From the NCBI GenBank assembly GCA_002269645.1, contig NIVC01000615.1, positions 124,001 through 188,000 on the forward strand: 64,000 nucleotides of DNA, given 5' to 3'. The stretch is from Macrostomum lignano (lineage: Eukaryota). The notes under the pieces are model-generated. The model saw nothing but the letters and a program-made list of their open reading frames with translations, ran no database searches and had not been told where the DNA came from. Below are positions 1 to 64,000 of this stretch, piece by piece (the first letter of the stretch is position 1; each line of letters opens with the position of its first letter). The position numbers and the translations under genes are program-made.

Positions 1-1005
1 CCAAGGTCACTGAGAAACCCTTGACCAAACCAAGGTCACTGGGAAATCCTTGACCAAACCAAAGTTATCAGAAAACCCTTGACCAAACCAAAGACATTGA
101 GAAACCCTTGATCAAACCAAGGTCATTGGGAAACCCTTGACCAAACCGAGGTCATTGGGAAACCCTTGACCAAACCGAGGTCATTGGGAAACCCTTGACC
201 AAACCAAGGTCATTGGGAAACCCTTGACCAAACCGAGGTCATTGGGAAACCCTTGACCAAACCAAGGTCACTGGGAAATCCTTGAACTAACCAAGGTCAT
301 TGGGAAACCCTTGATCAAACCAAGGTCACTGAGAAACCCTTGATCAAACCAAGGTCACTGAGAAACCCTTGACCAAACCAAGGTCACTGGGAAATCCTTG
401 ACCAAACCAAAGTTATCAGAAAACCCTTGACCAAACCAAAGACATTGAGAAACCCTTGATCAAACCAAGGTCATTGGGAAACCCTTGACCAAACCGAGGT
501 CATTGGGAAACCCTTGACCAAACCGAGGTCATTGGGAAACCCTTGACCAAACTAAGGTTATTAGGAAACCCTTGCTCAAACCATGGTCATTGGGAAACCC
601 TTGACCAAACCAAGGTCATTGGGAAACCCTTGACCAAACCAAGGTCATTGGGAAACCCTTGGCCAAACCGAGGTCATTGGGAAACCCTTCACCAAACCAA
701 GGTCATTGGGAAACCCTTGACCAAACCAAGGTCATTTGGAAACCCTTGACCAAACCAAGGTCATTGGGAAACCCTTGACCAAACCAAGGTCATTGGAAAA
801 CCCTAGACCAAACCAAGGTCACTGGAAAATCCTTGACCAAACCAAGGTCATTGGGAAACCCTTGACCAAACCAAGGTTATTGGGAAACCCTTGACCAAAC
901 CAAGGTCATTGGGAAACCCTTGACCAAACCGAGGTCATTGGGAAACCCTTGTTCAAATCAAGGTCATTGGGAAACACTTGACCAAACCAAGGTCATTGGG
1001 AGACC
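1..1005. repeat. 29-bp minisatellite (CCTTGACCAAACCAAGGTCATTGGGAAAC)n, runs off window start
   Basis: GGTCATTGGG recurs at 121, 150, 179... (29-bp period). The unit contains internal inverted repeats (CCTTG/CAAGG, TGACC/GGTCA). Confidence 0.95.
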
Positions 1006-1010
1006 CATAG

Positions 1011-1137
1011 AGTTATCAGAGGTCTCTGGCAGACCCTGGAAGCAGACAGTGCTCATCAGACGAAAACCGTATTTTCTCGAGTCAAACAGGAAATTAGTTC
1101 TCTTAAGCCGATTAATGCATCAAATCTGGAAAGCTGA
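1011..1137 (+). CDS. Possible terminal coding exon of an upstream gene
   Basis: AG at 1009-1010 at the end of the satellite, then an open frame VIRGLWQTLEADSAHQTKTVFSRVKQEISSLKPINASNLES* ending TGA 1135-1137. No recognisable domain. Confidence 0.2.
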
Positions 1138-1501
1138 TCATCTTCTGCCACAGATTCAGATAGTAAAATGAGCGATTGAGCGAATGATGAGGTACTCGAT
1201 CAAATAACATGATTCTGGATACACTCCGCTGGTCTCATACGTCTGTCTCTTGGCCCTATATCTAACCCTGTGGTTGCTAGAAAATGATTGAGCTATCATA
1301 CTTAATAAGCTTTTTATGGTTTGGTGCTGTTAAATTTTACAACAGGAAAATATTGCTGCTCAGATATACTGAGTTCGTAGAGGCAGTGATTCCATACTTT
1401 TGATCAGTAATATCAGGATGAAAGAAGGTAAGGGAAGACAGATTTACACAGAGAAAAGATGGAAGGAAAAGGAATGTAGATGAGAGAGTGAAGAAGACGA
1501 T

Positions 1502-2548
1502 GAGACGAACGAGAGGGAGGGGAGAGAGGGTGAGAAGAATGGGAGGGAGGGGAGAGAGGGTGAGAAGAATGGGAGGGAGGGGAGAGAGGGTAAGAAGAAT
1601 GGGAGGGAGGGGAGAGAGGGTAAGAAGAATGAGAGGGAGGGGAGAGAGGGTGAGACGAATGAGATGGAGGGGAGAGAGGGTGAGAAGAGTCAGAGGGATT
1701 GGAGAGAGGGTGAGAAGAATGAGATGGAGGGGAGAGAGGGTGAGAAGAATGAGAGGGAGGGGACAGAGGGTGAGAAGAATGGGAGGGAGGGGAGAGAGGG
1801 TGAGAAGAATGGGAGGGAGGGGAGAGAGGGTGAGAAGAATGGGAGGGAGGGGAGAGAGGGTGAGAAGAATGAGAGGGAGGGGAGAGAGGGTGAGACGAAT
1901 GAGATGGAGGGGAGAGAGGGTGAGAAGAGTCAGAGGGATTGGAGAGAGGGTGAGAAGAATGAGATGGAGGGGAGAGAGGGTGAGAAGAATGGGAGGGAGG
2001 GGAGAGAGGGTGAGAAGAATGAGATGGAGGGGAGAGAGGGTGAGAAGAATGGGAGGGAGGGGAGAGAGGGTGAGAAGAATGACATGGAGGGGAGAGAGGG
2101 TGAGAAGAATGAGAGGGAGGGGAGAGAGGGTGAGACGAATGAGATGGAGGGGAGAGAGGGTGAGAAGAGTCAGAGGGATTGGAGAGAGGGTGAGAAGATT
2201 GAGATGGAGGGGAGAGAGGGTGAGAAGAATGGGAGGGAGGGGAGAGAGGGTGAGAAGAATGGGAGGGAGGGGAGAGAGGGTGAGAAGAATGAGAGGGAGG
2301 GGAGAGAGGGTGAGAATAATGGGAGGGAGGGGAGAGAGGGTAAGAAGAATGAGAGGGAGGGGAGAGAGGGTGAGAAGAATGAGAGGGAGGGGAGAGAGGG
2401 TGAGAAGAATGGGAGGGAGGGGAGAGAGGGTGAGAAGAATGAGAGGGAGGGGAGAGAGGGTGAGAAGAATGGGAGGGAGGGGAGAGAGGGTGAGAAGAAT
2501 GACATGGAGGGGAGAGAGGGTGAGAAGAATGAGAGGGAGGGAAGAGAA
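1502..2548. repeat. 30-bp purine-rich minisatellite with 240-bp higher-order period
   Basis: Unit GGAGAGAGGGTGAGAAGAATGGGAGGGAGG. Variant CAGAGGGATT at 1691, 1931, 2171 and TGAGACGAAT at 1651, 1891, 2131. Confidence 0.95.
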
Positions 2549-3017
2549 GCCTGACGAAATACAGAGTGGCACAGCTACCCAGTGCTCAGAGGACTAAGTA
2601 ATAAAAACTTGGTACGCTTGAGCATTGGGAAATGCCATAGTCGCGCGAACAAATAGAATTCCAAGACAACCCTAACCCTAAGGGAAAAAAGCATGCTTGG
2701 AAGGAAGAAGTTGAACAAAAAATGGATGCTTTGGTTCTTTTCTGTTGTCCGAGATCTCCAATCGAGATATTTCCCAAGAGTACCCCGGCTTTGACTTCTT
2801 ACTCTGCTCTGCGGATCACTCTGAGAAATCTTTGCTTGATCATGAACGATGGCTTCTGCTGAACTAATTTTTATCTACAGAATCTCTTTGATGTTGGCGA
2901 CATTCTTTTGCTAGTTACAGCATCTTGATGATGCTAACCAATCGATCAATAATTATTTACGGAGTAGAGATAGAGAGTACACCATGGCTAAGAATAAAAT
3001 CATAAAATCATAAAATC

Positions 3018-3560
3018 ATATGTAAACACATCAAGCATTCATATGTAAACACATCAAGCATTCGTATGTAAACACATCAAGCATTCTTATGTAAACACAT
3101 CAAGCATTCATATGTAAACACATCAAGCATTCTTATGTAAACACATCAAGCATTCGTATGTAAACACATCAAGCATTCATATGTAAACACATCAAGCATT
3201 CATATGTAAACACATCAAGCATTCTTATGTAAACACATCAAGCATTCATATGTAAACACATCAAGCATTCATATGTAAACACATCAAGCATTCATATGTA
3301 AACACATCAAGCATTCATATGCAAACACATCAAGAATCCAGTCATAAACACATCAAGCATTCATATATCAACAAATGAAACAGCCAGTCATAAACACATC
3401 AAACATCCAGTCATAAACACATCAAACATCCAGTCATAAACACATCAAACATCCAGTCATAAACACACCAAACAGCCAGTCTTAAACACACCAAACAGCC
3501 AGTCTTAAACACACCAAACATCCAGTCATAAACACACCAAACATCCAGTCATAAACACAT
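3018..3560. repeat. ~23-bp minisatellite (TAAACACATCAAGCATTCATATG), switching to a TAAACACATCAAACATCCAGTCA variant near 3340
   Basis: Direct inspection of tandem units. Confidence 0.9.
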
Positions 3561-3734
3561 AAAGTATTCAGTTATATACACAATCTGTATCTAAGTGCAT
3601 AAAACAATGGTGGCTTCTCAGCCTAAACAGTGTATATCGGACATCAGTAAACAGTACGCATTGTCTCCAAGCCATCAGGTCTGTCAGTCAAAAAATCAAT
3701 TAGTCCAAAATGTCCGAGACAGACCGCTATCGTG

Positions 3735-6700
3735 TCAGAAGAACGCAATAGACTGGTCAGAGGTTTCAAAAACTGACGCGGAGTCTCGACAAGCGAACCG
3801 ATCTGACAGCCTGGACACGGTGCTGATCTGAGCGCAGGTGCATCGTCGCAGGCGACGAGGAACGTTCGAGTTCAACGCTTGATGCACAGCAGCCGCGGCA
3901 GGATTTTTCGAAGATTTCATTTCGGATTCGTTTGAGTCGACTGACGTTCGGGTCGCTCGAGTATTGTCCAGATCTTCGTCGTACTCTTCGTCGTCTAAGT
4001 CGAGATCTTCATCAAGATCTTCCTCCTGCTGCTCGTCGTCAGCGTCCTGACGATCGGAAGTCCTGCGGCAGCCGCACTCGGTGCAGAGTCCGGCCCTCTG
4101 AGTGAGTGAGTGATGGACTGACTGACTGACTGACTGACTGACTGACTGACTGACTGAGTGACTGACTGACTGACTGACTGACTGACTGACTGACTGACTG
4201 ACTGACTGACTGACTGACTGACTGACTGACTGACTGACTGACTGACTGACTGACTGACTGACTGACTGACTGACTGACTGACTGACTGACTGACTGACTG
4301 ACTGACTGACTGACTGACTGACTGACTGACTGACTGACTGACTGACTGACTGACTGAGTGACTGACTGACTGACTGACTGACTGACTGACTGACTGACTG
4401 ACTGACTGACTGACTGACTGACTGACTGACTGACTGACTGACTGACTGACTGACTGACTGACTGACTGACTGACTGACTGACTGACTGACTGACTGACTG
4501 ACTGACTGACTGACTGACTGACTGACTGACTGACTACTGACTGACTGACTGACTGACTGACTGACTGACTGACTGACTGACTGACTGACTGACTGACTGA
4601 CTGACTGACTGACTGACTGACTGACTGACTGACTGACTGACTGACTGACTGACTGACTGACTAACTGACTGACTGACTTGAGTGAGTGGGTGACTGACTG
4701 ACTGACTGACTGACTGACTGACTGACTGACTGACTGACTGACTGACTGACTGACTGACTGACTGACTGACTGACTGACTGACTGACTGACTGACTGACTG
4801 ACTGACTGACTGACTGACTGACTGACTGACTGACTGACTGACTGACTGACTGACTGACTGACTGACTGACTGACTGACTGACTGACTGACTGACTGACTG
4901 ACTGACTGACTGACTGACTGACTGACTGACTGACTGACTGACTGACTGACTGACTGACTGACTGACTGACTGACTGACTGACTGACTGACTGACTGACTG
5001 ACTGACTGACTGACTGACTGACTGACTGACTGACTGACTGACTGACTGACTGACTGACTGACTGACTGACTGACTGACTGACTGACTGACTGACTGACTG
5101 ACTGACTGACTGACTGACTGACTGACTGACTGACTGACTGACTGACTGACTGACTGACTGACTGACTGACTGACTGACTGACTGACTGACTGACTGACTG
5201 ACTGACTGACTGACTGACTGACTGACTGACTGACTGACTGACTGACTGACTGACTGACTGACTGACTGACTGACTGACTGACTGACTGACTGACTGACTG
5301 ACTGACTGACTGACTGACTGACTGACTGACTGACTGACTGACTGACTGACTGACTGACTGACTGACTGACTGACTGACTGACTGACTGACTGACTGACTG
5401 ACTGACTGACTGACTGACTGACTGACTGACTGACTGACTGACTGACTGACTGACTGACTGACTGACTGACTGACTGACTGACTGACTGACTGACTGACTG
5501 ACTGACTGACTGACTGACTGACTGACTGACTGACTGACTGACTGACTGACTGACTGACTGACTGACTGACTGACTGACTGACTGACTGACTGACTGACTG
5601 ACTGACTGACTGACTGACTGACTGACTGACTGACTGACTGACTGACTGACTGACTGACTGACTGACTGACTGACTGACTGACTGACTGACTGACTGACTG
5701 ACTGACTGACTGACTGACTGACTGACTGACTGACTGACTGACTGACTGACTGACTGACTGACTGACTGACTGACTGACTGACTGACTGACTGACTGACTG
5801 ACTGACTGACTGACTGACTGACTGACTGACTGACTGACTGACTGACTGACTGACTGACTGACTGACTGACTGACTGACTGACTGACTGACTGACTGAGTG
5901 GGTGACTGACTGACTGACTGACTGACTGACTGACTGACTGACTGACTGACTGACTGACTGACTGACTGACTGACTGACTGACTGACTGACTGACTGACTG
6001 ACTGACTGACTGACTGACTGACTGACTGACTGACTGACTGACTGACTGACTGACTGACTGACTGACTGACTGACTGACTGACTGACTGACTGACTGACTG
6101 ACTGACTGACTGACTGACTGACTGACTGACTGACTGACTGACTGACTGACTGACTGACTGACTGACTGACTGACTGACTGACTGACTGACTGACTGACTG
6201 ACTGACTGAGTGAGTGGGTGACTGACTGACTGACTGACTGACTGACTGACTGACTGACTGACTGACTGACTGACTGACTGACTGACTGACTGACTGACTG
6301 ACTGACTGACTGACTGACTGACTGACTGACTGACTGACTGACTGACTGACTGACTGACTGACTGACTGACTGACTGACTGACTGACTGACTGACTGACTG
6401 ACTGACTGACTGACTGACTGACTGACTGACTGACTGACTGACTGACTGACTGACTGACTGACTGACTGACTGACTGACTGACTGACTGACTGACTGACTG
6501 ACTGACTGACTGACTGACTGACTGACTGACTGACTGACTGACTGACTGACTGACTGACTGACTGACTGACTGACTGACTGACTGACTGACTGACTGACTG
6601 ACTGACTGACTGACTGACTGACTGACTGACTGACTGACTGACTGACTGACTGACTGACTGACTGACTGACTGACTGACTGACTGACTGACTGACTGACTG

Positions 6701-7399
6701 ACTGACTGACTGACTGACTGACTGACTGACTGACTGACTGACTGACTGACTGACTGACTGACTGACTGACTGATTTACCAGCCCAGAACGAACCTGCTGA
6801 GCCGCACTCCCCCCAGCGGACGCAATCGAGTAGGACGACAGTTCACCAGCCGGAGTCTCCGTTGTCTGAGTCGCGTCATCCTCGCAGTCGTCATCCTCGG
6901 CATCAGCGTCCCAGCAGCCCTGTCTGGAGGACCCTGCACCTCCTGTCGCTATGAGCTTCTCCTCATCCATGTCTTTCATGCGTCGTGTAACGTACAGGCC
7001 ACACAAGAAGACTCCGGCAATTAAGCAGAGACCGAAAGCTGAGCACAGCAGAGCCAAGGTCTCAAACAGGCCCAGCTGTCGTCTTCCGCTGCCAGCAGTC
7101 GAAGGCCGAGCGTCAGGCAGCGGGGTCGCCAGAGTCGAGTTGCCATCAGACAGCTCGTCGTCTTCCCCAGCTTTGGCACCACCGCTGCCGCTGTTGAACA
7201 CGAAGCTGATCAGAAAGACAACGCTTGCGATTGAGGACAGGACAAAGCCGATGTAGAACAGCTTCTGCGCTCCGGCGCAATCCGACTTGTAATTGTAGGG
7301 CGGCGGCGTCAGCAAACGAAGCTTGCGTCGTCCGCGACGTCGGCCCCGATCGATGAGTCGGCGAAGTCGCGGCAACGACTGGAGCTGAGGTCGACGCAT
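3735..7399 (-). CDS. Two-exon predicted 2-TM membrane protein (~327 aa) with acidic C-terminal region; family unknown
   Basis: Exon1 7399-6779 (207 codons; hydrophobic segments LFYIGFVLSSIASVVFLISFVF and LALLCSAFGLCLIAGVFLCGLYV; PPPY motif). Donor CTG|GTAAAT at 6778, acceptor CACTCAG at 4098. Exon2 4097-3735 is in frame (RAGLCTECGCRR..DDEQQEEDLDEDLDLDDEEY..SIAFF*). Phase 0 on both sides. Confidence 0.8.
4117..6772. repeat. (GACT)n/(TCAG)n tetranucleotide microsatellite, ~2.65 kb, forming almost the whole intron 4098-6778
   Basis: Near-perfect array with a few GAGT/GAGTGGGT interruptions (4156, 4356, 4676-4695, 5896, 6208). Confidence 0.98.
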
Positions 7400-8357
7400 T
7401 TCGTTTTGCGAACCGCCCCCCTCCCTAAGCTGGCTTCAACCTGCTGGGATTAAAAAAAAGAGAAGTTTCTGCTGCGTGTTTTAAAGCGGCTTTCTGCTTT
7501 TGAGAGGGACAGGGCTGCTGCTGCTGCTGCTGCTGCGTGCTCCGTCTCGGGAGCAGCCAATGAGCTTGTCTTGCATCCCCTATTTCTGCTTTTTTCCTAG
7601 TCCCATTCTCTACACTTCTCAGAGAGTGGCCTTGCGTTTCGTTTACCCTTATTCTGTTTGCTTGTTAACCATTTGGCTTTAGTGTGTACTGTTGCAATAA
7701 AGTTGGTAGCTGTACTTGACTTTGCATGCAGCCGTACCTGTTGCAGCTTCTGGGTCTAATCTCTGGGCTATTTTAGTCTTAAATTTACGAAACTCCGCAC
7801 GAGAAAACGTTTGAGCTCTTACAAAAGTGTTTCATTTAAAGACAAATCGGGATAATTGGTCATTCATTTAGTTCGAGCAAATATCTTCTGCTAGGCTAAT
7901 ATGGACTCGTGTGTGGTCATAAATTATCAGAAAATTGGGGTTTTTTAGGCAAGCCACAAGGGCTGGCGGCCCAATAAATCTGTCTTGTTCAGGAGAGAGA
8001 GTGTGCAGACTAGTCTAAATTGATGTCATGCATGTAGTTTACTATAGAATATAAAGTGCAAGTAAGTAATCCGACATATCATTCGTACTGCAAGTTATAC
8101 TGCAAGATTTCGAAGTAAATATCTAGCTCCCTACTTTCAGTAGAGCCGACCATTTTTTGCAAATATTTTTTATATAATGTTTATTCGGCAATCAAGAGAT
8201 AATACTTACAGAGTAGTTTGCTCAACCAATAAATTTGACAATGGCTAAAACGATTTGCTTTTAACAAACACCATTAGCGATATCAGCATAAAATGAGGGA
8301 AGTTGCTAAAAACTTCACTGTTAGGTAAGGATCGTCTGTACCTGCAGACAGGGGGAG

Positions 8358-9977
8358 ATGCTGTCCGAAGCCCTGACTAAATACGCAGGCGAGGCCAGCA
8401 CCCACTGCCTCTCCAGGCTGGCCGGTGGCAGACCCGGCTACGTCAGGGCCTTCTGGTTTGTCACGCTCCTATCGTCTGTGACTCTCTGCTCAATCCGTAT
8501 GCGCAACGCTTTTGAAAGCTACTCTAAAAACAGTCTAAAGACGACTTTTAGAGCCAATGAGCTTGATTTTAGATTCCCGGATATCTACTTTTGCAATGAG
8601 ATTCCAATTTCTGGTAGTTACTCGGTGATGCTCAGCGCCGCGGACGCCGAACTGCTGAGTCGTTACCGCCAGCTGGTCAACGCAAGCATCGAAGGATTTC
8701 CGCACCAAAATAGGGTTGGGAACTACAACATCAGATTAGTGAACACGCTGCCGTTCAACTTTCTAGCCGACAAAATGGCGCACAAATCCGACCAGCTGGT
8801 TGTGTCGTACTACTTCAACGGAAATTTCACGCCTCAGCTTCGCACGCTGAGGCATGCCAACTATTTGAACTGTTTCAAGCTAGATTTGACGGAGTCGGAC
8901 ATTCGAGCTCTGCAAAGTCCTACCAGCTACATGCAGATCGGCTTGTTCTTGGACCCGCTGCTTCCAAAGCCATTTGACAACTCTACTGAGCAGTACTTGT
9001 ACCAAGGTAGCTCGAGGATCAACGTAAAACCAGTTGACTGGAGTTTCAGCTTCGGCGTCGATTTTTTTCGAGCCAGCGGCATCCAACTGTTCATTGTGCC
9101 TCAGTATGAGTATCCCAGCAGGTGGGGTCATTCTTTTCGCATCGGACCAGGCCAGCACCACAAGCTGTCAATCAGCATGCAGGAAACCGTCTACGACGAC
9201 GAAGTGAGTGACAGATGCTTTGGAAGAAGCAATGCCAATACTGGGGCCTTTCTGAACCCCTACTCTGGCGACAGGCAGAGGTTCAGAAACACTCCGATCG
9301 TGTGCTGGTACCGAGAAATTGTCAGATTATCCATGGAGCGATTCGGCTGCGTCGTAGAGCGAATTCCGCTTCCCTGGGAACACAGGTGGGCGCCGTACTG
9401 CTTCAACATAACGCAGTTCCCAGCTGGTTTAAACGCCTCCAGAGAGGGGATACTTGAAAGAGAACAAATACTTTTCAACGCGACCAGAAAGTGCGCCGAA
9501 ATGGCCGCCTGCCGGCAGAGATCATACAGCTACACTTATTCATCCAGCCTTTGGCCGACCGAACGGGTTTGGAGATCGTATTTGCGAGAACAAATATTAG
9601 AGAAGATTTCGATGGCCAACGGACCAACACCCGGACTCTCCTACCTAGTGGACAATGCCACTATGCAGCAGGTTCGCGATTCTCTACTGCTGCTGGAAAT
9701 CTCATCGGCTGAATTCCGCAGCAATTTGGTGTTGCTGTCACTCGACTACAGTTTCGATGCATTGGTTGCGGATGTCGGCGGCCTGCTGGGCCTGTTCCTT
9801 GGCATGTCGCTGCTGTCGGCTCTGGAGCTGCTGGAGCTGCTACACGACTGCTGCCTGATTGCCTGGCAACGGGTTCAACAACGAACAAAGCGAAGAACGG
9901 CGGATGAGACCGTTGACGTGGCCAACTCTACGACTTGCTCCGAGATTTCTGGAGTATGGGCAGCAAAAGCAGAATGA
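8358..9977 (+). CDS. DEG/ENaC (ASIC/degenerin family) ion channel subunit, paralog 1, intronless, 539 aa
   Basis: TM1 with conserved Trp (RAFWFVTLL), post-TM1 FPDIYFCN, cysteine-containing ectodomain, TM2 LVADVGGLLGLFLGMSLLS with GxS filter. Confidence 0.93.
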   Translation: MLSEALTKYAGEASTHCLSRLAGGRPGYVRAFWFVTLLSSVTLCSIRMRNAFESYSKNSLKTTFRANELDFRFPDIYFCNEIPISGSYSVMLSAADAELLSRYRQLVNASIEGFPHQNRVGNYNIRLVNTLPFNFLADKMAHKSDQLVVSYYFNGNFTPQLRTLRHANYLNCFKLDLTESDIRALQSPTSYMQIGLFLDPLLPKPFDNSTEQYLYQGSSRINVKPVDWSFSFGVDFFRASGIQLFIVPQYEYPSRWGHSFRIGPGQHHKLSISMQETVYDDEVSDRCFGRSNANTGAFLNPYSGDRQRFRNTPIVCWYREIVRLSMERFGCVVERIPLPWEHRWAPYCFNITQFPAGLNASREGILEREQILFNATRKCAEMAACRQRSYSYTYSSSLWPTERVWRSYLREQILEKISMANGPTPGLSYLVDNATMQQVRDSLLLLEISSAEFRSNLVLLSLDYSFDALVADVGGLLGLFLGMSLLSALELLELLHDCCLIAWQRVQQRTKRRTADETVDVANSTTCSEISGVWAAKAE

Positions 9978-10335
9978 GGCAACGCTCAGTTAATTAGGAA
10001 AATCTCATTGGGAATAACTAATGACAGTTTAAGCACTTTGAAGCGTATTAAACCGACCGTTGACTTGACGCGAGTTGCGAGTGTATAGCAACCTTCTGCT
10101 TTACCTGTCCTGAGTTAAACTTTAAAGCAACTACTCTAATTTAATAACACAATTTTTGAGTTTCATCCAATTAGTTTGAAAGTTTAAGCGAGCAGAAGTG
10201 ACTAGCAATAGTATTTTGATAACGTGACATTTCGAGCTTGTGAGAGTGATCAAACCTTTTTTATTTTTCGACGATATGAAGTTTCAAGTTCATGAAAAAT
10301 GACTCGAAACTTAAAAAAAATGAATTGCGAGCTTT

Positions 10336-10413
10336 TGAAATGTCGAGGTTGTGAAATGTCGAGGTTGTGAAATGTCGAGGTTGTAAAATGTCGAGGTTGT
10401 GAAATGTCGAGGT
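10336..10413. repeat. 16-bp tandem repeat TGAAATGTCGAGGTTG x~5
   Basis: Units at 10336, 10352, 10368, 10384, 10400. Confidence 0.9.
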
Positions 10414-10875
10414 CGCATCTTCTCCCTTAAGTGACTAAACCTGTAGAATGATTTTTGTATCGGCTTTCTTCAATAGTAAATCTTTTTTAAACTGCCCCAG
10501 CCTCTGAATATCTGCTTTAGATGATAAAATCTTTCTATTTATTTTTCTATCTGCGCAAATTTTTGACGTGGCAAATTTCACGCTTTTGCTTGATAATCCA
10601 GATAATCTAATATACTCTACAGTCGCGAGCTTACGCTGAACTGGCTCAAATTAAACAAGACACGCAAGTCGCTTGGCTTAGTTCAGCTTCGAATTGATTA
10701 GACGATCGATTAAAAATTGTTTAAAGAGAGAGAAAATGATTAATGCAACCGGATCGCACAAGTCATATTTACCGAGCTAACAACGCCCAGTTAATGCATT
10801 TAGTCAAACAGAGATCATTATTGATAAAATCAATAGTCCTTTGCTGCAGCCAGGCAGAATCAACTCAGATCAACA

Positions 10876-12432
10876 ATGCTGTCAGAAGCGCTGAAAAACT
10901 TTGCCACGGACGCTACGACTCACAGTCTCGCTAGGCTGTCGAGCGACAGACCAGTCTACATCAAAGCCTTCTGGCTGCTTGCGTTCCTGACATTTCTGTG
11001 TCTGTGCTGTACAAGAATCGGCGAGTTTTACCACACTTTTCAACGAGGCGACCTGAAGACTACCATTCGAGCAGATCAAGTCAAGTTTGAATTCCCAGAC
11101 ATTTACATCTGCAATGAAAATCCAATTTCAGGCAGCTATTACGGCATTTTAAGTCCCGAAGACGTTGAGCTAATCTCTAAATACAAGCGTTTGGTCAGCG
11201 ACAGCATGGCTGGAATCGAATTCGGTGATTCGAACTTTGCACATTACACCTATTTTGCCCGTCTGGTCAACACTCTGCCCTATCAGTTTCTGTCTGACAA
11301 ACTGGGACGTCGGGTCAACCAGCTAGCCGTTCAGTTTTTATTCGACGGAGACCCGACGCCTAAATTTCGAATTCAGAGGCACAGCGCTCTTCTTAACTGT
11401 TTCACTCTAAACTTTACGGAGTCGGACTACGAGGTATTGAGCAACCCGGTTTCATACATACAGATGGGCCTATTTCTTGACTTGCTGGAGCCTCCAGTGG
11501 CATTTGACAACTCGGGGATTTCACCGGTGCATTGGAACTTGATGTTCGGGCTAGGATTTTCAATGCCGACTGGGTTCTCAGTTTTAATAACGCCCAGAGG
11601 TCAGCATCCGTCGGCTTCAGACGCCAGACTGCAGATTGGACCGGGGCAGAGCCATCGACTGTCGCTAAAGATGCAAGACACTGTCTACGAAGAAGACCTC
11701 AAAGGAGACAGATGCTTTGGAGATGATAAATCCGAGGAATTGCTCGATCCATACACAATGGGAGTGTACAAGGTTAAATACAGCTTAGACGAATGCGGTT
11801 ACCGTGAAATCGTCCGACAGTCAATGGAGAAGTTCAACTGCGTTCCCTGGCAAATGACTTTGCCTTGGGATCTCAGACGATCGCCCATGTGCTTCAACCT
11901 GACACAGTTTCCTAGAAGCCTAGTCCTGAACAAGACGGTAATGAAGGAGAGGGAGAGAGTTGTTGGATTTGCCACAGCCAAGTGTGCTAAACACGTGCCG
12001 TGCCGCAGACGTTCGTACACTTTCGACTATTCGACGAGTCTCTGGCCGACAGAAAAAGACTGGTCTGGCTTTCTGCGAGAGCACATTGCGACTAACCTGC
12101 TGGATCAGGGCGGCCCAACGCCCGGTCTTCGACAGCTGGTCCACAATGCAACATTTCGTCAGGTCCAAGAGTCGCTTGTCTACCTGGAGATGTTTGCGGA
12201 CAAGTATATGTGCCAGGAGGTTCGCCTGTCGTATGCCTACTCGTTCAACTCGCTGATAGCTGACATTGGCGGCATCCTGGGCCTGTTCTTGGGCATGTCG
12301 CTGCTGTCGCTGCTGGAAGTGCTGGAACTGCTGCACGACTGCGGCCTGATTGCGTGTCGACGGCTGCAGACGAGGACAGCGACAAGGAAGACGGCGGATG
12401 CCAGTTCAACCGATATGGCAGGTTCTAATTGA
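10876..12432 (+). CDS. DEG/ENaC ion channel subunit, paralog 2, intronless, 518 aa
   Basis: KAFWLL TM1, FPDIYICN, TM2 LIADIGGILGLFLGMSLLS; colinear with paralog 1. Confidence 0.93.
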   Translation: MLSEALKNFATDATTHSLARLSSDRPVYIKAFWLLAFLTFLCLCCTRIGEFYHTFQRGDLKTTIRADQVKFEFPDIYICNENPISGSYYGILSPEDVELISKYKRLVSDSMAGIEFGDSNFAHYTYFARLVNTLPYQFLSDKLGRRVNQLAVQFLFDGDPTPKFRIQRHSALLNCFTLNFTESDYEVLSNPVSYIQMGLFLDLLEPPVAFDNSGISPVHWNLMFGLGFSMPTGFSVLITPRGQHPSASDARLQIGPGQSHRLSLKMQDTVYEEDLKGDRCFGDDKSEELLDPYTMGVYKVKYSLDECGYREIVRQSMEKFNCVPWQMTLPWDLRRSPMCFNLTQFPRSLVLNKTVMKERERVVGFATAKCAKHVPCRRRSYTFDYSTSLWPTEKDWSGFLREHIATNLLDQGGPTPGLRQLVHNATFRQVQESLVYLEMFADKYMCQEVRLSYAYSFNSLIADIGGILGLFLGMSLLSLLEVLELLHDCGLIACRRLQTRTATRKTADASSTDMAGSN

Positions 12433-13454
12433 GCTTAGAGAAGCTTCGCAACTTTTACTAACTTTTCTGTTGTTTTAAATTCTTATATCTTTATAAACTG
12501 GTAATCTATTTAGAAAAATTCTTTTCCAGTTATTGTTAATTCCTGTCCTTTTGCTGTAGTTAGGCTCCTATTATGATATTATGATTTCGATGCAGACAGA
12601 CGAATCTTGAAAATTCCTCAATGAACTTTGCTGCTTCAGCCCTCTGTGGCATATCAATACTCGTATGCCTGTGAATATTACCATGCCTATTTGGACCAAA
12701 TGCATACGTGAAGAAATCCAACAATGGCATCGACTACTGGTTTTAAGTTAAAACAAATTTCTACTCCGCTGTAAATAATGATGGGTTTCGACCTTTCGGC
12801 CCCCTTGTGGGGAAGCCTTCGGGCCTCAGGTCTCAGAGATAAATCAATTCGAGTCCTGGCCTGCGATAGTGAGCGTGAGCGTAAACTGCGCTTCATCTAC
12901 CGCAACTGACTCAACATCCTCTTCAAAAATTAGTCAGAAATCTGCTTGTTTGGCACGCACTGTTTGCTAAGAAGAGCAACCATTTCCTGCCACTTTATTT
13001 GACCAGAGAAAATTAACCAGTATATTAGCTAGCTGTCGTGTAAAAATGACTCGCCATAAGAGTCATCCATGAGCAACGTTGCATACATTATTTAATGAAG
13101 ACTTTGCTAGATGGATTCGATCCCGATTAGGATTTTAATCCCAGAAAAAAGCTACTGGCAAAATTGATAGCTAATTTACACAGAGACAACACTTCAGCTT
13201 TCTAAATTGATCTCTGAGCTTAACAGTCATGGATCTTTGACTGTCCAGCTGTCAATCAAGACGTCACGATACGATATGTAGCAAGGCTGTTTACCGATGA
13301 CTGAAGCTTGATCCAGTTAGACAGTTAGAGTTAGTACTTGACAAACATACGGAGTTCGAGTTGGATCCCACAGGGGATAAAACTCTCAAACATGTCCGGT
13401 AACTGCAACACTGCTCTCATTGAGTTTGAAGCGCTCAACTCTCTCAGCTCAGCC

Positions 13455-15026
13455 ATGCTGTCAACCGCCATCGCAAAGTACGCCAAAGAGGCCACGACCC
13501 ACAGTTTGTCCCGTATCGCAGGCGAACGGCCTCTCTATGTCAGAGTCCTCTGGCTGCTCGTCTTCTTGGCCTCCGTCATCCTGTGCGTGGTGCGAATAGT
13601 TGAGACTTACAGCAGCTTTGCCAAAGCCGAGCTCAAAACCACCATTAGAGCCAATGAGCTGGACTTTGTCTTTCCCGAGCTGCACATCTGCAAAGAGAAG
13701 CCCATCTCCGGTAGCTACTCGGTCACGCTCAGCGCTGAAGACAATGCGTTGCTAAGCCGGTATCGAGCTCTGGTCAACCGCAGCCTCGCTGGAGTCTACA
13801 AGGAGCTCGTAGCTGACGACTTTCTGCCTGAGAACTACGCAATCCGGCTGATTAACACCCTGCCATTCCAGTTCCTCTTCGACAAGATGGCGCTCAGGGC
13901 CAGCCAACTGGTCTTCATGTACTATTTTGAAGGAAAATCGACTCCGAAAATTAGCACCTTCAGACACCCGTTGTACCTCAACTGCTTCACAATCGATTTC
14001 ACCGACAAGGAAATCCGATCCCTGCAAAATCCATCGAATTACTTTCAGATTGGCCTGTTCCTGGACCCTCCGCTGCCTCATTCATTCGACAACTCCACTG
14101 AGCAGGACGTTCTACCTCTATTCGGATCGTTCATCAACCCGAAGCCCTCGGACTGGACCTTCAGGCACGGCTTGGACTATTCTGTGGCTCGCGGATTCGA
14201 AATATTCATCACGCCTCGAGGCCAGCACCCCAGCTTCATGGACGCCACTCTGAACGTCGGGCCCGGCCAGAACCACCGCTTGAAAATCAAAATGAAGGAC
14301 ACCATCTTTGATGCCGACGTGAGCTCGAGATGTCTTGCGGCTGACAGCAGCAGCAAAAGTGTCAATATTTTCGATCCGTACACACAGGGCAAGCGAACCT
14401 TCAACTACAGCCACGTGGACTGCTGGTACAGAGAGATCGCACGGATGTCCTTGGAGCTGTTTAACTGCACTCCCTGGGGTTACCCGCTTCCTTGGGAGTA
14501 CAGATCTCTGCCTTCGTGCTTCAACCTGACGCAGTTCCCAAGCGGCACAATACTAACCAGTCGGTTACTGGAAGACAGGGAGATGATGCTGTACAAAGCA
14601 ACGCTGCACTGCGCTAACAAGGTTCCGTGTCGTCAGAGAACTTACAGCTACGAATATTCGTCGGCTCAGTGGCCTACGGAAAGAGATTGGCAGATGTACT
14701 TCAAGAAGTACATCGCATTGTATAAGGTAGAGAAGAACGGTCTCACGCCAGGCTTCTCTTACCTGGTGCGCAATGCCACAATGGAGCAGGTGCGCCAGTC
14801 ACTACTATTCTTAGAAGTATCTGGCGCACAACTTCACAGCCAGGAGGTGCGGCTGTCTCCGGCGTACAGCTTCAACTCATTGGTGGCGGATGTCGGCGGC
14901 CTGCTGGGCCTGTTCCTTGGCATGTCGCTGCTGTCGGCTCTGGAGCTGCTGGAGCTGCTGCACGACTGCTGCCTGATTGCCTGGGAACGGATTCAACAAC
15001 GATCGAACCGCGGACGAGACTGTTGA
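13455..15026 (+). CDS. DEG/ENaC ion channel subunit, paralog 3, intronless, 523 aa
   Basis: ATG 13455 (MLSTAIAKYA) aligns with the starts of paralogs 1 and 2 (MLSEAL). FPELHICK; TM2 LVADVGGLLGLFLGMSLLS. C-tail shortened by an 8-nt deletion relative to paralog 1. Confidence 0.92.
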   Translation: MLSTAIAKYAKEATTHSLSRIAGERPLYVRVLWLLVFLASVILCVVRIVETYSSFAKAELKTTIRANELDFVFPELHICKEKPISGSYSVTLSAEDNALLSRYRALVNRSLAGVYKELVADDFLPENYAIRLINTLPFQFLFDKMALRASQLVFMYYFEGKSTPKISTFRHPLYLNCFTIDFTDKEIRSLQNPSNYFQIGLFLDPPLPHSFDNSTEQDVLPLFGSFINPKPSDWTFRHGLDYSVARGFEIFITPRGQHPSFMDATLNVGPGQNHRLKIKMKDTIFDADVSSRCLAADSSSKSVNIFDPYTQGKRTFNYSHVDCWYREIARMSLELFNCTPWGYPLPWEYRSLPSCFNLTQFPSGTILTSRLLEDREMMLYKATLHCANKVPCRQRTYSYEYSSAQWPTERDWQMYFKKYIALYKVEKNGLTPGFSYLVRNATMEQVRQSLLFLEVSGAQLHSQEVRLSPAYSFNSLVADVGGLLGLFLGMSLLSALELLELLHDCCLIAWERIQQRSNRGRDC

Positions 15027-15689
15027 CGTGGCTGACTCTACGACTTGCTCCGAGAATTCTGGAGTATGGGCAGCAACAGCAGAATGAAACAACGCTTGCT
15101 TGTAGCTTGTGAATTTTCCTGCTTATGACAGTTGAAGCAATTTCAAGTTGAACCTGACTGACATGATTACAGTTTCTCTTTTACTCGATTAAAACGTTAG
15201 AAGCTTTTTACCTACTGTGATCGGTGTTCACTTCGAAGAGACAATTATTATTATTTTACGTTTTCTAAGGCCCAAAATTTAATCTAAGCTATCAACTTTA
15301 GAGACAGTAAAACAAATAAACAAATATACTTTTCTTGCTATAGTTTAAAAACTGAAAGTAACATTAACTTTCGTTCTGTCGTTCTTGACTTTTGTACAAG
15401 CGTACTCGTATGTCCCAGTCTTCCTACTCGTTAAGTAGACGCGCTCGCTGGCATAAAACTTTATTTGTTTACCAGGATCAGGTTGGGATTCAACAGACTT
15501 CTGTTGATAGTTTTTTTTACATAAGTGTGATTGATTAACAACTAATTGGAGAATCAAAGCTTTCTAACAGGAGTTTTTTCATTTTTGTGGCAAACATTTT
15601 TTACTGTCCATTAGGTTGTGAACTTTGAGATCATTAAAGAAGCTGTTGAGCTAGTGTCAAGCAGAGAGGCGACAATTTGATCACTCGGT

Positions 15690-16477
15690 AGTTTGGCGCT
15701 TACTCAAACCAGTTTGGCGCTTACTCAAACCAGTTTGGCGCTTACTCAAACCAGTTTGGCGCTTACTCAAACCAGTTTGGCGCTAACTCAAACCAGTTTG
15801 GCGCTTACTCAAACCAGTTTGGCGCTTACTCAAACCAGTTTGGCGCCACTGAAACCAGTTTGGCGCCGCTCAAACCAGTTTGGCGCCGCTAAAACCAGTT
15901 TGGCGCCACTGAAACCAGTTTGGCGCCGCTCAAACCAGTTTGGCGCCGCTAAAACCAGTTTGGCGCCACTGAAACCAGTTTGGCGCCACTGAAACCAGTT
16001 TGGCACTACTTAAAGCAGTTTGGCGCCACTCAAACCAGTTTGGCGCCACTCAAACCAGTTTGGCACCACTCAAACCAGTTTGGCGCCATTGAAACCTGTT
16101 TGACACTACTGAAGATAGTTGTGCGCCACTCAAACAAGTTTGGCGCCACTAAAACCAGTTTGGCGCCACTGAAACCAGTTTGGCACTACTTAAAGCAGTT
16201 TGGCGCCACTCAAACCAGTTTGGCGCCACTCAAACCAGTTTGGCACCACTCAAACGAGTTTGGCGCCGTTGAAGCCAGTTTGGCGCCACTCAAACCAGTT
16301 TGGCGCCATTGAAACCAGTTTGGCGCCACTCAAACCAGTTTGGCGCCATTGAAACCTGTTTGACACTACTGAAGATAGTTGTGCGCCACTCAAACAAGTT
16401 TGGCGCCACTAAAACCAGTTTGGCGCCACTGAAACCAGTTTGGCACTACTTAAAGCAGTTTGGCGCCACTCAAACCT
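15690..16477 (+). repeat. 20/21-bp minisatellite (TTTGGCGCCACTCAAACCAG / TTTGGCGCTTACTCAAACCAG)
   Basis: Tandem units visible; 21-bp variants at the left end and 20-bp variants further in. Confidence 0.95.
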
Positions 16478-16994
16478 ATTCGGCTTCACCCAAAAAACTA
16501 TTCATTCATTCTTGATTTTATCGAGTTGACGAGGTACCGAGTTTATTCGAGTTGGTTGCTGTGGTGTCTGACGCTGGGATGATGAGTAAAATGCAATTCA
16601 ATTTTTTTGCCATTTGTCACACGAAAACTTTCTGCATCAGACTATCTGATGTCCGGAAGTGGAGCAGCAAGTGAGTATGAAATGTTGCAGCAGACACAGC
16701 TCCATACGTAATCGTTGGTTCGAAAAAAAAAACGATTTAGGAAATGGCTGCACTGCAGGACTGAATCTATAATGAGGACCATAATTTGTCTACATGGATG
16801 ACCGGCTGGAATATGGTGAATTACATGTGGAAATATCTCATAAACAGCGCTGGCGGCAGTTCTGCCCATTCCCTGACTCCCGAGTACACATACAAGCGCG
16901 CCAAGACTGACTTTCTAATGCATGTACACACCATCAGTGGCCTTGCGGGGTACACACAGCGGGTCAATATAAAAGCTTGAAGATAGAATTCGAG

Positions 16995-17455
16995 GATGGG
17001 ATAGATTGAGGATGGGATAGATTGAGGATGGGATAGATTGAGGATGGGATAGATTGTGGATGTAGATTGAGGATGGGATAGATTGAGGGTGGGATGGATT
17101 GAGGATGGGATAGATTGAGGATGGGATGGTTTCAGGATGGGATAGACTGAGGATGGGATAGATTGTGGATGGGATAGATTGAGGGTGGGATAGATTGAGG
17201 ATGGGATAGACTGTGGATGTAGATTGAGGGTGGGATAGTTTCAGGATGGGATAGATTGAGGATGGGATAGACTGTGGATGTAGATTGAGGGTGGGATAGT
17301 TTCAGGATGGGATAGATTGAGGATGGGATAGTTTCAGGATGGGATAGTTTGAGGATGGGATGGTTTCAGGATGGGATAGATTGAGGATGGGATAGATTGA
17401 GGATGGGATAGATTGAGGATGGGATAGATTGTGGATGGGATAGATTGTGGATGGG
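16995..17455. repeat. 16-bp minisatellite (GATGGGATAGATTGAG)n
   Basis: Direct inspection. Confidence 0.93.
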
Positions 17456-17896
17456 TTAAATGAGTTCCAGGATAAATATAAAAACACAAATTACACTATA
17501 TTTTGGTACCCTGATTCGGCACGCCAGGAAATGTATTGTAGATCGAAGAAAATCGTGGTGAATCACGCTAGGCCATTCGAAACTCCCTAATCTCCTCTCA
17601 AATTGATTCCACTTCAGGGTCAGAGCTAAACAAGGGTGAGGCCATTGCAGATGACAGGAGAGACGGGAGAGGGCCGGGAAAAATGCAAATTGCCACTGTT
17701 GCGTAACAGCTTCGTGAGGGTAAATGCCCGAGAGGCGGGTAGTCGGCGGAGTGGTGAACGCAAATCTGGGTTAGAAATGCTTCATCGATTTTCTTCGAAA
17801 AATGCTTGCAGATATTCTGAACCATTAATACATATCTTACTCTAGAAATAAAGGAGCTCGCAAATCTTTAACATCAGAAAAAAATTCATGACCAAT

Positions 17897-18330
17897 AGCG
17901 CCAAACTGGTTTGAGTGGCGCCAAACTGGTTTCAATGGCGCCAAACTGGTTTCAGTGGCGCCAAACTGGTTTCAGTGGCGCCAAACTGGTTTTAGTGGCG
18001 CCAAACTGGTTTTAGTGGCGCCAAACTGGTTTCTGTGGTGCAAAACTGGTTTGAGCGGCGCCAAACTGGTTTGAGTAAGCGCCAAACTGGTTTGAGTGGC
18101 GCCAAACTGGTTTCTGTGGCGCCAAACTGATTTCAGTGGCGCCAAACTGGTTTGAGTGGCGCCAAACTGATTTCTGTGGCGCCAAACTGGTTTGAGTAAG
18201 CGTCAAACTGTTTTGAGTTAGCGCCATACTGGTTTGAGTGGCGCCAAACTGGTTTCAGTGGCGCCAAACTGGTTTGAGTAAGCGCCAAACTGATTTAAGC
18301 GTCGCCAAACTAGTTTGAGTGGCGCCAAAC
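17897..18330 (-). repeat. Inverted copy of the 15690-16477 minisatellite (GCGCCAAACTGGTTTGAGTG)n
   Basis: Units are the reverse complement of the 15690-16477 units, including the 21-bp GAGTAAGCGCC variant toward the outer end. Confidence 0.93.
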
Positions 18331-18730
18331 TTGCTTCAATGCCAAATTTAAGTTGCCAATTCTAAATTGCGTTGAAGCAGACTTCTTTTGCTTGCCATCT
18401 AAATGCTTTTAGACAAAGACCTCGCTAAAGCTATTGTGCATGGCGAAGCGAAGTCAGGTAGGTAGGAGAATGGGGGGGGCAGAGGATAACAAAAAATGGG
18501 GGTTTCGGGTTCTGACCCCTTCCCCCACTCACTGAGTGAGTCATCGATCCCCCACCCCCAGTGCCCCTGCATTCTGGCTTGCAGAGGACCTCGAGGGAGA
18601 TCAAGGAGACCCTGGGATATACCTGAAATCTGGATTTGGCTGCCAATAAAATAAAATTGAAAATAACTTTTACTATCACAAATACTTGACTCGATGACTG
18701 AATGAGAATCTTTAATTGTATTGTTTCTGT

Positions 18731-19675
18731 CGCCCCTGGTGCTGGCGCCCCTGGTGCTGGCGCCCCTGGTGCTGGCGCCCCTGGTGCTGGCGCCCCTGGT
18801 GCTGGCGCCCCTGGTGCTGGCGCCCCTGGTGCTGGCGCCCCTGGTGCTGGCGCCCCTGGTGCTGGCGCCCCTGGTGCTGGCGCCCCTGGTGCTGGCGCCC
18901 CTGGTGCTGGCGCCCCTGGTGCTGGCGCCCCTGGTGCTGGCGCCCCTGGTGCTGGCGCCCCTGGTGCTGGCGCCCCTGGTGCTGGCGCCCCTGGTGCTGG
19001 CGCCCCTGGTGCTGGCGCCCCTGGTGCTGGCGCCCCTGGTGCTGGCGCCCCTGGTGCTGGCGCCCCTGGTGCTGGCGCCCCTGGTGCTGGCGCCCCTGGT
19101 GCTGGCGCCCCTGGTGCTGGCGCCCCTGGTGCTGGCGCCCCTGGTGCTGGCGCCCCTGGTGCTGGCGCCCCTGGTGCTGGCGCCCCTGGTGCTGGCGCCC
19201 CTGGTGCTGGCGCCCCTGGTGCTGGCGCCCCTGGTGCTGGCGCCCCTGGTGCTGGCGCCCCTGGTGCTGGCGCCCCTGGTGCTGGCGCCCCTGGTGCTGG
19301 CGCCCCTGGTGCTGGCGCCCCTGGTGCTGGCGCCCCTGGTGCTGGCGCCCCTGGTGCTGGCGCCCCTGGTGCTGGCGCCCCTGGTGCTGGCGCCCCTGGT
19401 GCTGGCGCCCCTGGTGCTGGCGCCCCTGGTGCTGGCGCCCCTGGTGCTGGCGCCCCTGGTGCTGGCGCCCCTGGTGCTGGCGCCCCTGGTGCTGGCGCCC
19501 CTGGTGCTGGCGCCCCTGGTGCTGGCGCCCCTGGTGCTGGCGCCCCTGGTGCTGGCGCCCCTGGTGCTGGCGCCCCTGGTGCTGGCGCCCCTGGTGCTGG
19601 CGCCCCTGGTGCTGGCGCCCCTGGTGCTGGCGCCCCTGGTGCTGGCGCCCCTGGTGCTGGCGCCCCTGGTGCTGG
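18731..19675. repeat. Perfect 15-bp tandem repeat CGCCCCTGGTGCTGG x63
   Basis: 945 bp = 63 units, no mismatch seen; stop-free in the frames listed (PGAGA, GAPAP, WCWRP, LVLAP). Confidence 0.98.
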
Positions 19676-20094
19676 ACCCATAGAAGACTCTTTTTTCTAA
19701 GATTCTTGCAAATTACACAGAAAAATCGCCTTTTCGTCTGCTTTCGCGCTCGAGCTCCTAATTTTTGTTGACGATCTCCTTGTTAAGATAAAAAAGAGCT
19801 GAAGGGGGGGGGTAGTGTGTCACGGGCTCCCGCCGGGTCACGGAGGGGTGATTGGGGCAAATGGGTTATGATTCAACCATTGGGCCCACCGACCCCATCG
19901 TGGCTTCTCCAACAACACAAGCCAACCAACCCCTCCAAAGCCAAGCCCTTGCTTCTGAAGCTGCCCCATTCCCCCAGTCAGCCATATTGGAAATATATAA
20001 CGCGAAGAGCTCCCACCTGCACACAAGCTGCAATACGCACGGCTTCTCCTATTAAACAAAATCGAAGTGTTTCAACATCCAGAAAATCTAAAAA

Positions 20095-20487
20095 ATGTCC
20101 GACGAACAAGCAGCCGCCACTGCCGAGACCAAAGAGACGGTGACTACTGAGCAACCGAAAGCAGAAGAGACCGCAGCAGCCGAAGCTCAGGCTCCCTCGA
20201 CATCAGCCGAAGCAACCGAAGACGCCAAGAAGAAGGAGAAAGAAGAGAAAGAGAAGGTCAAGAAAGAAAAAGAGGAGCAAAAGAAACGAGAAGCAGAGGA
20301 GAAGAAGCGCAAAAGAGAAGAGGAGAAAAAAGCCAAAGCGGAGGCCAAAGCCAAGGCCAAAGCTGAAGCTGCGGAGTCTGCAGGCGCTGGAGGCAGTTCA
20401 ACTGCAAGGAAGCCGTGCTGGCTCACTGACAAGACCGACATGGACCTGCTGAACCGGGACAAGAACCAGATTAACTGCCACGTCAAT
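20095..20487 (+). CDS. cav: Caveolin alternative N-terminal exon A (131 aa, Lys/Glu-rich helix plus DLLNRD motif)
   Basis: Ends ...DMDLLNRDKNQINCHVN followed by a GTAAGT donor at 20488; phase 0 matches acceptor 26249. Confidence 0.8.
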
Positions 20488-20984
20488 GTAAGTCCCCTCC
20501 CATAGTATTTTATTAATCAGTCAAGCCAATCTATCCGATACGAATCAGCAGACACAGGTTGACTTTTTCAACATGCCAGTTCTGGCCATTTTTGCCAGTT
20601 CAGACATAATCTAAGCCAAGGGGGCAGCCTGGGTCCAAGTCCAATTGGGGTTTTTAGGCATCTATTCGAGATTAGTCATCACAGCGTCCAAACCAACCAA
20701 ACCAAACTCCCCAAACCAACAGAAACAAACGGCCCCAGCTTTGTGGAGTTTAGGAATTCTTTCGGTCAGATACTTCGTATTTAAACAGCGTTAAGCAAGA
20801 ACCCATTGCTTGTCTTTATATTGTTTGCTGCGCAAAATGCTATGCTTATCTACTGGCTCTCCTACTTGATACAGTAGTATCTCGCGAGTTTTCTGTCCGG
20901 TATAGGCTATTGGGAAAGTAAATTCAAAACAAAAATAGAAAATTTCAAATACTCGTTAGGAAGCAATAAATATGAATGAGAATT

Positions 20985-21330
20985 CTCTCTCCCTGTCTCC
21001 TCTCCATGTCTCCTTCTCTCCCTGTCTGTCTCCCTGCATGTCTCCTCTCCCTGCCTCCCTCTCTCACTCTCCCTCTCTCCCTAGCCCTCTACTCTCTGCC
21101 TCTCTGCCTCTCTGCCTCCGCCTCTCTGTGCAAAAATACTCTCTCCCTCTCTCCCTCTTCCTCTCTCCCTCTCTTACTCTCTCCCTCTCTCCCTCTCTCC
21201 CTCTCTCCCTCTCTTCCCTCTCTCTTTCTCTCTCCCGATCTCTCATGTCTCCCCTCTCTCTTTGTCTCCTCTCCCACTCTCTCCTGTCGCTGTGTCTCCT
21301 GTCTCCCTCTCTTTCTCTCTCCCTTCCTTC
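20985..21330. repeat. CT-rich low-complexity tract in caveolin intron
   Basis: Polypyrimidine CTCT/CTCC runs. Confidence 0.85.
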
Positions 21331-21423
21331 ATAATCACAACTATCGCATCCGCTCCCTCTGTTAGAAAGCTCCCTATCCTGTTCCTTTGCCTTCCCTTAG
21401 TAATAATTTCCTTCTAAAGTAAA

Positions 21424-21505
21424 GGCGCCAAAATAAGTGTCAGCTTAGGCGCCAAAATAAGTGTCAGCTTAGGCGCCAAAATGAGAGTCAGTTAGGGCGC
21501 CAAAA
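21424..21505. repeat. 24-bp tandem repeat GGCGCCAAAATAAGTGTCAGCTTA x~4
   Basis: GGCGCCAAAA at 21424, 21448, 21472, 21496. Confidence 0.9.
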
Positions 21506-21719
21506 TAATCTTTCTACTTCCAGACAGGTTGGTTCCTTGATAACTTGAACTTTACAGTCCTATTAGTATTAATTGGTTTTTGAAGTCGCAGTACGATTTC
21601 ACTAGTGAATTATTATATCTGACTGTGTGTCTCTCTAAATTATTTATGAATATTTTACTTTCAACTCTTTAGATTCTGTTTTTGCTTTCATAATTTCTGT
21701 TCATGCATACCAATATCTT

Positions 21720-21935
21720 TCTTACCCTCCATTCTCTCCCTCTCAGCCTTCATTCTCTCTCTCACCCTCCATTCTCTCCCTCTCACCCTTCATTCTCTCC
21801 CTATTACCCTCCATTCTCTCCCTCTCAGCCTTCATTCTCTCTCTCACCCTCCATTCTCTCCCTCTCACCCTTCATTCTCTCCCTCTCACCCTCCATTCTT
21901 TCCCTCTCACCCTTCATTCTCTCCCTCTCACTCTA
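21720..21935. repeat. 21-bp pyrimidine minisatellite (CTCACCCTCCATTCTCTCCCT)
   Basis: Direct inspection. Confidence 0.85.
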
Positions 21936-22211
21936 ACCCACGCTCTCTCACGCTGCAATCAACCTGAATAACTTTATGGTTTCGTCAGTAAACTAAGCTT
22001 TAAAGTACAGCTTATATGAAAGTCCAACTAGCAGCATGCTCTGATTTTCGTCTGGTCTTAAAAGACTACGTTAAAAGCCTTTTTAATGAGTTTTCCTACT
22101 CTGAAGTGGTGATTAAGTATGCCTAAGTTGAGTCTGCGGAGTTGACTGCTCAGCAGGAAATTACAGAACGTTCTTCCATTAAGTAGGCCAACGACAAAGT
22201 TTTGTGCATTT

Positions 22212-22212
<1 letters not shown>

Positions 22213-22299
<87 letters not shown>

Positions 22300-22378
22300 G
22301 ATATAGATAGATAGGTAGATAGATAGATAGATATAATTAGATAGATAGATAGATAGATAGATAGACGGATATATAGAT
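22213..22378. repeat. (AGAT)n microsatellite
   Basis: Direct inspection. Confidence 0.95.
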
Positions 22379-22953
22379 CTATCAATCACATCCAGATGGT
22401 TAAGCTAATTGTATGCACACTAAAGCTACTAAAAGTACGAAAGTGCAGCACAGCAAAACTTCACATATAGGCATTGAAGAGCATCACGGCTTGCAACTAC
22501 AAGTGGGAACAGGCTGTGTCTGCTGCAGCTGTGGGCAGGCAAGCAGGCAGGCACTATTTCGGTTCATTCAGTAAAACAAATACTCTGCATGCGAGCGAAT
22601 TCGGCCCGCCATTCCCGAGAGAGAGGGCGAGAGCGAGAGAGGTGCGTAACGCATTTTAGCCCGGTAAGGACGATCGAGCGATGAAGAAGGAAGCAGCGCT
22701 CGGTTGTTTGGCCCAAGTGAAGGCGACGGGACCGAATATTACATTAGGGACTTGGGGAAGGAGGCAACTGGGAATGGAATGCCAGGGAAGGAGCCTCATG
22801 TGACCTGCAGTCTCTTCGACCTTTCGTCCAGCCAATCGGCATCGAGGCCGGGGTTTCCGCCTCGCTTCCCACTCCCAGTATCTGGCCTTGATAAAGTCCA
22901 CCAGCAACCAGCTGTTGACTGGCTACTAGCTGCGTTCTACTCTGCGGTCAGTG

Positions 22954-23331
22954 ATGTCGGAGACTCCATCGACACCGCCTCAGGAAGCTGGCCAGAATGC
23001 TGGCGGCGATAGCGCCATCATGTTGTCGTCCGAAACTCAGGGAGACGAGTCTTCGACTTACCTACGAGCTGAAGGTGAAATAACTGGGCCAGCTGGAACT
23101 GCCGGCTCGGAGTCTGAGCTGCAGCAGCAGCAGTCAGTTGATGAAGCAACCGCCAGCTCAGAGGGCAAGCCGGGGACGGAGAAGCAGCGGACAGGCAGGA
23201 TTCCTCCGATTCGAATCCCGAAGGCGCCAAAGGTTGCTGGACGTCGGGTGACGCTGGAGAGGAACAAAGACTACAAAGAGCAGATGGACATTGTGACCAG
23301 AGATCCAAACTCGTTGAACATCCACTGCAAG
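22954..23331 (+). CDS. cav: Caveolin alternative N-terminal exon B (126 aa)
   Basis: ATG 22954 (MSETPSTPPQE...) to ...QMDIVTRDPNSLNIHCK, donor AAG|GTTGGG at 23332, phase 0. Confidence 0.75.
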
Positions 23332-23439
23332 GTTGGGAATTAAATATTAAATATCGTCTTGGTTACCTCTGAGTTTAGTGTCAGTTATTTGGTGTTAGGA
23401 GGCGTCAGTTTTAAGTAACAGAAAGTGTCAGCTCCGTAA

Positions 23440-23925
23440 TGTCAGGAGATGTCAGTTTGGGTGTCAGGAGATGTGAGTTTGGGTGTCAAGAGATTTCAGT
23501 TTGAGTGTCAGGAGATGCCAGTTTGAGTGTCTGGAGATGTCAGCTTGGGTGTCAGGAGATGTCCGACAGAGTGTCAGGAGATGTCAGCTTGAGTGTCAGG
23601 AGATGTCAGCTTGAGTGTCAGGAGATGTCAGGTTGGGTGTCAGGAGATGTCAGGTTGGGTGTCAGGAGATGTCAGGTTGGGTTTCAGGAGATGTCAGTTT
23701 GGGTGTCAGGAGATGTCAGGTTGGGTGTCAGGAGATGTCAGACTGAGTGTCAGGAGATGTCAGTTTGAGTGTCAGGAGATGCCAGTTTGAGTGTCTGGAG
23801 ATGTCAGCTTGGGTGTCAGGAGATGTCCGACAGAGTTTCAGGAGATGTCAGCTTGAGTGTCAGGAGATGTCAGTTTGGGTGTCAGGAGATGCCAGTTTGG
23901 GCGTCAGGAGATGTCAGCTTGATTA
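23440..23925. repeat. 22-bp minisatellite (GTCAGGAGATGTCAGTTTGGGT)
   Basis: Direct inspection; begins ~110 bp after the exon B donor. Confidence 0.92.
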
Positions 23926-25986
23926 AGTATCAGATAGTATCAGTTTCTTTGTTGTCAGGTAAAAGCGTCAGTGACGAAAAAATAAAAATTTCGTCACTAA
24001 CTTGGTAAGTTTGCAGATACTCAGAGCCAAGATTATCTGTAATATTGAGCTTGAATGATGTTGTATTGTTTAATAAAAATGTGCACCAGAATTCCCAGCT
24101 CATTAATTATTCATTAGTTTGCTCAGCCCGTCCGTGGTCAGCTGACAAGATAGGAAAATATTGCAGTTGCTTCTCCGAGAATCTATTTTTAGGTTAGATA
24201 AAAATGTACTTCTCTTAGTTCTTACTTTTAGGCGAAAGTTTTGCTAATAAATAACAATCAAAGGCAATTTGTGACTCCATATAGGACAAGTTGCAATCCA
24301 ATTATTTGCCACCAATTTGCCTTAGCAACCGCGGGCAGCAATCAGAAGAGGCGGAAGTTGAAATCCAATTTTCTTCTAGACTGCATGAGCCTCTCCCTCT
24401 CGTTCCTATCTGAAGCCTTTCTGCTTGAGAGCTATGTCACTTAGGTTTGTTAGCTAGTTAGTGGTGGCAAAGAAGATATGCTTCACTTTCTTTCTCTGCT
24501 TCCTGAAAAAAGAAAGAAAAAGTAAATGGATTGTCTTCTTTTGGGGAACAGGTTTTTTAATAAATTTTGGCTTAAACCCGTTGCCTGACTGCACGAAAAT
24601 CATTGCTGACTGACTACTTGGAGTAGACAAAAACGTTTATTACACTGCTAAATTCGTTGAAGTCTCCGCTCTGCTGTTGTCTAAGAATTCCCTAGAGCAG
24701 CCACAGTTAAACTGCCTCTATCCGGTTCTTGGCTCTTTTGTCACTTCACAATGGCAATTGAGCCCGCTCAAGGTTTTTGTATGGTGTCTTGATCTCAGCT
24801 TTCTTCTCTCCTCTCTCCTCCCCTGCCCTCTCTCCTCTCATCTTTTCTCTGGCCTGCAGTCACGAGCTGGATTCTCATATATATTAGCATAGATAGATAG
24901 CAGCAATTAGTGTGCTTGCACTTCTTGTACTTTGCTTGCATCGCAGTAAGAATTTCAATTAAAAAAATTGCTCCAACTGCTGCGACTGCAGCTTGTATAC
25001 AACTAAATTCCTTTTCGTATATGGGCATCTAAATTTGCTCGAACGAAAGATAATAATAATATTGCCCCAGGTTCGGAAGGGTTTAGGTTTTGTAGTGACA
25101 CTTCTGCCAGCCTCTCCATCACCATTGTTACTCGAAAACTATATACCTTAATTTAATAATGGCGAGTGGGCTTGGAATTTGTATATATATGCTCACTGCA
25201 GCCACTCTATAGCTCCTCTCCTCTGTCTGTGTTCTGGCACTCAGCAGTCTGCCATCCATTTGCAGAGAGCTTTAAGATAGAAAAAAGGAAGGAAGGCAAC
25301 GCTGAGCGTGCGCGGCTGTTCATTCGCTCATTGAGCTCGTTGTGTGCGCTGAGACAAGGAGGCCCACAGTCTGCAACCTGGATTTGTAGTTTGATAGCCG
25401 AATTGCAGCGTCATGTTTTATTAAATTGATCATAACTTCGGTTTGATTGAACCAATTTTTGTAAACTTAGCCTCATTTTAAAGCTTAATAAATTATTCGT
25501 GTTTGAGTAAAAGTTCACTGTTTAATAACCAATAGACTACGAGCTATTACTGGCAGAAGTTGTTATCAAAATACCAAAGTCGATACACTGTCGAACTAGA
25601 CGTTGAAAACCTACTCAATTTTTGAACCTTGATCAATTTTAGTTTTAAACAACTGAGACTCGATTTTTAGTATCTAATTAGAGATTTAGTATATTTAGAT
25701 TAAAAAACTTATCTATACAGCTGTCGGGCAGTGAGGTGAAGAGTTGTCAGTCCAGATTCTGGCACTAGGACTCCTTGTCTCAGGTCTTGAACTCGACTAT
25801 ACGCATCTTTTAAACGCACACAGCTAATCTCTCTTCTCGTCCAACAGCTCCCATTGAGAAGCCATAAAATAAGTTTTAGCTAACACAAACCCTCAACAGT
25901 TTAAAAAGACCTAGAGGTCAAACAGTGGTTGGCTCATTAGGTAGTCTTGTTGTCAACAAAACAAAACAGAAGCCGCAGCTCACGAA

Positions 25987-26157
25987 ATGCAAGAAGACGA
26001 GTTTGAGGATGTCACAGACAGCCCTCCGGCAGGAGCTAGAGAGCCTGAGGTTTCCCAATCGCAAGTTGAAGTGAAACCTAAGAAGGCAGCAAATCAGGAA
26101 GCTGTAGTGATAGACCTGGTCAATAGGGACCCTGATTTAATCAATCAGCACTTGAAG
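25987..26157 (+). CDS. cav: Caveolin alternative N-terminal exon C (57 aa)
   Basis: MQEDEF...VIDLVNRDPDLINQHLK, donor AAG|GTGACA at 26158; 92-bp phase-0 intron to 26249. Confidence 0.88.
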
Positions 26158-26249
26158 GTGACATTTTAATTCCTTCTTTCACAACTTGACTGTTTGATTT
26201 TGCAAATTGTTTCTTTCAATTTTGTTGAAAAAAATTTTACTCCACCCAG

Positions 26250-26327
26250 GTGCAATTCGAAGACATCATTGCTGAACCGGATCCCACTGTCTTCAGCTTT
26301 GACAATGTGTGGACCTGCAGCTTCAAG
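26250..26327 (+). CDS. cav: Caveolin shared exon (signature motif)
   Basis: Acceptor CCACCCAG; VQFEDIIAEPDPTVFSFDNVWTCSFK contains the caveolin signature FEDxIAEP; donor GTGAGT at 26328. Confidence 0.93.
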
Positions 26328-26404
26328 GTGAGTTCTTTAATTCTTTAATTTTTTTATCAATAAAACGGATGTTAGCAAGGTTAGCACCCTTCAACAAAAA
26401 AATT

Positions 26405-26860
26405 CTCAAAATTCTAAATTCCCCTTGATAAGTTTCCACAGATTCTAAATTTCCATAAGTGAATTTCTGCAGATTCTAAATTCCCCTCGAGATGAATTTC
26501 TGCAGATTCTAAATTTCCACAGATTCTGAATTTCCCTAGATGAATTTCTGCAGATTCTAAATTCCCCTAGATGAATTTCCACAGATTCTAAATTCCCCTA
26601 GATGAATTTTGCGGATTCTAAATTTCCACACATTCTAAATTCCCCTAGATGAATTTCTGCAGATTCTAAATTCCTCTAGATGAATTTCTGCAGATTCTAA
26701 ATTCCCCTGGATGAATTTCTGCCGATTCTAAATTCCCCTAGTTGAATTTCTGCAGATTCTAAATTCCCCTGGATGAATTTCTGTAGAGTCTAAATTCCCC
26801 TAGATAAATTTCCACAGATTCTAAATTCCCCTGGATGAATTTCCGCAGACTAAAAATTCC
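26405..26860. repeat. ~31-bp minisatellite (GATTCTAAATTCCCCTAGATGAATTTCTGCA) filling caveolin intron 26328-26880
   Basis: Direct inspection. Confidence 0.9.
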
Positions 26861-26880
26861 AATCCAACAATGAACCGCAG

Positions 26881-27144
26881 GTGTTCACCTCTACAAAGCT
26901 GTGGTGCTACAGAATCATCTCGCTGATCTGCGCCATCCCAGCCGCCATCTGCTGGGGCATCGAGTTCGCTATGCTGTCATTCTGCACCATCTGGTGCTGG
27001 CAGCCGAGCCTGAAGGCCTTTGACATCTCGCTGTGGTACACCCGCCGAATCTACGAGATCCTGCTTAAGGTGTTTGTCGAGCCGTGCTTCCACGCCTTTG
27101 GCAAATGTCTCAGCCACATTGTGGTCACGGTTCGACGGGAGTAA
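26881..27144 (+). CDS. cav: Caveolin shared terminal exon (scaffolding/intramembrane domain)
   Basis: Acceptor CCGCAG at 26880. VFTSTKLWCYRIISLICAIPAAICWGIEFAMLSFCTIWCWQP...FGKCLSHIVVTVRRE* matches the caveolin pattern TKYWxYR..P.A..WGI.FA..SF..IW...P. AATAAA at 27301. Confidence 0.93.
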   Translation: MFTSTKLWCYRIISLICAIPAAICWGIEFAMLSFCTIWCWQPSLKAFDISLWYTRRIYEILLKVFVEPCFHAFGKCLSHIVVTVRRE

Positions 27145-28633
27145 TGCTGATTACGAATATGGTTAGTTTGTTTAACTGATTTTTAAATTGTGGCTAAATT
27201 CAATTTTGTGGGTTTTTTAAACTAGACCATTTTTATTCATGTATTTATAAGTCCATAAAATATTGCTTTATGATTAGTGTCTAAATTTACAAATTAAGCG
27301 AATAAAATAATTACGCAGATTGTACTGCCGTTCTCATACTTAATGCCTGAGCTTTTAAATGCCATCATTTTGTTCAATTTGATTGTACTCCGTCATTTTG
27401 CTTAGGAAATATGATCATGATATAATAACTTCAATTCAAAGTTAATTTCTAAGAAAATTGACAAAAATTAGACTGAAGGAATAATTAAAACAAATATTAT
27501 CGTGGATTATATTTCTACTCTCGGGTTGTGTTTGTATAAGACGCTTTTTTCAATTCAGGTCCGCTTTGCTTTACTATGTATGATATTTGAAGCCTTACTT
27601 ACAGTAACTTACAGAATTTTTGTAATTACAGTATTGTCTTAGCTGCTTATAATCCTTCCTTAATACGGCTTCTTATTATTGTGTATTTAACATGATTTTC
27701 GACAACTCAATTGCAGCGTTAAACCAAGATTTTAAGTAGCTACTAATAGAAATCATTTTTTGTTTTTTTACAAAAACTTTCAATGCGAAAGCTACAAAAG
27801 GTAAATATTTTAAATCTGGTTTAAATTGGAAGGTTTTGTGTAAATTCATGTATAAGGGCTCTCAATTGTATTTTATTTAACATTTACGAAAATTCAGGAA
27901 CTCAAAAGCTTATAGAAATGTGTATTTTCAATTAGTTTAAACAGCGTTAAACTAATATAATTACATCTTGCCGTTCTGCATAGAAAAATTTGCGCGTAAA
28001 TTACAGGATTACAATTGCCGCATGCATGACAAGTTACTTTGCTTTATTTTTGTACTTTTCATTTTTTAAATTTCTCCCTAAAATTTCTAAATTACCATAA
28101 CCATCGATTTTTTTCATTTTTAAGTTGTTTCGAAATGGTTAATCCCAAATAATACATAAAGTGAGCACTTCGATCCTCCCGAGTTTAATGTGCATATTTT
28201 ACTTATTTAATCGTCGGACTCTGTAACAGCTTAATTCGATTAAAACTTACACATTATAACTTTTCTCTGTATACCGTATGCCTCTTTTAGTCGTTGTTTT
28301 TGCTGTTTAAGCCAACAAAGTGCTTCGAAAAGCGAAATTTGTTTTAAAAACTTGAAATCTAAACGCACTCGTTTTATACATGTATTCTATTTATGTAATC
28401 ATACTCTACATCAATCGTAGTACGAAATATATGTATTATTACAAAAAAACGTCAAACTTGACAGTCATAACTATACCCACAAGTTTATTGTCATCCAATT
28501 TTAGTTTAAATTAAACCGAAAATGCTTCATTTCCTTTGTTCTAGTAACATATGGATCAATCGATAAGACTTCGACGACGTCGGATTGCTTTACGGGCTCC
28601 AGTAGAAAAATAAACGATTGTACATGTACTATA

Positions 28634-29072
28634 CAAGGACCACTAGAAGAAGAAGGAAGGGACACTTCGTTTCTTGGAAAAATTATTAGAGGCTGATTTT
28701 CATGGAAAAATGCACTAGCGAGATAGGAACTTTTCATTGCATTGATCGATTAAACAGATATTGTAAAATTCAACTTAGGCGTCACTAGTTAGCTTTATAC
28801 TATAATTGCTGCATGATATAGCTAGTAACTAAAATAATATGAAGATCAATTATTCATGAAAAAATCTTTATAAAATCCGTTGAAGCAACATGTTTTGTAA
28901 ATATCAAAAGAAGAGCTTTGTATCTGCTTCCAATAAAAAGCTATCACAATTTTAAAGTGAAAAAAAGTGAAAAGTTCCTATATCTCGCTAGTGCATTTTT
29001 CCGTGAAAATCAGCCTTTAATAAATTTTCCAAGAAACGAAGTGTCCCGTCCTTCTTCTTCTAGTGGTCCTTG
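28634..29072. mobile_element. Non-autonomous DNA transposon (MITE), hAT-like, 439 bp
   Basis: ~103-bp imperfect TIRs (28634-28736 and 28968-29072, ends CAAGG.../...CCTTG) flanked by an exact 8-bp TSD GTACTATA (28626-28633 and 29073-29080). Confidence 0.88.
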
Positions 29073-30375
29073 GTACTATATAATGACATCAATTTGCGTG
29101 TTTTTAAAGACCGTGAAAACAGCGCAACCGCAAAGCCTAAAAATTTTTATTCATTGCAGCTAGAAAAAAGCTAAAAACCTGCTGGCTGTCTCGTTTCTGT
29201 TGGTTGTTTTCTGCGGGGTTAGAAATTATATATCAACACCAGAGTTAAGGCACTCTGGTCAAGATAAGGCACTATATACCTTCTTATTTCTCCAATTTAT
29301 TTCGCACGTGAAATTTCGAGTGTGTTAATTTTTAAGTATGCTGACACTTACGTTTTTTAATTATTGAAGATTGCGGCGCAGTGAAATTGTGGGATTGCAC
29401 AAAAGCTAGACGAAAGACAACACAAAAAGCAATCCAGTTAGTTAAAAACGTATTTTTACAATGTAAAACAAAGTACTTTTCTTATTTAATCAAGGAAGTA
29501 AGCAAAAAGTTTTATATTGCGTATATGAATAAAAAAAACTTTTAATAATGATCAAAATTGTTTTCTAATTGTTTTTAGAGTAATGTAAAGCGTCATCCAC
29601 TGTATAGTTTAACTAAGGTAATTGTGAAGATTTTCTACAGATGTTCCGTCATGTTCGTTGCATCGTCCGTCCGTCTCCTGACTGACCTGTCTAAAAACTG
29701 ATTTGTGTAAAACTCACTGTAGGCATTTGCAGAAATTCCTTTTGAAGTAATAGTCTGAAACAATTAGATTAATATTTGTTATTGGTTATAGTATATAGAC
29801 TAGCTAGACTTTGTTTTCTGCTCTTTGTAAAAGCTTTAAATACTTGTGAGTTGAGAAGTGTGTAGTACAAAGAATTTTCTACTCTGCCAGAAAATATATT
29901 TTTTGATTAATTTATTATTTATTTATTTTATTAATTAAGTTTAAAATTTAATCCTTGATATCTTGTAGTTTGTTATGTATTTCGACAGTGTCAAATAATG
30001 TAGACTTTTTGGTCTTACAAAGCTAAAACTCAGTTTACTACAATTACTTAATTATAATGGACTTAATGGACAGAGAAAATTTAAATTGGGAGTAGAAAAC
30101 TATCTAATTGATTTTATAAGATGTTCTAAAATAGAATCATCTTTCACTTCAGATATATATTTCTTTTTCCCTGTTATTAAGAGCAGTTTTACAATGAGAA
30201 AAGGTTATTAATACTTTTATAAATGTTACTCTCTAGACAACCTTCTTTGGTATAATTATTAGACTAACATAAAATGATCTTCATTTTTCGAATCATTGCA
30301 TGATGCATTGCTTGCAAACTGCAACTATGCAAACCTGTCGGCTTTAAAAACGGTTCTTATTAGTTTATATCGACA

Positions 30376-33300
30376 ATGCATAACTGGCCGTTTTCTTCTC
30401 GTGAAAGTGAACAGTACACTGAATCCTATCCTGTTCAACTGTTGTAAGTAACCCTGAAAAGTTCTCAAATTTTATGTACAATATTATGTACAGCTTGATT
30501 AGGTATTTCCTTTATTAAATACAATATTAATTACCTCAGCGTGAACCATCGTGGCTTCGAGCGAGCCTCAGAAACTATCTGGTTTGGCACTTCCCCAAGC
30601 GACGTTCCAAATCTGGCACTGGGAAACTCCGACCCAACCATCTTCTCATCGTACACTGGACCAGACAATGGCTTGGTCACCGGATGCGTTGCCGACACTG
30701 AGAATGGCGGAGGCGGCGGTAATTCCAGCCGGAAAACGGGATTTAATAGAGGTATGCTGCGGAAGTTGAATGGAATTAAGAGACCCCCATACAGAACACA
30801 ATGACCCCCCATACAGAACACAATGACCCCCCATACAGAACACAATGACCCCCATACAGAACACAATGACCCCCCATACAGAACACAATGACCCCCCATG
30901 CAGAACACAATGACCCCCCATACAGAACACAATGACCCCCATACAGAACACAATGACCCCCCATGCAGAACACAATGACCCCCCATACAGAACACAATGA
31001 CCCCCCATACAGAACACAATGACCCCCCATACAGAACACAATGACCCCCCATACAGAACACAATGGCCCCCCATACAGAACACAATGACCCCCATACAGA
31101 ACACAATGACCCCCCATACAGAACACAATGACCCCCCATACAGAACACAATGACCCCCATACAGAACACAATGACCCCCCATACAGAACACAATGACCCC
31201 CATACAGAACACAATGACCCCCATACAGAACACAATGACCCCCCATGCAGAACACAATGACCCCCCATACAGAACACAATGACCCCCCATACAGAACACA
31301 ATGACCCCCCATGCAGAACACAATGACCCCCCATACAGAACACAATGACCCCCCATACAGAACACAATGACCCCCATACAGAACACAATGACCCCCCATA
31401 CAGAACACAATGACCCCCCATACAGAACACAATGACCCCCATGCAGAACACAATGACCCCCCATACAGAACACAATGACCCCCATACAGAACACAATGAC
31501 CCCCCATACAGAACACAATGGCCCCCCATACAGAACACAATGACCCCCATACAGAACACAATGACCCACCATGCAGAACACAATGACCCCCCATACAGAA
31601 CACAATGACCCCCCATACAGAACACAATGGCCCCCCATACAGAACACAATGACCCCCATACAGAACACAATGACCCCCCCCATACAGAACACAATGACCC
31701 CCATACAGAACACAATGACCCCCATGCAGAACACAATGACCCCCCATGCAGAACACAATGACCCCCCATACAGAACACAATGACCCCCCATACAGAACAC
31801 AATGACCCCCCATACAGAACACAATGACCCCCATACAGAACACAATGACCCCCCATACAGAACACAATGACCCCCATGCAGAACACAATGACCCCCCCAT
31901 ACAGAACACAATGACCCCCATACAGAACACAATGACCCCCCATACAGAACACAATGACCCCCCATACAGAACACAATGACCCCCATACAGAACACAATGA
32001 CCCCCCATGCAGAACACAATGACCCCCCATACAGAACACAATGACCCCCATACAGAACACAATGGCCCCCCATACAGAACACAATGACCCCCATACAGAA
32101 CACAATGACCCCCCCATACAGAACACAATGACCCCCATACAGAACACAATGACCCCCATGCAGAACACAATGACCCCCCATACAGAACACAATGACCCCC
32201 CATACAGAACACAATGACCCCCATACAGAACACAATGACCCCCATACAGAACACACTGACCCCCATACAGAACACAATGACCCCCATACAGAACACAATG
32301 ACCCCCATACAGAACACAATGACCCCCCATACAGAACACAATGACCCCCCATACAGAACACACTGACCCCCCATACAGAACACACTGTCCCCTTTCTAGA
32401 ACACACTGACCCCCTTTCTAGAACACACTGACCCCCTTTCTATAACACACTGACCCCCTTTCTAGAACACACTGACCCCCTTTCTAGAACACACTGACCC
32501 CCTGTCTAGAACATACTTATCCAGTAAAGCCCACCCGAAAGTCATATAAAATTGAAAGTAAAGTTCCACTAGATTTATTCTATGAGTGTGTTCTAGAAAG
32601 TGTTCTTTGAGTGTGTTGTTTGAGTGTGACTAGAACACACTTTGAGAACACACTTTGAGTCCCCCTTTCTAGAACACACTGACCCCCTTTCTAGAACACA
32701 CTGACCCCCTTTCTAGAACACACTGACCCCTTTCTAGAACACACTGACCCCCTTTCTAGAACATACTTATCCAGTAAAGCCCACCCGAAAGTAATATAAA
32801 ATTGAAAGTAAAGTTCCACTAGATTTATTCTATAAAATTTCACGCAACTTGCAGCCAAATGATTTATGACTGTGCTGACCTAGTTGAGCAGTATATATAA
32901 ATGTATGTGCAGACTTGCGTGAAGAATTAAGAAAGTTGAAAGTTATACATTTCGTCATAACTTGGGAATTTCCAATATTACACACACACATACACACACA
33001 GGCCGTACACGTGATCTTCTCTCCTCTCCCTATTCCTTTCCTTGACTTGGTCTGACCAACCTCAATGCTCAATAGCTTCTACTATTCCTTGAGAAATCGA
33101 TCGGTCTGTGTCTTAATCTCTTTCCCACAACTGCACAGCCATTGCCATTTCAATTGGACAAAGTCAGCAATGTTTGAGCACCGCGAGAAAGACAAAAAAT
33201 TGAAATACAAATTGGCGAAGATTTTACGTAGTTTCTACGTGCATGTAAAAAGTAATATTTTCTGTTTTTCTCACTTTCAGCTTAACAATTAATTAATATT

Positions 33301-36300
33301 TCTTAAGCTCATTGCCCGCTGGAATTGCTTGACGCTTTCTGTTAATCTTCGATTCATTAGATTTTCTTTGAGTCAGTCCCTTCTGTCTCCTCGTCTCCCT
33401 TCTGTCTCCTCGTCTCCCTTCTGTCTCCTCGTCTCCCTTCTGTCTCCTCGTCTCCCTCTCTGTCTCCTCGTCTCCCTTCTGTCTCCTCGTCTCCCTTCTG
33501 TCTCCTCGTCTCCCTTCTGTCTCCTCGTCTCCCTTCTGTCTCCTCGTCTCCCTTCTGTCTCCTCGTCTCCCTCTCTGTCTCCTCGTCTCCCTTCTGTCTC
33601 CTCGTCTCCCTTCTGTCTCCTCGTCTCCCTCTCTGTCTCCTTGTCTCCCTTCTGTCTCCTCGTCTCCCTCTCTGTCTCCTTGTCTCCCTTCTGTCTCCTC
33701 GTCTCCCTCTCTGTCTCCTTGTCTCCCTTCTGTCTCCTCGTCTCCCTCTCTGTCTCCTCGTCTCCCTTCTGTCTCCTCGTCTCCCTTCTGTCTCCTCGTC
33801 TCCCTTCTGTCTCCTCGTCTCCCTTCTGTCTCCTCGTCTCCCTTCTGTCTCCTCGTCTCCCTTCTGTCTCCTTGTCTCCCTCTCTGTCTCCTTGTCTCCC
33901 TGTCTGTCTCCTTGTCTCCCTCTCTGTCTCCTTGTCTCCCTGTCTGTCTCCTTGTCTCCCTCTCTATCTCCTTGTCTCCCTCTCTGTCTCCTTGTCTCCC
34001 TCTCTGTCTCCTTGTCTCCCTGTCTGTCTCCTTGTCTCCCTCTCTGTCTCCTTGTCTCCCTGTCTGTCTCCTTGTCTCCCTTCTGTCTCCTTGTCTCCCT
34101 GTCTGTCTCCTTGTCTCCCTCTCTGTCTCCTTGTCTCCCTCTCTGTCTCCTTGTCTCCCTCTCTGTCTCCTTGTCTCCCTCTCTGTCTCCTCGTCTCCCT
34201 TCTGTCTCCTCGTCTCCCTCTCTGTCTCCTTGTCTCCCTCTCTGTCTCCTTGTCTCCCTGTCTGTCTCCTTGTCTCCCTCTCTATCTCCTTGTCTCCCTC
34301 TCTGTCTCCTTGTCTCCCTCTCTGTCTCCTTGTCTCCCTGTCTGTCTCCTTGTCTCCCTCTCTGTCTCCTTGTCTCCCTGTCTGTCTCCTTGTCTCCCTC
34401 TCTGTCTCCTTGTCTCCCTCTCTGTCTCCTTGTCTCCCTCTCTGTCTCCTTGTCTCCCTCTCTGTCTCCTCGTCTCCCTCTCTGTCTCCTCGTCTCCCTC
34501 TCTGTCTCCTTGTCTCCCTCTCTGTCTCCTTATCTCCCTCTCTATCCCCTTATCTCCCTCTCTGTCTCCTTGTCTCCCTCTCTGTCTCCTTGTCTCCCTC
34601 TCTGTCTCGGACTTGTCTCCCTCTCTGTCTCCTTGACTCCCTCTCTATCTCCTGTCTCCCTCTCTATCCCCTTATCTCCCTCTCTGTCTCCTTGTCTCCC
34701 TCTCTATCCCCTTATCTCCCTCTCTGTCTCCTTGTCTCCCTCTCTGTCTCCTTGTCTCCCTCTCTATCCCCTTATCTCCCTCTCTGTCTCCTTGTCTCCC
34801 TCTCTGTCTCCTTGTCTCCCTCTCTGTCTCCTTGTCTCCCTCTCTGTCTCCTTGTCTCCCTCTCTGTCTCCTTATCTCCCTCTCTATCCCCTTATCTCCC
34901 TCTCTGTCTCCTTGTCTCCCTCTCTGTCTCCTTGTCTCCCTCTCTGTCTCCTTGTCTCCCTCTCTGTCTCGGACTTGTCTCCCTCTCTGTCTCCTTGACT
35001 CCCTCTCTATCTCCTGTCTCCCTCTCTATCCCCTTATCTCCCTCTCTGTCTCCTTGTCTCCCTCTCTATCCCCTTATCTCCCTTCTGTCTCCTTGTCTCC
35101 CTCTCTGTCTCCTTGTCTCCCTCTCTATCCCCTTATCTCCCTCTCTGTCTCCTTGTCTCCCTCTCTGTCTCCTTGTCTCCCTCTCTGTCTCCTTGTCTCC
35201 CTCTCTGTCTCCTTGTCTCCCTCTCTGTCTCCTTGTCTCCCTATCTGTCTCCTTGTCTCCCTCTCTGTCTCCTTGTCTCCTTCTCTGTCTCCTTGTCTCC
35301 CTCTCTGTCTCCTTGTCTCCTTCTCTGTCTCCTTGTCTCTCTCTCTGTCTCCTTATCTCCCTCTCTGTATCTTAGTCCCCCTCTCTGTCTCCTTGTCTCC
35401 CTCTCTGTCTCCTTGTCTCCCTCTCTGTCTCCTTGACTCCCTCTCTATCTCCTGTCTCCCTCTCTATCCCCTTATCTCCCTCTCTGTCTCCTTGTCTCCC
35501 TCTCTATCCCCTTATCTCCCTCTCTGTATCTTAGTCTCCCTCTCTGTCTCCTTGTCTCCCTCTCTGTCTCCTTGTCTCCCTCTCTGTCTCGGACTTGTCT
35601 CCCTCTCTGTCTCCTTGACTCCCTCTCTATCTCCTGTCTCCCTCTCTATCCCCTTATCTCCCTCTCTGTCTCCTTGTCTCCCTCTCTATCCCCTTATCTC
35701 CCTCTCTGTATCTTAGTCTCCCTCTCTGTCTCCTTGTCTCCCTCTCTGTCTCCTTGTCTCCCTCTCTGTCTCCTTATCTCCCTCTATATCCCCTTATCTC
35801 CCTCTCTGTCTCCTTGTCTCCCTCTCTGTCTCCTTGTCTCCCTCTCTGTCTCCTTGTCTCCCTCTCTGTCTCGGACTTGTCTCCCTCTCTGTCTCCTTGA
35901 CTCCCTCTCTATCTCCTGTCTCCCTCTCTATCCCCTTATCTCCCTCTCTGTCTCCTTGTCTCCCTCTCTATCCCCTTATCTCCCTCTCTGTATCTTAGTC
36001 TCCCTCTCTGTCTCCTTGTCTCCCTCTCTGTCTCCTTGTCTCCCTCTCTGTCTCCTTGTCTCCCTCTCTATCCCTTATCTCACTCTCTGTATCTTAGTCT
36101 CCCTCTCTGTCTCCTTGTCTCCCTCTCTGTCTCCTTGTCTCCCTCTCTGTCTCCTTGTCTCCCTCTCTATCCCCTTATCTCCCTCTCTGTCTCCTTATCT
36201 CCCTCTCTATCCCCTTATCTCCCTCTCTGTCTCCTTGTCTCCCTCTCTGTCTCCTTATCTCCCTCTCTATCCCCTTATCTCCCTCTCTGTCTCCTTGTCT

Positions 36301-39300
36301 CCCTCTCTATCCCCTTATCTCCCTCTCTGTCTCCTTGTCTCCCTCTCTATCCCCTTATCTCCCTCTCTGTCTCCTTGTCTCCCTCTCTATCCCCTTATCT
36401 CCCTCTCTGTCTCCTTGTCTCCCTCTGACAACTAGATTGCAAGCTTGTAGTCTTGTCGATGCCAAGCTGCACAAGCTGAAGGCTTTTAATTAGAAGAATG
36501 CAAATAACACAAGCCATCAGTGTGCAGGTAGTTAACCAGGTCAGAACGGCTTTGAACGCGAGTCAGCAAAGCGATTCGCATAGAAGAAAAGATTACATAG
36601 GAATGGGACGAAATTATGCACAGAAACCTCTGTGAGACTCTATCCGAGATTATGGGATCTATACGCAGGCGGCTTCATCTGAAACCCGAGGCTGAGAGGC
36701 TGGGGCGCAAGAGGAAGGAAATGCAGAGGCGAGGGTGTTGAGCGCGCAAGCTGCAGGGCTCATGAAAGGGATTTTTCGAGGGGGAAGCGCGCCTTTACGC
36801 GAATATAAGTCCCGAAAAGTGCATCGCCAAACATCGCTGTAATATTTGAGTCATGCTCGGGCTCTGCATCAACTCAAGTCGCTGAAGCATGTTTTCTTCG
36901 ATTGGGGAGACTGGAACGTGTTGAATCCGTTGTTCAATGTTGACCTATAAATAGCCTACTTTGATTGATGTACTTTATAATGCTGAACTGGGACAATGGG
37001 AATAAGCTGACAAATTCATTTTAATTATACTTTCATTGAAACTATTGTGACCTTGAACTTTGAATTGGCGCCTCTTTTAAATGCTTTTTGAATTGGCGCC
37101 TCTTTTAGATTTTTTTTAAATTGGCGCCTCTTCTAGATCTTTTAAAGTGCCACCTTTTTGATTTTTTGAATTGGCGTCTGCTGTAGTTCATTTTTAATTA
37201 GAGTTTTATGCAATAGTTGGTCGCGGGTTCGAGTCGCGGATGACAAAAATTAGAATCACACTCACTGTTAATTAAAACAAACTTTTCTTCCCGGGCTATT
37301 CTTTCGCTGATTTCGTTATCGTGACGTCAACTAAAATGTGGTTCTGAGTTGGGGAGGAAGCAGGAAGACAGGCAGGTGTCTCTAATTACTCTGTCCGACT
37401 CCACAATCCACACCTGTTGCTGTCCCAACATAGGACCGACCCACCTCACACACCCCTTTGTAGGGTTTTAATCCGTCCACACCTGAAAACACTGGCTGTG
37501 AAGTTCTTGAACTCAAGTTCTCGGGGGGAGGGGATGTGCGGGTAGCGAGTGCTTTCCTATGGGTCTGAACTGTAGGTCGCTTTATATGCTGCCTGCTCTC
37601 GCTTTTTATCTACGTATTCACTTCACCTCTCCTCTTTTTACCTGTCTATCGCTGTCATTCTTGTGTCTACTGTATCCTCTCCCTCTCTCCCTCTCCCCCT
37701 CTCTCCCTCTCCCCCTCTCTCCCTCTCTCCCTCTCCCCCTCTCTCCCTTTCTTCCTCTCTCCCTCTCTCCCTCTCTCCCTCTCTCCCTCTCTCCCTCTCT
37801 CCCTCTCTCCCTCTCTCCCTCTCTCCCTCTCTCCCTCTCTCCCTCTCTCCCTCTCTCCCTCTCTCCCTCTCTCCCTCTCTCCCTCTCTCCCTCTTTCCCT
37901 CTCTCCCTCTCTCCCTCTCTCCCTCTATCTCTCTCTCCCTGTCTCTCTGTCTCCCTCTCTCCCTCTCTCCCTTTCTCCCTCTCTCCCTCTCTCCCTGTCT
38001 CCCTCTCTCCCTCCCTCTCCTCTCTCTCCCCCTCTCGCTCTCTTTCTCTCTCTCGCTCTCCCTCTCCTTGTCTCCCTCTCTCCCTGTCTCCCTGTCTCTC
38101 TTGAGAGGCTTGAAACCGGTAGCCCATATTAAATTAATTAGTCTTTTGATTTTTTTAAACACGCCGTGACCTCTCTTCTCTCTCTCTCTACCTCTCTCCC
38201 TCTCTTCCTCTCTCCCTGTCTCTCTGTCTCTCTATCCCTCTCTCCGTAAATCCATCCCTACCTATATCCGTCACTCCCTCTATCCTTCTCTCCTCTTCTC
38301 CCTATATCTTCTCTATCCTTTCCTTCCTCCCTTGACTTGAAAATAAAAAAATCGACTTCATCCTCACATCATCGTCCATCCCACTTCCTTGATGAGCTGG
38401 CCGCAGAGCACAGGCTGTTTTCGTGCTGTCTTTTCATCTGCCTTTTAGAGGCCTTAACTTTGATTGAATTTGTTTTTATCTGCTCACACAGAGACTCCTG
38501 ATATGGCTGCGTTTGAATTTTTTCTTTAATCAAAAATCTTACTCTTTTTCAGATTCTATCTTAGAATGTCAGCTTTCTCAGTGTATAATCTCACCCCTCG
38601 TGTCTCAGAATCTCCGCTTTTTTTCTGTGTCTAATCTCACTCCTCGTGTCTTAGAATTTCAACTCCCTCTTTGGATCTAATCTCATCCCTCGTGTCTCAG
38701 AATCTCCGCTTTTTTCTGTGTCTAATCTCACCCCTCGTGTCTCAGAATCTCCGTTTTTTTCTGTGTCTAATCTCACTCCTCGTGTCTTAGAATCTCAACT
38801 CCCACTTTGGATCTAATCTCACTGCTTGTGTCTCAGATTCTAATCTTTCTCTCAGTGTCTTATCTCACCCCCGTGTCTCAGAATTTCATCTTTCTCTCAG
38901 TGTCATATTTCACCCCAGTGTCTCAGAATCTCCGCTTTTTTCTGTGTCTAATCTCACGCCTCGTGTCTTAGAATCTCATCCCCCTCAGTGTCTAATCTTA
39001 CTCTCCGTGTCTTAGAATCTCAACTCCCGCTTTGGATCTAATCTCACTCCTTGTGTCTCAGAATCTAATCTTTCTCTCAGTGTCTTATCTCACCCCGTGT
39101 CTCAGAATTTCATCTTTCTCTCAGTGTCTTATCTCACCCCAGTGTCTCAGAGTTTAATCTTTCTCTCAGTGTCTTTTCTCACCCCCGTGTCTCAGAATTT
39201 CATCTTTCTCTCAGTGTCTTATTTCACCCCAGTGTCTCAGAATCTCCGCTTTTTTCTGTGTCTAATCTCACGCCTCGTGTCTTAGAATCTCAACTTCCTC

Positions 39301-42300
39301 TTTGGATCTAATCTCACTCCTTGTGTCTCAGAATCTAATCTTTCTCTCAGTGTCTTATCTCACCCCCGTGTCTTAGAATCTTATATTTTCTCTAATCTCA
39401 CTCGCCTTAGCTTCCCTCTCCTTAGTCTAATCTCAATCATTGAATCGCACCTCCCCTTGGTCTAATCTCATCTCCGTTTAATCCTACTCTCACTATCCGT
39501 ATCTCCAATCTCATTGATCCACTCTCGCCCCTATTCTCCATTTACTAGGCCTTTCTCTATATCTCGCTTTTCGATTTTTTTCTTCATTTTTCTCATTTTT
39601 CCTCTGATGATTACAGTAGTTTGACTTTGAGATGCAGTGTTTGTCGTGGTGGCTCTGTGGGCAATTTATTAGATCTGAATTTGACTCTCGTTCGGCTTCC
39701 TGCCTGTGCTTATCTTTCTTCCTGTTTTCGTGCTGCTTTGCTTCAATTTTAATTAGATGGAGTTCCCGTGACTCGACGAAATCTGTTCTTATTATCAACA
39801 TGTTTTTGCTGAAATGATTAATCAATTAGATTTGGAGATATGAAGCTCTATCAACAATTATACAGAGGAAGTTGGTGTGTTGCGAAGAAAACAATTGCAC
39901 TTCCTAGTGACCGAAATAGCGAATAAACAAGTACATTTTATAATGAAAACAGATCGAGCTATATTTATACATGGAAAACCTTGACGTACTGTTGCTGATT
40001 AATTAGTTAAATAATTTATTTCTGATGTATTACCTAATCCATGGGTTGAATGACAAATTAATTCACTGATCGGCTTCTTGCTTAATTGACTTATTGGTTG
40101 ATTGATTGGTTGATTCGATAATTGGTTGGTTGATTGATCAATTGATGTTTTGATTGATTGATGTTTCGATTGATTGATTGATATTTTGATTGACTGATTG
40201 ATGTTTTGATTGATTGATGTTTTGATTGATTGATTGATTGATTGATTGACTGATTGATGTTTTGATTGATTGATTGATATTTTGATTGACTGATTGATGT
40301 TTTGATTGATTGATTGATTGATTGATGATGTTTTGGTTGATTGATTGATTGACTGATTGATGTTTTGATTGACTGATTGATGTTTTGATTGACTGATTGA
40401 TGTTTTGATTGACTGATTGATGTTTTAATTGACTGATTGATGTTTTGATTGACTGATTGATGTTTTGATTGACTGATTGATGTTTTGATTGACTGATTGA
40501 CTAATTGATTGGCTGATTGACTAATTGATTGGCTGATTGATTGATTAAATGATTGATTAACTGATTGATGGGCCCAAATCAATCGCATGAACTCCCGCTC
40601 CCTCAGAATCGATCATGGCCCTGCTGGAGCGCGACAAGCCCCCAGAAGTGGCTGGCTGTCGGGACTGGTCGAAGCGCTGCGCCAAAGCGTTCGGCGCCTC
40701 CACTTCGCTGTACGACCAGAACCCGCTGACCAAGCGGTTCACTGGCGACCCCATCGCCGACTCCTTCGCCGTGGTGGCTCGCCGAAACTGCGGCTTGCTG
40801 GCAATCGCCGACGGAGTGAACTGGGGCGAGAAGAGTCGCCTCGCTGCTCGAGCGGCCCTGCACGGCGCGGTGCGGCATCTCAACCGCTACCTGGCGTTGG
40901 GCGACGCCTTGCCAGACACCAATAAGGCTCTCTCGGTGCTTCTAGAAGCGTTCGTTGCTGCGCAGGCAAATATTCTGAGAATTGGTTCGTTCACTGACAA
41001 CATCTGGTTTCACTTTTTGCCCTTTTAACACTAATCAGACACTGTCAGACCCTAACTGAACCTCGTCAGACACTAATTAGACACTGTCAGACACTAATTA
41101 AAAGTTGTCAGTCACTAATTAAAAGTTGTCAGTCACTAATTAAAAGTTGTCAGTCACTAATTAAAAGTTGTCAGTCACTAATTGAAAGTTGTCAGTCACT
41201 AATTAAAAGTTGTCAGTCACTAATTAAAAGTTGTCAGACACTAATTAAAAGTTGTCAGACACTAATTTAACTAGTCAGACACAGAGTTAAAGTTCGATAC
41301 ACCCCCCTCACACAAGCAGGTGGCGGCCTGACAACCCTCAGCGTCGCCCTCGCCCTCCCACTCGCCGGAGCGGACCGATCGCCCCAGTTCGCCGTGACCT
41401 GCGTCAGCCTTGGCGACTCCCCAGTCTACCTCTGGTCGAAGACGAAAGGCCTTCGCGAGCTGACCGTGGGCTCCCACGACCTGTGCAAGGCGCGCGATAT
41501 GCGGGACGCCGGCGGGGCACTCGGCCCAGTCCACGGTGGCAAGGAGCCGGAGCTGCACAATCTCACCTGCGCTCTGACCATCTGCGACCCTGGCGACGTC
41601 CTGCTCCTGACCAGCGACGGAGTGTCGGACAACTTCGACCCCGTAGTGCAACGCCTGGCAGTGCCGTGGGACCCCGCCAAGCACTGCCAGGCCTCGGAGA
41701 ACGAGCCTCAGGACCGGCCTGCAATGCGACCGTCTGAGCGACATCAGTACGGTCTCAAACTGATGGAGCGAGTGCTGCTCGAACGAGAACTCGAGCTCAA
41801 CTCGGTGCCAAGCGCCCAAGACGTTTGCGAAGCTCTGATCGACTCGGTTCGAGCGACCACTCAGGCCCGACGAACTCTGCTAGAGGATCCGGCTAGGAGA
41901 GTTCGTGATGCCGGCAGGCGGCAGAGCTTAGCGGAGAAGCTGATGGCGCTTCCAGGGAAGCTGGATCACGCCACGGTTGTCGCGTACGAGGTCGGGCTCT
42001 ACCAAGGCGACGAGTTCGAGCTGTACGAAGAGACCGCAGCGCTGAGACCGGCGCCTCGAGCTCCGGTGCCGGGCGGCGGTAGGGGCCCCAGGGCGAGCGA
42101 CCTGGACTCTGGCTGTGCCTCGGACCCCGACTGCTGCAGATCTTCTGCCGGGCCCGCCGCGGCGAACGGCGTTCGGTCGGCGAGCAACTCGTCTGATAGG
42201 CGATGCAGCTGCTCGTTTGCGTGAGTGCGACAGCTCGCTTCGCTGGCGGTTGCTATGGGGAATCCTTGTCGTTGCTATGGGAAATTCTTGCCGTTGCTAT

Positions 42301-42828
42301 GGGGAGTCCTTGTGGATGCTACGGGACATCCTTGTCGTTGCTATGGGAAATCCTTGTCGTTGCTATGGGAAATCCTTGCCGTTGCTATGGGGAGTCCTTG
42401 TGGATGCTACGGGACATCCTTGTCGTTGCTATGGGAAATCCTTGTCGTTGCTATGGGAAATCCTTGCCGTTGCTATGGGGAGTCCTTGTGGATGCTACGG
42501 GACATCCTTGTCGTTGCTATGGGAAATCCTTGCCGTTGCTATGGGGAATCCTTGTCGTTGCTATGAGGGATCCTTATCGTTGCTTTTGGGGAATCCTTGC
42601 CGTCGCTATGGGGAATCCTTGTCGTTGCTATGGTTAATCCTTGCTGTTGCTATTATACTATTAACAATTTCAGTTGCCATAGTAACAAGCACAATCATTA
42701 AAACAAACTAGTAATCTCGCAGCGTATAATTAGCAAATTATAATTCAACCTTACTGGTTTATTTCAGACCCGAGTCACTGTCCGACATCGAGTTCGCAGA
42801 CACAGACTCCGACTGCGTGATGGAGTAA
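30376..42828 (+). CDS. PP2C-like (PPM-type) domain protein, Drosophila CG9801-like, ~539 aa in 5 exons
   Basis: Exons 30376-30443, 30540-30751, 40607-40984, 41320-42220, 42768-42828; all GT-AG with matching phases (2,1,1,2), total 1620 nt. Motifs [60 protein letters not shown]. Exons 3-4 are secure; exons 1-2 are joined on phase only. Confidence 0.8.
30783..32375. repeat. 22-23-bp minisatellite (CCCCCATACAGAACACAATGAC)n, with diverged CCCCTTTCTAGAACACACTGA tail and a ~190-bp local duplication to ~32833
   Basis: Starts ~30 bp after the donor at 30752; length variation is confined to the C run. Confidence 0.95.
33378..36425. repeat. 19-20-bp CT-rich minisatellite (CTCTCTGTCTCCTTGTCTCC), ~3 kb
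   Basis: Direct inspection; variant blocks (TCGGACTTG) repeat at higher order. Confidence 0.95.
37068..37160. repeat. Short degenerate repeat with AATTGGCGCCTCTT core x3-4
   Basis: Direct inspection. Confidence 0.7.
37678..38100. repeat. (CTCTCTCC)n octamer repeat
   Basis: Direct inspection. Confidence 0.92.
38570..39400. repeat. ~37-bp degenerate minisatellite (CTCAGAATCT...TGTCTAATCTCACCCC)
   Basis: Recurring GTGTCTCAGAAT and TAATCTCAC motifs. Confidence 0.85.
40092..40568. repeat. (ATTG)n-based microsatellite ending ~40 bp before the PP2C-like exon 3 acceptor
   Basis: Direct inspection. Confidence 0.92.
41030..41280. repeat. 21-bp minisatellite (CAGTCACTAATTAAAAGTTGT) filling intron 40985-41319
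   Basis: Direct inspection. Confidence 0.92.
42245..42640. repeat. 22-bp minisatellite (GGGAATCCTTGCCGTTGCTATG) filling intron 42221-42767
   Basis: Direct inspection; same family as 44620-45210. Confidence 0.92.
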
Positions 42829-43139
42829 CTTAGCTGTGGGCGACAAATGATGTTAAGTAAACAAATATTTGAAGTATTTATGCAACATTTTTCGATGATA
42901 CGAGTATGCTGTTCGTATTAATTTTGATGTCAGTGTATAAAAAATTTGGCAATTTGCATCACACTCTACTAGCGCCATGTTTGTCAGTAGTGTAGTTTGC
43001 GCACGCATTCCAGTTTTTGGTCTCCCGCATAAATTGTTCAATGTTTATCGTAGATTTTATCAGCGCATCGTTTTGAATTTTGCCAAAAATTTGTCACTGC
43101 CCAAATTTAACACTACCTTTAAACTCCAAAACTATAAAT

Positions 43140-43960
43140 CTCTAAAACTACCTAATCCCAAAAACTAGCAAATCCTGAAAACTACCAAATCCTAAAATCT
43201 AGCAAATCTCAAAAACTACCAAATCCTAAAATCTACCGAATCTCAAAATCTACCAAATCCTATTATCTACTGAATCCCAAAAACTACCAAATCCCAAAAA
43301 GCTACAAAATCCCAGAAACTATACCAGATCCAAAAACTACAAAATCTTAGAAACTACCAGACCCAAAAACTACCAAATCCTAAAATCTACCAAATCCTAA
43401 AATCTACCACATCTCAGAAACTACCAAATCCTAAAATCTACCAAATCTCAAAAACTACCAAATCCTAAAATTTACCAAATCTAAAAAACTACCAAATCTC
43501 AAAAACTACCAACTCCTAAAACTTACCAAATCTCAAAAACTACCAAATCTCAAAAACTACCAAATCTCAAAAACTACCAAATCCTAAAATCTAGCAAATC
43601 TCAAAAACTACCAAATCCTAAAATCTACAAAATCTCAAAAACTACCAAATCCTAAAATTTACCAAATCTCAAAAACTACCAAATCCTAAAATCTACCAGA
43701 TCTCAAAAACTACCAAATCCTAAAATCTACCAAATCTCAAAAACTACCAAATCCTAAAATCTACCAGATCTCAAAAACTATCAAATCCTAAAATCTAGCA
43801 AATCTCAAAAACTACCAAATCCTAAAATCTACCAAATCTCAAAAACTACCAAATCCTAAAATCTAGCAAATCTCAAAAACTACCAAATCCTAAAATCTAC
43901 CAGATCTCAAAAGCTACCAAATCTCAAAAACTACCGAATTCCAAAAACTACTAATTCCAG
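43140..43960. repeat. 17-bp AC-rich minisatellite alternating CTACCAAATCCTAAAAT / CTACCAAATCTCAAAAA (34-bp dimer)
   Basis: Direct inspection. Confidence 0.92.
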
Positions 43961-44619
43961 CTATTCCCGACCAAAGTAATCAGGTGCTTCATTAATTTGA
44001 CCCAGAAAGTGTCCTGGAGTGAACCGTTTTGTTTAAAATAATTTTTCTTAACACATTTCTATGTTGTGCTAGACAGCACGATTGGTTTTAACAAAAAATT
44101 TTTTTACCACAGAATTGTTTCAAAGTTGTCAGACTGTAAATTGTTCATTCTTAGCCTATTAAGAATTTTCTGTCATATTGAACTGTTCTCAAAGAATAAT
44201 TATCTAGTCAAAAATACGTCTCTCAGCGTGTTTAATCATCACATTTTATCTTGCATATTTTCCTGGCCACTTCTTTATTCGAGCCCAGATATTGCAGACA
44301 AGTTTTTGCTGTTTTCTGTCAACTTATTTAGCAAATGTAAGTTTTTTGTGACCCTGTATGTAGTAATGCTTTTCTGCTTTTGCTGTCTCTCGGTGGCCTG
44401 TCTGTCAGTCTGTCAGTGTCTGGCCTGTCTTTTTTGCAGAATCAATTGGATTCTAAAACTGATTTTGCGTTGAAAAAGTGAAAAGAATTTAAAGAAGTCC
44501 GGAATGGCAGACTAGAAGCTGATTTCGATCAAAGTTTTAGGAACAAATTTTTTGTTTTGATGCAGAACTGTTTTGAATGATTGAATTCTTATCATTGTTA
44601 ACAGAGTCTATAATTGGAA

Positions 44620-45210
44620 TCTGGCCGTTGCCATGGGCGATCTTTGCCATCGCCATGGGGAATCCTTGCCGTTGTTATGGAGAATCCTTGCCGTTGCTAT
44701 GGGGAATCCTTGCCGTTGCTATGGGGAATCCTTGCCGTTGCTATGGGAATCCTTGCCGTTACTATGGGGAATCCTTGCCGTTGCTATGGGGAATCCTTGC
44801 CGTTGCTATCGAGAATTTCTTGCCATTGCTATAAGGGATTCTTGCCGTTTCTATGGGGAATATTTTCCGTTGCTATGGGGAGTCTTTGCCGTTGTTATGG
44901 GGAGTCCTTGCCGTTGCTTTGGAGAATCCTTGCCATAAAAATATGGAATCCTTTCCGTTGCTATGGGGAATTTCTTGCCATTACTGAGGGATTCTTGCCG
45001 TTACTATGGGGAATCCTTGCCGTTGCTATGGGGAATCCTTGCCGTTGTTATGGAGAATCCTTGCTGTTGCTATGGGAAATCCTTGCCGTTGTTATGGAGA
45101 ATCCTTGCCGTTGCTATGGGGAATCCTTGCCGTTGTTATGGAGAATCCTTGCTGTTGCTATGGGAAATCCTTGTCATTTCTATGGGGAATCCTTGCGATT
45201 GCTATCGAAA
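44620..45210. repeat. Second array of the 22-bp GGGAATCCTTGCCGTTGCTATG family, same orientation
   Basis: Unit identical to 42245-42640. Confidence 0.92.
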
Positions 45211-45924
45211 AACATTGATAATTTTAACAACTAATAACTAAACTCGGCAAATTATTAAATTTACTTTCTCTAATCAGAAACGTTAACTGCCTTTTTTTAA
45301 ACAGTTCTATCAAAACCAGCTCATCATATATGACTTGAGAGACTTAGAATCAAACGATGTTGTACAAACAGCTGAAATAGAATTATAAGAATTCGTTCAA
45401 CTTAATAAATATTAGCTTCGGTGACCAGCACAAGCATTCATAACACTGCTTGTTAGATATGCCTAAAAAGACAGACAGACAGGCATACAATCATGCTGCA
45501 GAATGTGTCAGGGTTAAAAATCAGTTTTTTTAATCTTCTTGCTTTTCTTTCAAAGAAGACATTAAAAGAAAAATAAATTAATGTTCCAATCTGATATTAA
45601 CCATCAAGCTGGATTTAATGTTGAAAACTCTTTGACTTTAAGACACGGGTGTAAATCTTTCCTCTGAGTTTCGCATTGTCAGGCACTGTACACTGTGTTT
45701 TTGGGAGGCTCCAGAATGATTGAGGAAATGAAAAAAGTCATTTCAAGAGCTGAATTGATAAGTTGAAAGTGACAGTCAGGGTTTGCATGTAGTTTAATAA
45801 GTTTTTTCAAGTATTTTCCCCATAAAAGTTGTTTACGTGCCTATGGAAAGTACAGATTATCCACAGGCTACGGCTAATCACTGCAGATCAAAATTACTGC
45901 CTGACATGAGGAGAAAATATGCAA

Positions 45925-46580
45925 CATGGGATGACAGAAGGTGACAAAGGGTGACAGGGGGTGACAGAGGCCGTGACAGAGAGGGACCGAGGGTGACAGG
46001 GAATCATAGAGGGTGACAAGGAATCATAGAGGGTGACAGGGAAGCATAGAGGGTGACAGGGAGTCATAGAGGGTGACAAGGAATCATAGAGGGTGACAGG
46101 GAGTCATAGAAGGTGACAGGGAATCATAGAGGGTGATAGGGAATCATAGAGGGTGACAGGGAAGCATAGAGGGTGACAGAGAAGCATAGAGGGTGATAGG
46201 GAATCATAGAGGGTGACAGGGAAGCATAGAGGGTGACAGAGAAGCATAGAGGGTGACAGGGAAGCATAGAGGGTGACAGAGAAGCATAGAGGGTGACAGG
46301 GAATCATAGAGGGTGACAGGGAGTCATAGAAGGTGACAGGGAATCATAGAGGGTGACAGGGAATCATAGAGGGTGACAAGGAATCATAGAGGGTGACAGG
46401 GAGTCATAGAGGGTGACAGAGAATCATAGAAGGTGACAGGGAAGCATAGAGGGTGACAGGGAATCATAGAGGGTGACAGGGAGTCATAGAGGGTGACAGG
46501 GAGTCATAGAGGGTGACAGGGAGTCATAGAGGGTGACAGAGAATCATAGAAGGTGACAGGGAAGCATAGAGGGTGACAGA
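45925..46580. repeat. 20-bp minisatellite (GAGGGTGACAGGGAATCATA)
   Basis: Direct inspection. Confidence 0.93.
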
Positions 46581-47159
46581 AGATCACAGAGGGGCTGAAA
46601 AATGGCAGCCCAGTGGGGAGAAATGAGAATCGAGAGACAGAGTGAAAGGAACTTAACCTAATGCATAAATATATAACATGCAAGTTAGGGACACACGGCA
46701 TCAAAATTATAGTACATGTTACTCAGCCGCAAATCAGACAGATAATTTATCGTCCAATTTCCGAAAATCAAGGCTCCGCTAAAGTATGCTTGACAATAAA
46801 AAACTGACTTACATCTGCCCGTATACTCAGCTGTTATTCTGATCATCTAATTTCTCCCTCAAGAGTCGTTTATAAAGTAGGTAATTTAACTTCGGCTGGC
46901 GGGTTATCAGGCGAAGGAGGGAGAGCCAGAGAGCGAGCCATGAGCAGAGACAGCAGACGGGCCAATCTGACTGGCTGGGAGCTGAGAGGAAATGAGGCAA
47001 AGCCGCCATCGGCATCAGGGAGTCTGAGACTGCAGCGCTCAAGATCTCTTGGGACAAATCTCGAATCGCTCTGATCCCCTTAGATTTCGGCAGATAATTT
47101 GATCTTAGATCTGGCTTCGCGTGCAACTGATAACTAAAAAATACCGAAGAAAGCAGCCA

Positions 47160-58950
<11,791 letters not shown>

Positions 58951-59010
58951 AGGTAGCCAAGCCTGAATTGCTTTTAATCCTCTTTTTTTCTAGCTGCTCT
59001 CAAATATTTT

Positions 59011-59360
59011 TGTTGTACTCGCGACTCCCAGGACGGGGTAACACCGCCGCGAGCGATGTTAAATAGCACACGCCCGCGGAGGGGGGGAGGGCCACGTGCT
59101 CTCAACACCACCACCCCACCAACCCCCCAGCCAACCCCTCCCCCCCCGGGGGACGGCCACCCAGCCCGCCGCCGGCTCAGCCAATCACTACGCGACTGGC
59201 TGGCCGCGGCCAATCGCCACGCAGGACGAGCAAAACCTGCCAAGGCTAAAGCCTCTGACGCACAAAAAAGGGGGGAAAACAAACTGCCAACACTTAATTG
59301 AGGGCTGACTCAGCCCGCCGGGCTAGGTGCATTGGCACCGCAAAAGTGCACAACACAACA
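59011..59360 (-). repeat. 3' LTR, 350 bp
   Basis: Begins TGTTGT immediately after the PPT (minus strand, 59360) and ends ACAACA (59011): 6-bp terminal inverted repeat. Contains two ATTGG (CCAAT) boxes, GC-rich tracts, CACGTG and TATTTAA. Confidence 0.85.
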
Positions 59361-59371
59361 CCCCGCCCTCC
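59361..59371 (-). promoter_or_regulatory. Polypurine tract (plus-strand primer) GGAGGGCGGGG
   Basis: Preceded by a T-tract and directly followed by the TG of the LTR. Confidence 0.8.
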
Positions 59372-59841
59372 AAAAAAAAGAAACCCAACGATTCGCAAAT
59401 TAACGCGTAGTACCGTAATCACCCACCACCACAAAAGATAATGCTAAAGAAAAAAAAACATGACACTAGGCATGGCCCCAAAAATCAAGTGATGAGACGA
59501 TGAATTACAAATAGATAGCTATAGAACGATAACTATAGAACAAATAGAACGGTCACTTCAGGCAGGGTCCAATCGCCTCCCTTGGTGGTGTCCGAGCACA
59601 ACTTCGTCCGCAACGGTGGCCCTGTCCCCGGGCCCGGGTGCAGCGTGGGCGTCCGCCCTGGCCTCGGGTCCGTCCTCGCTCCGCTCCGGAACCGGCCACC
59701 GCCTTGTCCCTATCACCTCGGTTGCCCCCCTACCCAACGACCCGAAACAGCACCCCTTTCCGAGAACGCGAGCCAACACAACTGACAACCCTCAAGGGCA
59801 CCTGCCTGCCACCCCGCCAGCACACCCACACTCGCACCCCA

Positions 59842-60825
59842 CTAGCACTCGCACGCCACCACACGAGCACACCAGCGCAGCAGCGCCTGGACCTGACCCG
59901 CACCTAGCAGTTCGAACCGAGGGATCACCACCTTCCGCATCACTCGCGCTGCTCGCTTTAAACATTTGCGTTTCCAACCGCTCCGACGACCGCGTCCCTT
60001 GGACCACGTCACTGAAATGTCCCGGCGCAGAAATTTAAGCACTTGAAGTGTCACCGCCGTCAGATAACGACTCGGCTCTTCTCGCCGCACCCTAAACAGG
60101 TCAGCCAGCTCCTCAAACACGTTCACGATCTCTTCCTCCTCGCCCTTCAGCAGTGCCGTTCTCAGACTCCGGCGCAGCTCCACAAATCTCGTTGTGCTCG
60201 GTAACGGTAGCTCCTCCATCTCGACTGTCGTCGCCCCTACCGGTACCAGCTTCCAACCCTCGACATCCGTCAGGTCCTCCCCGTCTGTTTCCATCTCTCC
60301 GATCTGGTCTGTTTCGTCGTCACTGATAATGATGCAATAGCCGCTGTCTGGCGCATAGCTTCGCTCGAATGACTGACGAAAACCCTGCTCCTCTGCCTCC
60401 CAGTCGGGCGGCCGACTTCCGTCGCTGACGGCAGACTCACTGTCGGTTACCACGGGTTCGTCGTCTCCAACGCAGGCGTCTGCATCCGACTGCTCGTCCT
60501 CGCTCGGCATGTCCTCATCTTCCAGCCTGATTGCTTCCAGGATGTCCTCTGGCACGGGAATGCCTGGCGGGGGCTGAACCTGTCTAGCCAACTCCACCGC
60601 ACCACTGAAAGACACGGACTCCTCACCGAACAGGTCGTACAGCCACCGCCGAAATGGGCAACCGAGAATTTCATACGCGACGTTGAGGGCTTTGCATTTC
60701 TCTTCTGCGAATGCTCGGTCCGGGTGCTTGTCCGGGTGATACTTCAGGGCTAGCCGCCGATAGGCTCTCTTGACTGCAGTTGCCTCCACCCACTGGTCGA
60801 TCTCCAGTTCGTCGTACAAGGACAT
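59842..60825 (-). CDS. Retrotransposon accessory ORF: J-domain (DnaJ/Hsp40) protein, 327 aa
   Basis: LYDELEI...VKRAYRRLALKYHPDKHP....EEKCKALNVAYEILG.PFRRWLYDLFG is a full J-domain with HPD. The ORF is uninterrupted, on the same strand as pol, between the integrase stop (60946) and the PPT (59371). Confidence 0.9.
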   Translation of the reverse strand: MSLYDELEIDQWVEATAVKRAYRRLALKYHPDKHPDRAFAEEKCKALNVAYEILGCPFRRWLYDLFGEESVSFSGAVELARQVQPPPGIPVPEDILEAIRLEDEDMPSEDEQSDADACVGDDEPVVTDSESAVSDGSRPPDWEAEEQGFRQSFERSYAPDSGYCIIISDDETDQIGEMETDGEDLTDVEGWKLVPVGATTVEMEELPLPSTTRFVELRRSLRTALLKGEEEEIVNVFEELADLFRVRREEPSRYLTAVTLQVLKFLRRDISVTWSKGRGRRSGWKRKCLKRAARVMRKVVIPRFELLGAGQVQALLRWCARVVACEC

Positions 60826-60945
60826 CTACGGAGTGCCGTTTCTAGCCGTTAAACTCTCATTTCTCCGCTACTAAACCTGGTCCGTGTGCCTGCCGACTCA
60901 TCCACCCGCTCCAACCACCTAACCCGCCGACAATCCCCAACCCGC

Positions 60946-62415
60946 TCAGAACCTTAGCCGATCTGGCGGTCGCCTGAGCCGAGTCGGATATCTCCTGGTG
61001 GTGAAGGTCTCCGCTGCGGGCGCTTCTGGTCCTTCCCATTCTTCTGGTGGATCTAGTCCTTCCCATTCTTCCGGCAGGCCACTTTGCGGCGACTCCGAGC
61101 TTCTCACGTTGCCATCGACCTCGTTCTCCAGCCCTGGCTCGACCTCCGCTGGTGGTGGTCGACCACGTCGGCCTACCTGCTCAGCTTCTTCCTCTTCATC
61201 TTCTTGGCTCTGCGCGTCCTCTGTCACCGCACCTCCTTCCTCCTGTCTCGCTTCGTTCGTCGCTGACTTCGACTTCTTGAAAGGCGACAGGTTGTTGAAA
61301 TGTACTCTTTTGGTCTTCCTTGGATTAGCCGGATTCTGAACTTCGTACACGGTCTCAGAAATCTTCCGCACCACTTCCACTGGTCCCTTCCAATCAACCC
61401 GGAACTTGTTCGGCACCTCCCCAGGCTTGGCTGGCACGAAAACAAAAACTCGGTCCCCTGGTTGGTGCGCGGATCCCCGTACTTTCCTGTCGTAATAGTC
61501 CTTCTGCAACTTCTGGTATGTGCCGGTCGCTTGTCGCACTGCTTCATGTGCCTGATGGAGGTGCTTTCTCAAGCCGGCCACGTACGTTGACTCGTCCAGC
61601 GGCTCTTGTGGTGTTTTGTAAGCTACATCCAGTGGTAATCGCATCTCTTGGCCGTGCAGGAGGAAGTACGGTGTGTAGCCAGTGCCGCGATGCACACTTG
61701 AACGGTACGCCATCAAGGCTGAGTCGATTAGTTCATCCCATTTGTGTGACTCTGCTCCCTCAGCGATGTAGCTCCGCAGTACTGACTTCAACGTCTGATT
61801 GAACTTCTCCACCTGCCCATTTCCACTTGGGTGGTAGGCCGTGGTTCTGGTTTTCTGGATTTTCAGCAGCGTGCACAGCTCTTGCATTACTCGAGACTCG
61901 AAGTTCCGCCCTTGGTCACTGTGAATCGAACTCGGGCAACCGTAGATACTAATCCAGTGCCCAAATATGGCGCGCGCCACTGTTGATGCTCGTTGGTTAC
62001 GGATCGGGATCGCTGCCGGCCATTTAGTGAACGCATCCTGCAGCGTTAAGATGTACTGATGACCTCTGGCACTCCTTGGCAACGGCCCGACAATGTCCAC
62101 CATCACTCTCTCAAAAGGTTCGCCCGTTCGAATCGGCTCCAGTGGAGCTCTAGCCTTCTTCGCCAACTTCGAGCGGCCGCAGACTTCGCAGCTCCTTACG
62201 CACTCAGCGATCTCGCGGCTGATCCCGGGTCTCCAGAACCGTGCAAGGACCTTTCGCTTTGTCTTCTGCAGGCCGAAATGGCCGCCCGCCACGCCGCTAT
62301 GACAGTCTATCACAATCCTCTGCAGCAGACACTGTGGTAGCACAATCTGGTCCGTGCCTTTCCACCTCCGCACCAATATCCCGCCGTCCACCTTGAGCAG
62401 CTCGCACTGCGCCAT
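60946..62415 (-). CDS. pol: pol: integrase (HHCC zinc finger, DDE core, GPY/F-like C-terminus)
   Basis: H..GVAGGHFG...C.VC; MVDIVGP, HSDQGRNF, NGQVEKFN; WKGPVEV; terminal RRYPTRLRRPPDRL. Confidence 0.95.
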   Translation of the reverse strand: MAQCELLKVDGGILVRRWKGTDQIVLPQCLLQRIVIDCHSGVAGGHFGLQKTKRKVLARFWRPGISREIAECVRSCEVCGRSKLAKKARAPLEPIRTGEPFERVMVDIVGPLPRSARGHQYILTLQDAFTKWPAAIPIRNQRASTVARAIFGHWISIYGCPSSIHSDQGRNFESRVMQELCTLLKIQKTRTTAYHPSGNGQVEKFNQTLKSVLRSYIAEGAESHKWDELIDSALMAYRSSVHRGTGYTPYFLLHGQEMRLPLDVAYKTPQEPLDESTYVAGLRKHLHQAHEAVRQATGTYQKLQKDYYDRKVRGSAHQPGDRVFVFVPAKPGEVPNKFRVDWKGPVEVVRKISETVYEVQNPANPRKTKRVHFNNLSPFKKSKSATNEARQEEGGAVTEDAQSQEDEEEEAEQVGRRGRPPPAEVEPGLENEVDGNVRSSESPQSGLPEEWEGLDPPEEWEGPEAPAAETFTTRRYPTRLRRPPDRLRF

Positions 62416-63079
62416 GAGCGCTTTGCCCCCTGGTCAATCTCAGCTTTTCGCTCACGCTCTCATTTCCGCTGACCAGCTCCTTCATCCATCGAATCTGGTC
62501 TTCCTCGTCCTGAGCTTTTACCAGTTCATGTCGCTCGTCAGCCACGTTCAGCGCACTCACACCATTTGAGATCACTGGTGCAACATCTGAGCAGGACGGA
62601 CATTCCAAGAAGCCTGCATGTCGCCGGGCCCGCTGCGATGCACCACGTAGTAATCGAATTCTGCCAGCTTCTCCAGCCACCTAGCACACTGACCTTCCGG
62701 ATCCTTCAGATTGTGAATCCACTTCAAGTTGTTGTGATCAGTTCGCAAGCAGAATCTTCTTCCCGCCAGGTAGTACCGATACTTGACCATGAACGTCACC
62801 ACCGCCAGCAGTTCTACTCTCGTCGTGCAATAGTTCCGCTCTGCCGATGACAACGATCTTGAGCCATACGCAATAACCTTCTCACTACCGTCCACTTGCT
62901 TCTGAGACAACACGGCGCCAACGCCAATAGATGAGCTCGCATCCGTGTCGAGAATGAACTCGCCAGCCTCGGGTCCAAAATCCGGAAACGCCATCACGTC
63001 TGTACTCGTCAGCCGCGCTTTCAAGTCCCGAACGATCGCTCTTCGTCCGGTCCCCACTCAAACTCGACACCTTTGCGAG
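62416..63079 (-). pseudogene. pol: pol: RT connection/RNase H/linker, interrupted by apparent frameshifts
   Basis: FILDTDASS.GVGAVLSQ, VIAYGSR.L...ERNYCTT..ELLAVV, FCLRTDH..LKW, ARWLEKLAEFDY. Frame changes near 63148, 63028, 62628 and 62440. Confidence 0.88.
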
Positions 63080-64000
63080 TCAACCTGAGCAGCGGCTCGG
63101 CAACACTCGAGAAGTTTTTAATAAAACGGCGGTAATAGCTGCACAATCCATGAACGATTGCACGTCTCTGGTGTTCTTCGGTTGGGGCCAGTTTCTGATC
63201 ACTTCGACCTTCTCACTCTCCGTCTCCACTCCCGCCTCCGACACTTGATGGCCCAGGAACGTTACCTTCTTCATCAGAAAATGACACTTCTCCGGCTTCA
63301 ACTTAACTCCAGCCTTCCGCAGCCGTATGAACACCTCTTCTAACCTTTCCAGATGCTCGTCAACCGTCTTGGACCACACCAGGATATCGTCCAGGTAGAT
63401 TAAGCACGTCTTCCAGGCCACGTCGCGCATTGCCAGAGCCATCAGTCGCGTGAAAGTTGCAGGGCTATTGACGAGTCCGAACGGCATCACTTTCCACACG
63501 TACTGACCCTTCAGAGGCACCGAGAAGGCCGTCTTGAGTTGATCCTCCGGTCTTACTTTCACCTGCCAGTAGCCGCTGTGGAGGTCCATCGAGCTGAACA
63601 CTCTTGCTCCCGCCAGTTCGTCCAATGCATCGTCCATCCTCGGCAACGGAATAGCATCTCTCGTCGTTACTTTATTCAAACCACGGTAGTCTACACACAT
63701 CCGTAAACTGCCATCCTTCTTGCGTACACAAACGATTGGCGCGTTCCAAGGAGACTGTGCTGACTCAATGCGTCCTTGCTCCTCAAGTTCATCCACGAGA
63801 GCATGCACTTCTTGCCTAAGGTGCGGGGGCAGTCTCCGCGGCGGGATGTTGACCGGCTTGGCCTCTCCAGTGTCGATCTGGTGCTCCACCAAGGGTGTCA
63901 CACCCAACTGTGCTGAGTCCGTCGCGAAAAGATCACCGTACGCGTCGACTAAGTTCTTAAACCGCTGGTGCTGCCTCTCAGTCGCCATTCCGTCGCCCCA
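63080..64000 (-). CDS. pol: pol: reverse transcriptase (frame open to the window edge)
   Basis: LRMCVDYRGLN, LPRMDD, DLHSGYWQV, KTAF, MPFGLVNSPATF, YLDDILV, KPEKC, FLGHQV. Confidence 0.97.
   Translation of the reverse strand, partial: WGDGMATERQHQRFKNLVDAYGDLFATDSAQLGVTPLVEHQIDTGEAKPVNIPPRRLPPHLRQEVHALVDELEEQGRIESAQSPWNAPIVCVRKKDGSLRMCVDYRGLNKVTTRDAIPLPRMDDALDELAGARVFSSMDLHSGYWQVKVRPEDQLKTAFSVPLKGQYVWKVMPFGLVNSPATFTRLMALAMRDVAWKTCLIYLDDILVWSKTVDEHLERLEEVFIRLRKAGVKLKPEKCHFLMKKVTFLGHQVSEAGVETESEKVEVIRNWPQPKNTRDVQSFMDCAAITAVLLKTSRVLPSRCSG

What the first reader, a model, noticed from the sequence alone, without database searches (positions are those of the whole stretch)
20095..27144. One caveolin core with three tandem-duplicated alternative N-terminal exons (variable/constant architecture)
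Seen: exons A (20095-20487), B (22954-23331) and C (25987-26157) each start with their own ATG, end in a homologous motif (MDLLNRDKNQINCHVN / MDIVTRDPNSLNIHCK / IDLVNRDPDLINQHLK) and have a phase-0 donor. Only one FEDxIAEP exon and one terminal exon follow, predicting isoforms of 244, 239 and 170 aa. Established: human CAV1 has an intron at the same position (after DLVNRDPKHLNDDVVK65), and this segment holds the PIN motif with Arg54 that locks protomers in the 8S disc. The Arg is kept in all three exons; exon A lacks the Pro56 equivalent. Inference: a clustered-protocadherin/UGT1-like way to build caveolin discs with different protomer locks and cytosolic tails from one gene; I know of no description of this for caveolins.
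Basis: partly seen in the sequence, partly recalled or inferred. Interest (0 to 1): 0.75.

Follow-up and report, generated by a model that had tools for sequence, protein, structure and literature searches.

The report
Caveolin gene with alternative first exons
A flatworm (Macrostomum lignano) caveolin gene has one constant membrane-disc core preceded by two confirmed, and probably three, interchangeable first exons, each supplying its own start codon, tail and "pin" oligomerisation motif; the same layout is in its two paralogs and in clams, is already in sequence databases, and I found no paper describing it.

Summary
Exons A (20095-20487), B (22954-23331) and C (25987-26157) are intact ATG-started ORFs. 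Each ends in a caveolin pin-like motif followed by a phase-0 GT donor. Only one core follows (26250-26327 and 26881-27144).

Each tail adds about 25 bits to the Pfam Caveolin score. All three predicted isoforms align to human CAV1 (7SC0) through pin residues 49-60.

The window is M. lignano contig NIVC01000615.1.

- **B:** B+core is exactly GenBank PAA79829.1, a transcript-derived model.
- **C:** C+core is UniProt A0A1I8GQY0, from the sister copy of the locus.
- **Paralogs:** both other caveolin paralogs have the same B-type, C-type, single-core layout, and both isoforms are annotated for each.
- **Bivalves:** Mya arenaria (RefSeq isoforms X1/X2) and Mactra antiquata show the same design.
- **A:** it occurs only at this locus. 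It is under coding constraint against a diverged second copy (dN/dS 0.26, one in-frame indel). No A+core protein is on record. Two ab initio models chain A in-frame into B, so its splice partner is unproven.

This is a new variant of a known kind, of moderate interest.

The parts
20095..20487 (+). First exon A (CDS, 131 codons). It encodes an acidic, Ala-rich start, a K/E-rich predicted long helix (residues 41-94), then a pin-like tail MDLLNRDKNQIN (20440-20475) and CHVN. Donor AAT|GTAAGT, phase 0. An in-frame TAA lies 3 nt upstream of the ATG.
   Evidence: The tail adds 25 bits to Pfam Caveolin. Against copy L004: dN/dS 0.26 and one 3-nt indel only. AF2 helix. No A+core protein is on record.
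22954..23331 (+). First exon B (CDS, 126 codons). It encodes a disordered tail, the conserved PKVAGRRVTLE motif, pin MDIVTRDPNSLN (23284-23319) and IHCK. Donor AAG|GTTGGG, phase 0.
   Evidence: B+E2+E3 equals PAA79829.1 exactly. B-type exons are conserved in both paralogs. dN/dS 0.31 and no indels against L004.
25987..26157 (+). First exon C (CDS, 57 codons). It encodes a short acidic tail, pin IDLVNRDPDLIN (26110-26145) and QHLK. Donor AAG|GTGACA, phase 0. It is the most canonical of the three.
   Evidence: The sister-copy product equals A0A1I8GQY0. C-type isoforms of the paralogs are PAA74407.1 and A0A1I8I343.
26250..26327 (+). Constant exon E2 (26 codons): VQFEDIIAEPDPTVFSFDNVWTCSFK. It holds the signature motif and the residues (F, W) that align with the human His79/Trp85 pocket, which receives the neighbour's pin Arg. 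It is the shared acceptor (cccag|GTG) for all first exons.
   Evidence: It is 100% identical at the DNA level in copy L004.
26881..27144 (+). Constant exon E3 (87 codons plus stop): scaffolding, intramembrane and spoke regions and the C-terminal strand.
   Evidence: There are 6 synonymous and 0 non-synonymous differences against L004 across the core.
19994..20000 (+). TATATAA about 95 nt upstream of the ATG of A. It is a candidate core promoter element and is unvalidated.
   Evidence: Read from the sequence. The surrounding stretch is collinear with copy L004 (upA 95.5% identical), and the motif is read back from the L004 upstream translation. There is no TSS data.
22928..22951 (+). AG dinucleotides just upstream of the ATG of B. 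AG 22928-29 gives an in-frame exon start at 22930, adding LRSTLRSV, and is used by the fused model A0A1I8IL04. AG 22950-51 gives a start at 22952 and reads AAT|TGA, a stop, if joined to A.
   Evidence: The sister copy has a further in-frame AG, used by A0A1I8IKV9.
25943..25944 (+). AG upstream of C that would allow an in-frame exon start at 25945. Transcript-derived B isoforms do not use it.

Best explanation
This is a Type-II (pin-bearing) caveolin gene of Macrostomum lignano, Mlig000166.g2 on NIVC01000615.1. It has a constant two-exon core and mutually exclusive 5' coding exons that arose by tandem duplication of the first exon.

Each first exon supplies a start codon, a different disordered or helical cytosolic tail, and its own copy of the pin motif. 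Each ends at the same phase-0 donor position.

Whichever first exon heads the pre-mRNA splices to the single E2 acceptor and skips any first exons in between. Choice of first exon is by its own promoter or, less likely, by SL trans-splicing.

The products share an identical disc-forming core, including the pocket residues in E2 that receive a neighbour's pin arginine. They differ in pin and tail, so they should be able to form homo- or mixed oligomers with different rims and cytosolic tails.

**Shown:** the exon anatomy, family membership, the B+core and C+core products, conservation of the B/C design in three paralogs, and the same design in bivalves.

**Inferred:** that A also joins E2 directly, that each exon has its own promoter, and any functional difference between the pins.
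For: - **Anatomy and single core:**
- **Family:** Pfam Caveolin 142-144 bits against a cut-off of 25. Alignment to human CAV1 7SC0 runs through the pin and across the junction.
- **B isoform:** exactly PAA79829.1, with a sister-copy version PAA71788.1. The annotation is transcript-derived.
- **C isoform:** A0A1I8GQY0.
- **Paralogs:** L001/L002 has B-type PAA75353.1 and C-type PAA74407.1 with identical cores. L003 has B-type PAA88293.1 and C-type A0A1I8I343.
- **B skips C:** transcripts go B->E2 without C in all three genes.
- **Exon A:** its ORF is kept in a copy whose non-coding DNA shows 4-6% substitutions and many frame-breaking indels. A has one 3-nt indel, dN/dS 0.26 (P=0.025; A+B P=0.003), and a strong donor kept as GTAAGT or GTGAGT.
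- **Bivalves:** Mya arenaria RefSeq X1 and X2 differ only by tandem first exons 1a and 1b. Mactra has the same layout and the same intron positions.
- **Pin and pocket:** Arg54 inserts into the His79/Trp85 pocket and R54A disrupts 8S complexes (PMC9094659). The pocket equivalents lie in constant exon E2.
Against: - No A+core protein exists in about 15 billion sequences.
- The transcript-derived annotation of three copies starts the CDS at B.
- The only models containing A chain it in-frame into B, and in-frame AGs exist upstream of B and C.
- A is absent from both paralog loci within 10 kb upstream.
- A lacks the otherwise near-invariant Pro of RDP.
- No TSS, CAGE or junction-read data could be consulted.
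- The dN/dS tests rest on only 12 substitutions per exon.
Confidence: 0.7

Rival explanations
1. Exon A is not an alternative first exon. It is an upstream coding exon spliced in-frame into B, giving a protein of about 372-377 aa with two pin motifs in series, as in UniProt A0A1I8IKV9. Only B and C would then be alternatives.
For: A0A1I8IKV9 reads A+RSV+B+core and A0A1I8IL04 reads A+LRSTLRSV+B+core. In-frame AGs lie upstream of B in both copies. No A+core product is on record.
Against: - Both models are ab initio-style. A0A1I8IL04 fuses three ion-channel genes with the caveolin gene.
- The two models use different acceptors, and the one used in the sister copy (ctcAG) is ctcTG in the window.
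- In Mya arenaria an equivalent chained model (P0026) coexists with RefSeq models that give two alternative-first-exon isoforms.
- TransDecoder on the Mlig_3_7 transcripts called 239 aa from the ATG of B, not a 372-aa ORF.
- A keeps a 25-bit caveolin pin/hook match and the exact donor phase, which only makes sense next to E2.
Confidence: 0.15
2. Exon A is an unexpressed or decaying relic of a partial duplication. The gene has only two working first exons, B and C.
For: A occurs only at this locus and not in the two paralogs. It has lost the conserved Pro and the upstream V-G-x-x-V motif. It is not in the transcript-derived annotation.
Against: The 131-codon ORF, ATG and strong donor are intact in two diverged copies. 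dN/dS is 0.26 (P=0.025). The only indel is 3 nt, while flanking non-coding DNA carries about one indel per 100 nt.
Confidence: 0.13
3. The isoforms are the same but the choice mechanism differs. One long pre-mRNA from a promoter upstream of A is resolved by spliced-leader trans-splicing onto AGs just upstream of B or C, rather than by three separate promoters.
For: Between 30 and 39% of M. lignano genes are SL trans-spliced. Each first exon has a CAG within 12 nt upstream of its ATG, and these are conserved in the sister copy.
Against: - Only the AG of A partly fits the reported [T/C]TNCAG trans-acceptor motif.
- An AG within 12 nt upstream of each ATG is roughly what chance would give.
- With the donor of A upstream in cis, an acceptor at B would favour cis-splicing (the Conrad rule quoted).
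- The paralog B-type transcripts carry at least 111-183 nt of unspliced 5' leader (P0002 and P0017).
- TATA-like elements lie upstream of each exon.
Confidence: 0.15
4. The layout is an assembly artefact: collapsed or missing sequence hides separate cores for A and B.
For: The locus is rich in minisatellites, and the assembly is known to be redundant.
Against: There are no Ns. The independent contig NIVC01001138.1 has A, B, C, E2 and E3 in the same order with one core. NIVC01004274.1 has B, C, E2 and E3. The paralog and bivalve loci show the same design.
Confidence: 0.01

Closest known systems
Mya arenaria caveolin, RefSeq isoforms X1 (XP_052778957.1) and X2 (XP_052778959.1); the same layout in Mactra antiquata
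   Same: Two tandem first exons, each with an ATG, a pin motif and a phase-0 donor, precede one 78-nt FxDIxxEP exon and a shared remainder. The first two intron positions are identical. Ab initio predictors also chain the two first exons there.
   Different: The bivalve pair is a recent duplicate (about 60-65% identical, both short, about 43 aa). The flatworm B and C exons are old: they predate three paralogs and have very different tails (126 against 57 aa). There is a possible third exon, A. No publication discusses either case.
Vertebrate caveolin-1 alpha/beta isoforms from distinct mRNAs (Kogo et al. 2004, cited in PMC5715436)
   Same: N-terminal caveolin isoforms come from alternative 5' ends of one gene and have cell-type-specific expression.
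   Different: The beta isoform merely lacks the first 31 residues (my own knowledge). Both isoforms share the same pin motif (residues 49-60). Here each isoform brings a different pin.
UGT1A and clustered protocadherin variable-first-exon clusters
   Same: Tandemly duplicated, homologous 5' exons each carry a start codon and splice to common constant exons. The variable part carries the specificity module and the constant part the shared machinery.
   Different: Here there are only two or three variable exons rather than 9-22. The variable part is about 16-35 conserved residues plus a disordered tail, not a whole folded domain. Separate promoters and any stochastic or cell-specific choice are not shown. 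The comparison rests on my own knowledge of those loci.
Human CAV1 8S complex (PDB 7SC0) pin motif
   Same: The tails of A, B and C align with residues 49-60, with Arg54 and Asp55 conserved. The junction aligns with K65|I66.
   Different: A has Lys for Pro56. The pocket residue His79 is Phe in the flatworm. No structure or oligomer data exist for these proteins.

Membership tests
Caveolin (Pfam PF01146) | Significant match to the family profile over the signature motif, scaffolding, intramembrane and spoke regions | tested here: met
   142.2 bits (A), 141.6 (B) and 144.3 (C) against a cut-off of 25, over profile positions 3-6 to 131 of 133. phmmer against 7SC0 gives E 1e-32 to 2e-34.
Caveolin (Pfam PF01146) | Signature motif FEDVIAEP | tested here: met
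   FEDIIAEP in E2.
Type II caveolins (pin-bearing; Han et al. 2025, PMC12330381) | A pin motif equivalent to human residues 49-60, immediately N-terminal to the hook and signature motif, with the Arg54 equivalent | tested here: met
   All three tails align to residues 49-60. R and D are invariant in 12 of 12 sequences. P is present in B and C but not in A.
Type II caveolins (pin-bearing; Han et al. 2025, PMC12330381) | The pin actually contacts the neighbouring protomer in a disc-shaped oligomer | not testable with these tools
   No multimer prediction or experiment is available. The AF2 monomer from a single sequence has low confidence in this region.
Variable/constant alternative-first-exon gene (UGT1A or clustered-Pcdh style) | Two or more tandem, mutually homologous 5' exons, each with its own start codon | tested here: met
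Variable/constant alternative-first-exon gene (UGT1A or clustered-Pcdh style) | Each variable exon splices directly to the first constant exon and the others are skipped | tested here: inconclusive
   Met for B (PAA79829.1, transcript-derived) and C (A0A1I8GQY0), and for both types in the two paralogs. Not shown for A. The only A-containing models chain it to B.
Variable/constant alternative-first-exon gene (UGT1A or clustered-Pcdh style) | Each variable exon has its own promoter or TSS | not testable with these tools
   There is no CAGE, RAMPAGE or SL-read data. Only TATA-like strings read from the sequence and unspliced 5' leaders in the paralog B-type models.
Variable/constant alternative-first-exon gene (UGT1A or clustered-Pcdh style) | Variable exons lack a used 3' splice acceptor | tested here: inconclusive
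   AGs, some in-frame, exist upstream of B and C. Transcript-derived B isoforms do not use the AG upstream of C.

The most novel reading that the evidence does not exclude
Swapping the pin motif and N-terminal tail by tandem alternative first exons, on a constant disc core that carries the pin-receiving pocket, is an old and recurrent strategy of spiralian caveolin genes. It predates the three Macrostomum paralogs and is seen again in heterodont bivalves. It would let different cell types build caveolin discs with different rim locks and cytosolic tails, or mixed discs, from one gene. Exon A would add a third, long-helix-bearing, Pro-less pin variant.
Probability: 0.3. Interest if true: 0.6.

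Novelty: new variant of a known kind. Interest (0 to 1): 0.45.

Why it matters
The pin motif is the element shown to lock neighbouring protomers in the human CAV1 8S disc, and R54A disrupts the complex. It is thought to be the evolutionarily youngest caveolin module.

Genes that keep the disc core constant while offering two or three natural pin-plus-tail variants are ready-made experiments. They can show how much the pin tolerates change, whether variants co-assemble, and what the variable N-terminus does.

The finding also has a practical side. Gene predictors tend to chain these in-frame first exons into false double-pin proteins. Examples are A0A1I8IKV9 and A0A1I8IL04 in M. lignano, both of uncertain validity, and the Mya 'CAV1-like' 166-aa model, which conflicts with the RefSeq isoform models. 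Such models can contaminate caveolin alignments.

Tried and rejected
- **Second core in the window:** searched by tblastn and by motif regular expression. None found.
- **A-type exon at the paralog loci:** searched L001 and L003 up to 10 kb upstream. None found.
- **A+core protein:** looked for by exact look-up (window and sister-copy versions) and by homology search. Absent.
- **My own error on chaining:** I first concluded that in-frame chaining of A to B was impossible in the window because the sister copy's ctcAG is ctcTG here. That was wrong. A systematic scan found another in-frame AG at 22928-29, used by A0A1I8IL04. Sequence alone therefore cannot exclude chaining.
- **Contig look-ups:** P0022 and P0039 were not on record. 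P0026 gave the Mya locus instead.
- **Gigantopelta aegis locus:** uninformative. The gene model is poor and there is no pin exon within reach.
- **Lineus longissimus:** has two tandem whole caveolin genes rather than alternative first exons, within the 23.5 kb seen.
- **Trans-splice acceptor motif:** the comparison gave no decision.
- **AF2 of isoform A:** run from a single sequence. Only the K/E helix was confident, and it says nothing about the pin.
- **Literature searches:** no description of alternative pin-encoding exons.
- **Human CAV1 intron:** I could not confirm from a held paper that it lies after K65.
Full report

Yes. The window is eukaryotic DNA rich in minisatellites.

- A (20095-20487) is 131 codons, B (22954-23331) is 126 and C (25987-26157) is 57.
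- Each begins with ATG and ends in a phase-0 GT donor: AAT|GTAAGT, AAG|GTTGGG and AAG|GTGACA.

E2 (26250-26327) reads VQFEDIIAEPDPTVFSFDNVWTCSFK. E3 (26881-27144) follows good AG acceptors. The spliced products are 244, 239 and 170 aa.

There is only one core. tblastn of all three isoforms against the whole 64 kb finds no second core. The region contains no Ns.

A regular expression for the pin-like motif hits only these three sites in six frames of the window.

The homology of the three tails is far beyond chance:
- Pfam Caveolin scores the core alone at 117.1 bits (profile positions 24-131).
- It scores 142.2, 141.6 and 144.3 bits with the A, B and C exons attached, and the match then starts at profile position 3-6. 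Each tail therefore contributes about 25 bits.
- phmmer against the PDB aligns all three isoforms to human CAV1 (7SC0) through residues 49-60 and across the exon junction, which falls opposite K65|I66.

**2. What and whose is it?**

The window is Macrostomum lignano. Locus L005 from GenBank contig NIVC01000615.1 (assembly Mlig_3_7) is identical to the window over 24,191 bases.

The predicted isoform B is, residue for residue, GenBank PAA79829.1 (BOX15_Mlig000166g2). That annotation is a genome-guided transcriptome (StringTie, TACO and TBONE with trans-splice and poly(A) evidence, ORFs by TransDecoder; PMC5730564). So B->E2->E3, skipping C, is RNA-derived.

Isoform C is UniProt A0A1I8GQY0. It has one substitution relative to the window, and that sequence is exactly the C isoform of a second copy of the locus.

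**3. A second, diverged copy gives a test of constraint.**

Contig NIVC01001138.1 (L004) carries A, B, C, E2 and E3 in the same order with one core. A third contig (L006) starts too late to include A, but it has B, C, E2 and E3. This disposes of the assembly-artefact reading.

| Region | Difference between window and L004 | dN/dS (one-sided binomial P) |
|---|---|---|
| Non-coding DNA | 4-6% substitutions, about one indel per 100 nt, mostly not multiples of three | n/a |
| Exon A | one indel, of 3 nt; 6 synonymous, 6 non-synonymous | 0.26 (0.025) |
| Exon B | no indels | 0.31 (0.047) |
| A and B together | n/a | n/a (0.003) |
| Exon C | no indels; 1 synonymous, 1 non-synonymous | 0.26 (0.37, not significant) |
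| Core | 6 synonymous, 0 non-synonymous | 0 (0.0001) |

A keeps its ATG and a consensus donor (GTAAGT or GTGAGT) in both copies. Exon A therefore behaves as coding sequence, on moderate statistics.

**4.

M. lignano has two further caveolin paralogs, with cores 80-85% identical to this one. Both loci have a B-type first exon, a C-type first exon, one E2 and one E3. Both isoforms are annotated for each:
- L001/L002: B-type PAA75353.1 and C-type PAA74407.1, whose cores are identical to each other.
- L003: B-type PAA88293.1 and C-type A0A1I8I343.

B-type exons share PKVAGxRVxxE and then xDVxSRDPxxLNxHCK. C-type exons share VxGxQVxV and then RDPxxINQHL. The B/C duplication therefore predates the split of the three paralogs. 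In all three genes the B transcript bypasses the C exon.

No A-type exon was found within 10 kb upstream in either paralog. A is either a later addition or has been lost elsewhere.

The same architecture appears outside flatworms:
- In the bivalve Mactra antiquata there are two tandem first exons with ATG, pin and a phase-0 donor (L008 10001-10129 and 16696-16824). They precede one 78-nt E2 and the remainder, with the same intron positions.
- In Mya arenaria, I predicted exon 1a+core from a chained GenBank model. That sequence exists exactly as RefSeq isoform X1 (XP_052778957.1). Exon 1b+core is isoform X2 (XP_052778959.1). The two exons lie 1.2 kb apart before one core.

Lineus longissimus has tandem whole genes instead.

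**5. The weak point is exon A's splice partner.**

No A+core protein is in the collection of about 15 billion sequences. The transcript-derived CDS of three copies starts at the ATG of B.

The only models containing A chain it in-frame into B:
- A0A1I8IKV9 reads A-RSV-B-core and comes from the sister copy.
- A0A1I8IL04 is a 2064-aa fusion of three ASC channel genes plus A-LRSTLRSV-B-core, and comes from this copy.

I first thought the chain was impossible in the window, because the sister copy's ctcAG is ctcTG here. A systematic scan then showed another in-frame AG at 22928-29, and one upstream of C. Sequence alone does not exclude chaining.

Several points argue against the chain:
- The two models use different acceptors, and one is an obvious multi-gene fusion.
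- In Mya a chained model of the same kind (P0026) conflicts with the RefSeq models, which give the two first exons as alternatives.
- TransDecoder would have reported a 372-aa ORF if the assembled transcripts contained A in frame.
- A pin motif with the correct donor phase is only meaningful directly next to E2.

My estimates are about 0.6 for A->E2, 0.15 for A->B, and 0.13 for a silent relic. The remainder is undecided.

**6. How it most likely works.**

The transcript starts at one of the first exons. Its donor joins the single E2 acceptor.

Separate promoters are the simplest reading. TATA-like strings lie upstream of each exon. The paralog B-type models carry at least 111-183 nt of unspliced leader. 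This is inference.

SL trans-splicing is a live alternative in this species, where 30-39% of genes are trans-spliced. However, only the upstream AG of A resembles the reported [T/C]TNCAG motif.

At the protein level, the constant exons encode the whole disc-forming part. That includes the residues (Phe, Trp) aligned with the human His79/Trp85 pocket, which receives Arg54 of the neighbour's pin. R54A disrupts 8S complexes (PMC9094659; alignment). The variable exon brings the pin:
- Arg and Asp are kept in all three.
- Pro is replaced by Lys in A.
- The tails are very different: about 40 residues upstream of the pin in C, about 110 largely low-complexity residues in B, and in A a K/E-rich segment predicted as one long helix (residues 41-94, pLDDT 75-94).

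Because the pocket is constant, mixed oligomers are plausible. Whether the pins differ functionally is untested.

**7. Comparison with what is known, and novelty.**

Membership in the caveolin family and in the pin-bearing Type II class (Han et al. 2025, PMC12330381) is met at the sequence level.

Vertebrate Cav1 alpha/beta also arise from distinct mRNAs (Kogo et al. 2004, cited in PMC5715436), but they share one pin.

The UGT1A and protocadherin analogy holds for tandem homologous first exons joined to constant exons. It is proven here for B and C only. Promoter-per-exon is untested and the scale is small.

I found no paper describing pin-encoding alternative exons in any caveolin. The isoforms themselves are already in GenBank, UniProt and RefSeq.

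**Verdict.** This is a new variant of a known kind and a real feature of moderate interest (0.45). It is worth a short comparative and structural follow-up, and it is a useful warning about chained double-pin gene models.

Noticed in passing
window 13338-15026 (+): An intronless 562-aa ORF is a DEG/ENaC-type channel (Pfam ASC, 7e-50). It is not among the called genes of the GenBank locus covering it. UniProt A0A1I8IL04 fuses three such channels with the caveolin gene into a 2064-aa 'SRCR domain-containing' model, almost certainly a mis-prediction.
   Followed up: partly
window 18727-19675: A near-perfect array of 63 copies of a 15-nt unit (CTGGCGCCCCTGGTG) lies just upstream of exon A. It produces spurious 320-416 aa ORFs on both strands (GAPGAP..., WCWRP..., LVLAP...). 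Collinearity with the sister copy resumes only at about 19940, just downstream of the array.
   Followed up: no
window 20984-21324, 21720-21931, 22212-22378, 23440-23921, 26411-26860: Every long caveolin intron carries its own minisatellite or microsatellite: CT-rich 8/24-mers, a 21/42-mer, (GATA)n, 22 copies of a 22-mer, and a 31-mer array. They differ in copy number between the two locus copies.
   Followed up: no
L006 (NIVC01004274.1) about 1014-1374; protein PAA47975.1: A third copy of the locus has a frame shift inside exon B, so its annotated product (177 aa) starts from an out-of-frame ATG. This is either a PacBio indel error or a disabled copy.
   Followed up: no
window 22943-22944 vs L004 9990-9991 and L006: The window copy has TG where the two other copies have the AG (ctcAG|CGG) used as acceptor in model A0A1I8IKV9. 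This is a natural polymorphism that would change any A->B splicing between copies.
   Followed up: partly
window 20215-20376 (exon A residues 41-94): A K/E/A-rich stretch is predicted by AF2 as one uninterrupted 54-residue helix with high confidence. It looks like an ER/K-type single alpha-helix, which is unusual for a caveolin N-terminus.
   Followed up: partly
L007 (Lineus longissimus OU342998.1) 10001-13519 and 15824 onwards: Two caveolin genes lie in tandem. The second has two annotated products (154 and 156 aa), so this nemertean has whole-gene duplication plus some isoform variation.
   Followed up: no
window about 30376 onwards (+); L005 17423-24191: The gene downstream of the caveolin gene is annotated as a 539-aa PP2C-like protein. 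Its range overlaps long tandem-repeat tracts (30531-32406 and 33329-35716) that give very long spurious ORFs.
   Followed up: no

Follow-up and report, generated by a model that had tools for sequence, protein, structure and literature searches.

A J-domain gene downstream of pol in Ty3/Gypsy retrotransposons of Macrostomum lignano

A Ty3/Gypsy LTR retrotransposon of Macrostomum lignano carries, after pol, a third open reading frame (ORF3) that encodes a J-domain protein. There can be very little doubt that ORF3 sits between the LTRs, is propagated together with the element and evolves under purifying selection. Judged by sequence relationships, it belongs to a lineage made up of the element described here (family A) and at least six further families (B-G). 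It is a real accessory gene in an ordinary position, with an unusual cargo, and it is apparently undescribed: the literature that we searched, a search whose scope excluded Repbase and GyDB, contains no description of a J-domain ORF3 in an LTR retrotransposon, in keeping with what the original prediction had supposed, and the main text of a paper on M. lignano LTR elements (PMC12801592) does not mention DnaJ, J-domain, Hsp40, chaperone or ORF3.

The window, the whole stretch of 64,000 nucleotides that was analysed (contig NIVC01000615.1, positions 124,001 to 188,000), holds the element on its minus strand (Table 1). Including the neighbouring stretch of the contig (C615), the element is complete at 8,036 nt, ends in TGTTG...CAACA and possesses a primer-binding site, a polypurine tract (PPT) and a 4-bp target-site duplication (TSD). 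With the PPT, both LTRs and the TSD located, the stop-free frame of 327 codons is inside the element, as had been claimed, and its distance from the integrase stop and the CCGTAG directly before its ATG were likewise as predicted. About 480 nt separate the end of ORF3 from the 3' LTR, which is internally deleted (350 nt compared with 825 nt in the 5' LTR beyond the window); over 321 aligned bases the two LTRs are 99.4% identical. The pol gene of this copy is frameshifted and spread over three frames. A sister copy encodes zf-CCHC, aspartyl protease (298-383), reverse transcriptase (RT, 633-794), RNase H (857-990) and integrase (1111-1462), and its order of gag and then PR-RT-RH-IN, with which the window agrees, is that of Ty3/Gypsy elements. 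In pol of the window and sister copies Pfam finds no chromodomain of the kind that a chromovirus has at the integrase C-terminus, and ORF3 has neither the transmembrane segment (highest 19-residue hydropathy 1.04) nor the env Pfam match of an errantivirus, so that the predicted "env position" holds for the location after pol and not for an envelope-like protein. M. lignano has 40 Gmr1/Osvaldo and nine CsRN1 families (PMC12801592). Primer-binding sites vary among the families studied here, even between A and A2, which suggests switches of primer tRNA.

Table 1. Features of the window element (positions are those of the window)
Feature	Position	Strand	Evidence
ORF3, 327 aa: J-domain, acidic linker and helical domain	59842..60825	-	ORF list, Pfam, model
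J-domain, aa 3-64; HPD codons 60738-60730	60634..60819	-	Pfam PF00226 E 4.3e-16; pLDDT ~90
Two helices prolonging the J-domain, aa 73-104; P92 conserved across families	60514..60609	-	alignment, model
Acidic linker, aa 111-201, predicted disordered	60223..60495	-	pLDDT < 50; net charge -12 in 25 aa
Unnamed five-helix C-terminal domain, aa 212-324	59854..60192	-	model pLDDT 88.5, pTM 0.82
Arg/Lys-rich loop, aa 274-298, within the C-terminal domain		-	net charge +12 in 25 aa
TAG directly before the ORF3 ATG, candidate 3' splice acceptor	60826..60828	-	sequence signal
Spacer, pol stop to ORF3, 120 nt	60826..60945	-	sequence
Integrase frame of pol: H2C2, rve, p58_C	60946..62433	-	Pfam
RNase H frame of pol	62572..63057	-	ORF list, Pfam
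Reverse transcriptase frame of pol	63080..64000	-	Pfam; protease, gag and 5' LTR beyond the window
Polypurine tract	59361..59371	-	sequence
3' LTR, TGTTG...CAACA	59011..59360	-	LTR alignment
4-bp target-site duplication	59007..59010	-	flank comparison

The element was inserted antisense, about 60 nt beyond a rhodopsin-family GPCR exon (58447-58953, plus strand; 7tm_1 E 1e-8). Elsewhere in the window, an open frame at 52322-53092 (minus strand) has a weak WH1/EVH1-like match (E 0.075) and is possibly an exon of a WASP-like gene.

A DNA search with family A gave 13 matches, six of them full length at 94-100%. The five copies that have both LTRs represent four insertions, each with a different TSD; the copies on C5015 and C1138 share flanks and are thus one insertion. 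The insertions are recent, because the LTRs of each pair are 98.9-99.8% identical. In none of the five copies are gag, pol and ORF3 all uninterrupted, and ORF3 is whole in three of them; some of the frame breaks may be assembly errors.

The Pfam DnaJ model matches residues 3-64 of the protein at 59 bits (cut-off 27.8), and with HPD at residues 30-32 and the helix II motif KRAYRRLALKYHPD the J-domain is as complete as the original prediction described it. In helix III, family A has Cys where the host J-domains that we fetched mostly have Phe, and this Phe is regarded as important in J-domains. The structural model is confident for the J-domain and the two extra helices (residues 1-104) and for the five-helix domain, with a disordered linker between. 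By its helical J-domain with HPD the protein is a predicted class C J-protein; there is no Pfam match to DnaJ_C or a zinc finger, and the model is all-helical, unlike class A and B Hsp40s with their G/F region and beta-sandwich client domain. The core common to the families consists of the J-domain, the acidic linker and the unnamed helical domain with its Arg-rich loop. The acidic tract is found in all 12 aligned proteins and the loop, which from its composition could act as a nuclear signal or bind nucleic acid, in 11, the Logan protein P0003 ending before it. Used alone, the C-terminal domain has no Pfam match, no usable Atlas match and no Foldseek match at E <= 0.001, and its best VIA match (Z 8.1, rmsd 4.0 over 118 residues) is ordinary for helical bundles. 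Against 1.84 billion proteins it gave nine matches, seven of them element-type proteins; the other two, P0129 and P0130, were dismissed as repeat-protein noise, leaving no host match. Alignments of the C-terminal and TatD-bearing parts retrieved, as queries, M. lignano proteins only.

How widely is ORF3 distributed among the retrotransposons of this genome? The C-terminal part as a protein query gave 63 matches and the J-domain 137, with 150 of 209 candidates scored. Forty J-match loci were fetched, of which 13 have integrase directly upstream, 21 are host-type DNAJ genes and six are element-type J-domains on stretches without integrase; further families came from RT relatives. ORF3 encodes 327 amino acids in family A, 315 in B (23 equal-scoring matches), 293 in C (20 matches), 328 in D (21 matches; L132:6995-7978) and 283 in F, these match counts exceeding the number of insertions in an assembly that the available part of PMC12801592 describes as redundant. 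The family E protein (L120:1317-2672; every copy examined is broken) combines J, helical and TatD-like parts, and that of family G (L168:7197-8870; two copies examined) has 558 amino acids, a J-like domain without HPD and a TatD-like part. Between families, ORF3 proteins are about 22-35% identical. With element boundaries set by hand, a 4-bp TSD flanks 18 of 19 elements of the ORF3 lineage, and a TSD was found in 21 of the 23 elements checked overall.

Two modules have been added to the common core in particular families. Family D has, in the region of the acidic linker, a Pfam chromodomain at residues 151-201 (E 1.4e-12; omega 0.23), which is confined to D among the element families, is absent from family A and recurs in P0003; in both proteins Val or Leu occupies one position of the putative aromatic cage. 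The TatD-like domain is part of ORF3 in E (Pfam E 1e-7) and G (9e-5). Element H, which is young (LTRs 99.7% identical), has only the TatD-like end of ORF3, and no ORF3 is recognisable in the related elements I, C1 and C103, which are multi-copy. In family I (L167, C23), which is sister to G by RT, roughly 1.1 kb separates pol from the LTR and contains a stop-free frame of 247 codons unrelated to ORF3. The backbone of the RT tree is unresolved for ORF3 carriers relative to C1 and C103. In the J-domain tree, which makes the comparison with host DNAJ genes called for by the original prediction, the 16 element-type rows fall on one side of a branch supported at 59/93, which neither establishes nor rejects their grouping, and no host donor emerged.

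Selection on ORF3 was assessed by pairwise Nei-Gojobori estimates on aligned codons, in which the pairs are not independent and dN is possibly lowered by the local-identity filter and raised by post-insertion decay; omega was 0.08-0.34 in 13 of 14 pairs, and the fourteenth, a D pair, was saturated, with pN/pS 0.32. The bootstrap pN/pS interval lay below 1 for every whole-ORF3 pair. Between A and A2, omega was 0.25 for ORF3 (pN/pS interval 0.14-0.50), 0.08 for RT and 0.38 for integrase; the J-domain alone gave pN/pS 0.40 (interval 0.09-1.41), not significantly below 1. Family A compared with three old copies gave 0.20-0.27, and with C864 0.30. Omega for ORF3 was 0.17 in B, 0.17-0.19 in C, 0.24 in D, 0.08-0.14 in E and 0.34 in G, and J-domains of deep pairs gave 0.11-0.17. 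Eleven of the 13 element J-domains compared retain HPD; it is missing from the decayed copies C17, C543 and C518 and from family G.

Could ORF3 instead be a single retrocopied host DNAJ gene that evolves neutrally or falls outside the element? One family's ORF3 is indeed annotated in NCBI/UniRef as a host hypothetical or "J domain-containing protein" (gene BOX15_Mlig001265; g8, g11), but this annotation describes nothing other than the ORF3 of family D. The LTR boundaries, independent TSDs of at least four insertions, presence in seven families, omega well below 1 and a C-terminal domain matched only in element-type proteins refute this reading, which we regard as wholly improbable; none of single copy number, neutral evolution and a place outside the LTRs, named in the original prediction as fatal to it, was found, and its captured, maintained accessory gene stands. 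Some M. lignano proteins annotated as host DNAJ genes are therefore element cargo. Older gene models also merge element ORFs with host genes, as in P0123 (with MutS) and P0125.

Seven homologues of ORF3 come from Logan (P0002-P0004, P0126, P0131) and JGI (P0127, P0128) sequences. Five of them include the J-domain; all five have kept HPD, and their identity to the window protein is 24-44%. In the J-domain comparison, three of three Logan homologues have HPD. A second metagenome scan gave 80 J-only loci, none with RT, RNase H or integrase, and its single longer match, L184, proved to be an ordinary Hsp40.

The start of ORF3 bears on how the protein is made. Among 14 ORF3 starts, drawn from seven lineages, seven have AG directly before the ATG and two have it 1 nt off; all three E copies read CAG/TG, and in G and C the AG lies 7 and 16 nt upstream, respectively. 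Pyrimidine tracts before these acceptors are modest. The LTRs of A, A2, B, C, D and F have GTAAGY donor-like sites within positions 481-615, for which the chance probability is 0.14-0.39 per LTR, and these sites are only suggestive because the ORF3-less I and C103 have them too. Three E-type LTRs have an A before GTAAGA, which on splicing would complete the ATG of the E lineage; a fourth (C441, 3' LTR region) has no such site. The available part of PMC2585583 describes the start codon of gypsy env as completed by splicing in this way (AT+G). The M. lignano spliced leader has 44 nt and ends in ATG (PMC5173321), which would be out of frame at CAG/TG of E, and trans-splicing to ORF3 is thereby disfavoured. 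The signals thus favour cis-splicing from an LTR donor, and ORF3 is probably translated from an RNA in which a short LTR exon is joined to the AG before the ATG; from the predicted spliced or trans-spliced mRNA, the first form gains by the AG at or near all 14 starts and the second loses. Contigs of three putative RNA runs, which are unsuited to ranking genes, cover parts of the whole element including ORF3, and their listed joints and loose ends include no junction at position 60826 before the ATG, where one had been expected.

Two side observations concern the LTRs. In the family C LTR (L131:1104-1145; both LTRs; eight loci) there is a sense-oriented stretch with 42 of the 44 nt of the spliced leader (PMC5173321), which follows an AT-rich box at a distance of about 29 nt and precedes a donor-like site; a 24-nt part of it matches at least 100 places in the genome. 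This stretch may mark the transcription start, and family C RNA may begin with a built-in copy of the leader. A link to heat shock was rejected: a canonical HSE is found in none of ten LTRs of lineages A-I. ORF3-less C1 (L171; 340-nt LTRs, multi-copy) has one and is possibly the heat-induced Gmr1/Osvaldo family of PMC12801592.

What might a retrotransposon do with a J-domain protein? We tentatively favour, at somewhat less than an even chance, a nuclear adaptor that targets Hsp70 and loosens the repression that the host imposes on chromatin or nascent RNA of the element itself. Versions with HPD would likely stimulate host Hsp70, given the intact J-domain. If they do, the chances are about balanced that Hsp70 is recruited, through the basic helical domain, acidic linker and interchangeable chromodomain or TatD-like modules, to a host complex bound to nucleic acid, and that it remodels this complex, by analogy with the J-domain of polyomavirus T antigen. 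Derepression of chromatin or nascent RNA is ranked first because lineages have added a chromodomain and a nuclease-like fold to a protein with acidic and basic tracts. Against it count the absence of a chromodomain and the helix III Cys in family A, the altered cage residue in D, selection on G (omega 0.34) without HPD, the young H with only the TatD-like end, and I without ORF3. Since G lacks HPD and H and I lack the J part, Hsp70 recruitment can be neither the sole role nor needed in every copy.

Family G also invites the proposal that the J-domain has become a mere scaffold or dominant-negative decoy, with selection acting on a function of the helical domain and Hsp70 activation being dispensable. 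G lacks HPD yet is selected, most strongly in the helical domain (omega 0.09), and the helix III Cys of family A fits too; but six of the seven families, at synonymous distances that are saturated, still have HPD, as do the five Logan and JGI homologues that include a J-domain, and we consider the proposal improbable. Splicing from LTR to ORF3 would leave the element with the need to export its genomic RNA unspliced, and ORF3 could instead be an export factor like Rev or CERV, its Arg-rich loop binding that RNA while Hsp70 strips splicing or retention factors. The donor-like and acceptor signals, the loop itself and a TatD-like fold that could bind single-stranded nucleic acid are in its favour, as is the precedent of Cer1 CERV, which comes from a spliced mRNA and is needed for the export of gRNA (PMC10309623). 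H and I are young without the J gene and the D chromodomain points to chromatin, leaving this role doubtful. Several reverse-transcribing elements depend on Hsp70/Hsp40. A cytoplasmic chaperone adaptor for particle assembly, which the original prediction named first, or for uncoating or maturation of reverse transcriptase would accord with this and with the intact J-domain, and a chaperone role has been proposed for plant env-like ORFs (PMC7264820, in the part available). The chromodomain, TatD-like fold and basic loop fit nucleic acid or chromatin better, and the related C1, C103 and I are multi-copy without ORF3; we think it unlikely.

The nuclear adaptor can be worded more boldly, and then more tentatively still: one captured J-domain, a new helical domain and exchangeable readers (chromodomain, TatD-like) might aim host Hsp70 at silencing complexes, a T-antigen-like form of anti-silencing. 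The literature that we searched apparently contains no description of chaperone-driven anti-silencing in any transposon. To our knowledge, few transposon-encoded counter-defence proteins are known in animals. Selection has kept a J-domain gene in seven deeply diverged families, which suggests a place for Hsp70 as a lever in the conflict between host and transposon, and, as M. lignano permits RNAi and transgenesis, the target of ORF3 can be found.

ORF3 can be set beside several known systems. LTR retrotransposons of bdelloid rotifers, in the available part of PMC5408684, carry non-env ORF3s encoding a DEDDy exonuclease or GDSL esterase, and like these, ORF3 is a captured non-envelope gene with modular cargo between pol and the 3' LTR of Ty3/Gypsy-type elements. 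Unlike those hydrolases, it encodes an Hsp70 co-chaperone domain and an unnamed helical domain, with a TatD-like domain in two families only. Other non-env ORF3s are described in PMC7264820, PMC6338049 and PMC13524379, whose available parts do not mention DnaJ. Drosophila gypsy env, in the portion available of PMC2585583, is likewise a third ORF after pol, and ORF3 is likewise probably spliced, with a splice-completed start codon in E; unlike env, it has no transmembrane segment or env similarity, and its donor-like site is in the LTR, that of gypsy being near gag. CERV of C. elegans Cer1 is, like ORF3, an accessory protein encoded by an LTR retrotransposon of an animal; it comes from a spliced mRNA and acts on the expression of its own element, as ORF3 may, and no J-domain is mentioned for it in the available part of PMC10309623. 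Among host proteins, ORF3 resembles class C J-proteins such as DNAJC9 in having a J-domain without G/F, zinc-finger or class A/B client domains and in its acidic region, and differs from them in a C-terminal domain without a host match. DNAJC9, a host class C J-protein with an acidic region, is a histone co-chaperone. Polyomavirus T antigens and other viral J-proteins possess an N-terminal J-domain followed by separate targeting parts, and their targets are known. ORF3 shares this arrangement of an N-terminal J-domain with separate parts, but it is encoded by a retrotransposon and not by a DNA virus.
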